Shown one piece after another: positions 1 through 64,000 of a stretch of 64,000 nucleotides of DNA (positions are counted from its first letter, which is position 1; the number at the start of each line of letters is the position of its first letter). Made by a program: the position numbers and the translations under genes. The stretch is from an uncultured Halanaerobiales bacterium (lineage in GTDB: Bacteria > Bacillota > Halanaerobiia > Halanaerobiales > M55B127): NCBI GenBank assembly GCA_913055675.1, contig CAJXKY010000004.1:7178-71177 (forward strand). Direction: 5' to 3'. Under the pieces are notes generated by a model. That model was not told where the DNA came from. It saw only the letters and a program-made list of their open reading frames with translations, and searched no databases.

Positions 1-756
1 TGGTCAGCAGGTGTAGATAAATTTTTAGAAGATAACAACTTTAAATATTTAAAAGAAAATGATATATCTTTAACTTCGGTTCGAGGAATTCATAAAGATA
101 GTATGTCGGAACAGGTTATGGGTTATCTGATTTCATTTAGCAGAAGACTTCCGGAACTTATGAAGTTACAAAAACAAAAAGATTGGGAACGATTAAAGGT
201 AGACTATCTCAAAGATAAAACGCTCTCTATTTTTGGTCTAGGAGCTGTAGGTAAAGAAGTGGCAAAGAAAGCTCAGACTTTTAAGATGAATGTTATAGGA
301 GTAAAGAGAAATACCGATGTTGTGATTCCTGGGGTAGAAGCAATATACAGCCCCGATCAAGCCGAACAGGTATTAAATAAATCTGATTATGTGGTAGTTA
401 CAATGCCTTTAACAGAAGAGACCCGTGGATATTTTGATTATGATAAATTTAAAGCTATGCAAGAGACCGCTTGTTTTATCAATGTTGCGAGAGGTGAAAT
501 AATTAAAGAAAAAGAAATGATAAAGGCTCTGAATGAAGATTTAATAGCTGGAGCAGCTTTAGATGTTTTTGAAGAAGAGCCTTTACCCAAAAGTTCACCT
601 TTATATGAGATGGATAATGTAATAATAACCCCCCATACTTCAGGTCTATTTCCTGATTATAATAAAGGGGCGGTTGAAATATTTAAAAATAATCTGAGTC
701 TATTTTTAGAAGGCAAAGAACTTATGAATGTGATTGATCCTAACCGTCAATATTAA
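1..756 (+). CDS. D-isomer-specific 2-hydroxyacid dehydrogenase family protein (5' end outside window)
   Basis: Frame 1 is open from base 1 (WSAGVDKFLEDNN...) into listed ORF 103..756. Has NAD Rossmann motif FGLGAVGKEVAKKA and family motifs NVARGEII and ITPHTSG. Confidence 0.85.
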   Translation, partial: WSAGVDKFLEDNNFKYLKENDISLTSVRGIHKDSMSEQVMGYLISFSRRLPELMKLQKQKDWERLKVDYLKDKTLSIFGLGAVGKEVAKKAQTFKMNVIGVKRNTDVVIPGVEAIYSPDQAEQVLNKSDYVVVTMPLTEETRGYFDYDKFKAMQETACFINVARGEIIKEKEMIKALNEDLIAGAALDVFEEEPLPKSSPLYEMDNVIITPHTSGLFPDYNKGAVEIFKNNLSLFLEGKELMNVIDPNRQY

Positions 757-2371
757 AAATAGTATTTAGTAATTGTCTTGTTTTTTTGTTATTAATTAAA
801 TCTAATACATCTTTTAAAGAAGAGGGTTCTTCTAAAAATATTTTGGAGGCCCTCTTTTTTCCTATGCCGGGAATAAAAGAAAGTTGATTAGTTGTTAGTT
901 CATTAATTTTTATAGGCCAAGGTAGGGCGGTTATAGATCGATATCCATGATCGATAACCTTAACATCATAAAATTTATTTATTTCTAGATTACCAGGTAT
1001 AGCTATGAGAATAGGATAGGTACCAAGTTGTCTACCGTAACTTATTTTCCCTTCTATTTTTTCAATTCTTACATTTCTTAAAATTGTATTATTTGGGAAA
1101 ACGCGTTTTAGCATAGGTTTATTAATATTTTCATTAACCTTTTTCTTATATTCCTTAAATTTCTTTTTATTAATTTCAGCGGTCGGGTAGTTATCGATTT
1201 GAACTACCTGTCTTATATTTATCCTTCTTAACATTAAACCAGAATCATATACTCGTTTCAAGAAATTATAATTATACTCAAAGGTTTCTTCCCGCTCTCC
1301 TATTAACCCATGTAAAAAATTAATACCTGGTAAAAGCTTAGGAACACCGTTTTTTCTTTTAGATCCAATTTTGTTTAATATTTGAATAGCCTGAAATGCA
1401 AGTTCTGGATCTGCCTCTATATTGTTTTTCTTTAGGACCTGAGGATCTGCTGATTCAAGTCCGAAAGCGGCTGTGTCTCCTTCAGTATTATATTTGGTTA
1501 TAGTTTTAAGTATTTGTCTGCTCTTTTTTTCAGATTGGATAATTGTAGCAGGATTAATATTGTCTAGATGTAATACTTTAAGTTCGGGATCAGCTTCCCG
1601 TATTCCAGCATATAGTTCTTCCAAGATTTCGGGTTTAAGTCTATTGTTCTGATCTCTGGAATAGGATAAAATATCGGTCTGACAACCCAATCTATAATAA
1701 TGGTTACCGTAATTAGTCAAACTATTAACTTCTTCGATAATTTGAGCTGGAGTACGAGTGTAGTGTAGGGTTTTCAATCGTTCACTACAAAAGGCACAGT
1801 GTTTTGAACGGGGACAACCGCGAAAAGTTTCTAACTCACAGACTACATTTGGATAAGAAGGGTGGCGTTTTGTTAGTTTAGCACCCAGCTTAGCCCATCT
1901 TGAGATATGATCTGCTGCTGTTTTTTTCAATTTATCGAAGTCAGTATTTTTTAACCTGCTGTAGATATCAAGAGCAGCGGTTTCTCTAGTTAGAATATCA
2001 TAACCGGTCACTTTATTTTTAACCAGGGTAATTGGTCCCCCAAGAACTTTAGTGGGATAAAATACATTATCACCTAATTTTTTTATTTCTGCTAAAGAAA
2101 TAGGTCGTCCACCAAGATAATTACCGGGTACTGTTGTGCCTGCAATGATAATAAAAAGGTCATAAGATTCCAGTGTTTCTTTGTTTTGTTCCCAGTTGTC
2201 TCTAAAATCATCTATAGTTTTATAATCAATATATTTTTCAGGAATACCGGCATCTAATAAAGAACCATATACATATCTAATATGGGGTGATATATAAGGT
2301 GGTACTCCCAGACATGAGGGTTCATCAAGATAGCCGTCCAGTAAAAACGTTTTAATTTTTTTAGTACTCAT
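740..2371 (-). CDS. Radical SAM protein with non-canonical CX5CX2C motif, TRAM-like domain and C-terminal helix-hairpin-helix
   Basis: 543-aa ORF with AAGGAG RBS 8 nt upstream on the minus strand. Core ETFRGCPRSKHCAFCSE. C-terminus has YDVKVIDHGYRSITALP (TRAM-like) then IPGIGKKRASKIF (HhH). The 3' end overlaps the convergent dehydrogenase by 17 nt. Confidence 0.8.
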   Translation of the reverse strand: MSTKKIKTFLLDGYLDEPSCLGVPPYISPHIRYVYGSLLDAGIPEKYIDYKTIDDFRDNWEQNKETLESYDLFIIIAGTTVPGNYLGGRPISLAEIKKLGDNVFYPTKVLGGPITLVKNKVTGYDILTRETAALDIYSRLKNTDFDKLKKTAADHISRWAKLGAKLTKRHPSYPNVVCELETFRGCPRSKHCAFCSERLKTLHYTRTPAQIIEEVNSLTNYGNHYYRLGCQTDILSYSRDQNNRLKPEILEELYAGIREADPELKVLHLDNINPATIIQSEKKSRQILKTITKYNTEGDTAAFGLESADPQVLKKNNIEADPELAFQAIQILNKIGSKRKNGVPKLLPGINFLHGLIGEREETFEYNYNFLKRVYDSGLMLRRINIRQVVQIDNYPTAEINKKKFKEYKKKVNENINKPMLKRVFPNNTILRNVRIEKIEGKISYGRQLGTYPILIAIPGNLEINKFYDVKVIDHGYRSITALPWPIKINELTTNQLSFIPGIGKKRASKIFLEEPSSLKDVLDLINNKKTRQLLNTIFNIDG

Positions 2372-2492
2372 AATAATAGCTCCTTAATAATACTTTTCTT
2401 CATTATAAATTAAAGAGCTGTATTTTGTCTAATTTAATAGCAGGATTTTTTTGATAATAAGTAAATATATAACTTAAAGGGAGGTAGTAAAA

Positions 2493-3878
2493 ATGGATGA
2501 ATTATATAACATAGATCAAGCAATGGAAATAGATAGAACTGAAGTGGCAGCAAATTATAAAAATCATATAAATCCCAGTATGGTTAAGATGCTTCAGTTA
2601 ATGAATTTTGATAAGAATTTTGTAAAAGCAGATAATGTAACTGTAACTGATGAAAAAGGAAAAGAATATTTAGATTTTTTAGGTGGTTATGGTTCTTTAA
2701 ATATGGGACATAATAGAAAAGAAATTATTGAAGCAGTTCATAAAGTACGAGAAAGGCCTAATTTATTACAGGCTTCTTTGGGTGGGATCTACAGTGCTGC
2801 TGCTCATAATTTAGCTCAGGTAGCTCCTGGAGATCTTGAAATAAGTTTTTTTGGTAACAGTGGAACCGAAGCAGTAGAAGGTGCAATTAAATTATCAAGA
2901 ATTGCTACTGGGAAAGAAAAGATCATTTATTGTAAAGATTCTTTTCATGGGAAAAGTTATGGATCTTTATCTATAACAGGAAGAGAGAAATATCAAAAAT
3001 ATTTTAACCCCCTTTTGCCAGCAACTGAATCAATTCCTTTTGGTGATATTCCAGCTCTAAAAGAGAAGTTGAACAGTAGCGAGAATATTGCATCTGTGAT
3101 ACTGGAACCTATCCAAGGTGAAGGAGGAGTAGTAGTACCTCCAAACGGGTATCTAAAAGAGGTTAGGGAATTGTGTGATAAACATGGAGTATTGATGATT
3201 TTAGATGAAATACAAACTGGACTAGGACGGACAGGGGAAATGTTTGCATGTAACCATGAAAATGTTGTACCAGATATTATGTGTTTAGCAAAATCTATGG
3301 GTGGAGGAATAGAGCCTGTCGGAGCATATATTACAAAACCAGAGATTTGGAATAAGGCCTATGGTAGTATGGAAAAAGCACTCTTACATACTTCTACCTT
3401 TGGTGGTAATGCCAGGGCTTCTGCTGCAGTAATTGCTTCTTTGAATTATATTATCAAAAAAGAGTTAAGTAGAGAAGCTGAAGAAAAAGGCAAGTATTTT
3501 TTAGATAAATTGAAAAGTTTTGAAGATGAATACAAATTAGTTAAGGAAGTTAGAGGAAAAGGGTTATTAATTGGTATAGAGTTTAATCAACCAGATCCCG
3601 GTATATTTGATCAACTCTCCGGCGGATTAGTTAGTAAATTTTCGGCTGAATATTTGGGAGCAATGGTGGCAGGAACTTTAAATAATGATTATCAAATAAT
3701 TACAGCCTATACTTTAAATAATCCTAATGTGATCAGATTAGAACCACCCCTTACAGTAAGTTATGAACAAATTGATTATGTAATAAATTCCTTAAATCAG
3801 ATATTTCAAAATAATAGTGGGTTATTTAATTTAACAATGAAAAGTGCTTCAACCGCTATCAAAAATTTTTTTCAGTAA
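2493..3878 (+). CDS. Class-III (acetylornithine/putrescine-type) PLP aminotransferase
   Basis: 461 aa, RBS AGGGAGG. Motifs GNSGTEAVEGAIKL, DEIQTGLGRTGEMFA and PLP-lysine context CLAKSMGGG. Confidence 0.85.
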   Translation: MDELYNIDQAMEIDRTEVAANYKNHINPSMVKMLQLMNFDKNFVKADNVTVTDEKGKEYLDFLGGYGSLNMGHNRKEIIEAVHKVRERPNLLQASLGGIYSAAAHNLAQVAPGDLEISFFGNSGTEAVEGAIKLSRIATGKEKIIYCKDSFHGKSYGSLSITGREKYQKYFNPLLPATESIPFGDIPALKEKLNSSENIASVILEPIQGEGGVVVPPNGYLKEVRELCDKHGVLMILDEIQTGLGRTGEMFACNHENVVPDIMCLAKSMGGGIEPVGAYITKPEIWNKAYGSMEKALLHTSTFGGNARASAAVIASLNYIIKKELSREAEEKGKYFLDKLKSFEDEYKLVKEVRGKGLLIGIEFNQPDPGIFDQLSGGLVSKFSAEYLGAMVAGTLNNDYQIITAYTLNNPNVIRLEPPLTVSYEQIDYVINSLNQIFQNNSGLFNLTMKSASTAIKNFFQ

Positions 3879-3914
3879 GGATTAATAGTAAAAAATTAAT
3901 AATATGTTAAAGAG

Positions 3915-3943
3915 CGGCAGGGGGACCTGTCGTTAATTTTTTT
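3915..3943 (+). terminator. Rho-independent terminator after the aminotransferase gene
   Basis: Stem CGGCAGG / CCTGTCG (one G-U pair), loop GGGA, followed by TTAATTTTTTT. Confidence 0.5.
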
Positions 3944-4048
3944 CATATAAATGTAAATATTTTCTATAAAAAAGAAGGATTTACCAATAGTCATCTCAAA
4001 TGTGTTATAGTGTGGCAAATATAAAATACTATAACAGGAGTGTATTAA

Positions 4049-6475
4049 TTGATTAAACAACACAGTAAATTCATATTATTTTTACTAGTCTTGATACTTT
4101 TATTTATTCCAGTAATTACAGTAGAGGCACAATATTCTACCGGTTATCTTGATTTTGATTTTTATAATTTGAATAGCAAAAAGTTCCGGATAAATACTGA
4201 TTATTCATTTTTTCTAAAGAATGAGACTAAAAACAATCTATCTTATACTCTCAAATATGACAAGAACCAGAATATTGATTACAAGTTTAAAAAGGAGCAC
4301 TTTTGGCTTGACCGTTCAATTTTACTGAAGGATTTCAGTGGACAGAGTAAATATCTGAAATTAAAATATGATAATTCAAATTTGATTTATGGTAGATATC
4401 AATTTCAGATTGATTCAACAATGTTTTCGAATTATTATTATAATAATTTAGATGGAGTGAAATTTACTCATGAGAATGATAAGCGAAGTGCTAATGTTTT
4501 CATAAGTAGAATGGGGCAAGTTTCAATTACGGATAGAATCTTTAATCCAAGTTATTCAGTTATCTTTTTAAATAATGATAAAATTATACGAGAATCTGAA
4601 ATGGTCTATGTGAATACATTAAATAAAGATAATGAAGTATTAAGAACAAATTATCTTAGAAAAAAGTTACACTATAAAATAGATTATTTAAAAGGTAAAG
4701 TTACATTTAAACCATTAATATATTTTTTGAATCAGCCCGAGTATAATTATGAATTGATTATAAATTATAAAATTAAGGAGTCTGGATTCAAATATCTAAA
4801 CCGGGGATATAATTTAAAAACAAAACTAACTTCTAATACAAGTTTGAAGATATATGAAGTAAATGAGCAAAGTCAAAAAAATATTAAAGGTATGGTATTA
4901 TCTTTTAAACCTAAGAGACGTGACTATTATGAATTGGAATACCAACAAGAGCAAGAAAACAATAAAAAAGTAAATATAAGTAATGATAATGGTGGCCATT
5001 ATTTACAAAATATAATAAAGAATAGTAAAACAGATAAAATGGGGATTAGATATTTCAATGAAATAAATTCAAACAATAAAATACAGGGACATAGTTACAA
5101 ATTTATTATTAATTCCCCTTACTTTGGAAAATTAGATGAGTTTGAACATTTCATAAAATACAATAGTAATTTAAATGAAAATATAAGAACTGAAATTATT
5201 TACCGAAGTTTAGATAACGATCAAAAGCATAGTTATGATCATTATCAGACGAATTTAATTAATCAAATCAATGAAAAACTAATCTTGAAGACAAGTTTTA
5301 AATATATAAATGGAACTTCAGGTATTACAAAAGAAAAAAGCCTGAGTAATTTTTTTGAATATAAATATTCAGAAAATTTAGACATATCCTGGGGCTATTT
5401 ACATAATATGCCAAGAGAACTCTATTATGGACAATATGTAATCAGGTATAAGCCTAAAAATAATAGTCATATCATATTTAGTAATCAAGTTAAGGATACT
5501 GATTATAGGGTGAAAAGATTTGAATATAAAATGGACAATGATTTTAAGATCTTTAAGACAATTCAAGAAACTCTATCAGATAAGAGTATAGTTAACAAAA
5601 ATAATGGTTTGAAGTATAGAATAAATAATGAAAATACCATTTCATTTATTAATTCAACCCATCAAGAGGAGGTGAATGGTAAGGAAAATATAGTTAAGTA
5701 TAAATTTGATTTTAATAAAACCATTTCAGCTGGTTTAAACCAGAGAACTTATTACACTAATTTAAATGGAGCTCTTCAAAAAAAGAAAAGAGGAACTAAA
5801 ATATATTTAAACTTAAAAAAGAAAGGAAATACATTTGAGGGTAGTTTTGATAAGGAGCGGAATATTACTAATACTTTTAAGAAAGAAAGACTAAAAGTTT
5901 CCTATCATAATAGAAATATTTCAAAATTTTATTTTTTTACTGGTATTGAAAAAGAATTTAAAAAAGAGAAAGCTCAAAATATTATTGTTAAATATAGTAA
6001 CCTCCGTTTTAAAATCAAATACCGCCCCTTTAATAATAAGAACAATTTAAGTTATAGTTATCTAAAACAGAATTCATACACTAAAAATTTAAATATAAGT
6101 AATGAGGAAAATACTGTTAACCAAACCTTAGACTTTTCTTATTTTTTTAATACGAAGTTATCATTAAATACTTCCTATAGTAAATGGGAGCGAACTTTAA
6201 AGAAAAACCAACAAAATATTTCTAATGTGTTTTCATTAAAAAGATTGGGATTGAAATATAGATACAAAAAGAGATGGACTTTTAAAGGAGAGTACAGAAT
6301 ATTAGATAAAACTAGAGAAAAAAGTGATAGTGGATATTTGATTTCTATCCAAAAGCATATAAACAAAAAATTATCACTAGGAATAGAATATAATTTTACT
6401 GATTTCAATAATAATCTTAATAATTTGAGTTATGATAACAATGGATTGTCTTTTAATATAAATTACAAATGGTAA
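4049..6475 (+). CDS. Large outer-membrane beta-barrel-like protein, family not recognised
   Basis: 808 aa, TTG start with RBS ACAGGAG. Signal peptide MIKQHSKFILFLLVLILLFIPVITVEAQ. Asn/Lys/Tyr-rich with alternating-residue stretches; ends GLSFNINYKW (aromatic C-terminus typical of BAM substrates). Confidence 0.6.
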   Translation: MIKQHSKFILFLLVLILLFIPVITVEAQYSTGYLDFDFYNLNSKKFRINTDYSFFLKNETKNNLSYTLKYDKNQNIDYKFKKEHFWLDRSILLKDFSGQSKYLKLKYDNSNLIYGRYQFQIDSTMFSNYYYNNLDGVKFTHENDKRSANVFISRMGQVSITDRIFNPSYSVIFLNNDKIIRESEMVYVNTLNKDNEVLRTNYLRKKLHYKIDYLKGKVTFKPLIYFLNQPEYNYELIINYKIKESGFKYLNRGYNLKTKLTSNTSLKIYEVNEQSQKNIKGMVLSFKPKRRDYYELEYQQEQENNKKVNISNDNGGHYLQNIIKNSKTDKMGIRYFNEINSNNKIQGHSYKFIINSPYFGKLDEFEHFIKYNSNLNENIRTEIIYRSLDNDQKHSYDHYQTNLINQINEKLILKTSFKYINGTSGITKEKSLSNFFEYKYSENLDISWGYLHNMPRELYYGQYVIRYKPKNNSHIIFSNQVKDTDYRVKRFEYKMDNDFKIFKTIQETLSDKSIVNKNNGLKYRINNENTISFINSTHQEEVNGKENIVKYKFDFNKTISAGLNQRTYYTNLNGALQKKKRGTKIYLNLKKKGNTFEGSFDKERNITNTFKKERLKVSYHNRNISKFYFFTGIEKEFKKEKAQNIIVKYSNLRFKIKYRPFNNKNNLSYSYLKQNSYTKNLNISNEENTVNQTLDFSYFFNTKLSLNTSYSKWERTLKKNQQNISNVFSLKRLGLKYRYKKRWTFKGEYRILDKTREKSDSGYLISIQKHINKKLSLGIEYNFTDFNNNLNNLSYDNNGLSFNINYKW

Positions 6476-6492
6476 AGGAAAGGTGTATTTAA

Positions 6493-7872
6493 ATGCAATT
6501 AATCAAAAAAATAATAAAATACTTAATTTTAATCAATATAATATTTATTCTTTTTTCCAACCCTGTCTTAAGCAGTAATTATTTAGATTTGGGAACTTTT
6601 GAGGTTATGAATGGAGGTTATTGGGCATTAGAAGGAAATAATACCTCTGTAATACAGGTTGATAAAGATGACAATGAACTATTTTATCTAACTCCACAGA
6701 ATATAATTAATAAAGTAATCACGGGTAAAATAAAAGTTTCAAGCTTTACTTATGATAATGATGCTTTCGGTTTAACGTTTGGATACCAAGGAATAAATGA
6801 TACTTATTTATGGTCCTGGGATGCTGGAGGTGTGCATGGAAATGAAGGACATATATTTTATAAAAAAGAAAAACTAGTTAGTCATGATGTTATTCCAGGA
6901 GAAATATTATATGATGGGAGAGCAATAGGGAAAGCCTGGGAGAAGGAAAAAGAATATAATTTCAAAGTGACTTATCTTGAAAACTATTTTAAGTTAGAAA
7001 TAAATAATAAAAAAATATTTGAAGTAAAAAATAACTTTCCCAAAGGAAGATTTGGTTTCTATTGTTTTTCTCAGGATATGATATATTTTTCAAATATTGA
7101 AATCAAAAATGGTGAACACTTATTAAAACCAAGTCTTGAGGATTTAGAAGAACCTATTGAAATAAAAGGTTACATTGATAAAACCGATAATAATTTATTT
7201 GATATAATAAGTGCTAATTACCAAATAAAAAACAATTCGGAATATGATATTGAAGATTTATATATTTCTCTATATATTGATCCTGAATTAAAGTTATTAA
7301 TAGACAGTATCAATATTAAGCAAAGTACCTATGATTTGAAATATAATAAAGCCAATAATGAATACAAGTTAAGTGGTATTACACTTGACTCTCAAGAAAG
7401 TATTTATTTAAATTATTTTCTTGAAAAAAGAAATCCGATTGTTAAAAAAGAGCAATATTTAAATAAAATACTAGTAAAAAGTTCGAAAAAAGATATTCTT
7501 TTATCTAATTCTATAAAGTCCGAAATAGAATTTAATGATGTAAATAATATCTTGAATGCTGAGATAGTTGGAAGGGTAAATATTGATAAAAATGCATCGT
7601 CTTTGAATTTGAAAGAAGAAGATATTAAATTCAAAATAGTAACTTCTGACGGGAGATTGATTCAGGTTGATAAAAATGGGAAATACCATTTAACAGTTAA
7701 TAAATTTAATGGATTATTTGAAAAAGAGACTATAGTATTGAAATTGATTGTACCAAAAATGTATAATAAATATAGGTTTAAAGGCGAAAAAATAAAATTA
7801 ATAAAAATAAGTCCGGGGTCTTATATTAAACAGGATTTCAATCTATATATAGGAGGTAAGGTAAATGGTTAA
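6493..7872 (+). CDS. Exported protein with N-terminal thrombospondin C-terminal (TSP_C)/L-lectin-like domain and beta-sandwich-like C-terminal region
   Basis: 459 aa, RBS AAAGGTG. Signal peptide ...ILFSNPVLSS. YDNDAFGLTFGYQGINDTYLWSW and KGRFGFYCFSQDMIYFSNIEI resemble TSP-1 [22 protein letters not shown] and [21 protein letters not shown] (recalled alignment). Confidence 0.6.
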   Translation: MQLIKKIIKYLILINIIFILFSNPVLSSNYLDLGTFEVMNGGYWALEGNNTSVIQVDKDDNELFYLTPQNIINKVITGKIKVSSFTYDNDAFGLTFGYQGINDTYLWSWDAGGVHGNEGHIFYKKEKLVSHDVIPGEILYDGRAIGKAWEKEKEYNFKVTYLENYFKLEINNKKIFEVKNNFPKGRFGFYCFSQDMIYFSNIEIKNGEHLLKPSLEDLEEPIEIKGYIDKTDNNLFDIISANYQIKNNSEYDIEDLYISLYIDPELKLLIDSINIKQSTYDLKYNKANNEYKLSGITLDSQESIYLNYFLEKRNPIVKKEQYLNKILVKSSKKDILLSNSIKSEIEFNDVNNILNAEIVGRVNIDKNASSLNLKEEDIKFKIVTSDGRLIQVDKNGKYHLTVNKFNGLFEKETIVLKLIVPKMYNKYRFKGEKIKLIKISPGSYIKQDFNLYIGGKVNG

Positions 7873-8566
7873 TGACTTTTCAGTTGAAGAATATATTGAT
7901 AAATTAGAAGATATTTTTAATAAACATGCTGACAAAGATAATGCAGTTCAAATGGAAAAGTATATGAGAAACAAATTTGATTTTTATGGATTACATGCAA
8001 AACAACGAAGGGAATTAAGTAGACACCTCCAGAAATTAGATAATAGGCCCCCACATTCACAGTTGAGTCAGGTGATTATAAAATTATGGTCTAAAGATAA
8101 AAGAGAATTACATTATTTTGCTATGGAATTATTTGAAAGATTTAAAAAAGATTTTAGAATCGGAGATATTAAATTAATGGTTTATATGATTGAAAACAAA
8201 TCCTGGTGGGATACAGTTGACTTCATTTCAAAAAAACTTGTTGGAGAATATTTTAAAACCTATCCTCAATTTAGAGATGAGTTTAATACCAAATGGCTCA
8301 AGTCAAATAATATTTGGTTACAGAGAACAGCTCTTTTGTTTCAATTAAATTATAAAGAAGAAACTGATTCAAAATTATTATTTAACAATATAAATAAGTT
8401 AAAAGATATAGATGAGTTCTTTATTCAAAAAGCTATTGGCTGGTCTTTAAGAGAGTATTCAAGAACTGCTCCAAAAAAAGTAGAGAAGTTTATAGTTAAT
8501 AATGAGTTATCTAGTTTAAGTACTAGAGAGGGACTTAAAGTTATTAAAAAAGCCAAAAGTAATTAA
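7865..8566 (+). CDS. DNA alkylation repair protein (AlkD/AlkC-like HEAT-repeat glycosylase family)
   Basis: 233 aa, RBS AGGAGG; start overlaps the upstream stop by 8 nt. N-terminal pattern NAVQMEKYMRNKFDFYGLHAKQRREL and WWDTVD are typical of the DNA_alkylation family. Confidence 0.75.
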   Translation: MVNDFSVEEYIDKLEDIFNKHADKDNAVQMEKYMRNKFDFYGLHAKQRRELSRHLQKLDNRPPHSQLSQVIIKLWSKDKRELHYFAMELFERFKKDFRIGDIKLMVYMIENKSWWDTVDFISKKLVGEYFKTYPQFRDEFNTKWLKSNNIWLQRTALLFQLNYKEETDSKLLFNNINKLKDIDEFFIQKAIGWSLREYSRTAPKKVEKFIVNNELSSLSTREGLKVIKKAKSN

Positions 8567-8680
8567 AAGAAGGTAAATTGATTTACTTTTGTTATATAAC
8601 TCAGGACTATATAAGCAGGAAATATTGCAGAAAAATTAAATTATATAAATAATCAGTAAGATTATTTGGGAGATGAAGGT

Positions 8681-9679
8681 ATGAATTCTTATGAGAGAGT
8701 ATTTAAAAGATTAGAGGGTAAAGAAGTAGATAAAATACCTAATTTAAATATTATTATGACTTTTGCAGCTAAATTTATAGATGTTCCTTATAGTAAATAT
8801 GTTAGGGATTATAGGTATCTTGTAGAAGGTAATATAAAATGTTGTGAAGAATTTGGAATAGATATGGTAAGTGCGATCTCAGATCCATGTCGTGAGGGAC
8901 ATGATATGGGAGCTAAAATTAAATTACCACATGATGACGTTCCCTATTTTGATGGTAATCTAATTGTTGATTATAAACAATTAGATTCATTAAATATTGT
9001 TGCTCCTAGGCAAGGTGAACGAATGTTAGATCGAATTAAGGCAGTTGAACTCTTCAAAAGAAAAGTAGGAGGTACTTATCCAATTTTAGGTTGGGTAGAA
9101 GGATCTTTTGCTGAGGCTTGTGATCTAAGAGGGATGCATCAAACAATGCTTGATATTTATGAAAATCCAGAAAACTTAGAACAATTATTAGAAATATGTA
9201 CTGAACAGGCAATTTGTTTTGCTGAAGAACAGGTTAAGGCAGGAGCAGATTTTATAGGGATTGGGGATGCAGCAGCTTCCTTAATCGGTCCCGCAAACTA
9301 TAATAAATTTGTTTTTCCCTATGAAAAAAGAATAATAAATGCTGTACATGAACTTGATGCCAAAGTTAAATTACATATCTGTGGAAATATTAATCCCATT
9401 TTAGAACAAATAGTAGAAACTAAAAGTGATATTATTGATCTAGACTGGATGGTTGATTTTAAAAAGGCTATAGAAATATTTGAGGATAAAACATCTGCAA
9501 ATGGTAATTTTGACCCAGTAGATATTTTAATGCGAGGGACGGCTGAGAAAGTAAAAAACGAAGTGAAAAAATGTGTAGAAATAGGAAACAAGACTACCTT
9601 TATATCAGCTGGATGTGAAGTTCCAGCCAGTACTCCTTATGATAATATGTATGCTGTAAATGGACCTTTATATCAATAG
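8681..9679 (+). CDS. Uroporphyrinogen decarboxylase (URO-D) family protein, MtaA/CmuA-like methyltransferase type
   Basis: ATG at 8681 with GGGAGA 7 nt upstream (track start 8666 is a TTG inside the RBS). MNSYERVFKRLEGKEVDKIP..., IGIGDAAASLIGP and HICGN are typical of the family. Confidence 0.7.
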   Translation: MNSYERVFKRLEGKEVDKIPNLNIIMTFAAKFIDVPYSKYVRDYRYLVEGNIKCCEEFGIDMVSAISDPCREGHDMGAKIKLPHDDVPYFDGNLIVDYKQLDSLNIVAPRQGERMLDRIKAVELFKRKVGGTYPILGWVEGSFAEACDLRGMHQTMLDIYENPENLEQLLEICTEQAICFAEEQVKAGADFIGIGDAAASLIGPANYNKFVFPYEKRIINAVHELDAKVKLHICGNINPILEQIVETKSDIIDLDWMVDFKKAIEIFEDKTSANGNFDPVDILMRGTAEKVKNEVKKCVEIGNKTTFISAGCEVPASTPYDNMYAVNGPLYQ

Positions 9680-9810
9680 GACACCTGATAATTGTAAGTA
9701 ATTATTGATAATTTAAATCAGTGAATTTTGTGAAATTTTTAAAAAGGATTTATTTATTATATAATGAATACATGAAATAAGATAATTAATAAATGATGAG
9801 GTGTATATAA

Positions 9811-10572
9811 ATGAAAGCAAATTTCTATAATGAGTTAAACAATTTAACGGAAGATTTTAAAGAAGTCTTTGTTGGCACTATAGTGAACACGGACCAAAAG
9901 CATTCTGAATTAAAGGAAGTAAAGTTTGCGCTAACAAAAGAGAAAACAATTTACAGTAGCTCTGATCAGACAGAAAAAATAAATGAAATATTAGAGACAA
10001 TAGGAAAAGACAATATACTTAAAATGAATAATCCAGGATTAAAAGAGATTGAATTAAATGGTAAAGGGAAAGTAGAATTATATCTTGAACCTGTTACTGA
10101 CAATCCTCGTTTGATTTTGTTTGGAGCTGGACATATTGCTAATCAGGTTTCAAAAATTGCGAGCTTAATGGACTTTGAAATCACTGTTATTGATGATAGA
10201 GAAAAGTTTTTAAATAAAGAAAGATTTCCTGAAGCTGATCACTTAATTGTCAAAGATTATAGCGATTATTTAAATGAATATGAACCGGAAAAAAATGATT
10301 ATGTAGTGATTATTACAAGAGGTCATCAGTTTGATTATGATGTGTTAAGCGGAGTAATTGATGAAGATTGTAAATATGTAGGTATGATTGGTAGTTCTAA
10401 AAAAATTGGTGAAGTTTTTGATGAACTTAGAAAAGTTGATAATGCCAGTGAAGAACTACTGGATACTGTTTATACACCGATTGGTTTAGATATTGGTGCC
10501 CAAACTACTGCAGAAATAGCGGTTGCAATCATGGGAGAAATTGTAAAAGTAAGGAGGACAAAAGATGAATAA
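9811..10572 (+). CDS. XdhC family maturation-factor-like protein (Rossmann domain)
   Basis: 253 aa. RLILFGAGHIANQVSKIA, VIITRGHQFDYDVL and GMIGSSKK match the XdhC C-terminal Rossmann domain. The N-terminal 95 aa is degenerate. Confidence 0.75.
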   Translation: MKANFYNELNNLTEDFKEVFVGTIVNTDQKHSELKEVKFALTKEKTIYSSSDQTEKINEILETIGKDNILKMNNPGLKEIELNGKGKVELYLEPVTDNPRLILFGAGHIANQVSKIASLMDFEITVIDDREKFLNKERFPEADHLIVKDYSDYLNEYEPEKNDYVVIITRGHQFDYDVLSGVIDEDCKYVGMIGSSKKIGEVFDELRKVDNASEELLDTVYTPIGLDIGAQTTAEIAVAIMGEIVKVRRTKDE

Positions 10573-10882
10573 GAGATTAATAGAAAAAATAGTTGATTCA
10601 ACTGATAGCTATGATAGTTTGGCTTTAGCTACAATTGTAGATGCTAAGTCCTCGGCTCCACGAGATGTAGGTACTAGCATGATAATTTATCCTGATGGAG
10701 AAACTCACGGTACTATTGGGGGCGGAAATCAAGAAAAAGAAATTATCAATAAAGCAAAAGCATTATTAAAAGAAGGACAATCAGGTCGTATTAGTTTTAG
10801 TTTAACTAGAAAGGAAGCAGCCAAAATTGGTTGGGTCTGTGGCGGTGATATTGAAGTATATATTGAGAACATAGAACTTTAA
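10565..10882 (+). CDS. XdhC/CoxI N-terminal-domain protein
   Basis: 105 aa, overlaps the upstream stop by 8 nt. LATIVDAKSSAPRDVGTSMIIYPDGETHGTIGGG matches the XdhC_CoxI signature. Confidence 0.75.
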   Translation: MNKRLIEKIVDSTDSYDSLALATIVDAKSSAPRDVGTSMIIYPDGETHGTIGGGNQEKEIINKAKALLKEGQSGRISFSLTRKEAAKIGWVCGGDIEVYIENIEL

Positions 10883-10906
10883 AAAATCAAAATAATGAAT
10901 GATAAT

Positions 10907-10935
10907 GAGCTCACTTCGGTGGGCTCTTTTTTTTT
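10907..10935 (+). terminator. Rho-independent terminator after the XdhC pair
   Basis: GAGCTCAC-TTCG-GTGGGCTC (one G-U pair) followed by T9. Confidence 0.75.
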
Positions 10936-11325
10936 AAGAGCAATAGTATTTTCAAATCTAAAAAATTATTTTATAAAAGAGAGGAAATAATTTTTAACCA
11001 AGATCTCTTATAGATTAATAGATTTTTTCATAAAATTAAGATATTTATTTGACATTTCAATTTTATAATGAATTTGTAAGTTGAAAAGAGAGGAGTAGAT
11101 ATACACCAATTTTCCCTCCTTAAAGTTGACATGAATTAAAATAATCTCTTTCTTTTTGCCCTGCATAAGCAGGGTGAAATCAAATGAGTTAATTCTACTC
11201 ATCTAATATATATTTATCTTTGAAAGTGTTAAATATAAATATTTATAAAAAATTCCCCCTGAATTACATTTGAAAGTGGCAAAAATATAGTTAGTTTGAA
11301 AATATTATCATATCTTCCTATTTAT

Positions 11326-11348
11326 CCCCGGGTGACCGGGGTTTTCTT
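11326..11348 (+). terminator. Orphan rho-independent terminator in a non-coding stretch
   Basis: CCCCGG-GTGA-CCGGGG followed by TTTTCTT. No credible CDS lies upstream between 10936 and 11325. Confidence 0.55.
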
Positions 11349-11524
11349 ATTTAAAGCTTTGTTTTATAACTTTAATGGAAAATTAAATATTTAATAAGTT
11401 TGTTAATACGTTAGACAGAATAAAATATTAGAGAGTAAATCTACAAAATAATAATGGAAAAATATTACATTATTTCTTGTATATTACATTATGATATGGT
11501 AAAATATGGAAAAGGAGTGATTGG

Positions 11525-11848
11525 ATGATAAATAATGTAGTGCTGACTGGACGATTGGTAAGAAAGCCTGAATTAAAAGAATCAGAAGAAGGAGTTGATT
11601 ATTGCACATTTACCCTTGCAGTTCAGAGAAATTATCGCCGCAAAGATGGTGAAATTGAAACTGACTTTATAGATGTGGTTAACTGGGGGCCAGGAGCAAA
11701 ACGCTGTAGTAAGTATTTAAAAAAAGGAAAACTAGCGGGAGTCGAAGGTATGGTAAGTACATATACCATTGAAAAAGAAGATAAAAAATATAAAAACTAT
11801 CGGGTTAAAGCAAGAAGGGTACAATTTTTAGAATGGCCGGATAAGTAA
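11525..11848 (+). CDS. Short single-stranded DNA-binding protein paralog lacking the C-terminal acidic tail
   Basis: 107 aa, RBS AAAGGAG. OB-fold signature NNVVLTGRLVRKPELKESEEG...FIDVVNWG. Ends QFLEWPDK, with no Gly/Pro-rich linker and no D-x-P-F tip. Confidence 0.8.
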   Translation: MINNVVLTGRLVRKPELKESEEGVDYCTFTLAVQRNYRRKDGEIETDFIDVVNWGPGAKRCSKYLKKGKLAGVEGMVSTYTIEKEDKKYKNYRVKARRVQFLEWPDK

Positions 11849-11860
11849 TAATATTTTCAA

Positions 11861-11893
11861 GGGTTAATGAGATTATTCATTAACCCTTTTTTT
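11861..11893 (+). terminator. Rho-independent terminator after the ssb-like gene
   Basis: GGGTTAATGA ... TCATTAACCC followed by T7. Confidence 0.8.
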
Positions 11894-12032
11894 ACTGTTT
11901 CAAAAGGGAGGAATTGGAATTTATTTGTAGAATAATATAAAAAGGAGAAAAGAATATAAATTTATGTATTAAATCCGAATTTATGTTCATAATAATATCA
12001 AATTGTTATTATACAGAAATGGGGGGGATAGT

Positions 12033-12560
12033 TTGAGAAAATATATTTATACTTTCTTAATTATCATTATTGTTATTGGGTCACTTTTATTAGTAAATAA
12101 CCTGGGAATTATTTCATTTAGGCAGTGGGGAGAAAATATTATTCAAAGTACACCTTTTGTAAAAGAATATGTACGGACTGCTGAAGAGTATGAAGAAGTA
12201 GTTGCAGAAATGGAAGAACTGGAAGAGGAAAAAAGTGATTTAAAAGAACAGGTGGAAGAAATGAGACAAGAAAATAATGAATTTGAAGAGAGAATAACAG
12301 AACTTGAAGAAAATAATAAAGAGTTAAAAAATGAGTTAATGGAAACTCAAAAACAACAGGCAAGTCAACAGGAAAATTTTGAAAAGTTATTAAAAATATA
12401 TGAAAATATGGACCCGGAAAAAGCCGCTAATATTTTAAACAATCTTAATAGAGATTTTGCTATGAAAATCTTGAGAGGATTAAGTGATAAAGATGCAGCT
12501 ACCATCTTAGAAAGTATGAGTGTAGAGGATGCTGTAGATTTCAGCCAAGATCTTCAGTAG
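12033..12560 (+). CDS. Membrane-anchored coiled-coil protein with MgtE_N/FlbB-like C-terminal domain
   Basis: TTG at 12033 follows GGGGGGG (track start 12003 lacks an RBS). One TM segment (YIYTFLIIIIVIGSLLLV), a Glu-rich coiled coil, then PEKAANILNNLNRDFAMKILRGLSDKDAATILESM. Confidence 0.6.
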   Translation: MRKYIYTFLIIIIVIGSLLLVNNLGIISFRQWGENIIQSTPFVKEYVRTAEEYEEVVAEMEELEEEKSDLKEQVEEMRQENNEFEERITELEENNKELKNELMETQKQQASQQENFEKLLKIYENMDPEKAANILNNLNRDFAMKILRGLSDKDAATILESMSVEDAVDFSQDLQ

Positions 12561-12837
12561 AGCTTAAAAATAATGTTAAAAGTGTAATTTTTTAAGTTTA
12601 TTGTTTCTTTAAAAATTTTTGTATACTAAATATGATAGCTATTAAATACAATCATTTCATGCAAAGGGATAGAAAAGAAAATTGGAATAGAAAGAAAAAT
12701 ACTTTAATAATCGTAAATAAACTGCTTTTTTAAACACTATAAAGTATCCGGTTAACGTCCCAAAACTGATTCGAAATAGTTCATTTCCCCCAGAAATATA
12801 TGCAGTTTTAATGTGTGATTATTATGGAGTGATCTGT

Positions 12838-14874
12838 TTGAAAAATAAAAACATCTATTTTGTTATATTTTTAATAGCCTTTCTTTTATTAACAACAACT
12901 TTACATGCAGAAAACTTTTCGACTTCTTTAAAAAATTTTGTATCCAATGGTAAAAAAGTTCAGATCAAATTATATAATGGACAATCAGATCTGAGAATAT
13001 TTACAGGTACTAATGTTGAAATTAGTAATTTAGATAAATCAAAACGTACCTTTCTAGCAAAAAACAAAGAATATATTATAGAACCATATGTAAAAGGACA
13101 GCCCGTTTGGTTTATACAAGTTTTTGCCACTGAAGAGCAGAATAAGGCTGAAAACATTAAAGAGGATATTAAAAATAATTTTAGTGATTATGAAGTCCGG
13201 ATCAAATTGGTAGATGATTTATATAAAGTTCAAGTTGGAACCTTTAACGAAGAATTAGCTGCCGAAAAGGTTTCTCAAAACTTAAATAACGCCGGTTGGA
13301 AAACCTGGGTTATAGAAAGTGAAACTGGTGAAGAGTCTTCTCAATTAGTAGTTAAAGATAAGCAAGGTAATAATGTATTTGAAAACGGTACTATTTTTTG
13401 TGAAGGCGTTATTAGTTTGAGGGATAACTTATATAATGGGAAAATGCAGTTTAAATTAGAAGATGGAAAAATAGAAGTTTTAAATGAAATAGATTTTTTA
13501 ACATTAGAATATAGTTTACTTTTAGAAAACAAACCTGATACCAATAATTTAACTTTTTTGAAAACTGCAGCTGTACTTAACAGAAGTAGGGTTTTAAGTA
13601 AAATATTAAACGAAACAGCACCATATAAATTTCCCCAGTACCAAGGTATTTCGGGTTTGTCTGAAATTGTTAAAGTTGCTGTGGATAAAACCTCCGCAAA
13701 GGTGATATATAAAGATAATTCACTCTTTGATGGAACTGTTGATTTTAAAAAAGTAAATAGAAATCATAATACTTTTGAATCGGTATTGTTCAGTGAGTTT
13801 GATTCTATTGAAATTAGAGATTTAGATACTACTTTAGAAGAAACAAAATTAGTAGATTCTAATATTGATATTGGTTTAAAATATAAAGAGATTAGACAGT
13901 TAACCTGGAATGGTCCACGGGTCATAAGTATTGTTGATTTAAACACCTTGAAAGGTAGACATAAAGTTACTTCATTTATAAGCAATGATAAGATTGAGGG
14001 GCTGTCTTCGTTAGCTGATGTAGCGAATCAAAAAGGGGCATTAGTTGGAGTTAATGGTGGTTTTTATACTTCATCAGGCACTCCCTTAGGAATAGTAATG
14101 ATTGATGGTGTGATGGTTTCAGAACCTTTATATAATAGAGCTGCTTTAGGTATAACTAAAAGTGGTGAAATATTGATTGATAATGTGAAGTGGAGAGGAT
14201 TATTAAAAACCAAGAATAATAGCCACATCATTATTGATGCAGTCAATAGAAAACCTAATAATGATGGGGAAATAATATTATATAATAGTTTTTTTGGAGA
14301 AAGAACTCCTCAATTCAATCAATCTACTACAGAAATTGTAGTGGCTGAAAATAGGATATTAGAAGTTGATAAGGGAGAATTAATCAATAATTCTATTCCA
14401 AAAGAGGGGTTTGTAATAAAAATATTCAACAGCGATTCTGAATCATATTCATCTTTTGAGCCTGGTAAAGAAGTAGAATACAAAAATATATTCAGTCCTA
14501 ACTGGAATCAGGAAGATGTTGTAAGCATCATGGGAGGAGGCCCGAAACTGATTTCAGAGGGAGAAGTAACTGTGACTGGACAGGCCGAAAATTTCCAGTC
14601 GGATATCATTCAAGGCAGGGCTCCACGGACAGCTGTTGGTATTACTGAAGATGACCACTTACTATTTGTAATGGTCGATGGGCGTCAGCCAGAACTAAGT
14701 GTTGGTATAACACTTAATAATTTAGCCCAGTATTTAAAAAAATTAAATGTAAAAGAAGCCATGAATTTAGATGGCGGCGATTCTTCTCAATTGGTAATTA
14801 GAGGGTATACCTTTAATAGTCCTTCTGGTTATAGGGAAATCGGAACTGGAATTTTAATTAAAAAAGTAAATTAA
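12838..14874 (+). CDS. Envelope protein with SPOR domain and C-terminal phosphodiester glycosidase (NAGPA-like) domain
   Basis: TTG at 12838 with GGAGTG RBS gives signal peptide MKNKNIYFVIFLIAFLLLTTTLHA (track start is 12811). SPOR-like WFIQVFATEEQNKAE...LYKVQVGTF...AGWKTWVIE. NAGPA-like GGGPKLISEGEV, GRAPRTAVGI, LFVMVDGRQ and AMNLDGGDSSQL. Confidence 0.75.
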   Translation: MKNKNIYFVIFLIAFLLLTTTLHAENFSTSLKNFVSNGKKVQIKLYNGQSDLRIFTGTNVEISNLDKSKRTFLAKNKEYIIEPYVKGQPVWFIQVFATEEQNKAENIKEDIKNNFSDYEVRIKLVDDLYKVQVGTFNEELAAEKVSQNLNNAGWKTWVIESETGEESSQLVVKDKQGNNVFENGTIFCEGVISLRDNLYNGKMQFKLEDGKIEVLNEIDFLTLEYSLLLENKPDTNNLTFLKTAAVLNRSRVLSKILNETAPYKFPQYQGISGLSEIVKVAVDKTSAKVIYKDNSLFDGTVDFKKVNRNHNTFESVLFSEFDSIEIRDLDTTLEETKLVDSNIDIGLKYKEIRQLTWNGPRVISIVDLNTLKGRHKVTSFISNDKIEGLSSLADVANQKGALVGVNGGFYTSSGTPLGIVMIDGVMVSEPLYNRAALGITKSGEILIDNVKWRGLLKTKNNSHIIIDAVNRKPNNDGEIILYNSFFGERTPQFNQSTTEIVVAENRILEVDKGELINNSIPKEGFVIKIFNSDSESYSSFEPGKEVEYKNIFSPNWNQEDVVSIMGGGPKLISEGEVTVTGQAENFQSDIIQGRAPRTAVGITEDDHLLFVMVDGRQPELSVGITLNNLAQYLKKLNVKEAMNLDGGDSSQLVIRGYTFNSPSGYREIGTGILIKKVN

Positions 14875-14889
14875 TGGAGGATGATATTT

Positions 14890-15411
14890 TTGTATAAAAA
14901 AATTCTAATACTATTTATACTAATTACAATTAGCTTAACTCCGGTAGCAAATGCTCAAACTCATGATTTTCAGGAAATGAATTATTCGGTACTCATTGAT
15001 GGTGATAATACTTCACTTAATATTAATCCAATATTTCAGTTTCAAAATGAACTGAACAAATTGAGTTTTGATCTGAACTTTGATGGGGATGATTTTAGAT
15101 TTGGTGGTACCTGGTTAATACAGGCCTTAAAGGATGAAGACTATGAAACTGATGCTGCTTTTTCTGTCTTAACAAAACCCTATAATAACGGATTTACTAC
15201 TGGACTTGGTGTTGAAGGAAGGAAATTTTTTGAACAGAACAGAGAATTACAATATGAGCTGAAATATATTTTGGACAACCAAAAATTTGAATATAGAATT
15301 GGCTATCTAACTCCTATTGTAAAAAACAATGATTTAAAGGTAAGTATCGGTAATTCTTACTGGCATGATAAACTTCTTTTACTAGAAGTAGGATTCAGAG
15401 TTAAATTTTAA
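14890..15411 (+). CDS. Small outer-membrane beta-barrel-like protein
   Basis: GGAGG ends at 14880, so the ATG at 14881 has zero spacing; the in-frame TTG at 14890 is better placed. Signal peptide ...SLTPVANA/QT. C-terminus LLLEVGFRVKF (terminal Phe beta-signal). Confidence 0.6.
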   Translation: MYKKILILFILITISLTPVANAQTHDFQEMNYSVLIDGDNTSLNINPIFQFQNELNKLSFDLNFDGDDFRFGGTWLIQALKDEDYETDAAFSVLTKPYNNGFTTGLGVEGRKFFEQNRELQYELKYILDNQKFEYRIGYLTPIVKNNDLKVSIGNSYWHDKLLLLEVGFRVKF

Positions 15412-15434
15412 CTTAATTTGTGAGGAGTACTATA

Positions 15435-15566
15435 ATGTCTGAAAAGGAAAATGAAGGCAAGAGATATTTAGATATAGTCCTAGTTTTAATTCTTTTTTTG
15501 GTCTTATCTACTTATATTGATTTAAATATTACTTTGGAGCAAATATTGGGGGTTTTAACTGGTTAA
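15435..15566 (+). CDS. 43-aa single-pass membrane peptide (not in the ORF track)
   Basis: GAGGAG RBS 7 nt upstream of the ATG. MSEKENEGKRYLDIVLVLILFLVLSTYIDLNITLEQILGVLTG. It fills the gap between the OMP gene and sigH. Confidence 0.45.
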   Translation: MSEKENEGKRYLDIVLVLILFLVLSTYIDLNITLEQILGVLTG

Positions 15567-15593
15567 AGCATTTTTAAGTTGGGGGGAAGTTAG

Positions 15594-16223
15594 ATGTTTG
15601 ACCAAAAGCAGGGAGAAGAAGAAATAATAGTTCAGGCAAAAAATGGTAATAAACTAGCAATAGAGTATTTGATCAATAAAAACATGGACATAGTTTATGC
15701 AAAGGCAAAATATTTTTTCATAAAAGGTTTGGATAAAGAAGATGTGATTCAAGAAGGGATGCTAGGACTTTTTAAAGCTATCAGGGATTATCAAATTGAT
15801 CGAGAAGCTTCTTTTAGAGGTTTCTCACAATTGTGTGTACATCGTCAATTAATATCAGCAATTAAGAGAGCTAATCGGCAGAAGCATCAACCTCTTAATA
15901 ATTCTACTTCAATAAATAAAACATATGATTATGATAATGAATCAGGAAGAAGTTTCAGTGAAATACTTCCTGACAAAAAAAAGAAATTGGAAGACCAATT
16001 TGTTTATAAAGAAATTATAGATTTAGTGTTTAAGGAAATTGAAAAAGATTTAACTAAACTTGAAAAAGAAGTATTTTATGAATATTTAGATGACCGCTCT
16101 TATAAAGAAATCTCTGAGAAATTAGATATTAACGTTAAAACAGTGGATAATGCTTTACAGAGAGCCCGTAAGAAAATTGAAGAAATTAAAACAAATAATG
16201 ATTTAGAAGATCTTGTAATATAG
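15594..16223 (+). CDS. sigH: RNA polymerase sigma-H (Spo0H-type) factor
   Basis: 209 aa, RBS GGGGGGAAG. IVQAKNGNKLAIEYLINK, DVIQEGMLGLFKAIRDY, SFRGFSQLCVHRQLISAIK and KTVDNALQRARKK are typical of SigH. Confidence 0.85.
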   Translation: MFDQKQGEEEIIVQAKNGNKLAIEYLINKNMDIVYAKAKYFFIKGLDKEDVIQEGMLGLFKAIRDYQIDREASFRGFSQLCVHRQLISAIKRANRQKHQPLNNSTSINKTYDYDNESGRSFSEILPDKKKKLEDQFVYKEIIDLVFKEIEKDLTKLEKEVFYEYLDDRSYKEISEKLDINVKTVDNALQRARKKIEEIKTNNDLEDLVI

Positions 16224-16268
16224 CTTTAGATAGAAAAACGGGGATTTATTTCAGTAATAGCTAGTTGT

Positions 16269-16297
16269 TTGACAACTTTAATATACTGTGTTATATT
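16269..16297 (+). promoter_or_regulatory. Sigma-A-type promoter for the cold-shock gene
   Basis: TTGACA (16269-16274), 17-nt spacer, TGtTATATT extended -10 (-10 hexamer at 16292-16297). Leaves a 5' UTR of roughly 50 nt. Confidence 0.5.
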
Positions 16298-16353
16298 AAG
16301 ATAAATGGGAATTGACTTCCCAAAGAAACAATATACAGGAGGAATATAAAATT

Positions 16354-16563
16354 ATGATTTATACTGGAACAGTAAAATGGTTTGATGCGAAAAAAGGTTA
16401 TGGTTTCATTGAAAGAGAAGATGGAGACGATGTTTTTGTTCACTTTTCAGCTATCCAAGATGAAGGATTTAAAACTCTTGAAGACGGCGAAGAAGTAGAA
16501 TTCGAAATTGTTGAGGGCGACAGAGGTCCTCAAGCCGAAGAAGTTGTGAGGGTTGAAGAATAA
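16354..16563 (+). CDS. Cold-shock protein (CspA family)
   Basis: ATG at 16354 after ACAGGAGG (track start 16312 is an upstream extension). [34 protein letters not shown] contains the RNP1/RNP2 motifs. Confidence 0.9.
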
Positions 16564-16591
16564 TTATATATACCTAAGTAAGTGGACATGG

Positions 16592-16627
16592 ATCCTGATT
16601 ACAGAAATGTAATCAGGATTTTTCTTA
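16592..16627 (+). terminator. Rho-independent terminator after csp
   Basis: ATCCTGATTAC-AGAAAT-GTAATCAGGAT followed by TTTTTCTT. Confidence 0.8.
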
Positions 16628-16711
16628 TAAAAGAAGGGTTTTGCCTTAAAATATTGAATTATTATAATAACACAATTATTTATCTTAGTAGTTCAGAAGG
16701 GAGTGGAGATA

Positions 16712-17275
16712 ATGAATATTACGGTTTATGGAAAAAATATCGATGTAACACCTTCACTAAAGGAATATGCCCGAGAAAAGATGCAAAAGCTCAAGAAGTA
16801 TTTTGAAGATGAACCCATGGAAGTCCACATTACAATGGAGGTAGAGAAAGAGAGGCATATAGTAGAAGTTACGGCTTATGTCAAAGGATTAATTCTCCGA
16901 GGTGAGGAAGAAACAACTGATATGTATGCTTCACTTGATAGTGTGATTGAAAAAGTTGAAAGACAGATTCATAAATATAAAACAAAAATTCACAATAAGA
17001 TGATTGAAAGAAAGCAAGAATATAAAGAAGAATATATGGAAAAAAGAGAAGAAATGATTAAAAGCAAGAGAGAACCAGAAGAAGATGAATTTGAGCCCAA
17101 AATTGTTAAAACAAAGAGTTTTGCTCTTAAACCAATGGACGCTCAAGAAGCAGTAATGCAGATGGATTTAATTGGCCATGACTTTTTTGTTTTCTCTAAT
17201 GCAAATACAAATGAAGTAAATGTTGTATATAAAAGAAAAGATGGAAATTATGGTTTGATAGAACCAACCTTTTAA
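16712..17275 (+). CDS. hpf: Ribosome hibernation promoting factor, long form
   Basis: ATG at 16712 after GGGAGTGGAG. MNITVYGKNIDVTPSLKEYAREKMQKL, plus C-terminal dimerisation domain KPMDAQEAVMQMDLIGHDFFVFSN...VNVVYKRKDGNYGLIEP. Confidence 0.9.
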   Translation: MNITVYGKNIDVTPSLKEYAREKMQKLKKYFEDEPMEVHITMEVEKERHIVEVTAYVKGLILRGEEETTDMYASLDSVIEKVERQIHKYKTKIHNKMIERKQEYKEEYMEKREEMIKSKREPEEDEFEPKIVKTKSFALKPMDAQEAVMQMDLIGHDFFVFSNANTNEVNVVYKRKDGNYGLIEPTF

Positions 17276-17302
17276 TAGATAAAAAATAATCATAAGAAAT
17301 AC

Positions 17303-17332
17303 AAGGTCGCCTTTAATAGGGCGACCTTTTGT
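17303..17332 (+). terminator. Rho-independent terminator after hpf
   Basis: GGTCGCC-loop-GGCGACC followed by TTTTGT. Confidence 0.65.
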
Positions 17333-17347
17333 AATGCAATAGAGACA

Positions 17348-17376
17348 TTGATAGTTTACCTAATAAGTGTTATAAT
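17348..17376 (+). promoter_or_regulatory. Sigma-A-type promoter for secA
   Basis: TTGATA (17348-17353), 17-nt spacer, TGtTATAAT (-10 hexamer at 17371-17376). Confidence 0.55.
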
Positions 17377-17443
17377 GAAATGTAAATTTGTAAAGAATGA
17401 GCGTTATATTTTTATCTATAATACTAAAACAGGTGGTAATAAA

Positions 17444-20026
17444 ATGTTAGATTTTTTGAAAAATTTATTTAAAGATCCGAACGAAAAGGAACTGGAAAGA
17501 TTACAAGTAATTGTTGATGAAATAAATAGTTTAGAAAGTAAGATGCAAGAACTTTCAGACTCTGAACTTAAGGCTAAAACTGAAGAATTTAAACAGAGAT
17601 ATCAAGACGGAGAGAGTTTAGATGATCTTTTACCAGAAACGTTTGCAGTAGTTCGAGAAGCTTCTCAGCGTTCTACAGATGAAGGATTTAGACACTTCGA
17701 TGTCCAGCTGATGGGTGGAATCGTATTACATGAAGGTAAAATAGCTGAGATGAAAACCGGTGAAGGTAAAACCTTGGTTGCTACCCTCCCAGTTTATCTA
17801 AATGCTTTGACTGGTAAAGGTGTACATGTTGTTACAGTAAATGATTATCTGGCTAAAAGAGATAGTGAATGGATGGGCCAGATTTATGAATTTTTAAATA
17901 TGGATGTAGGCGTTGTTCTGAGCGGGATGAATGCTCAGGAGAGAAAAGAAGCCTATGATGCTGATGTAACTTATGGAACTAATAATGAATTTGGTTTTGA
18001 TTATTTAAGAGCTAACATGGCAACAAATCCTGATAATGTAATCCAACATGATTTCCATTATGCGATTCTTGATGAAGTCGACAGTATTTTAATTGATGAA
18101 GCAAGAACTCCGTTAATCATCTCAGGTCCTGTACAAGAAAAACCAAGTGATTATCGTAAATTCAATAGGATTATTCCTAAGTTAGAAGAAGATAAACATT
18201 ATGAATTAGATGAAAAGAATAATAATGTTACTCTAACTGAAGAGGGAGTTCATAAAGTTGAAGATCAACTTGGAATTGATAACCTGTTTGATGAAGAAAA
18301 CTTTAGTTTACATCACCAGGTGAATCAGGCTCTTAGAGCACATACATTAATGAAAAGAGATCGAGACTATATAGTAGATGATGGCAAGGTGAAAATTGTT
18401 GATGAATTTACTGGCCGTGTAATGGAAGGAAGACGCTATAGTGAAGGTCTTCACCAAGCTATTGAAGCAAAAGAAAGAGTTTCTGTTCAAAAAGGAAGCC
18501 AGACTTTTGCCCGGATTACCCTGCAAAATTACTTCAGAATGTATGATAAACTTGCTGGGATGACAGGTACTGCTAAAACTGAAGAAGAAGAATTTATTAA
18601 AATATATGATATGGAAGTAATTGTAATTCCAACTAATGAACCTTTAATCAGGGACAACAAACCAGATCTTGTATTTAAAGATGAAGAAGCAAAGTTTAAG
18701 GCGGTAGTTGATGAGATTGAAGAAAGACATGAAAAAGGCCAACCCTTATTAGTTGGTACTGTTGATATTGATAAATCCGAAAAGTTAAGTAGAATGTTGA
18801 AAAGAAGAGGTATTAAGCATAATGTACTTAATGCTAAAAACCATAAAAAAGAAGCTGAAATAATAAAGGATGCTGGCCAGAAAAATAGTGTAACTATTGC
18901 TACTAACATGGCTGGTAGAGGTACTGATATTGTTCTAGGTGAAGGTGTAGTAGAAGTAGGTGGCTTACATGTACTTGGTACAGAACGTCATGAAAGTCGT
19001 AGGATAGACAATCAGCTGAGAGGTCGTGCAGGTCGTCAAGGAGATCCCGGTTCTTCACAGTTCTTTGTTTCTCTTGAAGATGATCTATTAAGACTATTTG
19101 GATCTGATAATATAAGTGCTTTAATGGATAAAGTAGGACTGGAAGATGACCAGCCTATTCAGCATAAAATGATTACTAATGCTATTGAAAAGGCCCAGAA
19201 AAAAGTTGAGGGCCGTAATTTTGATATTAGAAAGGCTATCTTGCAGTATGATGATATCTTAAATAAACAACGACAAGTAATATATGATCAGAGAGGTAAA
19301 GTTCTCTTTTCTGATAAGATGGATGATGTAATTTTTGGTCTCTTAGAAAAATTAATAGATGATATCACAGAAAGTTATCTTTCAGAAGATATACATCCTA
19401 GTGAATGGGATCTTGAAGGTATGGTTGAATATCTAAATAAATTCTACTTTACTGAAGAACTCACAGCTGAAAGACTTGAAAATAAAGAAAAAGAAGAAAT
19501 TAAAGATTACTTGATTGAATTTGGTAAAAAGATATATAGAGATAAAGAAGAGAAGTTTTCACAAGAAAACATGAATCAGCTTGCTAAGCATATTGCGTTA
19601 AGAGTAATTGATAGAAATTGGATGTCTCATTTAGATAATATGGATGAACTAAGACAGGGAATTGGTCTTCGTGCTTATGGTCAAAAAGATCCTTTAACAG
19701 AGTATAAGTTTGAGTCCTATGATATGTTTAACGAAATGACCAGTTCTATAAGAGAAGATATCATAAGAAGTATCTTCCGTATTGAAGTTCATGAAGACGG
19801 GAACCTTGATCAAAGAAAAACCAATCAAAATTTAAATTACAGTGATGGTGGAACAATTAGTGCCTTATCTACTGCTAAAAACAAAAGAAATCAAAACCAA
19901 AGGAATACTAACCAAAATGAGAAACCAAAGAAAGTAAAAACAGTAGTTAAACCCGATGAACCAGGTAGAAATGATCCCTGTCCCTGTGGCAGTGGTAAAA
20001 AATACAAGAAATGCTGTGGTAGATAA
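17444..20026 (+). CDS. secA: Preprotein translocase ATPase SecA
   Basis: ATG at 17444 after AGGTGG; the track's 32 upstream codons overlap the promoter. MLDFLKNLF..., Walker [31 protein letters not shown] and C-terminal zinc motif [14 protein letters not shown]. Confidence 0.95.
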
Positions 20027-20042
20027 TAAGGAGGCTCCTAAG

Positions 20043-21156
20043 ATGAATAGTAATTATAAAGAAAAAATTGAAGCTGTAAAAAAACGTTATAAGGATTTGA
20101 GGGATTTACTTTGACCCTGATAAACTTAAAGCTAAAAGAGATAAATTAGAGGAAAAGATGACAGCTCCTGATTTCTGGGATGATAATGAAGAAGCTACTA
20201 GAGTTAGTAAGAAAGTTGATGAAATAAAAAACAGGATAAATGTTTTAGAAGAAATAAAAGAAGACATTGATGAGATAGAAGTATATATAGAACTAGCTGA
20301 TGAAGAAGAGGAAGATGATCTGTTAGAACAAGCAGATAGCAAAATTAAAAAATTGAAAAGACGACTTGATCGTTTAGAATTAAAGACCAGAATGAATGGT
20401 GAGTATGATCGAAATAATGCGATTCTTTCTATTCATCCCGGGGCAGGAGGTACAGAATCCCAGGACTGGGCAGAAATGTTACTAAGAATGTACGATCGCT
20501 GGGCACAAAAGCATGAATTCGAGGTTAAAACCCTTGATTTTCAAAGTGGTGATGAAGCTGGAGTTAAAAGAGTTACCCTACTTATCAAAGGGGAATATGT
20601 TTTTGGTTATCTAAAAGGTGAAAGAGGAGTCCACAGATTAGTCAGAATTTCTCCATTTGATTCCTCAGGAAGAAGGCACACTTCCTTTGCTTCGGTAGAT
20701 ATTTTACCGGAAGTTGAAGAAGATTTAGACGTTGATATAGATGAACAAGATTTAAAAATGGAAACCTTTCGCGCCAGTGGTGCAGGTGGTCAGCATGTAA
20801 ACACTACAGATTCAGCGGTCAGAATTACCCACCAACCGACTGGGGTTGTAGTTCAGTGTCAAAATGAAAGATCTCAGCATAAAAACAAACAGATGGCCAT
20901 GAAGATTTTAAAAACACGTCTAATGGAATTGAAAAAAGAGGCTCAAGCCGAAAAAATAGATGAGTTAAGAGGCGAATACAAAGAAATCGCCTGGGGCAGC
21001 CAAATTCGTTCTTATGTATTCCACCCCTACAATATGATCAAGGACCACAGAACCGATTTAGAAGAAGGAAATACAGAAAAAGTGATGGATGGTTATATTG
21101 ATGAATTTATAGATGCTTATCTAAAAAAGAATAATAGTGGAGAAATAAATCTTTAA
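20043..21156 (+). CDS. prfB: Peptide chain release factor 2, expressed by +1 programmed frameshift
   Basis: Frame 0: ATG 20043 (RBS AAGGAGG) ... AGG GAT TTA CTT TGA (stop at 20112-20114). The +1 frame from 20113 reads DPDKLKAKRDKLEEKMTAPDFWDD and joins listed ORF 20158..21156. Has SPF (RISPFDS) and GGQ (SGAGGQHVN) motifs. Confidence 0.9.
20099..20115 (+). other. prfB +1 frameshift site
   Basis: Internal SD-like GAGGGA, 4-nt spacer, then slippery CTT TGA C. This is the same architecture as the classical prfB recoding site. Confidence 0.85.
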
Positions 21157-21176
21157 TATAATATCAGGAGGCAGTT

Positions 21177-23108
21177 ATGAATAAAAAAATTCTATATGCA
21201 ATAATAATACTAACCCTTATTATTTCTTTATTTGGAATCAGGGGTCGGTTTATGGTGGAACAATCAAATAAAAATGTAGAACTGGCTTTTGATTATAATT
21301 CTCTTTCAGATATGAGAGAAGAATATAATAACCAGGCTCTCACTTTAGATGATTTAAAAGAGTATGGAGTTAACTCCATAGCAATTTCTCCCCTTAATAT
21401 AAAGAACTTAATTCGAGAAGGGAAAGTGGTTAAACTTGAAAAAAGTGAAATAACAAAAAGGATCTTATTATCAGATAATGAAGAGGCCTTCTGGCAGGAG
21501 TTTCCTGAACATGAAAAAAGCGCCTTTTTAATATTTCAAGAACAAAATAATTTTTATAATAACCTAAAAGCATATCAAAAAGAACTTGATTTAGAGTTTA
21601 AAGAAGTTAATGGTAAAAATATTGTTTTCTTTCCTTACTGGAAAGAAGATTTTTTAAAAATTGATGTTGGTTTTGAAAAAGGTTTAATAGAGGAGATTAA
21701 TGACAAAGGATTTAATGTAGTATTTAGATTTGAAAATAATGATATTAATGATCTTAATTATAAACTTTTAGAGGGAATAAATGAGGAAACAACTGTAGTC
21801 TTTAGCGGTCAGGAGATATTAGGCTTTCCTGATAATATAGAAAAAACTACAGAACTCATCCAAGAGAAAAACAATACTTTTGGATTCATTGAAGCCATAA
21901 TTGCTGTTCAAAAAGGAGAAGATAAGTTAGCAGCTAATTTAGACTATGATATTGTTCGAGTCCATAGTATTACTCAGGATGAGATGAATATATACTCACA
22001 AACCAAAATAGTAAATAGGTATATGCGGGCGATTCGTGAAAGGAACATCCGTTTTTTATATTTACGCCCTATCATTAAAGAAAACAAGGATTTTGCTGCT
22101 GCTAAGTCAATAAACAAAGAATATATTCAAAGCTTAAATAATGAATTAGTCTCAGCGGGATATAATATCAAACGTGCTGAGCCATTTAAACAATTTTCTA
22201 ACAATAGTATTTTCTTGATTTTTAGTGCGCTTGGTAGTCTTGTTGGCGGTATATTGCTTTTAATTGAATTATTTAAAATAAGAGAAGACTTAATTAAATA
22301 TATTTTAACTGTGATTGGTATAATCGGGATATTTATGACTTATTATATATTAGATATAACAATATTTAGGGCTGGTCTTGCCTTGGGAAGTAGTATCGTG
22401 TTTCCTAGTTTAGCAATAATCACCCAGCTTTTAAAAAGGAACAGTAAAAAATCAATTCTAAATTATTTTAAAGCTGCTTTAATTACTATCGCTGGAGCTG
22501 GATATGTTGTGACAGCCTTAGCTGATATAAGTTATCTTACAAAAATAAATCAATTTAGAGGCGTTAAATTAGCATTTTTAATGCCTTTATTGATAGTTAC
22601 TTTTTATTATTTTATGGAATATATAGTAAGAGAAAAAAACACAACCATAAAACAAAAGTTCAATGAAATTTTAGAAATTAATCTTAAAGTTAAACACTTA
22701 GTAATCTTAGCTATTGTTGCCCTGGCTGGTATTTACTATATTTTAAGAACGGGAAATTTTCCAATTCTTGATATTCCCGCCATCGAAGAAAAGTTCAGAG
22801 TATTATTAGAAGAGATCCTTTATGTTAGACCCAGATTCAAAGAATTTTTAATTGGACATCCGACCTTTATAGTTGCACTTTATTTCTTTAAAAATATAAA
22901 GAACAATTATAGTTTGTTTTTCTTGAGTCTCTTGGCAGTTATTGGGCAGTTGAATATAATTAACTCTTTTGCTCATATTCATACTCCATTATTAATTTCA
23001 CTTCTAAGAACAGTGCATGGTTTATGGATCGGACTTCTTTTAGGTTTGGCTGCTGTGTTAGTGATAAGATATCTAATTAATTTAACTCAAAACCAAAGGG
23101 TGAATTAA
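21177..23108 (+). CDS. Polytopic membrane protein (DUF5693-like) associated with csaB
   Basis: 643 aa. N-terminal TM segment, soluble domain of roughly 320 aa, then multiple C-terminal TM helices. Abuts csaB. Family name recalled, not searched. Confidence 0.6.
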   Translation: MNKKILYAIIILTLIISLFGIRGRFMVEQSNKNVELAFDYNSLSDMREEYNNQALTLDDLKEYGVNSIAISPLNIKNLIREGKVVKLEKSEITKRILLSDNEEAFWQEFPEHEKSAFLIFQEQNNFYNNLKAYQKELDLEFKEVNGKNIVFFPYWKEDFLKIDVGFEKGLIEEINDKGFNVVFRFENNDINDLNYKLLEGINEETTVVFSGQEILGFPDNIEKTTELIQEKNNTFGFIEAIIAVQKGEDKLAANLDYDIVRVHSITQDEMNIYSQTKIVNRYMRAIRERNIRFLYLRPIIKENKDFAAAKSINKEYIQSLNNELVSAGYNIKRAEPFKQFSNNSIFLIFSALGSLVGGILLLIELFKIREDLIKYILTVIGIIGIFMTYYILDITIFRAGLALGSSIVFPSLAIITQLLKRNSKKSILNYFKAALITIAGAGYVVTALADISYLTKINQFRGVKLAFLMPLLIVTFYYFMEYIVREKNTTIKQKFNEILEINLKVKHLVILAIVALAGIYYILRTGNFPILDIPAIEEKFRVLLEEILYVRPRFKEFLIGHPTFIVALYFFKNIKNNYSLFFLSLLAVIGQLNIINSFAHIHTPLLISLLRTVHGLWIGLLLGLAAVLVIRYLINLTQNQRVN

Positions 23109-24206
23109 ATGAAGCGTATTTTGGTTTCGGGGTATTTCGGGTTTAACAACCTTGGTGATGAAGCTATCCTAAATAGTATGATTCAAATGATCAAGGAATT
23201 AGTTCCTGATGCAAAAATCATCGTATTATCCAATTCACCTGAAAGTACGAAAGTTAAGTATAATACTGAATCAATCTATCGTTATGATATATTTAGGATA
23301 ATGTCAGAGATGAAAAGAAGTGAAATCTTTATTAGTGGAGGTGGAAGCCTGCTGCAAGACGTTACAAGTTTGCGGTCAGTTCCATATTATCTAGGTCTAA
23401 TATTTTTAGCACTAATTTTTGAGATGAAAACTATATTTTTTGCTCAAGGAGTAGGTCCTGTTAAAAACAAAGTTTTTCGTTTTTTGATAGAAAAAGTTTT
23501 AAATAGAGTTGATTATTTATCAGTAAGAGATAAGAAATCAAAAACATTTTTAGAAGAGATCGGAATAAAAAAGAATAAAATTAATTGTATAGATGATCCT
23601 GTATTTGCTCTAAATTTATCTAATTCTAAGTTAGATAAAAAAGTAAAAAAAGATGATGAAATAAAAAATATAGGGGTTTCGGTCCGAAATTGGTATCAGA
23701 ATAGTTATCTTGACTCTCTAGCCGAATTTTTAAATATATTGGGTAAGAAAAATAATATATCAATTACGATAATTCCCTTTCATCAGGGAAAAGATATTGA
23801 TATTAGTAAAAAGTTACAGGGGATGTTAGAAGTTGATTCCCGGCTTAGAAGTTATACTGATAATTTAGATGAGGTCAATAATTTTTATAAAAAGCTTGAT
23901 TTGTTTATAGGTGTAAGATTACATTCTTTAATATTTTCAGCAGTAAATAAGATTCCTTTTATAGGGATAAGTTATGATCCCAAAACTGATAGTTTGCTTG
24001 AAGAAATGGGCTATCAAGATAAAGTTACTACAGAAAATGTAACAGCTGAAAAGCTGCAAAGTTCCTATCATAAAATTATAAATCAAGAAGAAGAAATAAA
24101 AGAAAAAATAACTAGGATTGTTAGGAAAAAGGGCAAAAATGTAAAAGAATCTTTAGCCCTATTAATAACAGATTTGAAAGGTGAAAAAGTTGAAAGAAAA
24201 GACTAA
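23109..24206 (+). CDS. csaB: Polysaccharide pyruvyl transferase CsaB
   Basis: 365 aa. MKRILVSGYFGFNNLGDEAIL, ISGGGSLLQDVTS and GVRLHSLIF are typical of CsaB. Confidence 0.8.
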   Translation: MKRILVSGYFGFNNLGDEAILNSMIQMIKELVPDAKIIVLSNSPESTKVKYNTESIYRYDIFRIMSEMKRSEIFISGGGSLLQDVTSLRSVPYYLGLIFLALIFEMKTIFFAQGVGPVKNKVFRFLIEKVLNRVDYLSVRDKKSKTFLEEIGIKKNKINCIDDPVFALNLSNSKLDKKVKKDDEIKNIGVSVRNWYQNSYLDSLAEFLNILGKKNNISITIIPFHQGKDIDISKKLQGMLEVDSRLRSYTDNLDEVNNFYKKLDLFIGVRLHSLIFSAVNKIPFIGISYDPKTDSLLEEMGYQDKVTTENVTAEKLQSSYHKIINQEEEIKEKITRIVRKKGKNVKESLALLITDLKGEKVERKD

Positions 24207-24921
24207 AATTCTCACCCTCAATATTGATAATATTACAATGGATAAGTTAATTGACAAATTACTTAGTGATCTTGAAACTGAGACTAAAAATCTAATATTT
24301 ACTCCCAATTCCGAAATAGTTGTTCGGGCTTATGATAAGCCTCAATTTGCAAGGATCTTAAACTCAGCAGATTATTTAGTACCGGACGGAGCTGGTTTGC
24401 TACTGGCAGCTAAAATTCTTGGTGAACCTCTACAAGAAAGAGTTGCCGGCTATGATTTGATGAGAAATTTACTGAAAAGAATTTCTGATAAAGACTATTC
24501 GGTCTATTTTTTAGGAGGAAAACCAGGTATAATAGACTTAGCAGTAAAAAATGTAAGAAAAGAGTTGCCTGAGATTAATATGGCTGGTTTTCATCATGGA
24601 TATCTTGATAGAGATAATAAAAAAGAAATAATTAGTGAGATCAATAGAATAAACCCTGATTTACTTTTTGTAGGGATGGGGGTTCCTTTACAGGAAGAGT
24701 TTTTTAACAATAATTTTGATGATTTAAACATAAAACTAGGTTTAGCAGTTGGGGGCAGTTTTGATGTTTTGGCAGGCCAAACAGAACGAGCACCCTTATG
24801 GATGCAGAAAATGTATCTAGAATGGTTTTATCGCTTACTCCAAGAACCGAAAAGGATTAAGAGAATGTTGGCTATACCGCGCTTTTTAATGTTGGTTTTT
24901 AAAGAAAAGTTTGGATTATAA
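24181..24921 (+). CDS. WecB/TagA/CpsF family glycosyltransferase
   Basis: 246 aa; start 24181 (GTG) or 24190 (TTG). FTPNSEIVV, LVPDGAGLLLAAK, GMGVPLQEEF and WFYRLLQEPKR are family motifs. Confidence 0.8.
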   Translation: MKKLKEKTKILTLNIDNITMDKLIDKLLSDLETETKNLIFTPNSEIVVRAYDKPQFARILNSADYLVPDGAGLLLAAKILGEPLQERVAGYDLMRNLLKRISDKDYSVYFLGGKPGIIDLAVKNVRKELPEINMAGFHHGYLDRDNKKEIISEINRINPDLLFVGMGVPLQEEFFNNNFDDLNIKLGLAVGGSFDVLAGQTERAPLWMQKMYLEWFYRLLQEPKRIKRMLAIPRFLMLVFKEKFGL

Positions 24922-24954
24922 AAAATACATGGTTTGAAAGGATGCGATAATATA

Positions 24955-26106
24955 ATGTTTAAAAACAAAAAGAAAATTATAGCAGTATTGTTGATCATAT
25001 TTGTATTATCTGTTGGTGGATTTAAGGTTATAGCAGATGAGTTAACACCTCTACAAAATTTACAAAATGTAATTTATCTGATAGATAATTATTATGTTGA
25101 AGATAAAGATCTAGATGAACTTGTTGATTCTGCAATCAGTGGAATGTTGAATGAATTAGATCCCTATTCTTCATATTTGAGTCCTGATGAATATGAAGAA
25201 ATGCAAATCGAATTCGATGGAGAGTTCGGAGGGATTGGTATTGTAATAACAATCCGTGAAGAAAAACTAACTATCGTTTCTCCTATAAAAAATACTCCAG
25301 GTGATAAAGCAAACTTACAAGCAGGAGATGTAATTAAAGCAATAAATGGAAATCTTACTTCAAAAATGTCTCAAGATAAAGCAGTAGACATTATGAGAGG
25401 TAAACCTGGGACAGATGTAACTTTAACAATTTCTCGTGAAGATACTGAAGATTTTGATGTTGAAATTACAAGAGCAAATATCGAAGTCCCATATGTAGAA
25501 CACAGTATGGAAACTGATAAAATAGGTTATTTATCCATCAATCAGTTTGCGAAAGATGTTGGTTATGATACTCAAAAAGCACTTAAAGATTTAAAATCAC
25601 AGGGTGCTGAAGCTCTCATATTAGATTTGCGTTCCAACCCAGGCGGTATTTTAGAGGAATCCGTTAAGGTTGCAAGTAATTTCATTGAAGATGGTAAAGT
25701 TGTAACCGTAAAAAGCAGAACTAAAGATGATGAAGTATTCAATACAGTCTCTGACATAGGGGCCATAGATCTGCCCATGATTGTTTTAATTAATCAAGGT
25801 AGTGCAAGTGCTTCTGAAATAGTAGCAGGAGCTATTGCGGACTATAACAGAGGTATTCTATTAGGCATGAAGACATTTGGTAAGGGTACTGTCCAAACTG
25901 TAATACCAATGGGAGATGGATCAGCTTTAAGGCTTACAACTGCCCGTTATTATACACCAAATGGTACTTTTATCCATGAAGAAGGAATAGAACCAAATGT
26001 AGAAGTAGAATTCGACCCCGAAAGTGAAAAAGATAAACAATTACAGAATGCAATTGATTTATTACAAGAACAATTAAAAGATGAGTCTTTAGATAAAGCC
26101 AGTTAG
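24955..26106 (+). CDS. S41 family carboxy-terminal processing peptidase
   Basis: ATG at 24955 gives MFKNKKKIIAVLLIIFVL (signal anchor). PDZ segment GDVIKAING. Catalytic motifs NQGSASASEI and TFGKGTVQ. Confidence 0.85.
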   Translation: MFKNKKKIIAVLLIIFVLSVGGFKVIADELTPLQNLQNVIYLIDNYYVEDKDLDELVDSAISGMLNELDPYSSYLSPDEYEEMQIEFDGEFGGIGIVITIREEKLTIVSPIKNTPGDKANLQAGDVIKAINGNLTSKMSQDKAVDIMRGKPGTDVTLTISREDTEDFDVEITRANIEVPYVEHSMETDKIGYLSINQFAKDVGYDTQKALKDLKSQGAEALILDLRSNPGGILEESVKVASNFIEDGKVVTVKSRTKDDEVFNTVSDIGAIDLPMIVLINQGSASASEIVAGAIADYNRGILLGMKTFGKGTVQTVIPMGDGSALRLTTARYYTPNGTFIHEEGIEPNVEVEFDPESEKDKQLQNAIDLLQEQLKDESLDKAS

Positions 26107-26124
26107 GAAGGTGAAATACTAAAA

Positions 26125-26781
26125 GTGAGTGTATTTAATGTATTAGGACCAATTATGATTGGACCTTCCAGTTCTCATACGGCAGGGGCAGTCAAAGTGG
26201 GCTATCTAGCCCGGTCCATATTTAAAGATAAATTGAATAAAGCAGATATACATTTACATGGTTCTTTTGCAAGAACATTTAAAGGCCATGGAACAGACCG
26301 CGCTTTAGTGGGCGGTCTGTTAGGTTTTAAACCTGATGATGAAAGAATAAGGAATTCACTTCAGATCGCGAAAGAACGTAATGTAGAAATAGATTTTAAT
26401 CTTTCAGACCTCAGAGGGGTTCATCCCAATACTGCTAAACTTGATTTAGTAGGAGAAAATAAAGAGATGTCAATAATCGGTTCTTCGATTGGAGGCAGTC
26501 GGATTAAAATTATTCAAATCGATGACTATGAGGTTGACTTTTCTGGTGAAATGCCGACTCTTTGGGTTCTCCATAAAGATGAACCGGGAGAAATTGGTAT
26601 AATAACTTCAATATTGGGTAATTATAAATTAAACATTGCTCGAATGGTAGTATTTAGGAATAAAAAAGGTGAGGTTGGTTCTGCAATTATAGAACTTGAC
26701 CATAAAGTTAATGATTATGTAATTTCCAATTTGGAAAATATGGATGATATATATCAAGTGAGATATGTGGAGCCCTTTTAA
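26125..26781 (+). CDS. sdaAB: L-serine dehydratase, iron-sulfur-dependent, beta subunit
   Basis: 218 aa. VFNVLGPIMIGPSSSHTAGAVKVG and a C-terminal ACT-like domain. Confidence 0.9.
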   Translation: MSVFNVLGPIMIGPSSSHTAGAVKVGYLARSIFKDKLNKADIHLHGSFARTFKGHGTDRALVGGLLGFKPDDERIRNSLQIAKERNVEIDFNLSDLRGVHPNTAKLDLVGENKEMSIIGSSIGGSRIKIIQIDDYEVDFSGEMPTLWVLHKDEPGEIGIITSILGNYKLNIARMVVFRNKKGEVGSAIIELDHKVNDYVISNLENMDDIYQVRYVEPF

Positions 26782-26794
26782 GGAGGAATTCTAA

Positions 26795-27661
26795 GTGCAT
26801 TATAATAGAATTGAAAATTTAATAGATAAAGCAGTTCAAGATGATATTAAAATAAGTCAGATTGTAATAGAAGAAGAAATTGAAGAAAGAGAGACAACTC
26901 GAACTGCTGTAATAGAAAAAATGAATGAAAATTTAAATGTAATGAAAGAATCAATAAAAGAAGGGCTAAAAAAGGATCATACTTCAGCTAGTGGATTAAC
27001 AGGTGGAGAAGCATTAACGATGCAGAATTCTGATAATATTTTGGGTGGTAATCTTTATAGAGATGTTGTTGTTAAAGCTTTAGCTGTCTCTGAAATAAAT
27101 GCTTGTATGGGTAAAGTAGTGGCTGGTCCTACTGCAGGAGCCAGTGGAATCGTACCTGCTGTCTTATTATCTTTGGCTGAAAAATATGATATAGAAGATG
27201 AAAAGATAATAAAGGCTTTATTTACGGCAGGTGGATTAGGAGAAATAGTCTCTAAAAAAGCCACTCTTGCAGGTGCAGAAGGAGGTTGTCAGGCAGAATG
27301 CGGAGTTGGTTCTGCAATGGCTGCCGGAGCTGCTGTAGATTTAATGGGAGGAACTCCAGAACAAGTTGGAGACGCTTTTGCTCTAGCTTTAAAAAATCTA
27401 TTGGGACTTGTTTGTGATCCGGTAGCAGGTTTAGTAGAAGTTCCCTGTGTAAAAAGAAATGGGTTTGCTGCTTCGCATGCTTTAACAGCAGTTAATATGG
27501 CCTTAAGCGGAATTGGTAGTGTTATACCACCAGATGAAGTTATTGAAGCCATGATGGAAGTTGGAGATTTAATGTCAGTTAGTTTAAAAGAAACTTCTGA
27601 AGCAGGCTTGGCAACTACCGAAACCGGTAGAAAAATCGCAGAGGATTTGAAAGATATTTAA
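26795..27661 (+). CDS. sdaAA: L-serine dehydratase, iron-sulfur-dependent, alpha subunit
   Basis: 288 aa, GTG start with AAGGAGG RBS. GPTAGASGIVPAV, GGCQAECGVGSAMAA and LVCDPVAGLVEVPC. Confidence 0.9.
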   Translation: MHYNRIENLIDKAVQDDIKISQIVIEEEIEERETTRTAVIEKMNENLNVMKESIKEGLKKDHTSASGLTGGEALTMQNSDNILGGNLYRDVVVKALAVSEINACMGKVVAGPTAGASGIVPAVLLSLAEKYDIEDEKIIKALFTAGGLGEIVSKKATLAGAEGGCQAECGVGSAMAAGAAVDLMGGTPEQVGDAFALALKNLLGLVCDPVAGLVEVPCVKRNGFAASHALTAVNMALSGIGSVIPPDEVIEAMMEVGDLMSVSLKETSEAGLATTETGRKIAEDLKDI

Positions 27662-27755
27662 TTTTTTAGTCAGGTAAATATTTTTGGCTATTTTTAGTAA
27701 TAATTACTATTACAAATAAGTATTTTCTGTTCAAATAAAATTAACGTCTTTGAAA

Positions 27756-27795
27756 TGAACGTTTGTTTGCACAACTGATTAATATATAGTATAAT
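27756..27795 (+). promoter_or_regulatory. uvrB promoter with overlapping LexA (Cheo-box-like) site
   Basis: TGAACGTTTGTTTG (27756-27769) fits GAAC-N4-GTTY. It overlaps the -35 TTGCAC (27767-27772); 17-nt spacer, then TATAAT (27790-27795). Confidence 0.45.
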
Positions 27796-27834
27796 ATCCA
27801 CAGGTAAAATAATTAAACTAAAGGTGAAATTATT

Positions 27835-29835
27835 ATGACAAAAGAATTTAAGCTTCATTCTCCATATGAACCAAAAGGAGATCAACCCCAAGCTATAAAA
27901 GAATTAGTCGAAGGGGTTAAAAAAGAATATAGACATCAAACTTTACTCGGTGCAACTGGTACAGGAAAGACTTATACAATGGCAGGAGTTGTTGAAAAAG
28001 TAAACAAGCCAACTCTTGTAATAGCCCATAATAAGACCCTTGCTGCTCAATTAGTAAGTGAGTTTAAGGAATTTTTCCCTGAAAACAGGGTAGAATACTT
28101 TGTAAGTTATTATGATTATTATCAGCCGGAGGCTTATGTACCACAATCTGATACCTATATTGAAAAAGATGCTTCGGTTAATGAAGATATTGATAAATTA
28201 AGACTGGCCGCCACCAGTGCTCTTTTGGAGAGAAGAGATGTATTGATTGTGGCCAGTGTTTCGTGTATATATGGATTGGGTTCTCCAGAAGACTATTTGG
28301 AGCTTTCAAGTCATCTTGAAGTAGGAGAACAAAAGGATAGAAAAGAAATTATGAGAGAATTATCTATTATGCAGTATAGTCGTAATGATATTGATTTACA
28401 GCGTGGTCATTTCCGGGTTAGAGGAGATGTTTTTGAAATTTATCCAGCCTATCGTGACCAGGCAATTCGGGTCGAATTATTTGGTGATGAAATTGAAAGA
28501 ATAACTCGGATTAATACTGTGACCGGTGAAATAGTTGAAGATCTAGAAGAAATTAATATCTATCCGGCCAATCACTTTGTTACTCCTGAAGATAAGATTG
28601 AACGGGCTATTAAAAATATTCGGAAAGAACTAGTTGAAAGGTTAGAAGAACTTAGAGAACAGGATAAACTTGTTGAAGCTCAAAGGCTTGAACAGAGGAC
28701 TAATTATGATCTTGAGATGTTGGAACAGATGGGTTTTTGTTCTGGAATTGAAAATTATTCTAGGCATTTAAGCGGTCGAGAAAAGGGGTCACGTCCCCAA
28801 ACTTTGCTGGACTATTTTCCTGATGATTTTCTAGTATTTATAGACGAGTCACATATGACAATACCACAAATTGGTGGTATGTTTGCTGGTGATAGGTCCA
28901 GAAAAGAAAAGTTAGTAGATTATGGTTTTAGACTTCCTTCTGCATTAGACAATAGACCATTGAACTTTGAAGAGTTTGAAAGAGTTGTACCACAAGCAAT
29001 CTATGTTTCTGCAACTCCAGGTCCTTATGAGTATGAGCACAGTCAGCAGATTGTTGAACAAATCATACGTCCAACAGGGTTGGTTGATCCAGAGATTGAA
29101 GTAAAACCAATTGAGGGGCAAATTGATGATCTTCTTGAGGAAATAAGAGTTGTAGTTGAAGAGAGAAATGAAAAAGTATTAGTTACAACCTTGACCAAAA
29201 GGATGTCAGAAGATTTAACAGAATATTTAGGTGAAGCCGGAGTTAAAGTCCGCTACTTACATTCAGATATAGATACTCTTGAAAGATCAGAAATAATTCG
29301 AGATCTTAGATTAGGAGAGTTTGATGTTTTAGTTGGTATTAACCTTCTAAGAGAAGGTTTGGATTTACCTGAAGTATCCCTTGTAGCAATATTAGATGCT
29401 GATAAGGAAGGATTCTTAAGGGCTGAACGTCCTTTAATTCAAACTATCGGTAGAGCTGCTCGTAATGTTAATGGTAAAGTAATAATGTATGCAGATAAAA
29501 TTACTGATTCAATGCGGAAAGCTATTGACGAAACTGAAAGAAGAAGAGAGATTCAAATTGAATTTAATGAAAAAAATGATATTGAACCACAAACTATAAA
29601 AAAACCAGTTCGCGAAGTATTAAGACCAGAGGAAATGATAATTGGAGAAAGCAAACCAGACAAATATAGTTCTGATGACGATAACTTAGAGGAGTTATCA
29701 AAAATCGAACTTCAGAATAAGGTTATAGAATTGGAAGAAGAAATGGATGAAGCTGCTTCAAATTTAGAATTTGAAGTAGCAGCCCAGATTAGAGATGAAA
29801 TTACAGAAATAAAAGAAGAACTTTCAAATAGATGA
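27835..29835 (+). CDS. uvrB: Excinuclease ABC subunit B
   Basis: 666 aa. [17 protein letters not shown] and a C-terminal UVR domain ([11 protein letters not shown]). Confidence 0.95.
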
Positions 29836-29851
29836 TATGAGGTGATAATTA

Positions 29852-32671
29852 ATGGGCAGTGATAAACTTATTGTCAAAGGAGCCCGCGAACACAATTTAA
29901 AGAATATAGATGTAGAAATTCCGCGTGATAAATTTGTTGTAATAACAGGTTTAAGTGGATCAGGAAAGTCTTCACTTGCTTTTGATACTATATATGCGGA
30001 AGGTCAGAGAAGATATGTGGAATCACTTTCTTCTTATGCCCGTCAATTTTTAGGACAGATGGAAAAACCGAAGGTAGAATATATTGAAGGATTATCTCCA
30101 GCTATTTCAATAGATCAGAAATCGACAAGCAAAAACCCCCGCTCTACTGTGGGTACAGTAACCGAGATATATGATTATTTAAGATTGTTGTATGCTAGGA
30201 TAGGTACTCCCCATTGTCCGGTCTGTGGAAAAGAAATCAGTTCACAATCTTTAGATGAAATAGTTGATCAAGTTTTAGAACTTGAAAACAGAACCAAAAT
30301 ACAGATTTTAGCCCCTGTTATTAGAGGTAGAAAAGGTGAACATGATCAAGTTTTTGCCCAGGCACGAAGAGATGGATTTATTCGAGTAAAGGTTGATGGA
30401 GAGAGCTATTTAATCGATGATGAAGTTAATTTAGATAAAAATAAAAAGCATGATATTGAAATTGTTGTGGATCGTATTGTAATAAAAGAGGATATAAGAG
30501 AAAGATTAGCTGATTCAATAGAAACAGCTTTAGAATATACAGAAGGTTTAGTATATGTAGATATTATAGATGGAGAAACAATGACCTTTAGTGAAAAATT
30601 TGCTTGTAATGAGCATGGATTTAATCTAGAAGAGTTATCTCCACGTATGTTCTCATTTAATAGTCCGTATGGTGCATGTCAGACCTGTGATGGTTTAGGA
30701 ATTAAAAAAGAATTTGATCCAGATTTGATTTTAGATGAAGAAAGATCAATTAAAGATGGTGGTATAATTCCCTGGAGAAATACTTCCAGCAGATACTATC
30801 CACAGATTCTAAAAGCCTTGGCTGAAGAATATGGTTTCAGTATGGGAACACCTATTGAAGATTTAAGTCAAGAAATTAAGGATGTTTTAATATATGGCTC
30901 TGACCGTACACTTAATTTCCCATATACCAACCGTTATGGTAAGACAAGACAGCAAAACACTCAGTTTAAAGGTGTAATACATTATTTAAAAAGAAGATTG
31001 AAACGGTCTGATTCTGCCAGTTCACACAGCAAAATTAATAAATATATGAGAGAAGACCATTGTCATGATTGCCAGGGGCAACGATTAAAACCAGGTGCTT
31101 TAGCAGTTACAGTTGGTGGAATTTCGATTGCAGAATTCACCCGTAAAAATATTGGTGATGCCCTTGAATTTATTGAAAACCTTAAATTAAGTGAAAGAGA
31201 GAAATTTATTGGTTCTGAAATATTAAAAGAGATTAAAAATAGACTACAATTTATGGTAAATGTAGGTTTAGACTATTTAACTTTAGCTCGTTCTGCTGCT
31301 AGTTTATCAGGTGGAGAAGCACAAAGGATAAGGCTTGCTACCCAGATTGGTTCTGGGTTAGTTGGAGTCCTATATATCCTTGATGAACCAAGTATCGGTC
31401 TTCATCAAAGAGATAATAAGCGTCTAATAGATACTCTAGAGCATATCAGGGATACTGGTAATACAGTTATTGTTGTTGAACATGATGAGGAGACTATTAG
31501 ATCAGCAGACCATATTATTGATATTGGTCCTGGAGCCGGTAAACATGGTGGCAATATAGTAGTTCAAGGTGATGTAGATGAAGTTACAAACTGTGAAAAA
31601 TCTATCACAGGAAAGTATTTAAAGGGAGAAGAAAAGATTCCTCTGCCTGATCCAGAAGAAAGATATGAACCAAATGGAAATTTCTTAGAAATTAAAGGAG
31701 CTAGACAGTTCAATCTAAAAGATATTGATGTAAAAATACCGTTAGGAACCTTTACCTGTATAACAGGTGTTTCAGGTTCAGGAAAATCGACCCTAATTAA
31801 TTATACTCTCAAAAGAGAATTAATGCGTGAAATATATGATTCAACTGACCATCCTGGTGAACATGATGAAATTAAAGGAGTAAATCAACTTGATAAGGTG
31901 ATCAATATTGATCAATCTCCTATCGGTAGAACACCACGTTCCAATCCGGCAACTTATACAAAAGTCTTTGATTATATTAGAGACCTTTTTGCTGAAACAC
32001 CGGAAGCTAGAAGACGTGGATATAAAAAAGGTAGATTCAGTTTCAATGTTAAAGGTGGACGCTGTGAAGCATGTGGCGGCCAGGGTATTAATAAGATAGA
32101 AATGCACTTTTTAGCTGATGTATATGTACCTTGTGATGTTTGTGGTGGTAAAAGATATAATAAAGAAACATTAGAAATTAAATATAAAGGTAAAACGATT
32201 GCTGATGTACTTGATATGACGGTCGAAGAAGCACTAAACTTCTTTGATAAGATTCCTGCCTTAAAACGCAGACTACAGACTCTTTATGATGTAGGTCTAG
32301 GATATATTAAACTAGGGCAACCTGCTACAACATTATCAGGTGGAGAAGCACAGCGAGTTAAGATTTCGACAGAATTAGGTAAAAGAAGTACAGGTGATAC
32401 ACTTTATATGCTTGATGAACCAACAACCGGACTTCACTTTGCAGATGTCAAGAAATTATTAGAAGTTCTGCATAGGCTTAGAGAAGGCGGTAATACTGTA
32501 GTTGTAATCGAACATGACCTTGATGTTATCAAATCAGCGGACTATATAATTGATTTAGGTCCTGAAGGTGGAGACCAGGGTGGAGAAGTATTAGCTACTG
32601 GTACACCCGAAGAAATAGCACAAGCTGATAATTCCTATACAGGTAAGTTTTTAAGGGAGATCTTAAACTAA
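29852..32671 (+). CDS. uvrA: Excinuclease ABC subunit A
   Basis: 939 aa. Two ABC modules ([20 protein letters not shown]), LSGGEAQR twice, and zinc-finger cysteines. Confidence 0.95.
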
Positions 32672-32684
32672 AAAGGTGAAAAAT

Positions 32685-34514
32685 ATGAGTGAATATATTG
32701 AAGAACAAATTAAACAAATACCAGATAAACCGGGCGTTTATCTAATGAAAGATAGTTTCGGGGAAATAATATATGTAGGGAAGGCCCGTTCTTTAAAAAA
32801 ACGGGTCCGTTCCTATTTCCGAAAAGGCAACCATAGCTATAAGACTGCTATTATGGTTGATGATATTGATGATTTTGATTATATAGTAACTGATACAGAA
32901 ATGGAGTCCTTTATCTTAGAGGCTAATTTAATTAAAAAACACCAACCTCAATATAATATTAGGCTAAAAGATGATAAGACTTATCCTTTTATAAAAATAA
33001 CGACCTATGAAGATTTTCCCCGGATAAAAAAAACACGGGTTGTAAAAAATGATGGAAGTAAATATTTTGGCCCTTTTGCAGATGTAGGTGCGATCTATAA
33101 AACTATAAATATTTTAAAAGATCTCTTCAAATTAAGAAGTTGTAATTATGATATCAGTGAAGAAAAACAGTTGGAAAGGCCCTGTTTGAATTACTATATT
33201 GATAAATGTATGGCCCCTTGTGTAGGCAAGATAAGTAAAGAAGATTACCACCAGTTGATCGACCAGGTGGTTTTATTCTTATCAGGGCGTCAGAAGAACT
33301 TAATAGACAAAATAGAAGAAAAGATGAATACAGCAGCCGAAGAAGAGAACTTTGAAAAAGCAGCTCGCTACAGAGACGCAATTCAGGCTGTCGAAGAAAT
33401 TTCAAGGCAGCAAAAAGTAATGTCAGAAGATGACCAGGACCGTGATATTATTGCTATTAAAGAAGATGGTTCTTATTGTGTACAGCTATTATTAGTTAAA
33501 AACGGTAAACTTATCGGTCAAGAACATTATATATTAGAAGTACCCGAAGGGGAAGACCAAAGTGAAGTTATGTCTTCTTTTCTCCAACAATATTATGAAC
33601 AGGCTCCACAGCTTCCTGATGAAATCTTAATAAATACAGAAATAAATAACAGGGACATACTTGCTGATAGATTAAAACAGCTGAAAGGAAAAAAAGTTGC
33701 AATCAAAATTCCTTCACGCGGCAATAAAAAGAGATTAATTGAGATGGCATTGAAAAATGCAGAACAAAATCTAAAAAAAGATCAGATAAAACGGAAATAC
33801 GAAGCAAAAAGAACTGTGAAAGCAGTAGAAAAATTAAAGGAATATCTGGATTTAGATAAACCACCTCAATATATAGAAGGATTTGATATTTCAAATATCC
33901 AGGGTACTGATCCGGTTGCTTCGATGGTGGTTTTTAAAGATGGAAGAGCTGTTAAAAGTGAGTACAGGAGATTCAAAATCCAGCATGATGAAGGTCCTGA
34001 TGATTATGCAATGATGAGAGAGGTCGTTCATCGAAGATATAGAAGACTATTAGATGAAGAAAGACCTTTCCCCGATTTGATCTTAATTGATGGAGGGAAA
34101 GGGCAGTTAAATGCTGCTCAGGCCATTTTAACTGAATTAGGGATCGAAGAAAAAATTGAGATGGTTGGATTGGCCAAGAGAGAAGAAGAAATTTTTAAAG
34201 CAAATAAAGAAGATCCAATTATCCTTTCTAAAAATTCTAATGCTCTTCATTTACTACAGAGAGTTAGAGATGAAGCACATCGCTTTGCAGTTAACTATCA
34301 TCGGAAATTGAGATCTAGACGTATTTCCCATAGTATGTTGGAAAGAATTCCCGGCATAGGAACCGAAAAAAGAAAAGCATTGCTGCAGCACTTCAGTTCA
34401 CTTGCCAAAATTAGAACTGCAGATGTTAAAGAGCTAAAAGAAGTCAATGGTATAAGTGATAAATTAGCCCAAGAAATAAGTAAATATTTAGAGGAAAATA
34501 CTAGAAATATATAA
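32685..34514 (+). CDS. uvrC: Excinuclease ABC subunit C
   Basis: ATG at 32685 after AAAGGTGA (track GTG 32676 lies in the RBS). GIY-YIG (PGVYLMKD...IIYVGKA), UVR domain (FEKAARYRD), C-terminal HhH (IPGIGTEKRKALL). Confidence 0.95.
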   Translation: MSEYIEEQIKQIPDKPGVYLMKDSFGEIIYVGKARSLKKRVRSYFRKGNHSYKTAIMVDDIDDFDYIVTDTEMESFILEANLIKKHQPQYNIRLKDDKTYPFIKITTYEDFPRIKKTRVVKNDGSKYFGPFADVGAIYKTINILKDLFKLRSCNYDISEEKQLERPCLNYYIDKCMAPCVGKISKEDYHQLIDQVVLFLSGRQKNLIDKIEEKMNTAAEEENFEKAARYRDAIQAVEEISRQQKVMSEDDQDRDIIAIKEDGSYCVQLLLVKNGKLIGQEHYILEVPEGEDQSEVMSSFLQQYYEQAPQLPDEILINTEINNRDILADRLKQLKGKKVAIKIPSRGNKKRLIEMALKNAEQNLKKDQIKRKYEAKRTVKAVEKLKEYLDLDKPPQYIEGFDISNIQGTDPVASMVVFKDGRAVKSEYRRFKIQHDEGPDDYAMMREVVHRRYRRLLDEERPFPDLILIDGGKGQLNAAQAILTELGIEEKIEMVGLAKREEEIFKANKEDPIILSKNSNALHLLQRVRDEAHRFAVNYHRKLRSRRISHSMLERIPGIGTEKRKALLQHFSSLAKIRTADVKELKEVNGISDKLAQEISKYLEENTRNI

Positions 34515-34562
34515 AAACCCTGAAAAAAGTCAATTTTACTATTGACAATCAGGGTTTTTTAA
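34514..34562 (+). terminator. Rho-independent terminator after uvrC
   Basis: AAAAACCCTGA ... TCAGGGTTTTTT with an internal GTCAAT/ATTGAC sub-stem. The 3' half also carries a possible -35 TTGACA (34542-34547), with TATCAT at 34565-34570, for the next operon. Confidence 0.75.
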
Positions 34563-34572
34563 GTTATCATAA

Positions 34573-34590
34573 ATGTGAAATAAATCACAT
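34573..34590 (+). promoter_or_regulatory. Rex-like (TGTGA-N6-TCACA) palindromic operator upstream of the hydrogenase operon
   Basis: ATGTGAAATAAATCACAT matches Rex consensus TTGTGAA-N4-TTCACAA at 15 of 18 positions. Lies between the putative -10 and the RBS of the 34609 gene. Confidence 0.5.
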
Positions 34591-34608
34591 AAAAGGAGAA
34601 TAAAACTT

Positions 34609-34869
34609 ATGGTTGAGGTCAAAATATGTGTTGGAAGTAGTTGTCATTTAAAAGGTGCACCGGAAGTTGTAGAAAAGTTTAAGAGCCTAATTAAAGAAAA
34701 AGAACTAGAAGACAGTATTAATTTAAAAGCGAGTTTTTGTCAGAATAACTGTACTGCTGGTGTTAATATTACTATAGATGGTACAAAGATATCAAATGTA
34801 TCTGGTGATGATGTAGAAAAAATAATAGATCAAAAAATTTTAGGGGAGATTGTGAATGAAAATACTTGA
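34609..34869 (+). CDS. Thioredoxin-like [2Fe-2S] ferredoxin-domain protein (hfsA-like position)
   Basis: 86 aa, RBS AAAGGAG. Cys pattern C-x4-C ... C-x3-C (CVGSSC ... CQNNC), as in the NuoE/HydC fold. Confidence 0.7.
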   Translation: MVEVKICVGSSCHLKGAPEVVEKFKSLIKEKELEDSINLKASFCQNNCTAGVNITIDGTKISNVSGDDVEKIIDQKILGEIVNENT

Positions 34870-36565
34870 TGTAGTAAAGACAAGCTGTCAGGACTGTCAC
34901 CGCTGCTTAAGAAGTTGTGAAGTAGGAGCAATTGGTTTTGATGAACAGGCCTGGATAATAGAAGATAAATGTATATACTGTGGAACCTGTATGAGTGTAT
35001 GTCCACAGGACTCAAAAAAACCATATGACATGAAAGAAAATTTAATAGACTACATAGAAAGTGAGCAGGAAGTTATTGTGAGTTTAGCGCCCTCGTACTT
35101 AACAGCTTATCCTGAAATCGAGTGGTTTAATATCATAGGTACTTTAAGAGAATTAGGTGTTGATCTTATTACTGAGACAGCTCAAGCCGCAGAACTTGTA
35201 GCTGATAACTTTAATAAAATGATAAAAGGACGAGATAAAACCCTACTTTCAAGCTGCTGTCCTTCCATTATAAATTTAATTGAAAAACATTATCCTGAAA
35301 TGAGAGAATATCTGGCAGATATAGTTTCTCCCATGAATTTACATGCTTCTCTATTAAAAGAGAAGTATGGTGAAAATAGTAAGGTGGTTTTTATCGGTCC
35401 CTGTATAGCAAAAATGGATGAGATTTCTAATGATAGGACCGAATCAAAGGTAGATTCTGTTATCACTTTTAATCAGTTTAAAACATTATGTGAAGAGATG
35501 AAGATTAATCCTAAAGAATATTCGGATTATAGAATAGATGAAGGGTGTGGACAAATTGCTGGTACTTATCCCTTGGAAAAAGGAGCTGTAAAGGCTTCTA
35601 ACCTTTTAAAAGAATTTAAAGATACAGAAGTACTTTCAGCTAATGGGGTTAAGAGTTGCAAGAAAATATTAGAAGACTTAAAAAATGAAAAGTTAACTCC
35701 GCGGTTTATTGAATTAATGGCTTGTGAAGGAGGCTGTATTAACGGTCCAGGAATTGAAAGCTTTGATAGTACTATAAGTAAAGAGATTAAAGTAAATAGA
35801 TATGCTGACCAGAAAGAAGTTAAATACAATTCGAGAGATTTATCTCAATATATGAATGAAATATCCATAAATAGGAATTATAAGGATAGAAAAAAGGTAT
35901 ATGAAGAGCCTTCAGAAGAGGAAATAAGAGATATTTTAAAAGATATTGGGAAAGAAAAGCCAGAAGATGAAACCAATTGTGGAGGATGTGGTTATGATTC
36001 CTGTCGGGAAAAAGCAGTAGCAGTTTATCATGGATTAGCTCAAAAAAAGATGTGTATTCCCTATATGAAATCTAAGGCTGAATCACTTTCACATATTATT
36101 GTTGAATCTTCTCATAATGCTATTATAGTTGTTGATAAAAATATGATTATACAGGAGATAAACCCCGTTGCTAATCAGATGTTTGGAGATAAAGATTCAA
36201 TCTGGGATGGAAAAGAACTTTCACAATTTATTGATCCAAAATTATTTGAAAAAGTTTGGAGTACAAAAGAATCAATTGTCCATAAAAAGGTTGAATATGA
36301 TGAGTATGAACTAATTACTGAACAGACAATTTTTCCTATTGAAGAATACGGGGTTATTGTTGGCATATTTTCAGATATAACACAGCGAGAACAGCAGAAG
36401 AAAAGGGTTCAGGAGATGAAAGAACTAGCAGCAGAAAAAGCTGAGGATGTTGTTCATCAACAGATGAAAATAGTTCAGGAAATAGCCGGACTTTTAGGTG
36501 AAACAACTGTTGAAACAAAGACAGCTCTCCATGAGTTGACTGAACTAATGCAGGAGGAAAAGTAA
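34856..36565 (+). CDS. Sensory [FeFe]-hydrogenase-like protein with PAS domain (HydS / group C type)
   Basis: 569 aa. Two N-terminal 4Fe-4S motifs (CQDCHRCLRSC, CIYCGTCMSVCP). H-cluster motifs SSCCPSI, GPCIAKMDE and ELMACEGGCINGPG. Extra cluster C-x2-C-x4-C-x16-C (NCGGCGYDSC...KKMC). C-terminal PAS (NAIIVVDKNMIIQEINPVANQMFG...GIFSDITQRE). Confidence 0.85.
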   Translation: MKILDVVKTSCQDCHRCLRSCEVGAIGFDEQAWIIEDKCIYCGTCMSVCPQDSKKPYDMKENLIDYIESEQEVIVSLAPSYLTAYPEIEWFNIIGTLRELGVDLITETAQAAELVADNFNKMIKGRDKTLLSSCCPSIINLIEKHYPEMREYLADIVSPMNLHASLLKEKYGENSKVVFIGPCIAKMDEISNDRTESKVDSVITFNQFKTLCEEMKINPKEYSDYRIDEGCGQIAGTYPLEKGAVKASNLLKEFKDTEVLSANGVKSCKKILEDLKNEKLTPRFIELMACEGGCINGPGIESFDSTISKEIKVNRYADQKEVKYNSRDLSQYMNEISINRNYKDRKKVYEEPSEEEIRDILKDIGKEKPEDETNCGGCGYDSCREKAVAVYHGLAQKKMCIPYMKSKAESLSHIIVESSHNAIIVVDKNMIIQEINPVANQMFGDKDSIWDGKELSQFIDPKLFEKVWSTKESIVHKKVEYDEYELITEQTIFPIEEYGVIVGIFSDITQREQQKKRVQEMKELAAEKAEDVVHQQMKIVQEIAGLLGETTVETKTALHELTELMQEEK

Positions 36566-37716
36566 TGGATCTTGTAATAGATGAGTTTTATAAAAGTATT
36601 CCTAAAAAGGGGCAAGAAGTCTGTGGTGATAATGTAGAAATCATCAAAAACGATCAAGAAACAATAGTTGTTTTATCTGATGGATTAGGTAGTGGTATTA
36701 AAGCTAACATATTATCTACTTTAACATCTAAGATCACAGTTGGCTTAATAGATAAGCAATTACCATTAATTGAAATTATAGAAACCCTGATTGCAACCTT
36801 ACCGATCTGTGAAGTACGTGAAATTGCTTATTCTACTTTAGCAGTACTGAGATTATCTCAGGATGGAACAGCTCAAATAATCGAAATGGATACTCCTTCA
36901 GTATTTTTGGTAAGAGATAATCAAATTAAAGAGATTGAGATGCAAGAGCGTGAGTTGAGGGGGAAAACAATTCGAGAAGCTGAAATACAATTGAATAGAA
37001 GTGACAGAATATTTATGGTGAGTGATGGAGTTATCCATGCTGGGATCGGTGCTCTATTAGATTTCGGAATAGGTTGGCAGGGTTTTGCTAGACATGTTGA
37101 AGATGTGGTGGGGCGTTTTAATGATCTAAAAAACATGATAGAAAAATTAGTTGATATCTGTTTGGCATATTATTTAATGGAACCCGGTGATGATTTTACA
37201 GTTTTAGGTTTGAGTTTTAGAAAGAAACGTAAACTTACAATGTTAAGTGGGCCACCTCAAGATCCGAAAAAAGATGAGGAAGTAGTTTTTGAACTACTGG
37301 AAGGACCTGGTCAAAAGATTGTAAGTGGTGGCACAACTGCTCATATAGTAGCAAGGGAATTAAATCAAAAGGTTGAATCTACCTTTGATTATTATGATAA
37401 AGATGTTCCTCCCTTGATGAAAATAAAAGGGATGGATTTAGTGACAGAAGGGCTATTAACTTTAAATAAAGTAACTGACTATTTAGAAAAACACAAACAT
37501 GGTCAATTATATCCGAATGGCAAAGATGGGGCTTCTCGTTTGGTTAGAATGTTGCTTGCAAGTGATTATATAAAGATGATTGTAGGAAGGGCAATGAATG
37601 AATCACATCAGAGTTTGAATCTTCCTCTTGAATTAGGGATTAGAACTCAGGTAATGAACCGAATAGCAGGTTGTTTAAAAAAGCTTAATAAAGATGTTGA
37701 AATTATTTGGTATTAA
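36565..37716 (+). CDS. PP2C/SpoIIE-family serine phosphatase with unassigned C-terminal domain
   Basis: 383 aa, TAATG overlap with the upstream gene. EVCGDNVEII, VLSDGLGSGIKANILS and MVSDGVIHAG are PP2C metal-site motifs. Residues from about 220 to 383 match no family I recognise. Confidence 0.75.
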   Translation: MDLVIDEFYKSIPKKGQEVCGDNVEIIKNDQETIVVLSDGLGSGIKANILSTLTSKITVGLIDKQLPLIEIIETLIATLPICEVREIAYSTLAVLRLSQDGTAQIIEMDTPSVFLVRDNQIKEIEMQERELRGKTIREAEIQLNRSDRIFMVSDGVIHAGIGALLDFGIGWQGFARHVEDVVGRFNDLKNMIEKLVDICLAYYLMEPGDDFTVLGLSFRKKRKLTMLSGPPQDPKKDEEVVFELLEGPGQKIVSGGTTAHIVARELNQKVESTFDYYDKDVPPLMKIKGMDLVTEGLLTLNKVTDYLEKHKHGQLYPNGKDGASRLVRMLLASDYIKMIVGRAMNESHQSLNLPLELGIRTQVMNRIAGCLKKLNKDVEIIWY

Positions 37717-37733
37717 AAGAATGGAGTGATTAG

Positions 37734-37970
37734 ATGAAAAAGCTAACAGTGGAAGTTTGTATTGGAACTCCTTGTTATCTGATGGGGGCCAGGGAATTAA
37801 TAGATGATATGACAGAACTACAGAATGAATATGAGGATAAAATAAAATTTAAGACCTTACACTGTATCGAAGAACGATGTGAAAATGCACCTATAGTAAA
37901 AATTGATGGAGAAATATATGAAGAAATGACCCCAGATAAATTACGCGAAATAATATTAGAAAGAATATAA
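37734..37970 (+). CDS. Thioredoxin-like [2Fe-2S] ferredoxin-domain protein
   Basis: 78 aa, RBS GGAGTG. Cys pattern CIGTPC ... CIEERC. Paralogous in layout to the 34609 gene. Confidence 0.65.
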   Translation: MKKLTVEVCIGTPCYLMGARELIDDMTELQNEYEDKIKFKTLHCIEERCENAPIVKIDGEIYEEMTPDKLREIILERI

Positions 37971-37994
37971 GGTTTAAAGAAAGGAGGTCTTAAA

Positions 37995-39449
37995 ATGGCC
38001 GGAAATACAGTATCGGAAATAGTAAAAATAAAAAGAAAAATATATATAGAACTTGCTAAACAGGTATTAAATAATGAAATTGAAAACAAGATTTCTAAAA
38101 TACCTTTTAAGATTGCGAAAGAGGATGGTGAAAGGTATAGGTGTTGTGTCCATAAAGAAAGAGCTATTATTGAAGAGAGAATAAAACTTGTATTAGGATT
38201 TGATCCTAAATTACATAAAAATGAAAAACCTGTAGACCTTTTAAAAAAACGGGGTCAGGAAGATTGTTGTGATAATATAGTAAATGTAATTGAACTAGCT
38301 TGTGATAGTTGTCCAATAGATAAATATACAGTTACGGATTCCTGTCGGAATTGCGTTGCTCATAAATGTGTAAATACGTGCCCAGTTGATGCCATAGTTA
38401 CAATTCAAAACAAAGCATTTATTGATCAGAAAAAGTGTATTGAGTGTGGTAAATGTCGAGAGGTTTGTCCTTATGGGGCAATCCATGAGAACATAAGACC
38501 TTGTGTAAGGGCCTGTAGTGTTGATGCTTTGACTTCAAACAGTGAGCGCAAGGCTAAGATCGATTACGAAAAATGCGTGGACTGTGGTAGCTGTATTAGA
38601 GCCTGTCCTTTTGGAGCGATTAGTGATAGTACAGAAATAGTTAATGTATGTAGAACGATCCAAAAAGGTAAACGAAATATTACAGCTTTACTTGCTCCAT
38701 CTTTTGTTGGACAGTTCGGAGCAAAAGTGAAGCCAGAAATACTAAAAAGTGCTTTAAAAGAAATTGGTTTTGATGAAGTCATTGAAGTAGGTCTTGGAGC
38801 AGATTTAGTTGCGGTGGAAGAAAGCCAAGAATTAAAAGAAAAAATAATGGAAGATGATTTTTTACTTAGTTCCTGTTGTCCATCTTTTAAGAAAACAGTT
38901 CAAAAACATTTTGAGGAGTTAAAACCAAAAATTTCTAAAACAGTTTCTCCTATGGTAAAAATAGCAGAGAAAGTTAAAGAAGATACGGGGAATAAAACGG
39001 TATTTATCGGCCCTTGTATTTCAAAAAAGGCTGAATCTTGTAAATATGATTCCGTTGATCATGTTCTTACTTTTGAAGAATTGATGTGTATAATGGTAGC
39101 AGCAGAGATGAATCTAGCTTCTTATGAGAAAAAAGAAGGTATAAAAGATTCTTCTAGCCATGGGCGTCAATTTGCATTTAGTGGTGGACTTTCAAAAGTA
39201 ATGGAGGACCTTACAGAAAAGGAAATAAAGACAGTAAAGGGAAACGGATTGGATGAATGTCAGAAACTATTAAATGAAATAATGACAGGAGAAACAGAGA
39301 TAGACTTTATGGAAGGTATGGCCTGTCAGGGAGGTTGTGCCGGCGGTCCTGCAAATTTAAACAAATCTAAAGTTACAAAAAAACTGGTTGAACTCTTTTC
39401 TAACCAGGCTGAATATAAAAGAGCTGATCAAAATGAATACACAGCTTAA
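37995..39449 (+). CDS. [FeFe] hydrogenase-like protein with multiple N-terminal 4Fe-4S domains (group B-like)
   Basis: 484 aa, RBS AAAGGAGG. Ferredoxin motifs CRNCVAHKCVNTCP, CIECGKCREVCP and CVDCGSCIRACP. H-cluster motifs SSCCPSF, GPCISKKAE and MEGMACQGGCAGGPAN. Confidence 0.8.
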   Translation: MAGNTVSEIVKIKRKIYIELAKQVLNNEIENKISKIPFKIAKEDGERYRCCVHKERAIIEERIKLVLGFDPKLHKNEKPVDLLKKRGQEDCCDNIVNVIELACDSCPIDKYTVTDSCRNCVAHKCVNTCPVDAIVTIQNKAFIDQKKCIECGKCREVCPYGAIHENIRPCVRACSVDALTSNSERKAKIDYEKCVDCGSCIRACPFGAISDSTEIVNVCRTIQKGKRNITALLAPSFVGQFGAKVKPEILKSALKEIGFDEVIEVGLGADLVAVEESQELKEKIMEDDFLLSSCCPSFKKTVQKHFEELKPKISKTVSPMVKIAEKVKEDTGNKTVFIGPCISKKAESCKYDSVDHVLTFEELMCIMVAAEMNLASYEKKEGIKDSSSHGRQFAFSGGLSKVMEDLTEKEIKTVKGNGLDECQKLLNEIMTGETEIDFMEGMACQGGCAGGPANLNKSKVTKKLVELFSNQAEYKRADQNEYTA

Positions 39450-39747
39450 ACCCGTTAGTAAAATTGGCAAAATCATCTTTGTCTCAAATCGTTCTCTAAA
39501 TATATTAATATATTATAATGATGAAAATAAATTAAGCGAAATTTATAATAAACTAAACGATTTAGATCTAGAACAATTAAAATATGATAAGATAATGAAT
39601 ATTATAGATCAAAATTCCAATAAAAAAGTTTTACTTAATCAAAGTGACATAGAAATTATCAATCAGAATTCTGATGATGAGATAAATTTCTTTTCTCATG
39701 ATGTTAATAATGAAAATATGTATAAGTATATTTTTGCTTCTAATTAG
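39433..39747 (+). CDS. Hypothetical Asn/Asp/Ile-rich protein (uncertain gene)
   Basis: ATG at 39433 overlaps the hydrogenase stop by 17 nt. Weak RBS and no recognisable motif. Kept only because the frame stays open for 104 codons in AT-rich DNA. Confidence 0.3.
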   Translation: MNTQLKPVSKIGKIIFVSNRSLNILIYYNDENKLSEIYNKLNDLDLEQLKYDKIMNIIDQNSNKKVLLNQSDIEIINQNSDDEINFFSHDVNNENMYKYIFASN

Positions 39748-39902
39748 ATTGTTTAAAATTTAGGTAGGAGCCAGGAATTATTGGATTAAAAGTAGAATAG
39801 ATTCCTCATATCCCAACCAAAGGAGTGAGGTTTCTATGGAAGATATTATAACCAAAAATACAAAAGATATCAATAGTTTTTAAAAAGCTTCTTTAATACT
39901 TT

Positions 39903-39931
39903 TTGACAATTAACAAAAGTATATATATAAT
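39903..39931 (+). promoter_or_regulatory. Consensus sigma-A promoter for the ferredoxin gene
   Basis: TTGACA (39903-39908), exactly 17-nt spacer, TATAAT (39926-39931). Confidence 0.65.
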
Positions 39932-39982
39932 AATTTTAAAAGTAATAAACTAAATGATTTTTATACATATTCAAGGAGGTGA

Positions 39983-40162
<180 letters not shown>

Positions 40163-40185
40163 AAAACATAATTTTTATAATATAC

Positions 40186-40216
40186 AACCGGAGCGCATTT
40201 ATGTAGCTCCGGTTTT
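40186..40216 (+). terminator. Rho-independent terminator after the ferredoxin gene
   Basis: ACCGGAGC ... GCTCCGGT followed by TTTTAATT. Confidence 0.7.
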
Positions 40217-40362
40217 AATTATACCATCAAATTAATTATAATTTAATTAATTAAAATTTGATTTAATTCCATTAAATAATGAAGCAGGATTTAATTAATG
40301 TATAGAGAATAAATATATGTAATAGAGGTTAGTTATTTCTATAATCACTAAGGAGTTGATAT

Positions 40363-41595
40363 ATGTTGAGTTCAATTAAAGAAGTAGACCCTGAAATTGC
40401 AGAATTCATCGAAAAAGAGGAAGAAAGACAGGCCAAACATATTGAATTAATTGCATCTGAAAATTTTGTCAGCGAAGCAGTATTGGAGGCAGCCGGTTCG
40501 GTTTTAACCAACAAATATGCCGAAGGTTATCCTCATAAAAGATATTATGGTGGCTGTGAAGAAGTAGATAAGGTTGAAGACTTAGCTATTGAGAGGGCTA
40601 AAGAAATTTTTGGTGCCGAACATGCCAATGTTCAACCTCACTCTGGTTCTCAAGCTAATCAAGCAGTATATTTTGCCAAAGTACCTTTAGGTGATACTAT
40701 ATTAGCAATGGATTTAACTCATGGTGGACATCTTACTCATGGTAATCCAGTAAATATGTCAGGTAAATACTTTGACTTTGTCCATTATGGTGTGACAAAA
40801 AAGGAAGAAATAATCGATTATGATCAGGTAGAAAAACTCGCTAAAAAATATGAACCGACCTTAATTGTTGCTGGAGCTAGTGCTTATCCAAGAGTAATTA
40901 ATTTCAAAAGATTTAAACAGATTGCAGACCAAGTTGGTGCTTACTTAATGGTTGATATGGCTCATATCGCTGGTTTAGTTGCAGCAGGCTATCATCCTAA
41001 TCCAGTAGAATATGCTGATTTCGTGACCACTACGACCCATAAAACACTTAGAGGTACCAGGGGTGGAATGATTTTATGTAAAGAAGAATATGCTAAAGAT
41101 ATTGATAAAGCAATTTTCCCAGGTATTCAAGGTGGACCTTTAATGCATATTATTGCTGCTAAGGCAGTTGGATTTAAAGAGGTTATGACAGAAGACTTTA
41201 ATGAATATCAAAAACAAATCATAGATAATGCACAGGCCCTGGCAAAGAAATTGAAAAGTTTTGGTTTAAGACTAGTTTCCGGTGGTACAGATAACCATCT
41301 AATGTTAGTAGATTTAAATAACACTGATATTACGGGGAAAGAAGCTGAAAAAGTATTAAATAGTGTAGGAATTACCGTTAATAAGAATACAATCCCATTT
41401 GAAACTAGAAGTCCATTTGTTACCAGTGGAATTAGAATTGGAACCCCTGCGGTTACTACCCGTGGAATGAAGGAAAAAGAAATGGAATTAATTGGTGAAT
41501 ATATCTTTGAAGGTCTTAAAAATATAGATAATGAAAAAGCTTTAAGTGAACTACAAGAAAAGGTATATAAATTATCAGCTAAATTTTCTGGCTAA
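40363..41595 (+). CDS. glyA: Serine hydroxymethyltransferase
   Basis: 410 aa, [30 protein letters not shown] and PLP-lysine motif [14 protein letters not shown]. Confidence 0.95.
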
Positions 41596-41647
41596 ATTGT
41601 TGAAAATCAAATGAGAATCAATTAAAATTATAATAGAATCTTTACGA

Positions 41648-41671
41648 TATTGAGGGGGATCCCCCTCAATA
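41648..41671. repeat. 24-nt perfect GC-cored palindrome downstream of glyA
   Basis: TATTGAGGGGGATCCCCCTCAATA, centred on GATC. As RNA it gives a 10-bp stem with a 4-nt loop. No U-tract follows on either strand. Confidence 0.6.
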
Positions 41672-41708
41672 CGTATATATAACTTTAAAAGAACAGGAGA
41701 AGTATACT

Positions 41709-42506
41709 TTGTATAAATTAGTTGTGATTGATTTAGATAATACACTTTTAAATAATGAGCACAAAATTAGTGAAAAGAATAAGGAAATTGTTCAAAAAGT
41801 TAGATCTAAAGGTTTGGAAGTTATTATAGCAACTGGTCGTATGTATATATCAGCTAAACCTTTTTTAAAAGATCTATCACTTGAAAACTCCGCAATAGTT
41901 TATAATGGAGCGATGGTTAAAGATGTAGAAACTGATAAAACGATTTATCATAAGCCAATTAATAAAAAATATGCAAAAGAAATTATAAAAGATGTCAAAG
42001 AAGAAGGACTACATATAAACTTATATCAAGATGATAAGCTTTATGTTGATAAGGATAATAAATATACAAAAAGATATGAAGAAATATCTGGTATAAAAGC
42101 TGAAAAAGTAGATGATTTGTCAGAACTAAAATTAGTCGCTCCCACCAAATTGCTTATTATTGAAGATAATCCCGAACTTCACTCCTATTACCAAAAGTAT
42201 TTAGATGATAAATATGGAGATGTCATAACTGTAACCGAATCCAAAAAGTATTTTATTGAAATTGGTTCTAAGGGTGTAAATAAGGGTAAGACCCTCCAAA
42301 AGTTAATTAAAGGAAAAGACATAAATAGAAATGAAATTATTGCAATTGGCGATAGTTATAACGATATTGAAATGCTTTCATATGCAGGAACTGGAATAGC
42401 GATGGAAAATGCTCCAGAAGAAATAAAAAAGAAAGCAGACCTGGTAGCTCCCCATAATGAGGAAGATGGAGTAGCTTTGATACTTGACAAGATAATAATG
42501 AATTGA
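41709..42506 (+). CDS. Cof-type HAD-IIB family hydrolase
   Basis: 265 aa, TTG start with AGGAGA RBS. VIDLDNTLL, ATGRMY and GDSYNDIEML are HAD motifs I-IV. Confidence 0.85.
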   Translation: MYKLVVIDLDNTLLNNEHKISEKNKEIVQKVRSKGLEVIIATGRMYISAKPFLKDLSLENSAIVYNGAMVKDVETDKTIYHKPINKKYAKEIIKDVKEEGLHINLYQDDKLYVDKDNKYTKRYEEISGIKAEKVDDLSELKLVAPTKLLIIEDNPELHSYYQKYLDDKYGDVITVTESKKYFIEIGSKGVNKGKTLQKLIKGKDINRNEIIAIGDSYNDIEMLSYAGTGIAMENAPEEIKKKADLVAPHNEEDGVALILDKIIMN

Positions 42507-42565
42507 AATTCAATTAAAAAAATGATATAATTTATAATAGAAAGATATAGAACTGACTAGTCAGT
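42503..42565 (+). promoter_or_regulatory. Promoter plus 14-nt perfect palindrome upstream of the radical SAM/SPASM-like gene
   Basis: TTGAAA (42503-42508), 17-nt spacer, TGaTATAAT (-10 hexamer at 42526-42531). ACTGACTAGTCAGT (42552-42565) lies in the leader before the RBS. Confidence 0.4.
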
Positions 42566-42597
42566 ATCATAAATATATTTTTTTAGGAGGGATTAAA

Positions 42598-43953
42598 ATG
42601 AGTAATTTTAATTTCGCAAAAAAATTTGCTGCAGACAAAATGGTGGAGAAAGCCTTAGGCTATGTTAAAAAAGATCCGGAAAATAATTTTCTTAAAATTC
42701 TAAATCTTGCTGACAAATTAGCCAGTCGAGATAAAAACCATAGACAAATAGAAGTTATTAGAGAAAACTACAAAGAAAATTCAGTAATTGAGGACTATTT
42801 AAAAAAATTAGATGATATAGATCCTAATTATATAGAAGGACTTTTAATGAATTTCTTTGTTAATTCAGCCCTATTAGGTTTACCCTATCAACAAAAAATG
42901 TCAGAAAAATTAGGTTTTGGTATTCCATGGGCAATCCTTATGGATCCTACCAGTGCTTGTAATCTTAATTGTAAAGGGTGTTGGGCAGGGAAATATGATA
43001 AGAGTGACACTCTTGGATTTGAGACAATGGATCGTATAATTAATGAAGCAAAAGAATTGGGTATTTATTTCATTATATTTTCCGGAGGAGAACCAACTGT
43101 ATATCCTCGCTTATTAGAACTTGTTGAAAAACATCCTGATGTTGGTTTTATGATGTATACTAATGGAACTTTAATTGATGATGAAATGGCTGATAAGATG
43201 GTTGAATTAGGAAATATTACGCCCGCTATTAGCTTAGAAGGTTTCAAAGAGCAGACTGATCAGCGTAGAGGCGAAGGTGTTTTTGATAAAATTATGGAAA
43301 CAATGGATCGCCTACGTGAACGCGGAATAATATTTGGAACAAGTTTAACCGCAACCAGAGAAAATGTATATGATCTTTTTGAAACAGATGAGTTTTACGA
43401 CATGTTAATTGAAAAAGGAGCTGCTTATAGTTGGATTTTTCACTATATGCCGATCGGTAAAGACCCTAATTTAGATATGATGTTAACTCCTGAACAAAGG
43501 GCATTTATGGCGGAAAGAGTTAATGAACTTAGATCAAATAAACCACTCTTTTCTATAGATTTTTGGAATGATGGAACTTATAGTGGAGGTTGTATTGCTG
43601 GTGGCAGAAGGTATTTCCATATAAATGCAACTGGTGATGTAGAACCCTGTGCTTTCGTCCACTTTTCAACAGATAACATAAAAGATATTTCATTAAAAGA
43701 GGCCTTAAATAATCCATTATTTAAAGAATATCAAAAGAGACAACCTTTTAATGATAATTCATTAAGACCTTGTCCCATAATTGATAATAATCCTGCTTTA
43801 CGAGAAATGGTCAAAGAATCAGGAGCAGAACCTACACATGAAGGCGCAGAAGATGTAGTATCAGAAGAAGTTGGAAAAGCTCTTGAAGAATTAGCAGAAC
43901 GTTGGGAAGAAAAATCCCGACCGATTCATGAAAAAAGGGTTAGTGATGATTAG
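42598..43953 (+). CDS. Radical SAM protein with SPASM/twitch-like C-terminal domain and N-terminal extension of about 110 aa
   Basis: 451 aa, RBS AGGAGGG. CNLNCKGCWAG (CX3CX2C), FSGGEPT, and auxiliary-cluster region GGCIAGGRRYFHINATGDVEPCAF ... RPCP. Confidence 0.8.
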   Translation: MSNFNFAKKFAADKMVEKALGYVKKDPENNFLKILNLADKLASRDKNHRQIEVIRENYKENSVIEDYLKKLDDIDPNYIEGLLMNFFVNSALLGLPYQQKMSEKLGFGIPWAILMDPTSACNLNCKGCWAGKYDKSDTLGFETMDRIINEAKELGIYFIIFSGGEPTVYPRLLELVEKHPDVGFMMYTNGTLIDDEMADKMVELGNITPAISLEGFKEQTDQRRGEGVFDKIMETMDRLRERGIIFGTSLTATRENVYDLFETDEFYDMLIEKGAAYSWIFHYMPIGKDPNLDMMLTPEQRAFMAERVNELRSNKPLFSIDFWNDGTYSGGCIAGGRRYFHINATGDVEPCAFVHFSTDNIKDISLKEALNNPLFKEYQKRQPFNDNSLRPCPIIDNNPALREMVKESGAEPTHEGAEDVVSEEVGKALEELAERWEEKSRPIHEKRVSDD

Positions 43954-43980
43954 GTAAAAATGTAATAACCTAGACTTTTT

Positions 43981-44009
43981 AAGCCCCATTAATGGGGCTT
44001 TTCCTTTTC
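43981..44009 (+). terminator. Rho-independent terminator
   Basis: AAGCCCCA-TTAA-TGGGGCTT followed by TTCCTTTTC. Confidence 0.75.
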
Positions 44010-44075
44010 TTTACATTAAAATTTATTAGTGATATAATAAATTTGAATTTTTAACGATTATAAGGGGGCATTATA

Positions 44076-44774
44076 GTGAAAATTTGGCAAGTTCTCAAGG
44101 ATTCAACAACTCAAACATATAATAAATTATTTAAGTTTGCTATTCTTAATATCATTTGGTTTATGCTCTCGACTTTTGTAGTTTTCATTGGATATTCTAG
44201 CCTGCTAAATGGTTTTTATCCTTTATTGATTGTTCCCCTTGTATTTTTGGGTCCCTTTTTTATGGCAGGACTTATGGTCGGTATAGATTATATAAATTAT
44301 GATGATTTTTCTATAAAGAGCTACTTTATTTATATTAAAGATAATTTCAAGAGGGGCCTTTTAGGTTTTCTCTTTAATTTTTTTATATATGTATTATTAA
44401 TACTTGATTTAATCTTCTTTTTGAGAAAAGGTGCTGACAGTTTAATTATGTTAATTTTAGCTGTTTTAGTACTTTATATAATTCTCTTTTTCTCCATGAT
44501 GCAGTGCTTTTTCTGGGGTTTTTTAGCAATAGATAAGCAAAAAAGAATAAGATATATTATCAAGAATTCCTTTTTAGTAGTTATTGATAATATTGTTTTT
44601 TCCCTGCTTTGGTTTTTAGTTGTGTTTATATTATCGGCTATATTAATAATTACAGGGTTTGGATTAGCTGTCTTACTAATGAATTTCCTCGTATTAATGA
44701 TCTTGAATGGAACCATTAGTATTGCCTCAGAGTATGATAAATTGCAGATAGAGGAGCTGAATACTGATGAGTAA
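44076..44774 (+). CDS. DUF624 (YesL-like) integral membrane protein
   Basis: 232 aa, GTG start after AAGGGGG. N-terminal pattern ...YNKLFKFAILNIIWFMLS followed by 5-6 TM helices. Confidence 0.65.
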   Translation: MKIWQVLKDSTTQTYNKLFKFAILNIIWFMLSTFVVFIGYSSLLNGFYPLLIVPLVFLGPFFMAGLMVGIDYINYDDFSIKSYFIYIKDNFKRGLLGFLFNFFIYVLLILDLIFFLRKGADSLIMLILAVLVLYIILFFSMMQCFFWGFLAIDKQKRIRYIIKNSFLVVIDNIVFSLLWFLVVFILSAILIITGFGLAVLLMNFLVLMILNGTISIASEYDKLQIEELNTDE

Positions 44775-45738
44775 AGGCTATTATATTGGAATTGACGTAG
44801 GGGGCACAAAAGTTTTAACCGCTCTTGCCGATGAAAAAGGTTTGATTTTAAAAAAAGCTCAAGAACCTACAGAAGCAGATAAAGGAGAAGAGGCAATAAT
44901 TTCTAATATTAAAAAAAGTATTGACCGTGTGATTAATAACAGTCCTATTACTAAAAAAGAAGTAAAAAGAATTGGGATCGGAAGTCCTGGTCCTTTAGAT
45001 CTTGAAAAAGGTTTGATTATCGAGAATTCAAATCTTTCCTGGACAAATGTGCCGATAGTAGAAATACTGGAAGAAATGACGGGAATACCAGTTATTCTAG
45101 AAAATGATGCAAATGCTGCTGCCTTAGGTGAAAAACATTTTGGGGCAGGCCGGGAAGCTGATAATATAGTTTACATTACAATTAGTACCGGGATCGGTGG
45201 AGGTATTATAATTAATAAGAAAATATACCATGGTGGAAAAGGTAATGCTGGTGAAGTGGGGCATATGACCTTAATTCCAGATAGTAATTATCAATGTGGC
45301 TGTGGTAATTATGGTTGTTTTGAAGCTGTAGCTTCTGGAACTGCTATTGCCCGACGGGGGCGAGAAGTCTTGAATAAAGAGAGGGAGAGTCTAATTAAAG
45401 ATTACAGTAATAATGAACCTGATAACATAGATGCACCTTTGATTGCTTCAGCTGCAAGAGCAGGTGATGAGCAGGCTATTGAAATATTCAAACTTACAGG
45501 ACGCTTGCTAGGAATTGGAATTTCAAATGTGGTTAATCTTTTTGATCCAGAGATAATAGTATTAGGGGGCGGAGTTATGAATGCTAAAGGCTTATTCATA
45601 ACTGAATTGAAAGCTTCTTTACAGAAAAGAGCATTAGAAGCCAATCTCCAAGATCTAAAAGTAAAGGAAGTAGGATTAGGTAAAAACACAGGAGTAATGG
45701 GAGCAATTGCAGTAGCAATAGGGGAAAGTCTTTATTAA
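44767..45738 (+). CDS. glcK: ROK family glucokinase
   Basis: 323 aa, overlaps the upstream stop by 8 nt. IGIDVGGTKV, ENDANAAALGE and zinc motif GHMTL...CGCGNYGCFE. Confidence 0.85.
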   Translation: MSKGYYIGIDVGGTKVLTALADEKGLILKKAQEPTEADKGEEAIISNIKKSIDRVINNSPITKKEVKRIGIGSPGPLDLEKGLIIENSNLSWTNVPIVEILEEMTGIPVILENDANAAALGEKHFGAGREADNIVYITISTGIGGGIIINKKIYHGGKGNAGEVGHMTLIPDSNYQCGCGNYGCFEAVASGTAIARRGREVLNKERESLIKDYSNNEPDNIDAPLIASAARAGDEQAIEIFKLTGRLLGIGISNVVNLFDPEIIVLGGGVMNAKGLFITELKASLQKRALEANLQDLKVKEVGLGKNTGVMGAIAVAIGESLY

Positions 45739-45762
45739 ATTGTAATGATTGGGGGACTAATG

Positions 45763-46710
45763 ATGAAAGTGGATCATAAGTACATAGTGGGGATTTCTAT
45801 TTTAATATTTCTTACATCGTTTAATATGGCTATTCAAGCAGAAGATGATGTATTATTTAGTAGAATAGACCCCGCTGGTGATGATTATGGTCCAGGCAAT
45901 TATAAATATCCCCAGCATCAAGTTTTTCAAAAAGGTGAAGGTCTATTTGATATAACAGGATTTAAAATCATTGAATTAGAAGAAACATATGAATTTCAGT
46001 TTGAATTCACCAAACTTGTAGAGGTTTGGAATTCTCGTTATGGATTTAGCTTACCTTTAATAGAAATATATATAGACAATGAAAAAAATGGCTCTACCGA
46101 ATTATTTGAAAACGGTGCTCGGGTAAGATTAAATTCCGAATATCCCTGGAATAAATTATTAAAAATCAATGGTTGGTGGATAAGTTTATATACTCCCGAT
46201 GATAGAGGTAAAAACGTTGTTGATTTTTCAGTTACTGGGGATGATGTTCCATGGGTTTTAAAGAACCCAAAAATTAGTGTAGAAAAAAACCAGATTAAAT
46301 TGCAAATTAAAAAAGAAAAAATTGGTTCACTTAAAAATTCTTACTTATTCATATTAGTAGGTGGTTTTGATCCTTTCGGATATGGTCATTATCGTGGGGT
46401 AAGAGATGAAACTAATAGGTGGTTTTTTGCTGCCGAAGGAGAAGAAAATATTGAAAACGCTCCCCGAGTAATTGATCTTATTGTACCACCTGAGTATAAT
46501 CAAGTTGATATTTTAAGTGACTATGAAGAAAACTATCCACAGATAGAACCGGTATATACTGGAGAAAAGAACAAATTTATAGCAAACGGCTATTATATAT
46601 ATCTAATATTATTAATTTTATTAAGTGCTATCATTTATGTGTTTGAAAAAATAATTATAAGAAGGTCTGGTGTTAAGGAAGATGCTGAAGAAGAACAAGA
46701 AAGCGATTGA
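45763..46710 (+). CDS. Membrane-anchored protein with Glucodextran_C-like (glucodextranase C-terminal binding module) domain
   Basis: The ATGs at 45760/45763 follow GGGGGA (track start is 45745). Signal peptide/anchor, DPAGDDYGPGNYKYPQHQVFQKGEGLFDITGFKI (family recalled), C-terminal TM helix YYIYLILLILLSAIIYVF and an acidic tail. Confidence 0.6.
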   Translation: MKVDHKYIVGISILIFLTSFNMAIQAEDDVLFSRIDPAGDDYGPGNYKYPQHQVFQKGEGLFDITGFKIIELEETYEFQFEFTKLVEVWNSRYGFSLPLIEIYIDNEKNGSTELFENGARVRLNSEYPWNKLLKINGWWISLYTPDDRGKNVVDFSVTGDDVPWVLKNPKISVEKNQIKLQIKKEKIGSLKNSYLFILVGGFDPFGYGHYRGVRDETNRWFFAAEGEENIENAPRVIDLIVPPEYNQVDILSDYEENYPQIEPVYTGEKNKFIANGYYIYLILLILLSAIIYVFEKIIIRRSGVKEDAEEEQESD

Positions 46711-47656
46711 TTTTTGTAGAGATATCATGCAGAAAGTTTCAAGAAGTTTCGCTTTAACGGTTCCTTTGCTTGATAAAAGAATAAGAGAACCTGTAATGAT
46801 TACTTATCTTTTAGATAGATTATTAGATAGTTTTGAGGATGAAGGTGAAATTGATAATAAAACCAGAAAAGAAAATATGGATAATGTAATAATACTATTT
46901 AATCCCGAACTAAAAAATGAACAAAAATTAATTTCAAAAATCAAAGGCAAAGCTGGACATTTTGATGGCCCGGTAAAGAAATTAGTTAAAAATACCGATA
47001 AATTGAAAAAATGTTTTGATATTCTCGATCCTAAAATTCAAGATATTTCTTTTAGATGGTTAAATGAAATGAATTCAGGAATGAAGTATTATATAGATCA
47101 ACGGGTCAACACCTTTTCTCAGTTAAATGAATACTGCTATTATGTAGCTGGGACTGTAGGAGGGTTTTTAACCGATCTTTTAATAGAAGTCGGTGGTATT
47201 GAAGGGGAAAATAAAAAAGTTTTGGAGAAAAATTTTGTAGAATCCGGACTGTTTTTACAAAAGGTTAATATAATTAGGGATATAAAGCTAGATATCATAA
47301 ACCACAGAAAACATTATTGGCCTTTACAAGAACTTGGTATCACAGAAGAAGAAATTATTGATCCTGCTTATGAAGACAAAGCTTTAGAAGCTTTAAGTAA
47401 AATGGTAGATGATGTAAAGAGACATTCTAAAGCATTAGTTGATTACTACCAAGCTATTCCACAGGAATGGAGTGGTTATAGAAAATTTTATTCGGTTAAT
47501 AATGCGATGGGTTATGCCACCTTGAAATTAGTAGATGGTAACACCGACCTTTTTTACGGAGATAAAAAGTTAAAAATAAAAAAGACAAAAGTTCTTAAGA
47601 TATTGGCAGTTTCTGAAGAATCATTTTTGAAAAAAGCAAAAGCAGTTTTAAATTAG
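46670..47656 (+). CDS. Squalene/phytoene synthase family protein
   Basis: 328 aa, overlaps the upstream gene by 41 nt (alternative ATG at 46682). VSRSFALTVPLL. Both Asp-rich motifs are present: YLLDRLLDSFED and NIIRDIKLD. Confidence 0.75.
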   Translation: MLRKMLKKNKKAIDFCRDIMQKVSRSFALTVPLLDKRIREPVMITYLLDRLLDSFEDEGEIDNKTRKENMDNVIILFNPELKNEQKLISKIKGKAGHFDGPVKKLVKNTDKLKKCFDILDPKIQDISFRWLNEMNSGMKYYIDQRVNTFSQLNEYCYYVAGTVGGFLTDLLIEVGGIEGENKKVLEKNFVESGLFLQKVNIIRDIKLDIINHRKHYWPLQELGITEEEIIDPAYEDKALEALSKMVDDVKRHSKALVDYYQAIPQEWSGYRKFYSVNNAMGYATLKLVDGNTDLFYGDKKLKIKKTKVLKILAVSEESFLKKAKAVLN

Positions 47657-47661
47657 TTAGC

Positions 47662-47690
47662 AACCACCTGAATAAGGTGGTTTTTTATTT
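47662..47690 (+). terminator. Rho-independent terminator
   Basis: AACCACC-TGAATAA-GGTGGTT followed by TTTTATTTT. Confidence 0.75.
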
Positions 47691-47755
47691 TCAAAAGCAA
47701 TATAATAGAGGATAATCAATAGTTAAAAAGAAATTATAGTTATAGGTGATAAATA

Positions 47756-48712
47756 TTGCAAACACATAGTCGAGTCCAGCTAAATCCAAACAAAAATATT
47801 ATATATACAATTGTTAATCCCATGTCCTCAAACGGTAAAACCGGAAAAAGATGGCCAAAATATCGCAAAAAGTTCAAAGAAGCAGGACTTGATTTACATA
47901 TAAAGGAAACCCACTATCCCGGTCATGCTATTGATTTAACTAAAATCGGTTTGAATAAAGGATATAAAACAATCATGGCTGTTGGTGGAGATGGAACAGT
48001 AAATGAGATAGTAAATGGATTTTTTGAAAACGGAGAGTTAATTGACAAAGAAGCAGCTCTTTTAATATTTTCACAGGGTACTGGTTCTGATTATATAAAA
48101 AGTCTGGGATTAAATAAACAAATAGAAACGGTAATTAATGTTTACAATCGTTATCAAAAAAAATGGGTAGATTTAGGCAAAATAAAATACAATGATTTTG
48201 ATCAAAAAGAAACCGAAAGATATTTCGTTAATACCGCTGATGTGGGTATTGGGGGAGAAACAGTAGAATATGTAAATCGGGCCTCCAAATTGATGGGCGG
48301 AATATTGACTTATTTATTCGGAGCAGTTCGTACTTTAATCAAATATGAAAACAAGATAATGAAACTTGATGTAGATCAAAATGAAATAAGAAATAGTTTA
48401 ACCAATAGTGTGATGGTAAGTCTCGGGAAATATTTTGCTGGAGGGATGCCGATTGCACCTGAAGCGGAAATTGATGATGGATATTTTGATATCCTCATTT
48501 TAGGAGACTTTAGTAAAAGCGAAACGCTTTTGAATCTATATAGGGCTTATCAGGGAACTCATTTAGACTATCCAAAAATAGATTATTTAAAAGGTAAACA
48601 TGTTAAAATAGATTCTCAAGAACGAGTTTTGATAGATATAGATGGGGAAAGTGCGGGAATGCTGCCTGCAGAGTTTTCTATTCATCAAGAAAGGTTTCCC
48701 GTCTTGGTATAA
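47756..48712 (+). CDS. Diacylglycerol-kinase-family lipid kinase (YegS/BmrU type)
   Basis: 318 aa, TTG start with AGGTGA RBS. IVNPMSSNGKTGK and AVGGDGTVNEIVNG. Confidence 0.8.
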   Translation: MQTHSRVQLNPNKNIIYTIVNPMSSNGKTGKRWPKYRKKFKEAGLDLHIKETHYPGHAIDLTKIGLNKGYKTIMAVGGDGTVNEIVNGFFENGELIDKEAALLIFSQGTGSDYIKSLGLNKQIETVINVYNRYQKKWVDLGKIKYNDFDQKETERYFVNTADVGIGGETVEYVNRASKLMGGILTYLFGAVRTLIKYENKIMKLDVDQNEIRNSLTNSVMVSLGKYFAGGMPIAPEAEIDDGYFDILILGDFSKSETLLNLYRAYQGTHLDYPKIDYLKGKHVKIDSQERVLIDIDGESAGMLPAEFSIHQERFPVLV

Positions 48713-48780
48713 TAATATTTTACAAGTCATATATAATGTTATAAAATTAAATTGGAGAATACTATAGGAGTGTATAAAAT

Positions 48781-49632
48781 ATGAAATTCATCTTGATTAC
48801 TGGAATGTCAGGAGCAGGTAAATCAACCGCGCTTAACTTTTTTGAAGATAGTGGATATTTCTGTGTTGACAACCTTCCACCTGATTTAATTTCAAAATTT
48901 GCAGAATTATGCCTTCACTCAGAAATGAATAAGATTGCTGTGGTAAGTGATATTAGAGGTGGAAAATTTTTTGAGGACCTAACCAATAAATTAAATTACC
49001 TTGAAGAAAATCAAATTGAGCATGAGATATTATTTTTAGAAGCTTCTGACAAGTCATTAGTTGATAGATATAAAGAAACTAGACGTAGACATCCTCTTGA
49101 AAAAGAAGGACGTGTTTTAGATGCAATTCGTGAAGAAAGAAAGAAATTAGAACAATTAAGGGGAAAAGCAAATAATATTATTGATACAACTAATATTTCA
49201 ATAAAAGAACTTAAACAAAAATTAAAAAGAAATTATTCCGGTCAAGATAAAGATTTTCAGGGATTAACAATAAATATAATTTCTTTTGGTTTTAAATATG
49301 GAATACCATTGGATGCTGACATGGTATTTGATGTAAGATTTCTAGCAAATCCATATTATGTGGACTCTTTAAAGGAATTGACCGGTAAAGATAAAGAAGT
49401 TAAGGATTATATATTAAAATGGCCGATTACAAAACGTTTTTATAATAAATTTCTAGATTTAATCGGTTTCTTAATACCCGAATATGAAAAGGAAGGAAAA
49501 AGTCATTTAAGTATCGCAATTGGTTGTACAGGTGGGCACCACCGTTCAGTTACAACAGCCCTTGAACTTCAGGAATTTTTAGGCGGTAAAGGATATGATG
49601 TTACTGTCAATCACAGAGATATAAATAAATAA
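48781..49632 (+). CDS. rapZ: RNase adapter protein RapZ
   Basis: 283 aa. ITGMSGAGKSTALNFFEDSGYFCVDNLP and CTGGHHRSV. Confidence 0.9.
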   Translation: MKFILITGMSGAGKSTALNFFEDSGYFCVDNLPPDLISKFAELCLHSEMNKIAVVSDIRGGKFFEDLTNKLNYLEENQIEHEILFLEASDKSLVDRYKETRRRHPLEKEGRVLDAIREERKKLEQLRGKANNIIDTTNISIKELKQKLKRNYSGQDKDFQGLTINIISFGFKYGIPLDADMVFDVRFLANPYYVDSLKELTGKDKEVKDYILKWPITKRFYNKFLDLIGFLIPEYEKEGKSHLSIAIGCTGGHHRSVTTALELQEFLGGKGYDVTVNHRDINK

Positions 49633-49646
49633 GTGGAAGTGGTAGG

Positions 49647-50912
49647 ATGAAATTTTTAAAGTGGCTCTATCCGGGTTTAGGTATTAAGAGATGGTTTTTA
49701 ATTGGAGTTATTGGTTTAATACTTTTGAGTACTGGGATGGCACTATTATTACATGTTAATATAGTTAATTATATGATTAAAATGATTTATGAGGCAGTTT
49801 ATAATATAAGTGGTACTTTGCCTTATCATACTAATATAATAGTTGGAGTACTATTGATTATTGTTTCAATAAGTATGCTAATTTATGCCGGTAATAGATT
49901 TATAAATAAATTAAATCGTGAAGTATATAAAAGTGATGACTTTGTAAATGTACTGTACAAAAAAAACCAACTACAGAAAGGTCCCAAAGTTGTTGCAATT
50001 GGTGGTGGTACCGGACTTGCTAATTTATTGAGGGGACTTAAAGAATTTACAGGTAACATTACTGCTGTAGTAACAGTTGCTGATAATGGAGGAAGTTCAG
50101 GAAAGTTAAGAGAAGAATTAGACATTTTACCTCCTGGAGATATCAGAAACTGTTTAGCTGCCCTAGCAGATCAGGAACCTTTGATGGAAGATTTGTTTCA
50201 ATACCGTTTTTATAAAGAAGGTGACTTAAAAGGACATAGTTTTGGAAACTTATTTATAGCTGCGATGTCTGAAGTTTTAGGAGATTTTGAAGAAGCTGTA
50301 GAAGAGTCTTCAGAAGTACTAGCTATCAGGGGACGAGTTTTACCTTCAACTAATCAAAATGTTAACTTAGGAGCTGTATATAAAGACGGTAGTGTAAAAA
50401 TAGGGGAATCTGAAATACCAGATGAAAGACGAATTATAAATGATGTTTATCTAGAACCAAGTTCGGTAAGTATAACCGAGAATGTTAAAAACGCTCTTTT
50501 AGAAGCAGACTATATTCTAGTAGGACCAGGTAGTCTTTATACAAGTTTAATACCCAATCTTATGATCAATGGGATGGTAGAAAACATTAAAAAAAGTGAT
50601 GCCCAAAAAGTATTTATTACAAATGTAATGACACAACCGGGTGAAACCTCAGGGTTTTCTGCCTATGATCATATTAAAGCAATATATGAACATACAGGTA
50701 GTCAAATATTTGACCATATAATAGTAAATAAAAATGGAAATAGAAAAGCTCTACTTGAAAAGTATGCTGAAGAAGGGGCTTATCCTGTAGAAGTTGATAT
50801 CGAGAAATTAAAGAAATTAAATATAAATATTGTAGAAGGCAAATTGATCCAGGCTGGAGATTATATTAGACATGATCCACACAAATTAGCAGAAACCATA
50901 TTAGAATTATAA
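49647..50912 (+). CDS. yvcK: Gluconeogenesis factor YvcK (CofD-like family) with N-terminal membrane segments
   Basis: 421 aa. VVAIGGGTGLANLLRGLK, VTVADNGGSSGKLR and GPGSLYTSLIPNL. Two TM helices lie within the first 85 aa or so. Confidence 0.85.
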   Translation: MKFLKWLYPGLGIKRWFLIGVIGLILLSTGMALLLHVNIVNYMIKMIYEAVYNISGTLPYHTNIIVGVLLIIVSISMLIYAGNRFINKLNREVYKSDDFVNVLYKKNQLQKGPKVVAIGGGTGLANLLRGLKEFTGNITAVVTVADNGGSSGKLREELDILPPGDIRNCLAALADQEPLMEDLFQYRFYKEGDLKGHSFGNLFIAAMSEVLGDFEEAVEESSEVLAIRGRVLPSTNQNVNLGAVYKDGSVKIGESEIPDERRIINDVYLEPSSVSITENVKNALLEADYILVGPGSLYTSLIPNLMINGMVENIKKSDAQKVFITNVMTQPGETSGFSAYDHIKAIYEHTGSQIFDHIIVNKNGNRKALLEKYAEEGAYPVEVDIEKLKKLNINIVEGKLIQAGDYIRHDPHKLAETILEL

Positions 50913-50933
50913 AGAAGTGGTGATAATTTTAAA

Positions 50934-51884
50934 ATGTCATTTTCAGATGATGTAAAACACGAGTTGGCACATCTTGAAGTAGAGAAAAAAGGGGTTCACC
51001 AGGCTGAAATAGCAGCAATTATTAGAATGAATGGTTCTATTTTGATTTCTTCAGGTAAACTGGCTGTAAAAATCGGCGTATACCATGGAGATGTAGCTCG
51101 TAGAGTATATAAATATATTAAAGAAGAATATGAATTTGATAGTGAAATTAGAGTAAAACAGAATAATTTGACTAAGCGAAAAAAATATGAACTATTTATT
51201 ACCCCTCAAAAGGGAGTTTATGATCTATTAGAAAATCTAGGAATTTTAGATAAATCACATAGCATACTATTTACAGTGGCAGACTGGATAAAAGAAAACC
51301 GTGCTTATCAGAGAGCCTATTTAAGAGGTGCTTTTCTAGCAGCAGGCTCAGTAAACAAACCAAAAGCGGAATACCATCTGGAAATCAGATGTGAACATGT
51401 AAGCCACGCTGAAGATATTATGGAATTAATGAATAAGTTTGATTTAGATCCTCATAAAACGGAACATAAGAAGAAGTATGTAATTTATCTAAAAAAATAT
51501 GATGATATAGCTACCATGCTTAATATTATGGGGGCATATAACTCTCTTTTAGAGTTAGAAAATGTACAGATATTTAAAGATATTAAAAATGATGTTAATA
51601 GAAGAGTTAACTTTGAAACTGCAAATTTAGATAAAACTGTTAAAGCAGCCATGGAACAGATTGAAGATATTGAATTAATTGAAAAAGAAAAGGGCTTAGA
51701 AAACATTACAGAAAGTTTAAGAGAAATTGCCCTTTTAAGAAAAGAAAATCCTTATGCCAGTTTAAAAGAATTAGGAGAGATGTTAGAACCTACTTTGAGT
51801 AAATCTGGTGTATATAATCGGATTAGAAGGTTGAAAAAAATTGCTGAAAAGATAAGGAGTGGAAAAAATGGATCTAGCTCTTAA
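50934..51884 (+). CDS. whiA: DNA-binding protein WhiA
   Basis: 316 aa. SFSDDVKHELA, AAIIRMNGS, LAGSV-type LAGLIDADG remnant (FLAAGSVNKP), C-terminal HTH (SKSGVYNRIRRL). Confidence 0.9.
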   Translation: MSFSDDVKHELAHLEVEKKGVHQAEIAAIIRMNGSILISSGKLAVKIGVYHGDVARRVYKYIKEEYEFDSEIRVKQNNLTKRKKYELFITPQKGVYDLLENLGILDKSHSILFTVADWIKENRAYQRAYLRGAFLAAGSVNKPKAEYHLEIRCEHVSHAEDIMELMNKFDLDPHKTEHKKKYVIYLKKYDDIATMLNIMGAYNSLLELENVQIFKDIKNDVNRRVNFETANLDKTVKAAMEQIEDIELIEKEKGLENITESLREIALLRKENPYASLKELGEMLEPTLSKSGVYNRIRRLKKIAEKIRSGKNGSSS

Positions 51885-53202
51885 TTTAAGCGTAGATCTA
51901 GAACAAAAACAAGAATTAGTGATGACTCCTAAACTCCAGATGGCTATCAAACTTCTGCAGTATTCCAGTATGGAGTTAAAAGAATATGTAGAAGATGAAA
52001 TGAGGGATAACCCTCTCCTGGAAAAGCATGAAGAAAATGAGGATCATCTTGATGAAAGAATTAAAAGCCAATACCAAAGCTACCGTTATGGCAGTAATTA
52101 TAACCAGGAAGATTTCAACTATGAAAATATGGTTACATACCAACCTAATTTACTGGAATATCTGGAAAACCAGCTCTATGAAGTTCTTGATAATGACGAA
52201 ATAGAAACTGGTGAATATATATTAGGTAATTTAGATGAACGCGGACTTTTGTCTACTTCTCTATCTGAAATTGCAGAGGAATTAGATGTGGAAATAGATT
52301 ATGTAAAAAGTATTATAAAAAAGATTCAGCAGTTGGAGCCTGCTGGGATAGCTTCTACTAATATTAAAGAATGTTATCTCACCCAATTAAGGCAGATGAA
52401 TATAGATACTAATGATGCGGAACTACTAATTGGCAAGCATTTAGATCCTGTTGTGACTGAAGATTATAAGGAAATTCTAGATAGTACAGGTTGGACTGAA
52501 TCTAGATTAAGCGAAGCTCTCCAAACAATTAATAAACTTACTTCAAAACCTGCTTCACTGGTGGCTGATCATAAAAAGACTCAGTACATAATGCCTGATA
52601 TTGTAATCAAAAAGGTAAATGATGAATATGTAATAGTTATCAATGATAAAGCTTCCCCATTGCTTCGGATTAATCCCTATTATTATGAAGTGATGCAGAA
52701 GTGTAAAAAAGATGATACTTATGATTACTTAGAGAAGAAATTCAAAGCAGCACTCTGGATAATAAAAAGTATCGAACAGCGCCGAATGACAGTGTATAGA
52801 ATTGCCAAAAAGATTGCTGATAAACAGAAAAGCTTTTTGGATGATGGTGTGAAATATTTAAAGCCGCTTACTATGCAGGAAATTGCGGATGATATAGAAA
52901 TGCATGAATCAACTGTAAGTAGGGCAACTGATAATAAATTTATTCAAACTCCCCGCGGTATATTTGATTTTAAATTCTTTTTCAGTGGAGGAGTTAATGA
53001 TATTTCTACAGTAAGTATAAAGGCAATCATTATAGAATTAATAAAAAATGAAGATAGTGATTCACCGTTAAGTGACAGTGCAATTGTTGAACTCTTGAGA
53101 ACCAAAAAGAATTTAAAGTTATCAAGAAGAACGATAGCTAAGTATAGAAATGAATTAGGTATTCCTTCTTCAGTCAAGAGGAAGAAAAAATATTCAATTT
53201 AA
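51868..53202 (+). CDS. rpoN: RNA polymerase sigma-54 factor
   Basis: ATG at 51868, 8 nt after AAGGAG (track GTG is 51859); overlaps the whiA stop by 17 nt. LVMTPKLQMAIKLLQ, HTH MHESTVSRA and RpoN box LSRRTIAKYRNELGIPSS. Confidence 0.9.
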   Translation: MDLALNLSVDLEQKQELVMTPKLQMAIKLLQYSSMELKEYVEDEMRDNPLLEKHEENEDHLDERIKSQYQSYRYGSNYNQEDFNYENMVTYQPNLLEYLENQLYEVLDNDEIETGEYILGNLDERGLLSTSLSEIAEELDVEIDYVKSIIKKIQQLEPAGIASTNIKECYLTQLRQMNIDTNDAELLIGKHLDPVVTEDYKEILDSTGWTESRLSEALQTINKLTSKPASLVADHKKTQYIMPDIVIKKVNDEYVIVINDKASPLLRINPYYYEVMQKCKKDDTYDYLEKKFKAALWIIKSIEQRRMTVYRIAKKIADKQKSFLDDGVKYLKPLTMQEIADDIEMHESTVSRATDNKFIQTPRGIFDFKFFFSGGVNDISTVSIKAIIIELIKNEDSDSPLSDSAIVELLRTKKNLKLSRRTIAKYRNELGIPSSVKRKKKYSI

Positions 53203-53265
53203 AGAAGGAGTATGGGGTAAAATATTTAATAAATAAAATGGGTAAAAACATTATACTATATGTAT

Positions 53266-53304
53266 ACCGGGACAAAAATGTTCCGCAAGGACAGAATAAT
53301 CCCG
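53266..53304 (+). promoter_or_regulatory. CggR-operator-like repeat downstream of a TATACT -10
   Basis: CGGGAC-AAAAA-TGTT ... AAGGAC, with half-sites 19 nt apart, resembles the B. subtilis CGGGAC-N6-TGTC tandem operator. The -10 TATACT is at 53252-53257. Confidence 0.4.
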
Positions 53305-53321
53305 ATTTTAGGAGGGATTAG

Positions 53322-54362
53322 ATGAATTATTTGTTTAAGATCCAGAAAAAACTTGTCCCAGAATTGATAAATGTGGCTGAAATAAGGTATAATATATTAA
53401 AGGAAATTTTTAATCATCAACCGATTGGACGACGTACTTTAGCACGGAAACTTGACTTAAGTATTAGAAGTGTAAGGAAACATCTCGATTTTCTGTTTGA
53501 TAAAAGTTATATAGAAATTACAAAAAGTGGTACCGTTATTACAGAGAATGGGGAGGATTTTTTACACGAACTTGATAACTATATGAAAGAAATAAAAGAT
53601 ATTGCTAATCTTGAAGATCAAATTGAAGAAATTTTGGATATAAATAACGTAATGATAGTTCCGGTTGAAAAAGATTCGGAAATAATAAATAAAGAAATTG
53701 GAAGATTTACTTCTCGCTTTTTAAAAGAATTGATTAAAGATAAGGATATAATTGCTGTAACTGGTGGTTCTACTTTAGCACAGGTTGCTGAAACAATGGT
53801 GTTTTTGGAAGCACCTCGCGATGTAACAGTGATTCCAGGACGAGGTGGACTGGGTGAAAAAGTAGAAATTCAAGCTAATACAATTGCCTCCAAAATAGCA
53901 AAAAAATTAGGAGGTAATTATAAACTACTCCATATCCCGGAAGATATAACAAAAGAAAGCCTTGCAATGATCACAAATGAACCTTCAGTTAAAAAGACAC
54001 TCGACCAACTTCAGCAGTCTAATATATTAATTCATGGAATTGGTACTGCTGAGATGATGTCTGCTCGTCGAGATATGGATCAAAGAGAGATGCAAAAGTT
54101 AAAAGATAAAGGTGCGATTGCAGAAGCTTTTGGACTATACTTTAATGAAGATGGTGATGTTGTTTACTCTACGGCCAGTGTTGGTTTAAGTATGGAAGAT
54201 TTGGAAAGCATTGATAAGGTAATTGCTGTAGCCGGAGGAGTTGATAAAGCACGCGCCATTATATCTGTGGTTTCACCAAAATATCATGATATATTAATAA
54301 CTGATGAAATAACAGCAAGAGAAATCATATCTCTTAAGGGAGGTGAAAATTCCAAAAACTAA
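53322..54362 (+). CDS. cggR: Central glycolytic genes regulator (SorC family)
   Basis: 346 aa, RBS AGGAGGG. N-terminal wHTH IGRRTLARKLDLSIRSVRKHL, a sugar-phosphate-binding domain, and position directly upstream of gap. Confidence 0.85.
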   Translation: MNYLFKIQKKLVPELINVAEIRYNILKEIFNHQPIGRRTLARKLDLSIRSVRKHLDFLFDKSYIEITKSGTVITENGEDFLHELDNYMKEIKDIANLEDQIEEILDINNVMIVPVEKDSEIINKEIGRFTSRFLKELIKDKDIIAVTGGSTLAQVAETMVFLEAPRDVTVIPGRGGLGEKVEIQANTIASKIAKKLGGNYKLLHIPEDITKESLAMITNEPSVKKTLDQLQQSNILIHGIGTAEMMSARRDMDQREMQKLKDKGAIAEAFGLYFNEDGDVVYSTASVGLSMEDLESIDKVIAVAGGVDKARAIISVVSPKYHDILITDEITAREIISLKGGENSKN

Positions 54363-54434
54363 ATAAATTTTGTGGTCTATTTAATATTAAAGTAAATTAA
54401 TTAAATATATAATTATAAATAAGGAGGAATAAAG

Positions 54435-55448
54435 ATGAAAGTAAAAGTAGCTATTAACGGTTTTGGAGCAATTGGTAGAAAAGCTTTAAGAGGTGCAATT
54501 GATAATCCTGAAATTGAATTTGTTGCAATTAATGACTTAGTGGAGCCCAAAATATTAGCATATTTACTAAAATATGATTCTAACCATGGTACTTTTGACG
54601 GTGAAATAGATCATACAGATAATTCTATAATTGTAGATGGAAAAGAAATTAAAATATTCAATAAAAAAGATCCTGCTGAATTACCTTGGGATGATTTAGG
54701 TGTAGAGGTGGTTTATGAATCAACTGGTCTATTTACAGATGCTAATGATGCTAAAAAGCATTTAGAGGCAGGTGCTAAAAAAGTTATAATCTCTGCTCCT
54801 GCTAGTAACGAAGATCTTACAGTTGTATTAGGAGTAAATGGTGATGAATATAATCCCGCCAAACATGATATAGTTTCTAATGCGTCCTGTACTACTAACT
54901 GCTTATCACCGATAGCAAAAATTCTAAACGATGAATTTGGTCTTGAAAAAGGTCTTATGACAACAATTCACTCTTATACATCTTCACAAAATCTGTTAGA
55001 TGGTCCATATAAATGGAAAAAAATCACCCGCGGCCGTGCAGCAGCAGAAAATATTGTACCAACCACAACAGGTGCTGCAGTTGCTACTACAGATGTATTA
55101 CCAGAACTTGAAGGTAAGTTAGATGGAATGGCAGTAAGAACCCAAACATCTACTGGTTCTTTAATAGATTTAGTTGCTACTCTAGAACAAGATGTAACTG
55201 TAGAAGAAATTAATGAAGTTATGAAAAAATATGCCGATGGAGAAATGAAAGGTATTTTACAATACAATGAAGAACCTATTGTTTCTAAAGATATAATAGG
55301 CAATCCACATTCATCAATTTATGATGCAAACTATACTAAAGTTATCCAGGGCAATATGGTCAAAATCCTATCCTGGTATGACAATGAATGGGGTTATGCT
55401 CAAAGACTGAATGATTTTGCTGTAAAAATGAAAGAATTAGGAATATAA
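54435..55448 (+). CDS. gap: Type I glyceraldehyde-3-phosphate dehydrogenase
   Basis: 337 aa. INGFGAIGR, SNASCTTNCL and WYDNEWGY. Confidence 0.95.
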   Translation: MKVKVAINGFGAIGRKALRGAIDNPEIEFVAINDLVEPKILAYLLKYDSNHGTFDGEIDHTDNSIIVDGKEIKIFNKKDPAELPWDDLGVEVVYESTGLFTDANDAKKHLEAGAKKVIISAPASNEDLTVVLGVNGDEYNPAKHDIVSNASCTTNCLSPIAKILNDEFGLEKGLMTTIHSYTSSQNLLDGPYKWKKITRGRAAAENIVPTTTGAAVATTDVLPELEGKLDGMAVRTQTSTGSLIDLVATLEQDVTVEEINEVMKKYADGEMKGILQYNEEPIVSKDIIGNPHSSIYDANYTKVIQGNMVKILSWYDNEWGYAQRLNDFAVKMKELGI

Positions 55449-55468
55449 ATAACATCATATAAAACACA

Positions 55469-55505
55469 AAGGGGTTAAAGCTTTCATACTTTAACCCCTT
55501 TTTAT
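55469..55505 (+). terminator. Strong intrinsic terminator/attenuator between gap and pgk
   Basis: Perfect 12-bp stem AAGGGGTTAAAG / CTTTAACCCCTT with an 8-nt loop, running into TTTTTT. Confidence 0.75.
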
Positions 55506-55528
55506 ACCTATCATGGAGGTGGATAAGC

Positions 55529-56713
55529 TTGAAAAAAACATTAAAAGACTATAATTTCAAAGGGCAAAGAGTTTTAGTTAGAGTAGATTTTAATGTTCCA
55601 ATAGAAGACGGTGAAGTTACTGATACAAATCGTATCGAAGCAGCTTTACCGACAATAAAATTTTTAGCCAATGAAGATGCAAAAGTTATTTTAATGTCAC
55701 ACCTAGGAAGACCAAAAGGTGAAATCAAAGAAGAGTTTAAGCTAGATCCGGTTGGTAAAGAATTAGCTAACCTTTTAAATAAAAATGTAGTTAAAGTGGA
55801 CGATTGTATTGGTAGCGAAGTTAAGAAAGCAGTAAATAGTATGAATAATGGCGATGTGCTATTACTTGAAAACACCCGTTTTTATAAAGGAGAAAAAGAA
55901 AACGATCCGGAATTTTCAAAACAACTTGCAGAAAACGCTGATATATTTGTACTTGATGCTTTTGGAGCAGCTCACCGGGCTCATGCTTCGACAGTTGGTG
56001 TAACTGAATATTTACCTTCAGCTGCAGGTTTTCTTTTGATGAGAGAATTAAATGCACTAGGTGAAGTTATGGAAGATCCTGAATCTCCCTTTGTAGCAAT
56101 TATGGGAGGAGCAAAAATTTCCGGTAAGATTTCGGTTATTGAAAATTTATTAGAAAAAGTAGATTTCATATTAACTGGAGGAGGTATAGCCAATACCTTC
56201 TTAAAAGCTCAAGGTTATGAAGTAGGTGAATCCTTAGTTGAGAATGACAAACTTCAGGTAGCACGAGATTTAATTAGTAAAGCTCGAGAAAAGAATGTAA
56301 TATTACTTTTACCAAAGGATGTAATAATAGCAGATAGATTTGATAAAGATGCAGAAGCAAAAGAGGTTTCTGTTGATCAGATTCCAAAAGATTGGCAGAT
56401 TTTAGACAGTGGAGGAACCCAAACTCTTGAAGAGTATAAAACAGTTATAGCGAATGCTAAAACTGTAATTTGGAATGGACCGATTGGAGTTTTTGAATTT
56501 GATAAGTTTGCAAAAGGTACTAATGAGATTGCTAAAGCCTTAGCGAAAGCAGATGCCAAAACAGTAATTGGTGGTGGTGAATCTGCAGCGGCTGTTAAAA
56601 AGGCAGGCTTAACTGATAAGATGACACATGTATCAACTGGTGGTGGAGCTTCCTTAAGATTTTTCGAAGGGAAACCATTACCTGCTGTAGAAGCAATTGA
56701 TGACCTTAAATAA
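55529..56713 (+). CDS. pgk: Phosphoglycerate kinase
   Basis: 394 aa, TTG start with GGAGGTGG RBS. RVDFNVP, SHLGRPKG and STGGGASL. Confidence 0.95.
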   Translation: MKKTLKDYNFKGQRVLVRVDFNVPIEDGEVTDTNRIEAALPTIKFLANEDAKVILMSHLGRPKGEIKEEFKLDPVGKELANLLNKNVVKVDDCIGSEVKKAVNSMNNGDVLLLENTRFYKGEKENDPEFSKQLAENADIFVLDAFGAAHRAHASTVGVTEYLPSAAGFLLMRELNALGEVMEDPESPFVAIMGGAKISGKISVIENLLEKVDFILTGGGIANTFLKAQGYEVGESLVENDKLQVARDLISKAREKNVILLLPKDVIIADRFDKDAEAKEVSVDQIPKDWQILDSGGTQTLEEYKTVIANAKTVIWNGPIGVFEFDKFAKGTNEIAKALAKADAKTVIGGGESAAAVKKAGLTDKMTHVSTGGGASLRFFEGKPLPAVEAIDDLK

Positions 56714-56730
56714 TTGGGAGGTATTAAAAG

Positions 56731-57489
56731 ATGCGAAAACCTTTTATTGCTGGAAACTGGAAAATGAATAAAACCATATCAGAAGCAAAAGATCTAGTGA
56801 GTTCTTTAAGAGAAAAAGTGGCTGGAATAGAAAACGTAGAAATCGGAGTTTGTCCTCCTGATATCGATTTACCGGATGTTGTAGAAGTTGCTAAAAATAG
56901 TAATATAAAAGTTGGTGGACAAAATATGCACTGGGAAGAAAATGGAGCCTTTACAGGTGATACTTCTCCAGAAATGCTAAAAGAACTCGGTGTAGAGTAT
57001 ATTATAGTAGGTCACTCAGAACGAAGAGAATACTATGATGAAACAGACGAAGAAGTTAATAAAAAAGTTAAAGCAGCCTTTAAACATGGACTTAAACCGA
57101 TTATATGTGTGGGAGAGAGTTTAGAAGAAAGAAAAGCAGATAATACCAGAGAAAAAGTAGAAAATCAGGTTAAAGCTGCCCTGAAAGGTTTAAATCAAAA
57201 ACAGGTAAGTCAGACTGTAATAGCTTATGAACCACTTTGGGCTATTGGGACTGGAGAATCTGCAAGTGCAAAACAGGCTAATGAAGTAATAAGCTATATT
57301 AGAGATGTTATAGAAACTCAATACTTAGATGCTGCTGAAGACGTAAGAATTCAATATGGTGGTAGCGTTAAACCCCATAATATAGAAGAATTTATGTCTG
57401 AGAGTGATATTGATGGTGCCTTAGTAGGAGGAGCAAGCCTACAAGCAGAATCATTTGCACAAATTGTTAAAAGGACTTCCGAAAGATAA
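56731..57489 (+). CDS. tpiA: Triose-phosphate isomerase
   Basis: 252 aa. GNWKMN, GHSERR and AYEPLWAIGTG. Confidence 0.95.
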   Translation: MRKPFIAGNWKMNKTISEAKDLVSSLREKVAGIENVEIGVCPPDIDLPDVVEVAKNSNIKVGGQNMHWEENGAFTGDTSPEMLKELGVEYIIVGHSERREYYDETDEEVNKKVKAAFKHGLKPIICVGESLEERKADNTREKVENQVKAALKGLNQKQVSQTVIAYEPLWAIGTGESASAKQANEVISYIRDVIETQYLDAAEDVRIQYGGSVKPHNIEEFMSESDIDGALVGGASLQAESFAQIVKRTSER

Positions 57490-57527
57490 TCAGATTTTTT
57501 TAAAGGTATAGAACAGGAGGTGTTCGA

Positions 57528-60378
<2,851 letters not shown>

Positions 60379-60410
60379 TTAAAACAAAAATTAAATAGAT
60401 TTGAACAAGA

Positions 60411-60437
60411 AGGTGGGGATTTCCCCACCTTTTTTTG
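60411..60437 (+). terminator. Rho-independent terminator ending the glycolytic operon
   Basis: AGGTGGGG-ATTT-CCCCACCT followed by T7. Confidence 0.85.
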
Positions 60438-60491
60438 TCTTAAATTACTGCCACATTAATATTTTTGAATATTTAAACAATAATATATAGA

Positions 60492-60544
60492 TTGACAAAC
60501 CACAATATATTTGGTAAGCTTAAAATAATAAACTGAACGGTCGG
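60492..60544 (+). promoter_or_regulatory. Promoter and imperfect palindrome upstream of the TetR gene
   Basis: TTGACA (60492-60497), 17-nt spacer, TGgTAAGCT. ACTGAACGGTCGGT (60531-60544) pairs at 5 of 7 positions and shares the ACTGA half-site with the 42552 palindrome. Confidence 0.35.
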
Positions 60545-60567
60545 TCGAGAAATTAGGAGTTGATTTA

Positions 60568-61155
60568 ATGAAGGAAGATACAAGAAAAAACATTATGGAA
60601 ACAGCTGTAAAATTATTTGCAGAAACAGGATTTAAAGATACTTCGATATCTAAAATTGCCAATCAAGCAGATGTCGGAAAAGGAACAATTTATTGGCATT
60701 TTGATAGTAAAGAAGATTTGTTTTTTTCTATAATTAAGGAAAAAGGAAAAGCGTATTTTGATAAGATATTGCAATTAGATAGAAGTGATCTTTCACCGCA
60801 AGAAGTAATTTATCAGTATATAAAAGGAAGGATAGAATTTATTGATAATAATCATAAATTAGCGGAAATGCTAATCAGTAATAATGATGTAATTAATAGA
60901 GAGTTCAAAGAATTAATGGAAAAAAAACATCGTCAAAGTGTTGCAGTATTGGAAAAGGCTATCCAAAGAGGTATAGATAGTGGTGAATTTAGAGAAAGTC
61001 CAAGTAACGAAATAGCTCTAATGATAATCAATTCAACTAATAGTGCTCATAATAATTTTAGCTGTAGCTTAAAAGGCGATAATGAAGAAAGAACCAAGAA
61101 AATATTTGATTTTATAATGTACGGATTAGCAGGGGGTAAAAGAAATGAAAAATAA
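60568..61155 (+). CDS. TetR/AcrR family transcriptional regulator
   Basis: 195 aa, RBS AGGAG. N-terminal HTH FAETGFKDTSISKIANQADVGKGTIYWHFDSKEDL. Confidence 0.9.
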   Translation: MKEDTRKNIMETAVKLFAETGFKDTSISKIANQADVGKGTIYWHFDSKEDLFFSIIKEKGKAYFDKILQLDRSDLSPQEVIYQYIKGRIEFIDNNHKLAEMLISNNDVINREFKELMEKKHRQSVAVLEKAIQRGIDSGEFRESPSNEIALMIINSTNSAHNNFSCSLKGDNEERTKKIFDFIMYGLAGGKRNEK

Positions 61156-62521
61156 GAAGTTTGTTATCATTTTATTAATATTAGTATTTGTGACTAGTTT
61201 AACTGCAAATATAAGTGCAGCAGAAATGTCTTTAGAAGAAGCTATCAAAAATTTCGTCCAAAACAGTTCACAACTTGAAAATGCACGTCGAGATACTAAA
61301 GCTTCAGAAATTGATGTTCAAACATCCAAAAAGGGATTGGCCCCGGAAGTTACTTTACAGTCTTCATATACAAGACTAGGGGAGGCACCTTTAAGTCCTT
61401 CGAAATATTTATTTCAGGGAGTACCAACTGGACAACCCGGTACATTGGTTGGCGAAATGGTTCCAATTGAATTTAAAGAACAACCTCAGGATAATTACAG
61501 TACCACTCTAACTATAAATAAGCCGCTTTATTTAGGCGGTCAGGTTAAAAACGGTACCAAGTTAAGTAATAAAGCTGTTCAGTTAAATGAACTTAAATAT
61601 GAACAGACTTTAAATAATAATTTGAATTCAGTTATTCAGGCCTACTTTAATGTATTAATTAAAGAAGGAATCCTTGAGATACAACGTAATTCATTAAAAC
61701 TGGTCGAAAACCATCTCGAAAATGTTCAAAAAAATTATGAAGCAGGACTTGTGGTAAAAAGTGATGTAAATGAAGTTAAGATTGAGGTAAATAAAACAAA
61801 ACAATCAATTTTAACTGCAGAAAACGATTTAAAAATTGCTAAAAAAAGATTAGCAGATCTTTTAGAAATAGAAAATACTGATTTCACTTTAAAACAACCT
61901 GATATCCCAGAAGTGGAAAAAGATCTACAAACTCAACTTGATAAAGCTTATCAAAACAAGTTTGAATTAAAAAGCCTAGAAATAAATCAGGAAATGAAAA
62001 ATATAAATAAGGAAATGGAAGACAATTTATATAAACCGTCCTTTTTCTTAAGAGGCAATTATAGTTTTGAGGGCAATTCCCTTGATTTTAATGATGGTAA
62101 TTTTACAATAACTCTTAGTGGTTCAGTTACCCTTTATGATGGTAACAAATCTGAACTTAATCAAAAGAAAATTGAACTTGAAAAAGAAAACTTAGAAAAT
62201 AATGAAAAACAGATTAAAAGGAATATTGAAACAGAGATTATGCAGGCTTTATATAAAATCGATGAAAATAAACAAAGCCTAGAAATAGATAAATCAAATG
62301 AAGAACAGGCCCAGGAAAATTACCAACAGGCCGTAAAAAGGTTTGATAATGGAGTAGGAACTAGTTTGGATGTCTTAAGAGCTGAAACTAACCTTAATCA
62401 AATTAGAATTAGTAAAAACCAAACCCATTACCAATATATAATGAGCTTATATAATTTGATGCATAAAACAGGAACTTTAAATAAATATTTTGAGGATGTG
62501 ATTCAAAATGAAATTAAATAA
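61145..62521 (+). CDS. TolC family outer-membrane efflux protein
   Basis: 458 aa, overlaps the TetR stop. Signal peptide ...LTANISAAE. Two repeated TolC-like halves (LSLEEAI...N..L ; LDVLRAETNLNQ). Confidence 0.85.
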   Translation: MKNKKFVIILLILVFVTSLTANISAAEMSLEEAIKNFVQNSSQLENARRDTKASEIDVQTSKKGLAPEVTLQSSYTRLGEAPLSPSKYLFQGVPTGQPGTLVGEMVPIEFKEQPQDNYSTTLTINKPLYLGGQVKNGTKLSNKAVQLNELKYEQTLNNNLNSVIQAYFNVLIKEGILEIQRNSLKLVENHLENVQKNYEAGLVVKSDVNEVKIEVNKTKQSILTAENDLKIAKKRLADLLEIENTDFTLKQPDIPEVEKDLQTQLDKAYQNKFELKSLEINQEMKNINKEMEDNLYKPSFFLRGNYSFEGNSLDFNDGNFTITLSGSVTLYDGNKSELNQKKIELEKENLENNEKQIKRNIETEIMQALYKIDENKQSLEIDKSNEEQAQENYQQAVKRFDNGVGTSLDVLRAETNLNQIRISKNQTHYQYIMSLYNLMHKTGTLNKYFEDVIQNEIK

Positions 62522-64000
62522 AATATTATACATGACTTTAATCTTGATATTATCTTTTTCACTTTTGGCCGGAGCTCAAGAACCCGTTAAAACAATTCAA
62601 CCCAAAAGAGAAGATATTGCAGTAACCGAACTTCTTTCTGGGAAAGTAATTCCGGAGAAGACAGTTAACTTACCTGCAGAAATAAATGGTGTTGTAGAGA
62701 AGCTATATGTATCTGTTGGGGATAAGGTAAATAAAGGAGATAAGATTTTAGAATTTGATAAAAGTCAACTTTTAATCCAAAAGAAACAGTCTGAAGCCGG
62801 TTTAGAAGCAGCTCAGGCTAATTTGGATCAACTGCAAAAAGGAGCTTCAAAAGAAGATATCCAGAGTGCAGAAGCGAATTATGAACAAGCCCAGATTTCT
62901 CTTGAAAGTGCGAAAGAAAACTTAGAATTAATTAAAGAAATATATAATGATAAAAGTAATTTAAAACAACAGTTAGTTAATGCAGAGTCACAGTTTAAAA
63001 ATGCTGAAAAACAATTGGAATCAGCAGAGGAAAGGGTCAATCAAGCAAAAAAATCATTACAACAGGCCGAAGTTGGTGTCAGACAAGCTGAAAACAATTT
63101 AAATCAGGCCCAAAATGATTATGAAAGAATGCAGCAACTTTATGAGGATAACGTAATTAGTGAAAAGGAATTAGAAGGAGCAAAACTACAGCTTGAAAAT
63201 GCTCGTTCATCTTATGAAAATGCACAATTACAGGTTGATAATGCTAGAGTATCAATTGAAAGTGCTCGAATTGCAAAAGAGCAAGCAGAGTTATCATTAA
63301 ATACTTCTGAACAGATGTATGAAATAGCTAGAGATAATTATAATAATCCAACTCAGTTAAAACAACAGTTGCAGTCTGCTAAAAATCAAGTTAATGTTTC
63401 TGAAGTAAATAAAAGGATAGCAAAGATAAATGTTGATAAAGTAAAAAAAGGTGCAGATGCTGAACAAATCAGGGCTAGTAAAGCGAATGTAAAACAAGCT
63501 GAAGCCGGTTTGGAAAGGGTTGAAGACCAACTTTCCAAAGCTGTAATTACAAGTCCTATTAGTGCTCATATTGCAACTGTAAACACAGAAGAAAATGAAA
63601 TGATCGGTCAGGGAACACCTGTTGTTAGATTAGCTGTTACAGATACTTTAAATGTAAATACGACAGTAACTTCTGAGTTAAGACCACTTATTAATAAGGG
63701 AGATACTGTAAATATAGTAGTTAAGAACGGAAAGACCAGAGTCTTTGAAGGCAAAATCAAAACTATTTCTCCAGTAATAGATCCTCAAAATGAAGCTTAT
63801 CCAGTAGTTATTGAATTTACTGGTAAGCCAAAGAATGTATATCCTGGCATGTTTGTGGATGTAAGAATACGTAAGGACAGTGCTAGAGAAGCTTTAACTT
63901 TACCGGTTGATACAGTACTTGATCTAGAAAGCTTCCCATATGTATATGTTATTCAGGATGGTCAAGCTGTTAAAAATGATGTTGAGATCGGGATTATATA
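62508..64000 (+). CDS. HlyD-family efflux periplasmic adaptor subunit (3' end outside window)
   Basis: ATG at 62508 overlaps the TolC stop. I read the frame as open to base 64000; it is absent from the track because it has no stop in the window. Signal peptide, lipoyl-like GDKVNKGDKILEFD, a coiled-coil hairpin of roughly 230 aa, then ITSPISAHIATVN and a beta-barrel domain. Confidence 0.85.
   Translation, partial: MKLNKILYMTLILILSFSLLAGAQEPVKTIQPKREDIAVTELLSGKVIPEKTVNLPAEINGVVEKLYVSVGDKVNKGDKILEFDKSQLLIQKKQSEAGLEAAQANLDQLQKGASKEDIQSAEANYEQAQISLESAKENLELIKEIYNDKSNLKQQLVNAESQFKNAEKQLESAEERVNQAKKSLQQAEVGVRQAENNLNQAQNDYERMQQLYEDNVISEKELEGAKLQLENARSSYENAQLQVDNARVSIESARIAKEQAELSLNTSEQMYEIARDNYNNPTQLKQQLQSAKNQVNVSEVNKRIAKINVDKVKKGADAEQIRASKANVKQAEAGLERVEDQLSKAVITSPISAHIATVNTEENEMIGQGTPVVRLAVTDTLNVNTTVTSELRPLINKGDTVNIVVKNGKTRVFEGKIKTISPVIDPQNEAYPVVIEFTGKPKNVYPGMFVDVRIRKDSAREALTLPVDTVLDLESFPYVYVIQDGQAVKNDVEIGII

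Follow-up and report, generated by a model that had tools for sequence, protein, structure and literature searches.

A predicted giant outer-membrane barrel and an exported lectin-headed protein as a candidate surface-display gene pair in Halanaerobiales

In an uncultured Halanaerobiales bacterium, two adjoining genes on the + strand encode a very large predicted outer-membrane barrel and a smaller exported protein headed by a thrombospondin-like lectin domain. Both lie in a stretch of 64,000 nucleotides, here called the window, which contains no paralogues of the pair. We judge it somewhat better than an even bet that the pair is a Sec-dependent surface-display or export module with an autotransporter-like logic, built around an unrelated barrel of about 40 strands. 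It belongs to a widespread family of gene pairs, apparently undescribed, in which a barrel is coupled to an adhesin and which probably serves to display sticky proteins at the cell surface; in the literature searched, we found no description of a link between giant barrels and CLIPPER adhesins. The features of the locus are listed below.

3913–3944, + strand: terminator-like hairpin and T-run after an aminotransferase gene, the upstream boundary of the unit
4036–4040, + strand: RBS-like AGGAG, 8 nt before the TTG of the 808-residue gene
4049–6475, + strand: gene for the 808-residue predicted giant outer-membrane beta-barrel, no curated family, TTG start
4049–4129, + strand: signal peptide, residues 1–27, cleavage at ...VITVEA/QY, A27 invariant in orthologues, helix at 2–19 in the model
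4544–4738, + strand: small domain inserted in the barrel, residues about 166–230
6443–6472, + strand: C-terminal beta-signal-like strand GLSFNINYKW, last residue aromatic
6480–6485, + strand: RBS-like AAGGTG, separated by 7 nt from the ATG of the 459-residue gene
6493–7872, + strand: gene for the 459-residue exported partner, ATG start; the product has a signal peptide, a lectin head and, as stalk or anchor, two Ig-like domains
6580–7110, + strand: thrombospondin-C-terminal-like (ConA-like/L-type-lectin-like) head, residues about 30–206, from profile searches
7144–7527, + strand: CLIPPER (DUF11)-like Ig-like domain, residues about 218–345
7540–7848, + strand: SdrD_B/CnaB-like domain, residues about 350–452, which with the CLIPPER-like domain makes up the C-terminal unit common to the partners
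7865–8566, + strand: AlkD-like repair gene of the DNA_alkylation family, overlapping the 459-residue reading frame by 8 nt

The two reading frames, which an earlier note on this DNA had placed 17 nt apart with an RBS for the second, are present exactly so; each has an RBS of its own, and the start positions of both genes are kept in all orthologues. The hairpin at 3913–3944 is the sole terminator-like site between 3700 and 9000, and no such site was found in the 17-nt gap within the pair. The AlkD-like gene, overlooked in the earlier note, has the same arrangement in three orthologous loci (L001–L003) and is probably co-transcribed with the pair, making a unit of three genes. It has no evident functional link to the other two.

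The GC content is 0.247 in the stretch carrying the pair and 0.320 in the window as a whole, and only one of 301 sliding 3.8-kb windows is lower, which bears out an AT-richness that had been remarked on by eye but not computed. We rejected a foreign AT-rich island as the explanation: GC3 of the two genes (0.19–0.22) equals that of their neighbours (0.17–0.25), and orthologues at 35% identity sit in the same housekeeping context. The deficit lies at codon positions 1 and 2, because 46–49% of the residues in the two proteins are Phe, Ile, Asn, Lys or Tyr (FINKY). The AT-richness is thus a matter of amino-acid composition and not of foreign origin.

Both end signals of an outer-membrane beta-barrel are present in the 808-residue protein, an N-terminus resembling an SPase-I signal peptide and a C-terminal aromatic beta-signal. 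The signal peptide, the Asn/Lys/Tyr-rich composition (N 13.0%, K 12.6%, Y 8.4%) and the aromatic ...NINYKW end were correctly read in the earlier note, and 102 of 121 barrel relatives likewise end in F, Y or W. An AF2 model (pLDDT 82, pTM 0.66) shows only beta structure, with about 42 long strands running antiparallel in a meander, a number read from the DSSP string of a model in which the closed barrel is itself a prediction. The top Foldseek matches in the PDB are outer-membrane barrels at low TM-score, namely BtuB, MtrB, SlpA, SprA and LptD; TM-scores ranged from 0.13 to 0.28, with SlpA the highest at 0.27–0.28. From this model we predict that the protein forms a barrel of very large size in the outer membrane, with about 40 strands. 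It has no Pfam or NCBIfam family match, in agreement with the original proposal of a barrel to which no family name could be attached. The small inserted domain falls in the segment that is best conserved across the superfamily (profile positions 86–221; ..SE.V.V....L....Y.IDYL.G.I.F).

Membership in the LptD, usher, TonB-dependent receptor, Omp85 and SprA families was rejected, as none gave a family match at E 10 and the structural matches stayed within the low TM-scores above. At E-values up to 10, the protein matched neither Autotransporter, Bac_surface_Ag nor POTRA, and the Pfam models of the TonB_dep_Rec barrel and plug likewise gave no match; TonB-dependent transporters were matched structurally at TM-scores of only 0.17–0.19. 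SprA_N/TIGR04189 had no Pfam or NCBIfam match in the window protein or its relatives, and SprA_N had none at E up to 10. A possible likeness of the pattern ..SE.V.V..DY.IDY..G to SprA was unsupported by any search.

The N-terminus of the 459-residue partner also resembles an SPase-I signal peptide (...PVLS/SN; S27 invariant). Behind it, Pfam TSP_C (PF05735) matches at E 2.2e-5 with 24.8 bits, 0.8 under the gathering cut-off of 25.6 and over profile positions 131–195 only. The same family matches all nine orthologues of the protein (best E 5.2e-8), and P0010, which is identical to it, carries a precomputed match to PF05735.20. A head-only profile (A4) run against the PDB matched COMP (3fby, 1.3e-5), TSP-2 (1yo8, 5.5e-5) and TSP-1 (2.3e-4) over the whole domain, with 1yo8 aligned in one stretch (44–204 against 432–621), and the sole non-thrombospondin match was CBM66. 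The alignment to the thrombospondin C-terminal domain that had been made by eye was reproduced by HMMER, which sets stretches of 22 and 21 residues of COMP (3fby) against the two segments picked out by eye. With the Pfam match just under cut-off, the full set of orthologues and PDB profile matches at about 1e-5, the assignment of a lectin-like head holds. In the AF2 model of the partner, built from 9 sequences, residues 64–206 are all-beta and the head is poor (pLDDT 30–65; 30–80 over 64–206). We base the lectin fold on the profile evidence, the head model being too weak for this purpose. The partner at one relative's locus, L015, starts with a head that is homologous to that of the window protein (E 3.7e-16) and that also matches 3keto-disac_hyd, another ConA-like family. 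By sequence, the head shared by the window and L015 proteins falls between ConA-like families, and it probably binds a carbohydrate or another surface ligand. Foldseek matches of the partner model include galectin, CBM66 and the CLIPPER structure 9IFR. The profile-level homology to the thrombospondin/COMP C-terminal L-type-lectin-like domain (PF05735; PDB 1UX6, 1YO8, 3FBY) extends across the whole domain; in contrast, the head here is bacterial and is not preceded by type-3 calcium-binding repeats. A TSP_C annotation is not new in bacteria, as a published domain table includes a secreted protein of Ruminiclostridium cellulolyticum.

The C-terminal unit of the partner has no direct Pfam match to CLIPPER/DUF11 (PF01345) or SdrD_B (PF17210), and DUF11 matches one of the nine orthologues at E 0.024. 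The unit (residues 223–452) is homologous to segments of the extensions that are fused to the barrel in relatives (P0055, 1e-11; P0039, 9e-9; P0161, 1e-8). In P0055, residues 620–840 align to positions 227–451 of the partner profile A2 (E 2e-11), and Pfam places DUF11 at 618–720 and SdrD_B at 755–822. The isopeptide lysine of CLIPPER domains is not kept: the window protein has K225 in the first strand, where most orthologues have S. Like CLIPPER fibrillar adhesins (10.1101/2025.04.25.650565; PDB 9IFR), the partner combines a signal peptide, an adhesive head and an Ig-like stalk, and CLIPPER and SdrD_B domains occur in partners and fused relatives alike. It differs from them in having one CLIPPER-like domain only, without the conserved isopeptide lysine. 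Fibrillar adhesins usually carry a variable head at a distance from a conserved anchor unit (PMC8286594; 10.1101/2025.04.25.650565). The terms ‘outer membrane’ and ‘barrel’ each have 0 occurrences in 10.1101/2025.04.25.650565, the recent survey in which the CLIPPER domain received its name, and which gives no barrel as an adhesin anchor.

Orthologues of the pair are confined to a few uncultured Halanaerobiales; a locus search with alignment A1 returned 5 Halanaerobiales MAG loci, and a word-indexed homology search with the diverse alignment A3 returned almost only known orthologues. Among Halanaerobiales orthologues, the pair, the gene order, the 17–18 nt spacing and the flanking genes are kept down to 35% identity, so that the synteny on which the earlier note had placed weight is present. 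A profile of the barrel reaches much further, finding 1,353 distant relatives. Of the 142 top representatives, 116 carry an N-terminal extension (median 794 residues), which places their barrel module at the C-terminal end; the extensions scanned contain DUF11/CLIPPER, SdrD_B, Calx-beta and OmpA domains. At all nine relatives' loci inspected, a CLIPPER-type adhesin-like gene adjoins the barrel gene or lies one gene away on the same strand, and this adjacency spans at least three further lineages, as named by the records, beyond the clade of the window. In split pairs the barrel gene comes first, whereas in fused proteins the barrel follows the adhesin-like domains. At two loci the downstream partner is complete (2160 and 2472 residues), and both proteins end in the C-terminal unit of the window partner (E 1.6e-11 and 4e-11), whereas their internal CLIPPER domains do not match it. 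In Psychrilyobacter atlanticus, a protein with an L-type lectin and CLIPPER domains is encoded in the same cluster as a barrel relative.

These arrangements resemble type V secretion, both by classical autotransporters (type Va) and by two-partner secretion (type Vb), in several respects. As there, export would be Sec-dependent and an outer-membrane barrel would be dedicated to one adhesin-like passenger. In most relatives this passenger precedes the barrel in a single chain, and in others it is the product of an adjoining gene, with the adhesive domain distal to the barrel. Type V barrels, however, have 12 strands (Autotransporter) or 16 (Omp85 with POTRA, type Vb), compared with about 40 in our predicted model, which carries an inserted mini-domain and matches none of these three families; the passengers are Ig-like CLIPPER/SdrD_B repeats and not beta-helices. 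SprA is known to pass folded, Sec-exported surface proteins and adhesins through the outer membrane. The protein described here shares with SprA (the T9SS translocon, 36 strands; PDB 6H3I, 8GL6) the form, here a predicted one, of a very large single-chain outer-membrane barrel, and SprA is among its Foldseek matches. It differs in that sequence kinship was undetected, the TM-score is 0.16–0.22, the lineages named in the retrieved records are not Bacteroidota and no sorting domain of the T9SS type is seen at the C-terminus of the 459-residue partner. Solan et al. (PNAS 2021, PMC8346858) predicted a superfamily of 38- and 40-strand barrels with no assigned function. Compared by description only, those proteins are likewise predicted single barrels larger than any solved, some with non-membrane domains, whereas the link to adhesins is absent from the passages of that paper on which we draw.

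If the pair is a display or export module, both proteins would cross the inner membrane by Sec, as suggested by signal peptides read from the sequence. The 808-residue protein would then form a barrel of roughly 40 strands in the outer membrane, with its conserved small domain inserted near the N-terminal end. The partner would be a minimal fibrillar adhesin with an N-terminal lectin head, its CLIPPER-like and SdrD_B-like unit serving as a barrel-proximal stalk or anchor. This C-terminal unit may dock in or under the barrel while the head passes through the wide lumen to the cell surface; both surface exposure and passage through the barrel are deduced here from sequence comparison. Points that weigh against this reading are the barrel-first gene order of split pairs, the isopeptide lysine position that is not kept, the poor model of the head and the OmpA-type domains of some relatives. 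The fused relatives and the adjoining adhesin genes lend strong comparative support to the earlier suggestion of a dedicated surface-display, adhesion or export pair, which stays inferential.

The barrel could instead anchor periplasmic Ig-like stalks that join the outer membrane to the wall as an envelope tether or spacer, with the lectin head binding peptidoglycan or a secondary cell-wall polymer, a role likened to that of SlpA/OmpM-type proteins in Terrabacteria. We consider this unlikely. It would fit the SlpA match, a 30-strand barrel with the highest TM-scores of all, and the reported lack of the classical tethers in diderm Firmicutes (PMC10628300). In some relatives, moreover, the Ig-like domains are separated from the barrel by a peptidoglycan-binding domain of the OmpA type, and such domains occur in adjoining partners. 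From this position it is evident that some of the passenger, if not all, remains periplasmic in these relatives, which leaves room for a periplasmic tether. The window pair, however, has no SLH or OmpA domain, partners elsewhere reach 2,000–5,000 residues with LRR, cadherin, He_PIG, Big_5 and lectin heads typical of extracellular adhesins, and orthologues in only a few MAGs are unlike a core envelope function.

Less probable still is a SusCD-like pair, in which the barrel, as a porin or importer of large size, would take up a glycan or another bulky nutrient and the lectin protein would capture this substrate at the surface. The structural matches to TonB-dependent transporters point this way, as do the carbohydrate-binding type of the head fold and its match to CBM66, yet the searches for a TonB-dependent receptor or plug were negative, the conserved neighbourhood lacks glycoside hydrolases and transporters, and the partner domains fused to the barrel in relatives are adhesin stalk repeats and not binding lipoproteins. 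We regard as very improbable that two uncoupled exported proteins are neighbours by descent only. Within a single small clade, genes could adjoin simply because they were inherited together, and the unrelated DNA-repair gene is just as tightly linked; against this, most of the 142 top representatives have homologous domains in one chain with the barrel, adjacency recurs at all nine inspected loci of relatives, in at least three further lineages, and the C-terminal unit is conserved across partners.

Taking the display or export reading further, we suggest tentatively, and at clearly lower confidence, that several diderm lineages share an undescribed system for secretion or display, of which the pair is a minimal member. 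Here a barrel of about 40 strands would export or anchor folded, Sec-delivered CLIPPER/SdrD_B fibrillar adhesins, fused or encoded next door, with the conserved C-terminal unit as docking signal. If true, this would be a new type of secretion system, with a barrel larger than any solved single-chain barrel. How diderms export long, folded, isopeptide-stabilised Ig-repeat adhesins through the outer membrane is only partly understood, and a barrel of this size fused to or beside the adhesins would supply the missing conduit or anchor. The same link would assign a role to those outer-membrane barrels that form the largest class predicted. No version seen here is smaller than the Halanaerobiales pair, which has 808 and 459 residues, a single head and a single stalk unit, and which is for that reason well suited to structure prediction, cryo-EM and heterologous reconstitution. 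Few outer-membrane proteins of diderm Firmicutes are catalogued, and the pair would extend this list by a surface structure specific to its lineage.

The two ORFs reported in the earlier note were found as described, within the following layout:

3913-3944, terminator-like hairpin directly 3' of the upstream aminotransferase gene, the sole such site within 3700-9000
4049..6475, + strand, 808-aa ORF (barrel protein), TTG start
6493..7872, + strand, 459-aa ORF (partner), ATG start
7865-8566, + strand, DNA_alkylation gene (AlkD-like), Pfam E 2.7e-56

Because the hairpin lies right after the aminotransferase gene, the 808-aa gene starts a new unit. AGGAG is found 8 nt 5' of the TTG, and AAGGTG, 7 nt 5' of the ATG, fits the separate ribosome-binding site previously ascribed to the 459-aa ORF; both start positions are kept in all orthologues. 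The DNA_alkylation gene, overlooked in the first reading, shares 8 nt with the end of the 459-aa ORF, and the two are probably transcribed together. Conservation of the adjacency, proposed as a check, was observed: orthologues down to 35% identity keep the order of the pair, with 18-nt spacing. In all three orthologous loci (L001-L003) the order is 2-hydroxyacid dehydrogenase, radical-SAM, aminotransferase, barrel, lectin protein and AlkD-like, followed by XdhC in L001 and L003, where the contig continues. These loci also share an 8-11 nt overlap between the partner and AlkD-like genes; it is unusual for a repair gene of cytoplasmic function to be coupled so tightly to genes for surface proteins. 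The window also encodes a 687-aa exported protein (12811-14874), which may be a further envelope protein; its L001 counterpart, a few genes 3' of the pair, carries SPOR (weak) and NAGPA domains. In L003 (Tobar18m-G9, the closest named MAG) an RVT_1 reverse-transcriptase ORF (12633-13363) lies 3' of the XdhC genes; the corresponding position in the window is taken by an AT-rich gap followed by an SSB gene (11525-11848).

The pair is indeed AT-rich, as had been judged without calculation, with a GC of 0.247 compared to 0.320 for the window, the second-lowest among 301 sliding windows of equal size. Codon positions 1 and 2 account for the deficit, as both proteins are rich in Phe/Ile/Asn/Lys/Tyr (46-49%, versus 30-35% in neighbours). 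Since GC3 of the two genes equals that of neighbouring genes, we rejected recent transfer as the cause and regard the AT-richness as a compositional trait of the proteins.

Each protein starts with an SPase-I-type signal peptide, in line with the first reading, and the 808-aa protein ends in ...GLSFNINYKW. It has no Pfam, NCBIfam or PDB sequence match, with OMP_b-brl sub-threshold at E about 1. An AlphaFold2 model run on a 32-sequence alignment (mean pLDDT 82, pTM 0.66) predicts an unbroken beta-hairpin meander of approximately 42 long strands, with a small domain inserted at ~residues 166-230, inside the best-conserved segment of the superfamily (profile 86-221). The leading Foldseek matches in the PDB were BtuB and other TonB-dependent transporters, MtrB, SlpA (30 strands), SprA (36 strands) and LptD, all at low TM-scores (0.13-0.28). 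The meander and these matches agree with the outer-membrane barrel suggested earlier and, given the low scores, the protein is a predicted barrel without a close solved counterpart. Solved single-chain barrels reach at most 36 strands.

Near homologues are scarce (nine clusters among 5.8 billion proteins), and among 185,579 scanned species genomes orthologues turned up in five uncultured Halanaerobiales MAGs. A partial homologue with 64% identity (P0005), filed as 'Nanoarchaeota archaeon', comes from a 2.7-kb contig that is almost certainly a mis-binned Halanaerobiales contig. An exhaustive profile search with the barrel returned 1,353 proteins at E <= 1e-3 (514 at <= 1e-10), in which a barrel module of ~720-890 aa forms the C-terminal end of 900-6,400-aa proteins. 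With the orthologue clade set aside, 116 of the 142 top representatives are extended at the N-terminus (median 794 aa) and the other 26 stand alone; 102 of 121 relatives end in F, Y or W. More than 60 aa follow the module in fifteen representatives (P0025, P0033, P0044, P0091, P0093 and 10 others), so that the barrel is not C-terminal in those; neither P0025 nor P0033 has a Pfam match. Where the records of relatives give a name, it is 'DUF11 domain-containing protein' for a Deltaproteobacteria MAG and an Oligosphaeraceae MAG, 'OmpA family protein' for a Pseudomonadales MAG, and 'hypothetical protein' for Psychrilyobacter (Fusobacteria).

Pfam TSP_C matches the 459-aa partner at E 2.2e-5 (24.8 bits, cut-off 25.6) and all nine of its orthologues, at best 5.2e-8. 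A head-only profile built from four orthologues and one distant partner found in the whole PDB only COMP (1.3e-5), thrombospondin-2 (5.5e-5, a single alignment over the entire lectin-like domain), thrombospondin-1 (2.3e-4) and, more weakly, CBM66 of levanase, and HMMER aligned identically both segments that had been paired with thrombospondin by eye. Together, these matches show the head to be homologous, at the level of sequence, to the C-terminal L-type-lectin-like domain of thrombospondins. It belongs more broadly among ConA-like lectin domains, because the homologous head of a distant partner (in locus L015) has a further match, to 3keto-disac_hyd, itself a ConA-like family. Bacterial TSP_C annotation is not new, being already listed for a secreted Ruminiclostridium cellulolyticum protein in a domain table (PMC5256962). 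Downstream of the head the partner is all-beta, and its AF2 model, with a pLDDT of 63 overall and of 80-90 for residues 220-350, matches structures of Cna, pilin and CLIPPER. Its relatives allow this part to be assigned to two successive domains, the first CLIPPER(DUF11)-like and the second SdrD_B-like; the isopeptide lysine position of the former is not conserved among orthologues.

The distant barrel relatives (~17% identity) say more about the link between the two genes. Positions 223-452 of the partner profile match the N-terminal extensions carried by fused relatives (P0055, 1e-11; P0039, 9e-9; P0161, 1e-8; about twenty further at <1e-3), where Pfam detects head-DUF11-SdrD_B architectures. 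In each of the nine loci fetched, the barrel gene has an adhesin-like neighbour on its own strand, either adjoining or one gene away; it lies upstream in two (L016, L018) and immediately downstream in seven, with partners of 2,160 (L004), 2,472 (L013), 5,444 (L014) and at least 1,645 (L006), 1,055 (L012), 728 (L015) and 2,580 aa (L017). Domains in these genes include CLIPPER, SdrD_B, Big_5, Big_9, He_PIG, LRR, cadherin and OmpA, and the L015 partner opens with a lectin head of the window type (E 3.7e-16). The C-terminal unit of the two complete downstream partners is homologous to the window protein over its residues 218-452 (E 1.6e-11 and 4e-11), a match not shared by their internal CLIPPER domains. 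In the cultured Psychrilyobacter atlanticus (L018) the barrel cluster includes an L-type-lectin and CLIPPER protein, and a CLIPPER and OmpA protein gene abuts the barrel gene. Fusion in most representatives, adjacency in the rest and the partner-specific conserved C-terminal unit argue strongly for physical or functional coupling of barrel and partner, and we consider it very improbable that the two genes are uncoupled.

The ~3.9 kb between the lectin-CLIPPER and CLIPPER-OmpA genes of Psychrilyobacter atlanticus (KE384548.1, 2976-6845) has no called + strand gene and may represent a pseudogene, one more adhesin gene or a fault in the assembly. Same-strand two-component genes flank several distant cassettes (L013 2064-7835; L015 755-4898; L014 3745-7464; L016 12809-15164), encoding 7TMR-DISM or HisKA_7TM histidine kinases, a BTAD-domain response regulator and GGDEF, which hints at signal-controlled expression; no such regulator lies beside the window pair. 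Fused proteins carry the adhesin part on the N-terminal side of the barrel, whereas seven of the nine split loci start with the barrel gene, so split forms are not simple fissions of a fused gene, or the reverse.

The Sec signals on both proteins, the beta-signal-like C-terminus, the predicted giant barrel, the lectin-type head, the Ig-like stalk domains and the conserved coupling of the two genes come straight from the data. As to function, we lean towards display or export. The barrel would be the outer-membrane conduit and/or anchor of the partner, whose C-terminal CLIPPER-SdrD_B unit would remain at the barrel while the N-terminal head is exposed. Three points favour this arrangement: it matches the layout of fibrillar adhesins, whose adhesive domain sits far from the anchor; in fused relatives the passenger precedes a C-terminal barrel, as in autotransporters; and a lumen this wide could let folded Ig-like domains through, as with SprA. 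OmpA domains lie between stalk and barrel in some relatives, which suggests that the barrel-proximal end is held at peptidoglycan. This fits a threaded, anchored adhesin, but would also suit a periplasmic tether, a reading we think improbable. A role in uptake seems less probable again than the tether.

The logic of the pair resembles type V or two-partner secretion, and the barrel size resembles the T9SS translocon; we rejected membership in either, as tests for their defining barrels and signatures were negative. The family is absent from Pfam and NCBIfam. PMC8346858 predicts from sequence a superfamily of 38- and 40-strand barrels, and in the literature searched our family is at most one among these unnamed predicted families. 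A CLIPPER survey (10.1101/2025.04.25.650565) draws no tie between CLIPPER adhesins and a barrel, and no prior description of a link between giant barrel and CLIPPER adhesin was found in the literature searched. On our reading the pair is probably a variant of barrel-dependent adhesin display; that it represents an undescribed type of secretion system is less likely, though a realistic prospect. The window pair is the most compact example among those seen here, making it a convenient starting point for modelling and experimental work.

Follow-up and report, generated by a model that had tools for sequence, protein, structure and literature searches.

The window analysed here, a 64-kb stretch of DNA from the Halanaerobiales genome of an uncultured halophilic anaerobe, contains five closely packed genes, all on the plus strand. 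The first (34609–34869) encodes an HfsA-like, thioredoxin-like [2Fe-2S] ferredoxin of 86 amino acids (PF01257), the second (34856–36565) a HydS/HfsB-like putative sensory [FeFe] hydrogenase of 569 amino acids (Pfam/NCBIfam), the third (36565–37716) an HfsC-like SpoIIE/PP2C phosphatase of 383 amino acids (PF07228), the fourth (37734–37970) a second thioredoxin-like [2Fe-2S] ferredoxin of 78 amino acids (PF01257, 3.5e-12), and the fifth (37995–39449) an HfsD-like group B (B1) [FeFe] hydrogenase of 484 amino acids (TIGR04105). The junctions measure, in order, -14, -1, +17 and +24 nt, and the -1 junction between sensor and phosphatase reads GTAATGG, a TAATG overlap. A first-pass annotation had placed five genes at these positions, and its domain calls agreed with the Fer4, Fe_hyd_lg_C, PAS, SpoIIE/PP2C and PF01257 assignments made by Pfam and NCBIfam. 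The five-gene order was also found in Halanaerobium (H. praevalens), in Halobacteroides (H. halobius) and in two MAGs amid differing flanking genes, so the operon was taken as one unit; spacing and synteny suggest that the five genes are co-transcribed. Gene order and domains mark the locus as a module of the hfs/HydS type, as the annotation had recognized. It represents, in Halanaerobiales, the hfsABCD/R. albus HydS type of cluster, and is an ordinary copy of a known operon with nothing unusual about it.

A sigma-70-like promoter, TTGACA-17-TATCAT (34542–34570, plus strand; 11 of 12 consensus matches), lies in the 94-nt spacer between uvrC and the first [2Fe-2S] gene. Its consensus match suggests that it serves the operon, and a TTGACA/-10 arrangement is likewise present in the relatives L087 and L088. 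A perfect palindrome, TGTGAAATAAATCACA (34574–34589), overlaps the expected transcription start, downstream of the -10 box and ahead of the ribosome-binding site; it is a candidate operator of the Rex type, TGTGA-N6-TCACA. This is the single perfect TGTGA-N6-TCACA site in 64 kb, where 0.06 would be expected by chance, and a palindrome stands at the matching position in L087 (-34) and L088 (-71, TGTGAAGTAATTCACA), whose upstream genes differ. In 1.04 Mb of related loci there are eight perfect sites, five of which fall within the 70 nt that precede the first module gene; Rex-like 18-mers occur ahead of the module at 20 of 71 loci, where about one would be expected, an enrichment of about 18-fold. 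By its match to the Rex operator the palindrome is a predicted Rex-type site, which would place the operon under transcriptional control. The first-pass annotation had emphasized that no transcription factor is encoded in cis; the genes are indeed absent, but the operon does not appear to be cut off from transcriptional control, because the predicted Rex operator TGTGAAATAAATCACA lies in its promoter.

The same palindrome could instead be an operator of the CRP/FNR family, or an inverted repeat of chance or structural origin, in which case the transcriptional input would be something other than NADH/NAD+. TGTGA-N6-TCACA is also the CRP/FNR core, which fits equally well, TGTGAAATAAATCACA departs by 3 mismatches from the published 18-mer Rex consensus TTGTGAANNNNTTCACAA (PMC6391272), and tblastn found no rex gene in the 64-kb window. 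However, the closest relative with other flanks carries at the same place TGTGAAGTAATTCACA, a better Rex match, and rex lies in cis in five of the nine loci with an upstream core palindrome at no more than one mismatch (L013, L016, L022, L024 and L031). In H. halobius, moreover, the operon includes rex, and Rex-like boxes stand ahead of operon and adhE alike. Together with the enrichment of upstream Rex-like 18-mers, these observations make a non-Rex palindrome rather unlikely.

The sensor protein consists of two [4Fe-4S] F-cluster motifs (residues 11–49, two Fer4), an H-domain (72–298; Fe_hyd_lg_C, 9.5e-56), a Cx2Cx4Cx16C cluster (375–400; C375, C378, C383 and C400, with PF04060 FeS at residues 372–402), a PAS domain (415–516; Pfam) and a C-terminal helical tail (about 520–569). 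By sequence it classifies as a group C [FeFe] hydrogenase of M2f architecture, 'C3 phosphatase-linked' in HydDB terms, a class with which it has in common the F-clusters, H-domain, extra cluster, PAS domain and adjacent phosphatase (PMC5037454, PMC8163306). In 69 phosphatase-linked sensor homologues, the H-cluster cysteines (135, 183, 290 and 294) and the C-terminal four-Cys cluster are invariant. M353 is replaced by Gly in 68 of the 69, a substitution common to this sensor and TmHydS; the S319 equivalent is Ala and that of E279 is absent. A C299-equivalent Cys is present here and kept in 46 of the 69 homologues, and an M497-equivalent Met is present here and kept in only 5 of the 69. By contrast, TmHydS has no C299-equivalent Cys, and its residue at M497 is Ser (PMC8163306; for TmHydS and TamHydS properties see also PMC13104023). 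Because both residues are lost in TmHydS, the sensor studied here may be more catalytic than this model protein. The partner [2Fe-2S] protein, whose gene overlaps that of the sensor by 14 nt, has cysteines 7, 12, 44 and 48, all four conserved in 78 homologues. Most of 80 related loci have a small [2Fe-2S] gene ahead of the sensor gene; it was called adjacent in 60, overlapping or at most 30 nt away in 53 of these.

The phosphatase gene begins within the stop codon of the sensor gene, and such stop/start overlaps recur in 62 of 70 loci; by sequence, the two genes are translationally coupled. Its N-terminal catalytic domain (36565–37224; residues 1–220; PF07228) matches SpoIIE/PP2C over residues 30–218 (Pfam, 3.6e-15), and the AlphaFold model (pLDDT 88.7) resembles SpoIIE, RsbU, RsbX and a Sphaerobacter PP2C at E values of about 1e-14 to 1e-11. 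The metal-binding motifs CGD22, D39-G-L-G-S-G, SD154-G and GD209-D210 show no variation among 63 homologues. The phosphatase shares its PP2C fold and metal ligands with B. subtilis RsbP, RsbU and SpoIIE. RsbP joins PAS domain, helical linker and PP2C in one polypeptide, and the sensor PAS domain, helix and PP2C described here resemble RsbP split over two polypeptides. Unlike these three proteins, the phosphatase carries a C-terminal alpha/beta domain (37225–37716; residues 221–383) that is private to the HfsC-like family, and, unlike in their systems, no STAS substrate or anti-sigma kinase is encoded near the locus in the 64-kb window. This domain, confidently modelled (pLDDT 91.5), had no Pfam match at E ≤ 0.1, and its top match in the PDB reached E 5.6e-3 with TM ≤ 0.44. 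It is found in 846 representative clusters; among the best 150 matches, full-length ones are proteins of about 380–400 amino acids with the domain at the C-terminus, and shorter ones resemble gene fragments. Its invariant residues include GGT255–257, R264, PP282–283, G289, G296, LT298–299, G322, N345 and H348, and D291, E295 and D321 are nearly invariant.

The 484-residue protein contains several Fer4 domains and Fe_hyd_lg_C (4.5e-58), its poly-ferredoxin N-terminal region having 18 conserved cysteines and four predicted clusters. It had been annotated as a non-canonical hydrogenase, a view contradicted by its match to TIGR04105 'FeFe_hydrog_B1' (533 bits, cut-off 450) and by the motifs (S/T)SCCP(A/S)F, FIGPC and GMACxGGCxGG(A/P), invariant or nearly so in 37 relatives; placement in group B1 by NCBIfam comes close to setting it in a well-characterised catalytic clade. 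The equivalents of CpI C299, E279, E282 and S319, as placed by alignment to group A structures, are all kept here and in the 37 homologues. Because its motifs are invariant in relatives and its proton-transfer pathway is whole, the protein is, by sequence, a regular, catalytically equipped group B hydrogenase. The motifs quoted in the first-pass annotation are all present (SSCCPSI/SSCCPSF and GGCINGPG/GGCAGGPA in the two hydrogenases, FIGPC in both, and C375-x2-C378-x4-C383-x16-C400 in the sensor). Both hydrogenases do deviate at the same positions; the functional parallel fails, as the sensor has lost S319 and E279 and the group B enzyme has kept both. Poly-ferredoxin N-terminus and H-domain are arranged as in Bacteroides HydM, HfsD and CpIII, the last from subgroup B2; Bacteroides group B genes stand alone, whereas the gene described here follows a sensor/phosphatase module (PMC12578642). 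Group B enzymes are active, ferredoxin-dependent H2 producers (PMC12578642), and HfsD is the main H2-evolving enzyme in Thermoanaerobacterium (PMC5707799, PMC11837493). The second [2Fe-2S] protein, with cysteines 9, 14, 44 and 49, is a paralogue of the first (31% identity), and its gene sits between phosphatase and group B genes throughout the Halanaerobiales examined, and also in L037 and L052.

Pfam context, and tblastn with neighbour families from related loci as queries, revealed no gene for a Ser/Thr kinase, a STAS or anti-sigma protein or a Rex/LysR regulator in the 64 kb, a few small ORFs lying outside the regulator scan. ECF sigma factor, sigma-54, CggR, TetR and WhiA genes in the window are part of unrelated housekeeping clusters. 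This absence, correctly noted at first reading, is not special: lacking such genes in cis is the usual state among the 80 related loci, where a kinase-like gene occurs in 5, and rex and adhE adjoin the module in 11 and 15, respectively. In H. halobius the group B gene is directly followed by rex and adhE. Such neighbours tie the module to the ethanol/redox branch point. Most of the 80 loci, which span Bacillota, Fusobacteriota, Calditrichota, Atribacterota and Planctomycetota, contain the triplet of [2Fe-2S], sensor and PP2C genes; the others mostly end at a contig edge or had no small [2Fe-2S] ORF called. Its neighbour varies, with a group B enzyme in some loci and a HydABC-type enzyme in others, and about half of the loci have the triplet without any group B gene. 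The triplet therefore behaves as a portable regulatory module, not as a subunit belonging to a single enzyme. The gene that precedes PP2C in Pirellulales, Planctomycetota and Anaerolineales loci encodes a PAS domain and tail only, aligning to sensor residues 405–568, which marks this segment as the phosphatase-coupled part of the sensor.

Taken together, the locus is probably a Rex-controlled operon that unites a fermentative hydrogenase with the putative H2 sensor serving it. The PAS hydrogenase might instead sense, through its F-clusters and dedicated [2Fe-2S] partner, how reduced the ferredoxin or NAD(H) pool is and not the partial pressure of H2, the H-cluster being no more than a slow electron vent. 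The close pairing of [2Fe-2S] and sensor genes (53 of 60 loci), the Planctomycetota-type loci that keep [2Fe-2S] protein, PAS-only protein and PP2C with no H-domain, and the co-occurrence with redox-linked Rex and adhE would all suit such a role. We consider it improbable, given that all 69 homologues have the same H-cluster ligands, that TmHydS binds H2 and converts it slowly (cited in PMC8163306), and that the R. albus cluster follows the H2 level, being induced by high H2 and expressed 111-fold less when a co-cultured H2 consumer keeps H2 low (PMC6776011). That the five products form one multi-subunit catalytic hydrogenase, as hfsABCD was first described, with PAS hydrogenase and phosphatase-like protein as structural or electron-transfer subunits and no signalling pair, would accord with the packed, syntenic genes, with two [2Fe-2S] proteins that could wire both H-domains together, with the C299 and M497 equivalents of the sensor and with the possibility, raised in PMC13277313, that HfsABC is functional without HfsD, but is very improbable in view of triplets without a group B gene or beside HydABC, PAS-only versions without an H-domain, PP2C catalytic residues whose invariance a purely structural subunit would not need, Bacteroides group B enzymes that act alone (PMC12578642) and a hydrogenase activity that rises in an hfsB deletion and falls in a whole-operon deletion (PMC5707799).

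For a Rex-controlled operon with an H2 sensor, the following mechanism is proposed. A rise in NADH/NAD+ would take Rex off the operator and the operon would be transcribed, and reduced ferredoxin would be disposed of as H2 by the group B enzyme together with ferredoxin and, possibly, the second [2Fe-2S] protein. H2 would bind at the sensor H-cluster, where turnover would be slow because the proton pathway is broken (S319 to Ala, E279 absent, M353 to Gly), and the C-terminal [4Fe-4S] cluster would relay the redox state of the sensor to the PAS domain and the helix at the C-terminus, both of which would control the bound PP2C. Gene coupling and analogy suggest H2 binding, sensor–phosphatase contact and phosphatase regulation. 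In the simplest switch logic the H2-free sensor would restrain the phosphatase and H2 would release it, a sign deduced from distant organisms: the R. albus cluster is induced at high H2, and deletion of hfsA or hfsB in Thermoanaerobacterium raises ethanol yield and adhE expression, only with hfsC and hfsD intact (PMC5707799, PMC11837493, PMC13277313). Active phosphatase would dephosphorylate a Ser/Thr phosphoprotein encoded elsewhere, which would shift flux between H2 plus acetate and ethanol or lactate. As the annotation remarked, the phosphatase substrate is poorly defined in the literature (PMC13277313, 2026).

Among known systems, hfsABCD of T. saccharolyticum and T. thermosaccharolyticum has a like order of small protein, PAS [FeFe] hydrogenase HfsB, Ser phosphatase HfsC and ferredoxin-linked hydrogenase HfsD (PMC5707799, PMC11837493), the proteins being compared by published descriptions only, and the question of the phosphatase target is common to both. 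It differs in host (Thermoanaerobacterium versus Halanaerobiales) and in having four genes, lacking the [2Fe-2S] gene between phosphatase and hydrogenase; HfsA has been described as poorly alignable (PMC11837493), whereas its counterpart here is clearly a thioredoxin-like [2Fe-2S] protein. The H2-responsive HydS-HydA2-AdhE cluster of Ruminococcus albus 7 also combines a sensory PAS hydrogenase, a Ser/Thr phosphatase and a ferredoxin-only hydrogenase (PMC6776011, PMC5707799), but comprises eight genes including adhE and an adjacent Ser/Thr kinase (cited in PMC5707799), both absent from the window; among the loci examined, those of Ruminococcus/Oscillospiraceae do include kinase-like (APH/RIO) genes and adhE. 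HoxBC-HoxJ-HoxA of Cupriavidus necator is a functional analogue, in which a slow hydrogenase acts through a PAS partner on a phosphorylation switch controlling hydrogenase expression (PMC5707799, PMC8163306); by contrast, it is a [NiFe] system with an unrelated metal site and proteins, and uses a histidine kinase and response regulator where a Ser/Thr phosphatase is found here.

Downstream of the hydrogenase, a small fast-evolving ORF of 104 amino acids (39433–39747, plus strand) overlaps its stop by 17 nt. This ORF was called as a gene on metagenome contigs, stands at the matching position in L087 and L088 (32% identity, whereas neighbouring genes exceed 80%) and changes least at second codon positions; a DUF3908 match is weak and below the cut-off, and membership of the operon is uncertain. 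A scan for terminators on the plus strand (34300–40500) returned none. It missed a hairpin with U-tract resembling an intrinsic terminator (40186–40222, plus strand; -16.8 kcal/mol, z = -4.8; none of 200 shuffled sequences folds as stably), whose loop in a DNA repeat exceeds the loop limit of the scan, and which is the first terminator-like feature found on this strand downstream of the operon promoter. Ahead of it, a perfect consensus promoter, TTGACA-17-TATAAT (39903–39931, plus strand; 12 of 12 matches), precedes a gene for a clostridial-type 2x[4Fe-4S] ferredoxin of 56 amino acids (39992–40162, plus strand). Such a gene also follows the operon in L087, and this ferredoxin probably supplies the group B hydrogenase with electrons.

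Five + strand genes, at exactly the coordinates proposed in the first-pass annotation, were assigned with Pfam and NCBIfam. They encode a small thioredoxin-like [2Fe-2S] ferredoxin of 86 aa (34609-34869), a 569-aa sensor with two Fer4 motifs, an H-domain, a PF04060 FeS motif and a PAS domain (34856-36565), a 383-aa phosphatase with a SpoIIE/PP2C domain (36565-37716), a second small thioredoxin-like [2Fe-2S] ferredoxin of 78 aa (37734-37970) and a 484-aa enzyme with several Fer4 domains and an H-domain (37995-39449). At the first two junctions the genes overlap by 14 nt and by 1 nt (TAATG), and at the last two they are 17 and 24 nt apart. The small protein, PAS hydrogenase, phosphatase and ferredoxin-linked hydrogenase follow one another in the hfs-type order, tightly spaced on one strand, and the earlier identification of an hfs-type module was right, gene order and domains both agreeing with it. 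The likeness to HfsA-D of T. saccharolyticum (ACU11594-97) is one of gene order and published description. Identical proteins are present on several metagenome contigs, and the closest named relatives are found in Halanaerobiales MAGs (82%) and Halanaerobium (57%). The exact five-gene order recurs between different flanks in a close MAG, a 62% MAG, Halanaerobium praevalens and Halobacteroides halobius. The locus is a further example of a known operon class, thought to set the split of electrons between H2 and ethanol or lactate in fermenters, with consequences for biofuel strains, rumen methane and gut gas; the window adds one more, unremarkable Halanaerobiales case, and the comparative gain is modest.

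The 484-aa protein had been described as a second non-canonical hydrogenase, a view that did not survive comparison with its family. It matched TIGR04105 (FeFe_hydrog_B1, NCBIfam) with 533.4 bits against a cut-off of 450, residues 7-457 aligning to positions 3-461 of the 462 in the model. The motifs (S/T)SCCP(A/S)F, FIGPC (37/37) and GMACxGGCxGG(A/P) are family constants among 37 homologues from related loci. The H-cluster ligands C295, C341, C444 and C448 are conserved in 35-37 of these 37 relatives, as are C294, E276, E279 and S314, the respective equivalents of C299, E279, E282 and S319 (CpI numbering), whose roles in proton transfer are outlined in PMC8163306 and references cited there. 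Alignment to the group A structure 8a6t indicated that the whole proton-transfer relay is kept. Group B enzymes are active H2 producers (PMC12578642), and in Thermoanaerobacterium the chief enzyme for ferredoxin-linked H2 evolution is HfsD (PMC5707799, PMC11837493). Because of the B1 score, the family-constant motifs, the kept relay and this published activity, the protein is predicted to be a regular catalytic enzyme of group B, non-canonical only if group A is taken as the standard. All motifs quoted earlier for both hydrogenases are present in the sequence, including the deviations shared by the two; as an oddity these deviations did not stand, being normal for two known hydrogenase groups.

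The H-domain of the sensor matched PF02906 (9.5e-56), and its H-cluster ligands, Cys 135, 183, 290 and 294, show no variation among 69 homologues. Two F-cluster motifs of the Fer4 families were recognized in the sequence, C11-x2-C-x2-C-x3-C and C39-x2-C-x2-C-x3-CP. The C-terminal Cx2Cx4Cx16C (C375, C378, C383 and C400), also invariant in the 69 homologues and matching PF04060, is followed by the PAS domain at residues 415-516. Two F-clusters, an H-domain, Cx2Cx4Cx16C and PAS constitute the M2f architecture of the putative sensory group C (PMC8163306, PMC13104023), and the protein is predicted to be a member of this group with the full M2f architecture. It adjoins a phosphatase, the criterion of HydDB class C3, 'phosphatase-linked (putative)' (PMC5037454), to which it can be provisionally assigned by gene neighbourhood. 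The possibility of a degraded catalytic enzyme or pseudogene was rejected because none of the cluster ligands varies and several independent metagenome contigs carry the gene intact.

Proton-transfer positions of the sensor have a different make-up. The equivalent of M353 is Gly in 68 of the 69 homologues, that of S319 is Ala in the sensor and mostly Ala in the homologues, and that of E279 falls in an alignment gap in the sensor. Judged from these alignments, the proton pathway appears broken in the sensor and intact in the group B enzyme, so that the two hydrogenases would differ where it matters. Group C sensors have been described as devoid of the group A proton-transfer pathway, C299 included (PMC8163306). 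By contrast, the C299 equivalent is kept as Cys in the window's sensor and in 46 of the 69 phosphatase-linked homologues (Ala in 12, Ser in 7), and the M497 equivalent, mostly Ser or Asn, is Met in only 5 of the 69, the window's sensor being one of them. Unlike TmHydS, the biochemical model sensor, the window's sensor retains both the Cys and the Met. Retention of the proton-relay Cys is the majority state in phosphatase-linked sensors, against the picture derived from TmHydS. In the literature the C299-equivalent Cys is given as not conserved in M2e/M2f sensors, from which the count over the 69 homologues differs.

A phosphatase profile was used to gather 80 related loci for comparison, which belong to Bacillota, Fusobacteriota, Calditrichota, Atribacterota, Planctomycetota and Chloroflexota. 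In most of them the small [2Fe-2S] protein, the PAS hydrogenase and the PP2C are encoded as a triplet, the exceptions being mostly loci ended by a contig edge or with no called small 2Fe-2S ORF. The sensor gene overlaps that of the phosphatase in 62 of 70 loci, and the TAATG overlap reported earlier for the window is indeed there; the two form a portable unit and are coupled in translation. The hfs-type order, with a group B hydrogenase next and with or without an extra 2Fe-2S gene, was found in about 37 of the 80 loci, and about a dozen adjoin NuoE/NuoF/HydA-type bifurcating hydrogenases. In the nearest Thermoanaerobacterales loci (L019 and L027) phosphatase identity is 38-40%. Two small 2Fe-2S genes accompany the group B gene in 8 of 29 loci and are present in 3 of the 24 that lack it, which is suggestive only of the second [2Fe-2S] gene tracking the group B enzyme.

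No gene for a Ser/Thr kinase, STAS protein, anti-sigma factor, Rex or LysR was found in the 64-kb window, and tblastn of the window against the recurrent neighbour families from the 80 loci gave no relevant match to kinase, Rex, AdhE or LysR homologues. The first-pass annotation was therefore correct that no kinase or transcription-factor gene lies in cis (Pfam context and tblastn over 64 kb). It had also implied that this orphan state is a peculiarity, which the related loci contradict: recurring neighbours were adhE in 15 of the 80, rex in 11, LysR in 6 and ldh in 4, and an APH/RIO-like kinase lies directly upstream in 5. From these counts it follows that loci of this operon class as a rule encode neither a kinase nor a regulator in cis, and that the window is nothing peculiar in this. 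A partner-switching module would comprise a STAS substrate and an anti-sigma kinase; neither was found in the 64 kb, and neither came up in a scan of the 20 most recurrent clusters of neighbour families; HATPase_c occurs in 4 of the 80 loci.

The phosphatase was modelled confidently by AlphaFold (pLDDT 88.7). Its PP2C domain matched PF07228, the N-terminal 220 residues resemble SpoIIE, RsbU, RsbX and other PP2C structures, and the metal-binding motifs with D22, D39, D154, D209 and D210 do not vary among 63 homologues. The C-terminal 163 residues (aa 221-383; 37225-37716) form a separate alpha/beta domain, also confidently modelled (pLDDT 91.5), that matched no Pfam family. Foldseek with the full-length model retrieved 3pu9, 5mqh and 5ucg at about 1e-13; the domain alone had no significant solved homologue (best E 5.6e-3, TM <= 0.44), and the flavodoxin-, MGS- and UbiX-like folds at that level were rejected. 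The domain was given no function because the structure matches of the domain alone are weak, those of the full-length model being to PP2C structures only. Among 1.84 billion representatives its family was carried by 846 clusters overall, and the best 150 matches held no other architecture, only the PP2C fusion of ~380-400 aa and apparent gene fragments. Nothing else left over in the window is as unusual as this private domain. GGT, R264, PP, N345 and H348 are invariant in it, and D291, E295 and D321 nearly so, a pattern that suggests a ligand or partner site. It is conceivable, though we regard it as improbable, that the domain serves as a second sensory input, the module joining H2 with a metabolite signal and acting post-translationally with no transcription factor. 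A small-molecule or phospho-ligand pocket could then lie around the invariant GGT, N345 and H348 and the nearly invariant D291, E295 and D321. If true, the post-translational target would be the co-encoded group B hydrogenase or AdhE, and this would account for most loci being without a kinase or regulator gene.

Upstream of the operon, a promoter-like TTGACA-17-TATCAT (34542-34570) is followed by a perfect palindrome, TGTGAAATAAATCACA (34574-34589), the only TGTGA-N6-TCACA site in the window (0.06 expected). The two closest relatives have it in this position too, with the reading TGTGAAGTAATTCACA in the one whose upstream genes differ. Related loci totalling 1.04 Mb contain 8 perfect TGTGA-N6-TCACA sites, of which 5 lie just upstream of the module. 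The palindrome may be a CRP/FNR-type site; compared with the published Rex operator, the 18-mer TTGTGAANNNNTTCACAA, its core is perfect and unique, with 3 mismatches overall. Hydrogenase genes are known Rex targets (PMC6391272), and Rex-like 18-mers were found upstream in 20 of 71 loci versus about 1 expected, rex being also encoded in 6 of those 20 (L013, L016, L022, L024, L031 and L037). Rex-type operators appear to be common in front of the module, and the palindrome is probably a Rex operator overlapping the transcription start. In Halobacteroides halobius DSM 5150 (L090:9941-13368), rex and adhE directly follow the five-gene operon, and Rex-like boxes precede the operon (TTGTTAAAAAAATAACAA) and adhE (TGTGAATTAAAACACA).

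A split of the operon by an internal promoter or terminator was rejected, internal promoter-like matches being weak (9-of-12 only) and no + strand terminator being detected within the operon or anywhere before 40186. The first convincing hairpin with a U-tract (40186-40222) comes after a gene for a 56-aa clostridial 2x[4Fe-4S] ferredoxin, which with its own promoter, a perfect consensus TTGACA-17-TATAAT, and this strong terminator hairpin spans 39903-40222. The ferredoxin gene lies 540 nt downstream of the group B gene and also follows the operon in the closest relative. Between them, a 104-aa Asn/Asp-rich ORF (39433-39747) overlaps the stop of the group B gene by 17 nt. Its position and length are kept in two relatives with an identity of just 32%, that of the neighbours being above 80%; it changes least at second codon positions and has a weak DUF3908 match below the cut-off. 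The flanking genes are housekeeping ones: farther downstream are glyA and genes for a HAD hydrolase, a radical SAM enzyme and a ROK kinase, and the upstream flank consists of uvrB, uvrA and uvrC. More distant in the window are secA, prfB, cell-wall genes, sigma-54 and a cggR-gap-pgk-tpi-pgm-eno cluster. An unrelated small cell-envelope cluster (21177-24921) encodes a 643-aa DUF5693 protein, a polysaccharide pyruvyl transferase and a WecG-type glycosyltransferase. An Rfam scan of the whole window at the gathering threshold gave no match.

Combined, these features would fit a scheme in which high NADH relieves repression by Rex and the operon is transcribed, the group B enzyme and ferredoxin then venting electrons as H2. 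The sensor would signal H2 from its H-cluster through the C-terminal cluster to the PAS domain and tail and on to the PP2C, which would dephosphorylate a protein shifting flux between H2/acetate and ethanol/lactate. As to the sign of the switch, the H2-free sensor would restrain the phosphatase, since loss of hfsA or hfsB by deletion increases adhE expression and ethanol yield in strains with intact hfsC and hfsD but not otherwise (PMC5707799), and since at low H2, when R. albus shares its culture with an H2 consumer, the cluster is down 111-fold (PMC6776011). The mechanism was stated to be unknown as of 2026 (PMC13277313).

Several related loci depart from this layout. In MAGs of Pirellulales, Planctomycetota and Anaerolineales, a PAS-only gene precedes the PP2C gene (L056:979-1542, L063:5894-6457, L079:929-1438 and L054:3-563). 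Its product of ~170-187 aa aligns to sensor residues 405-568, the PAS domain and C-terminal helix, and a small [2Fe-2S] gene still precedes it in L056, L063 and L079, whose contigs reach far enough upstream. By sequence, these loci are a hydrogenase-less version of the module. They identify the PAS-plus-tail segment as the phosphatase-coupled part; it is this segment that travels with the phosphatase. In L027 (Thermoanaerobacter thermocopriae JCM 7501; 3347-5087), the sensor is encoded in three separate ORFs (83, 238 and 272 aa) ahead of an intact phosphatase gene; its gene is either a pseudogene with frameshifts or wrongly assembled. The APH/RIO-like phosphotransferase (about 250-290 aa; L058:4832-5701, L070:1840-2589, L075:4887-5636, L077:5058-5807 and L072:2-307) is encoded directly upstream of two [2Fe-2S] genes, often after adhE, in Oscillospiraceae/Ruminococcus-type loci. 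It is likely the partner kinase in these lineages and has no homologue in the window.

In 5 of the 80 loci, the window not among them, the PP2C gene is followed on its strand by one for a TnpB/Cas12f-like protein of ~495-530 aa (L023:9170-10800, L020:9199-10896, L033:9186-10799, L050:9413-10985 and L080:7110-8849), the two overlapping by 4 nt in L023. Profile matches were to Cas12f (E 1.9e-8) and TnpB. The protein looks nuclease-dead because the RuvC-I Asp is replaced by an invariant Arg and the RuvC-II Glu by Gln in 3 of the 5. Directly 3' of the gene is a conserved non-coding element of 71-138 nt with boxes GTGCTTTTGCTGCCGCAC ... AAAGTGCAGCTATCT, which matched no Rfam family and is absent elsewhere in the loci and the window; 9 of its 19 predicted pairs show compensatory changes. 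Protein and element may constitute an RNA-guided regulator recruited as the output of the module, and this gene with its structured RNA merits separate study.
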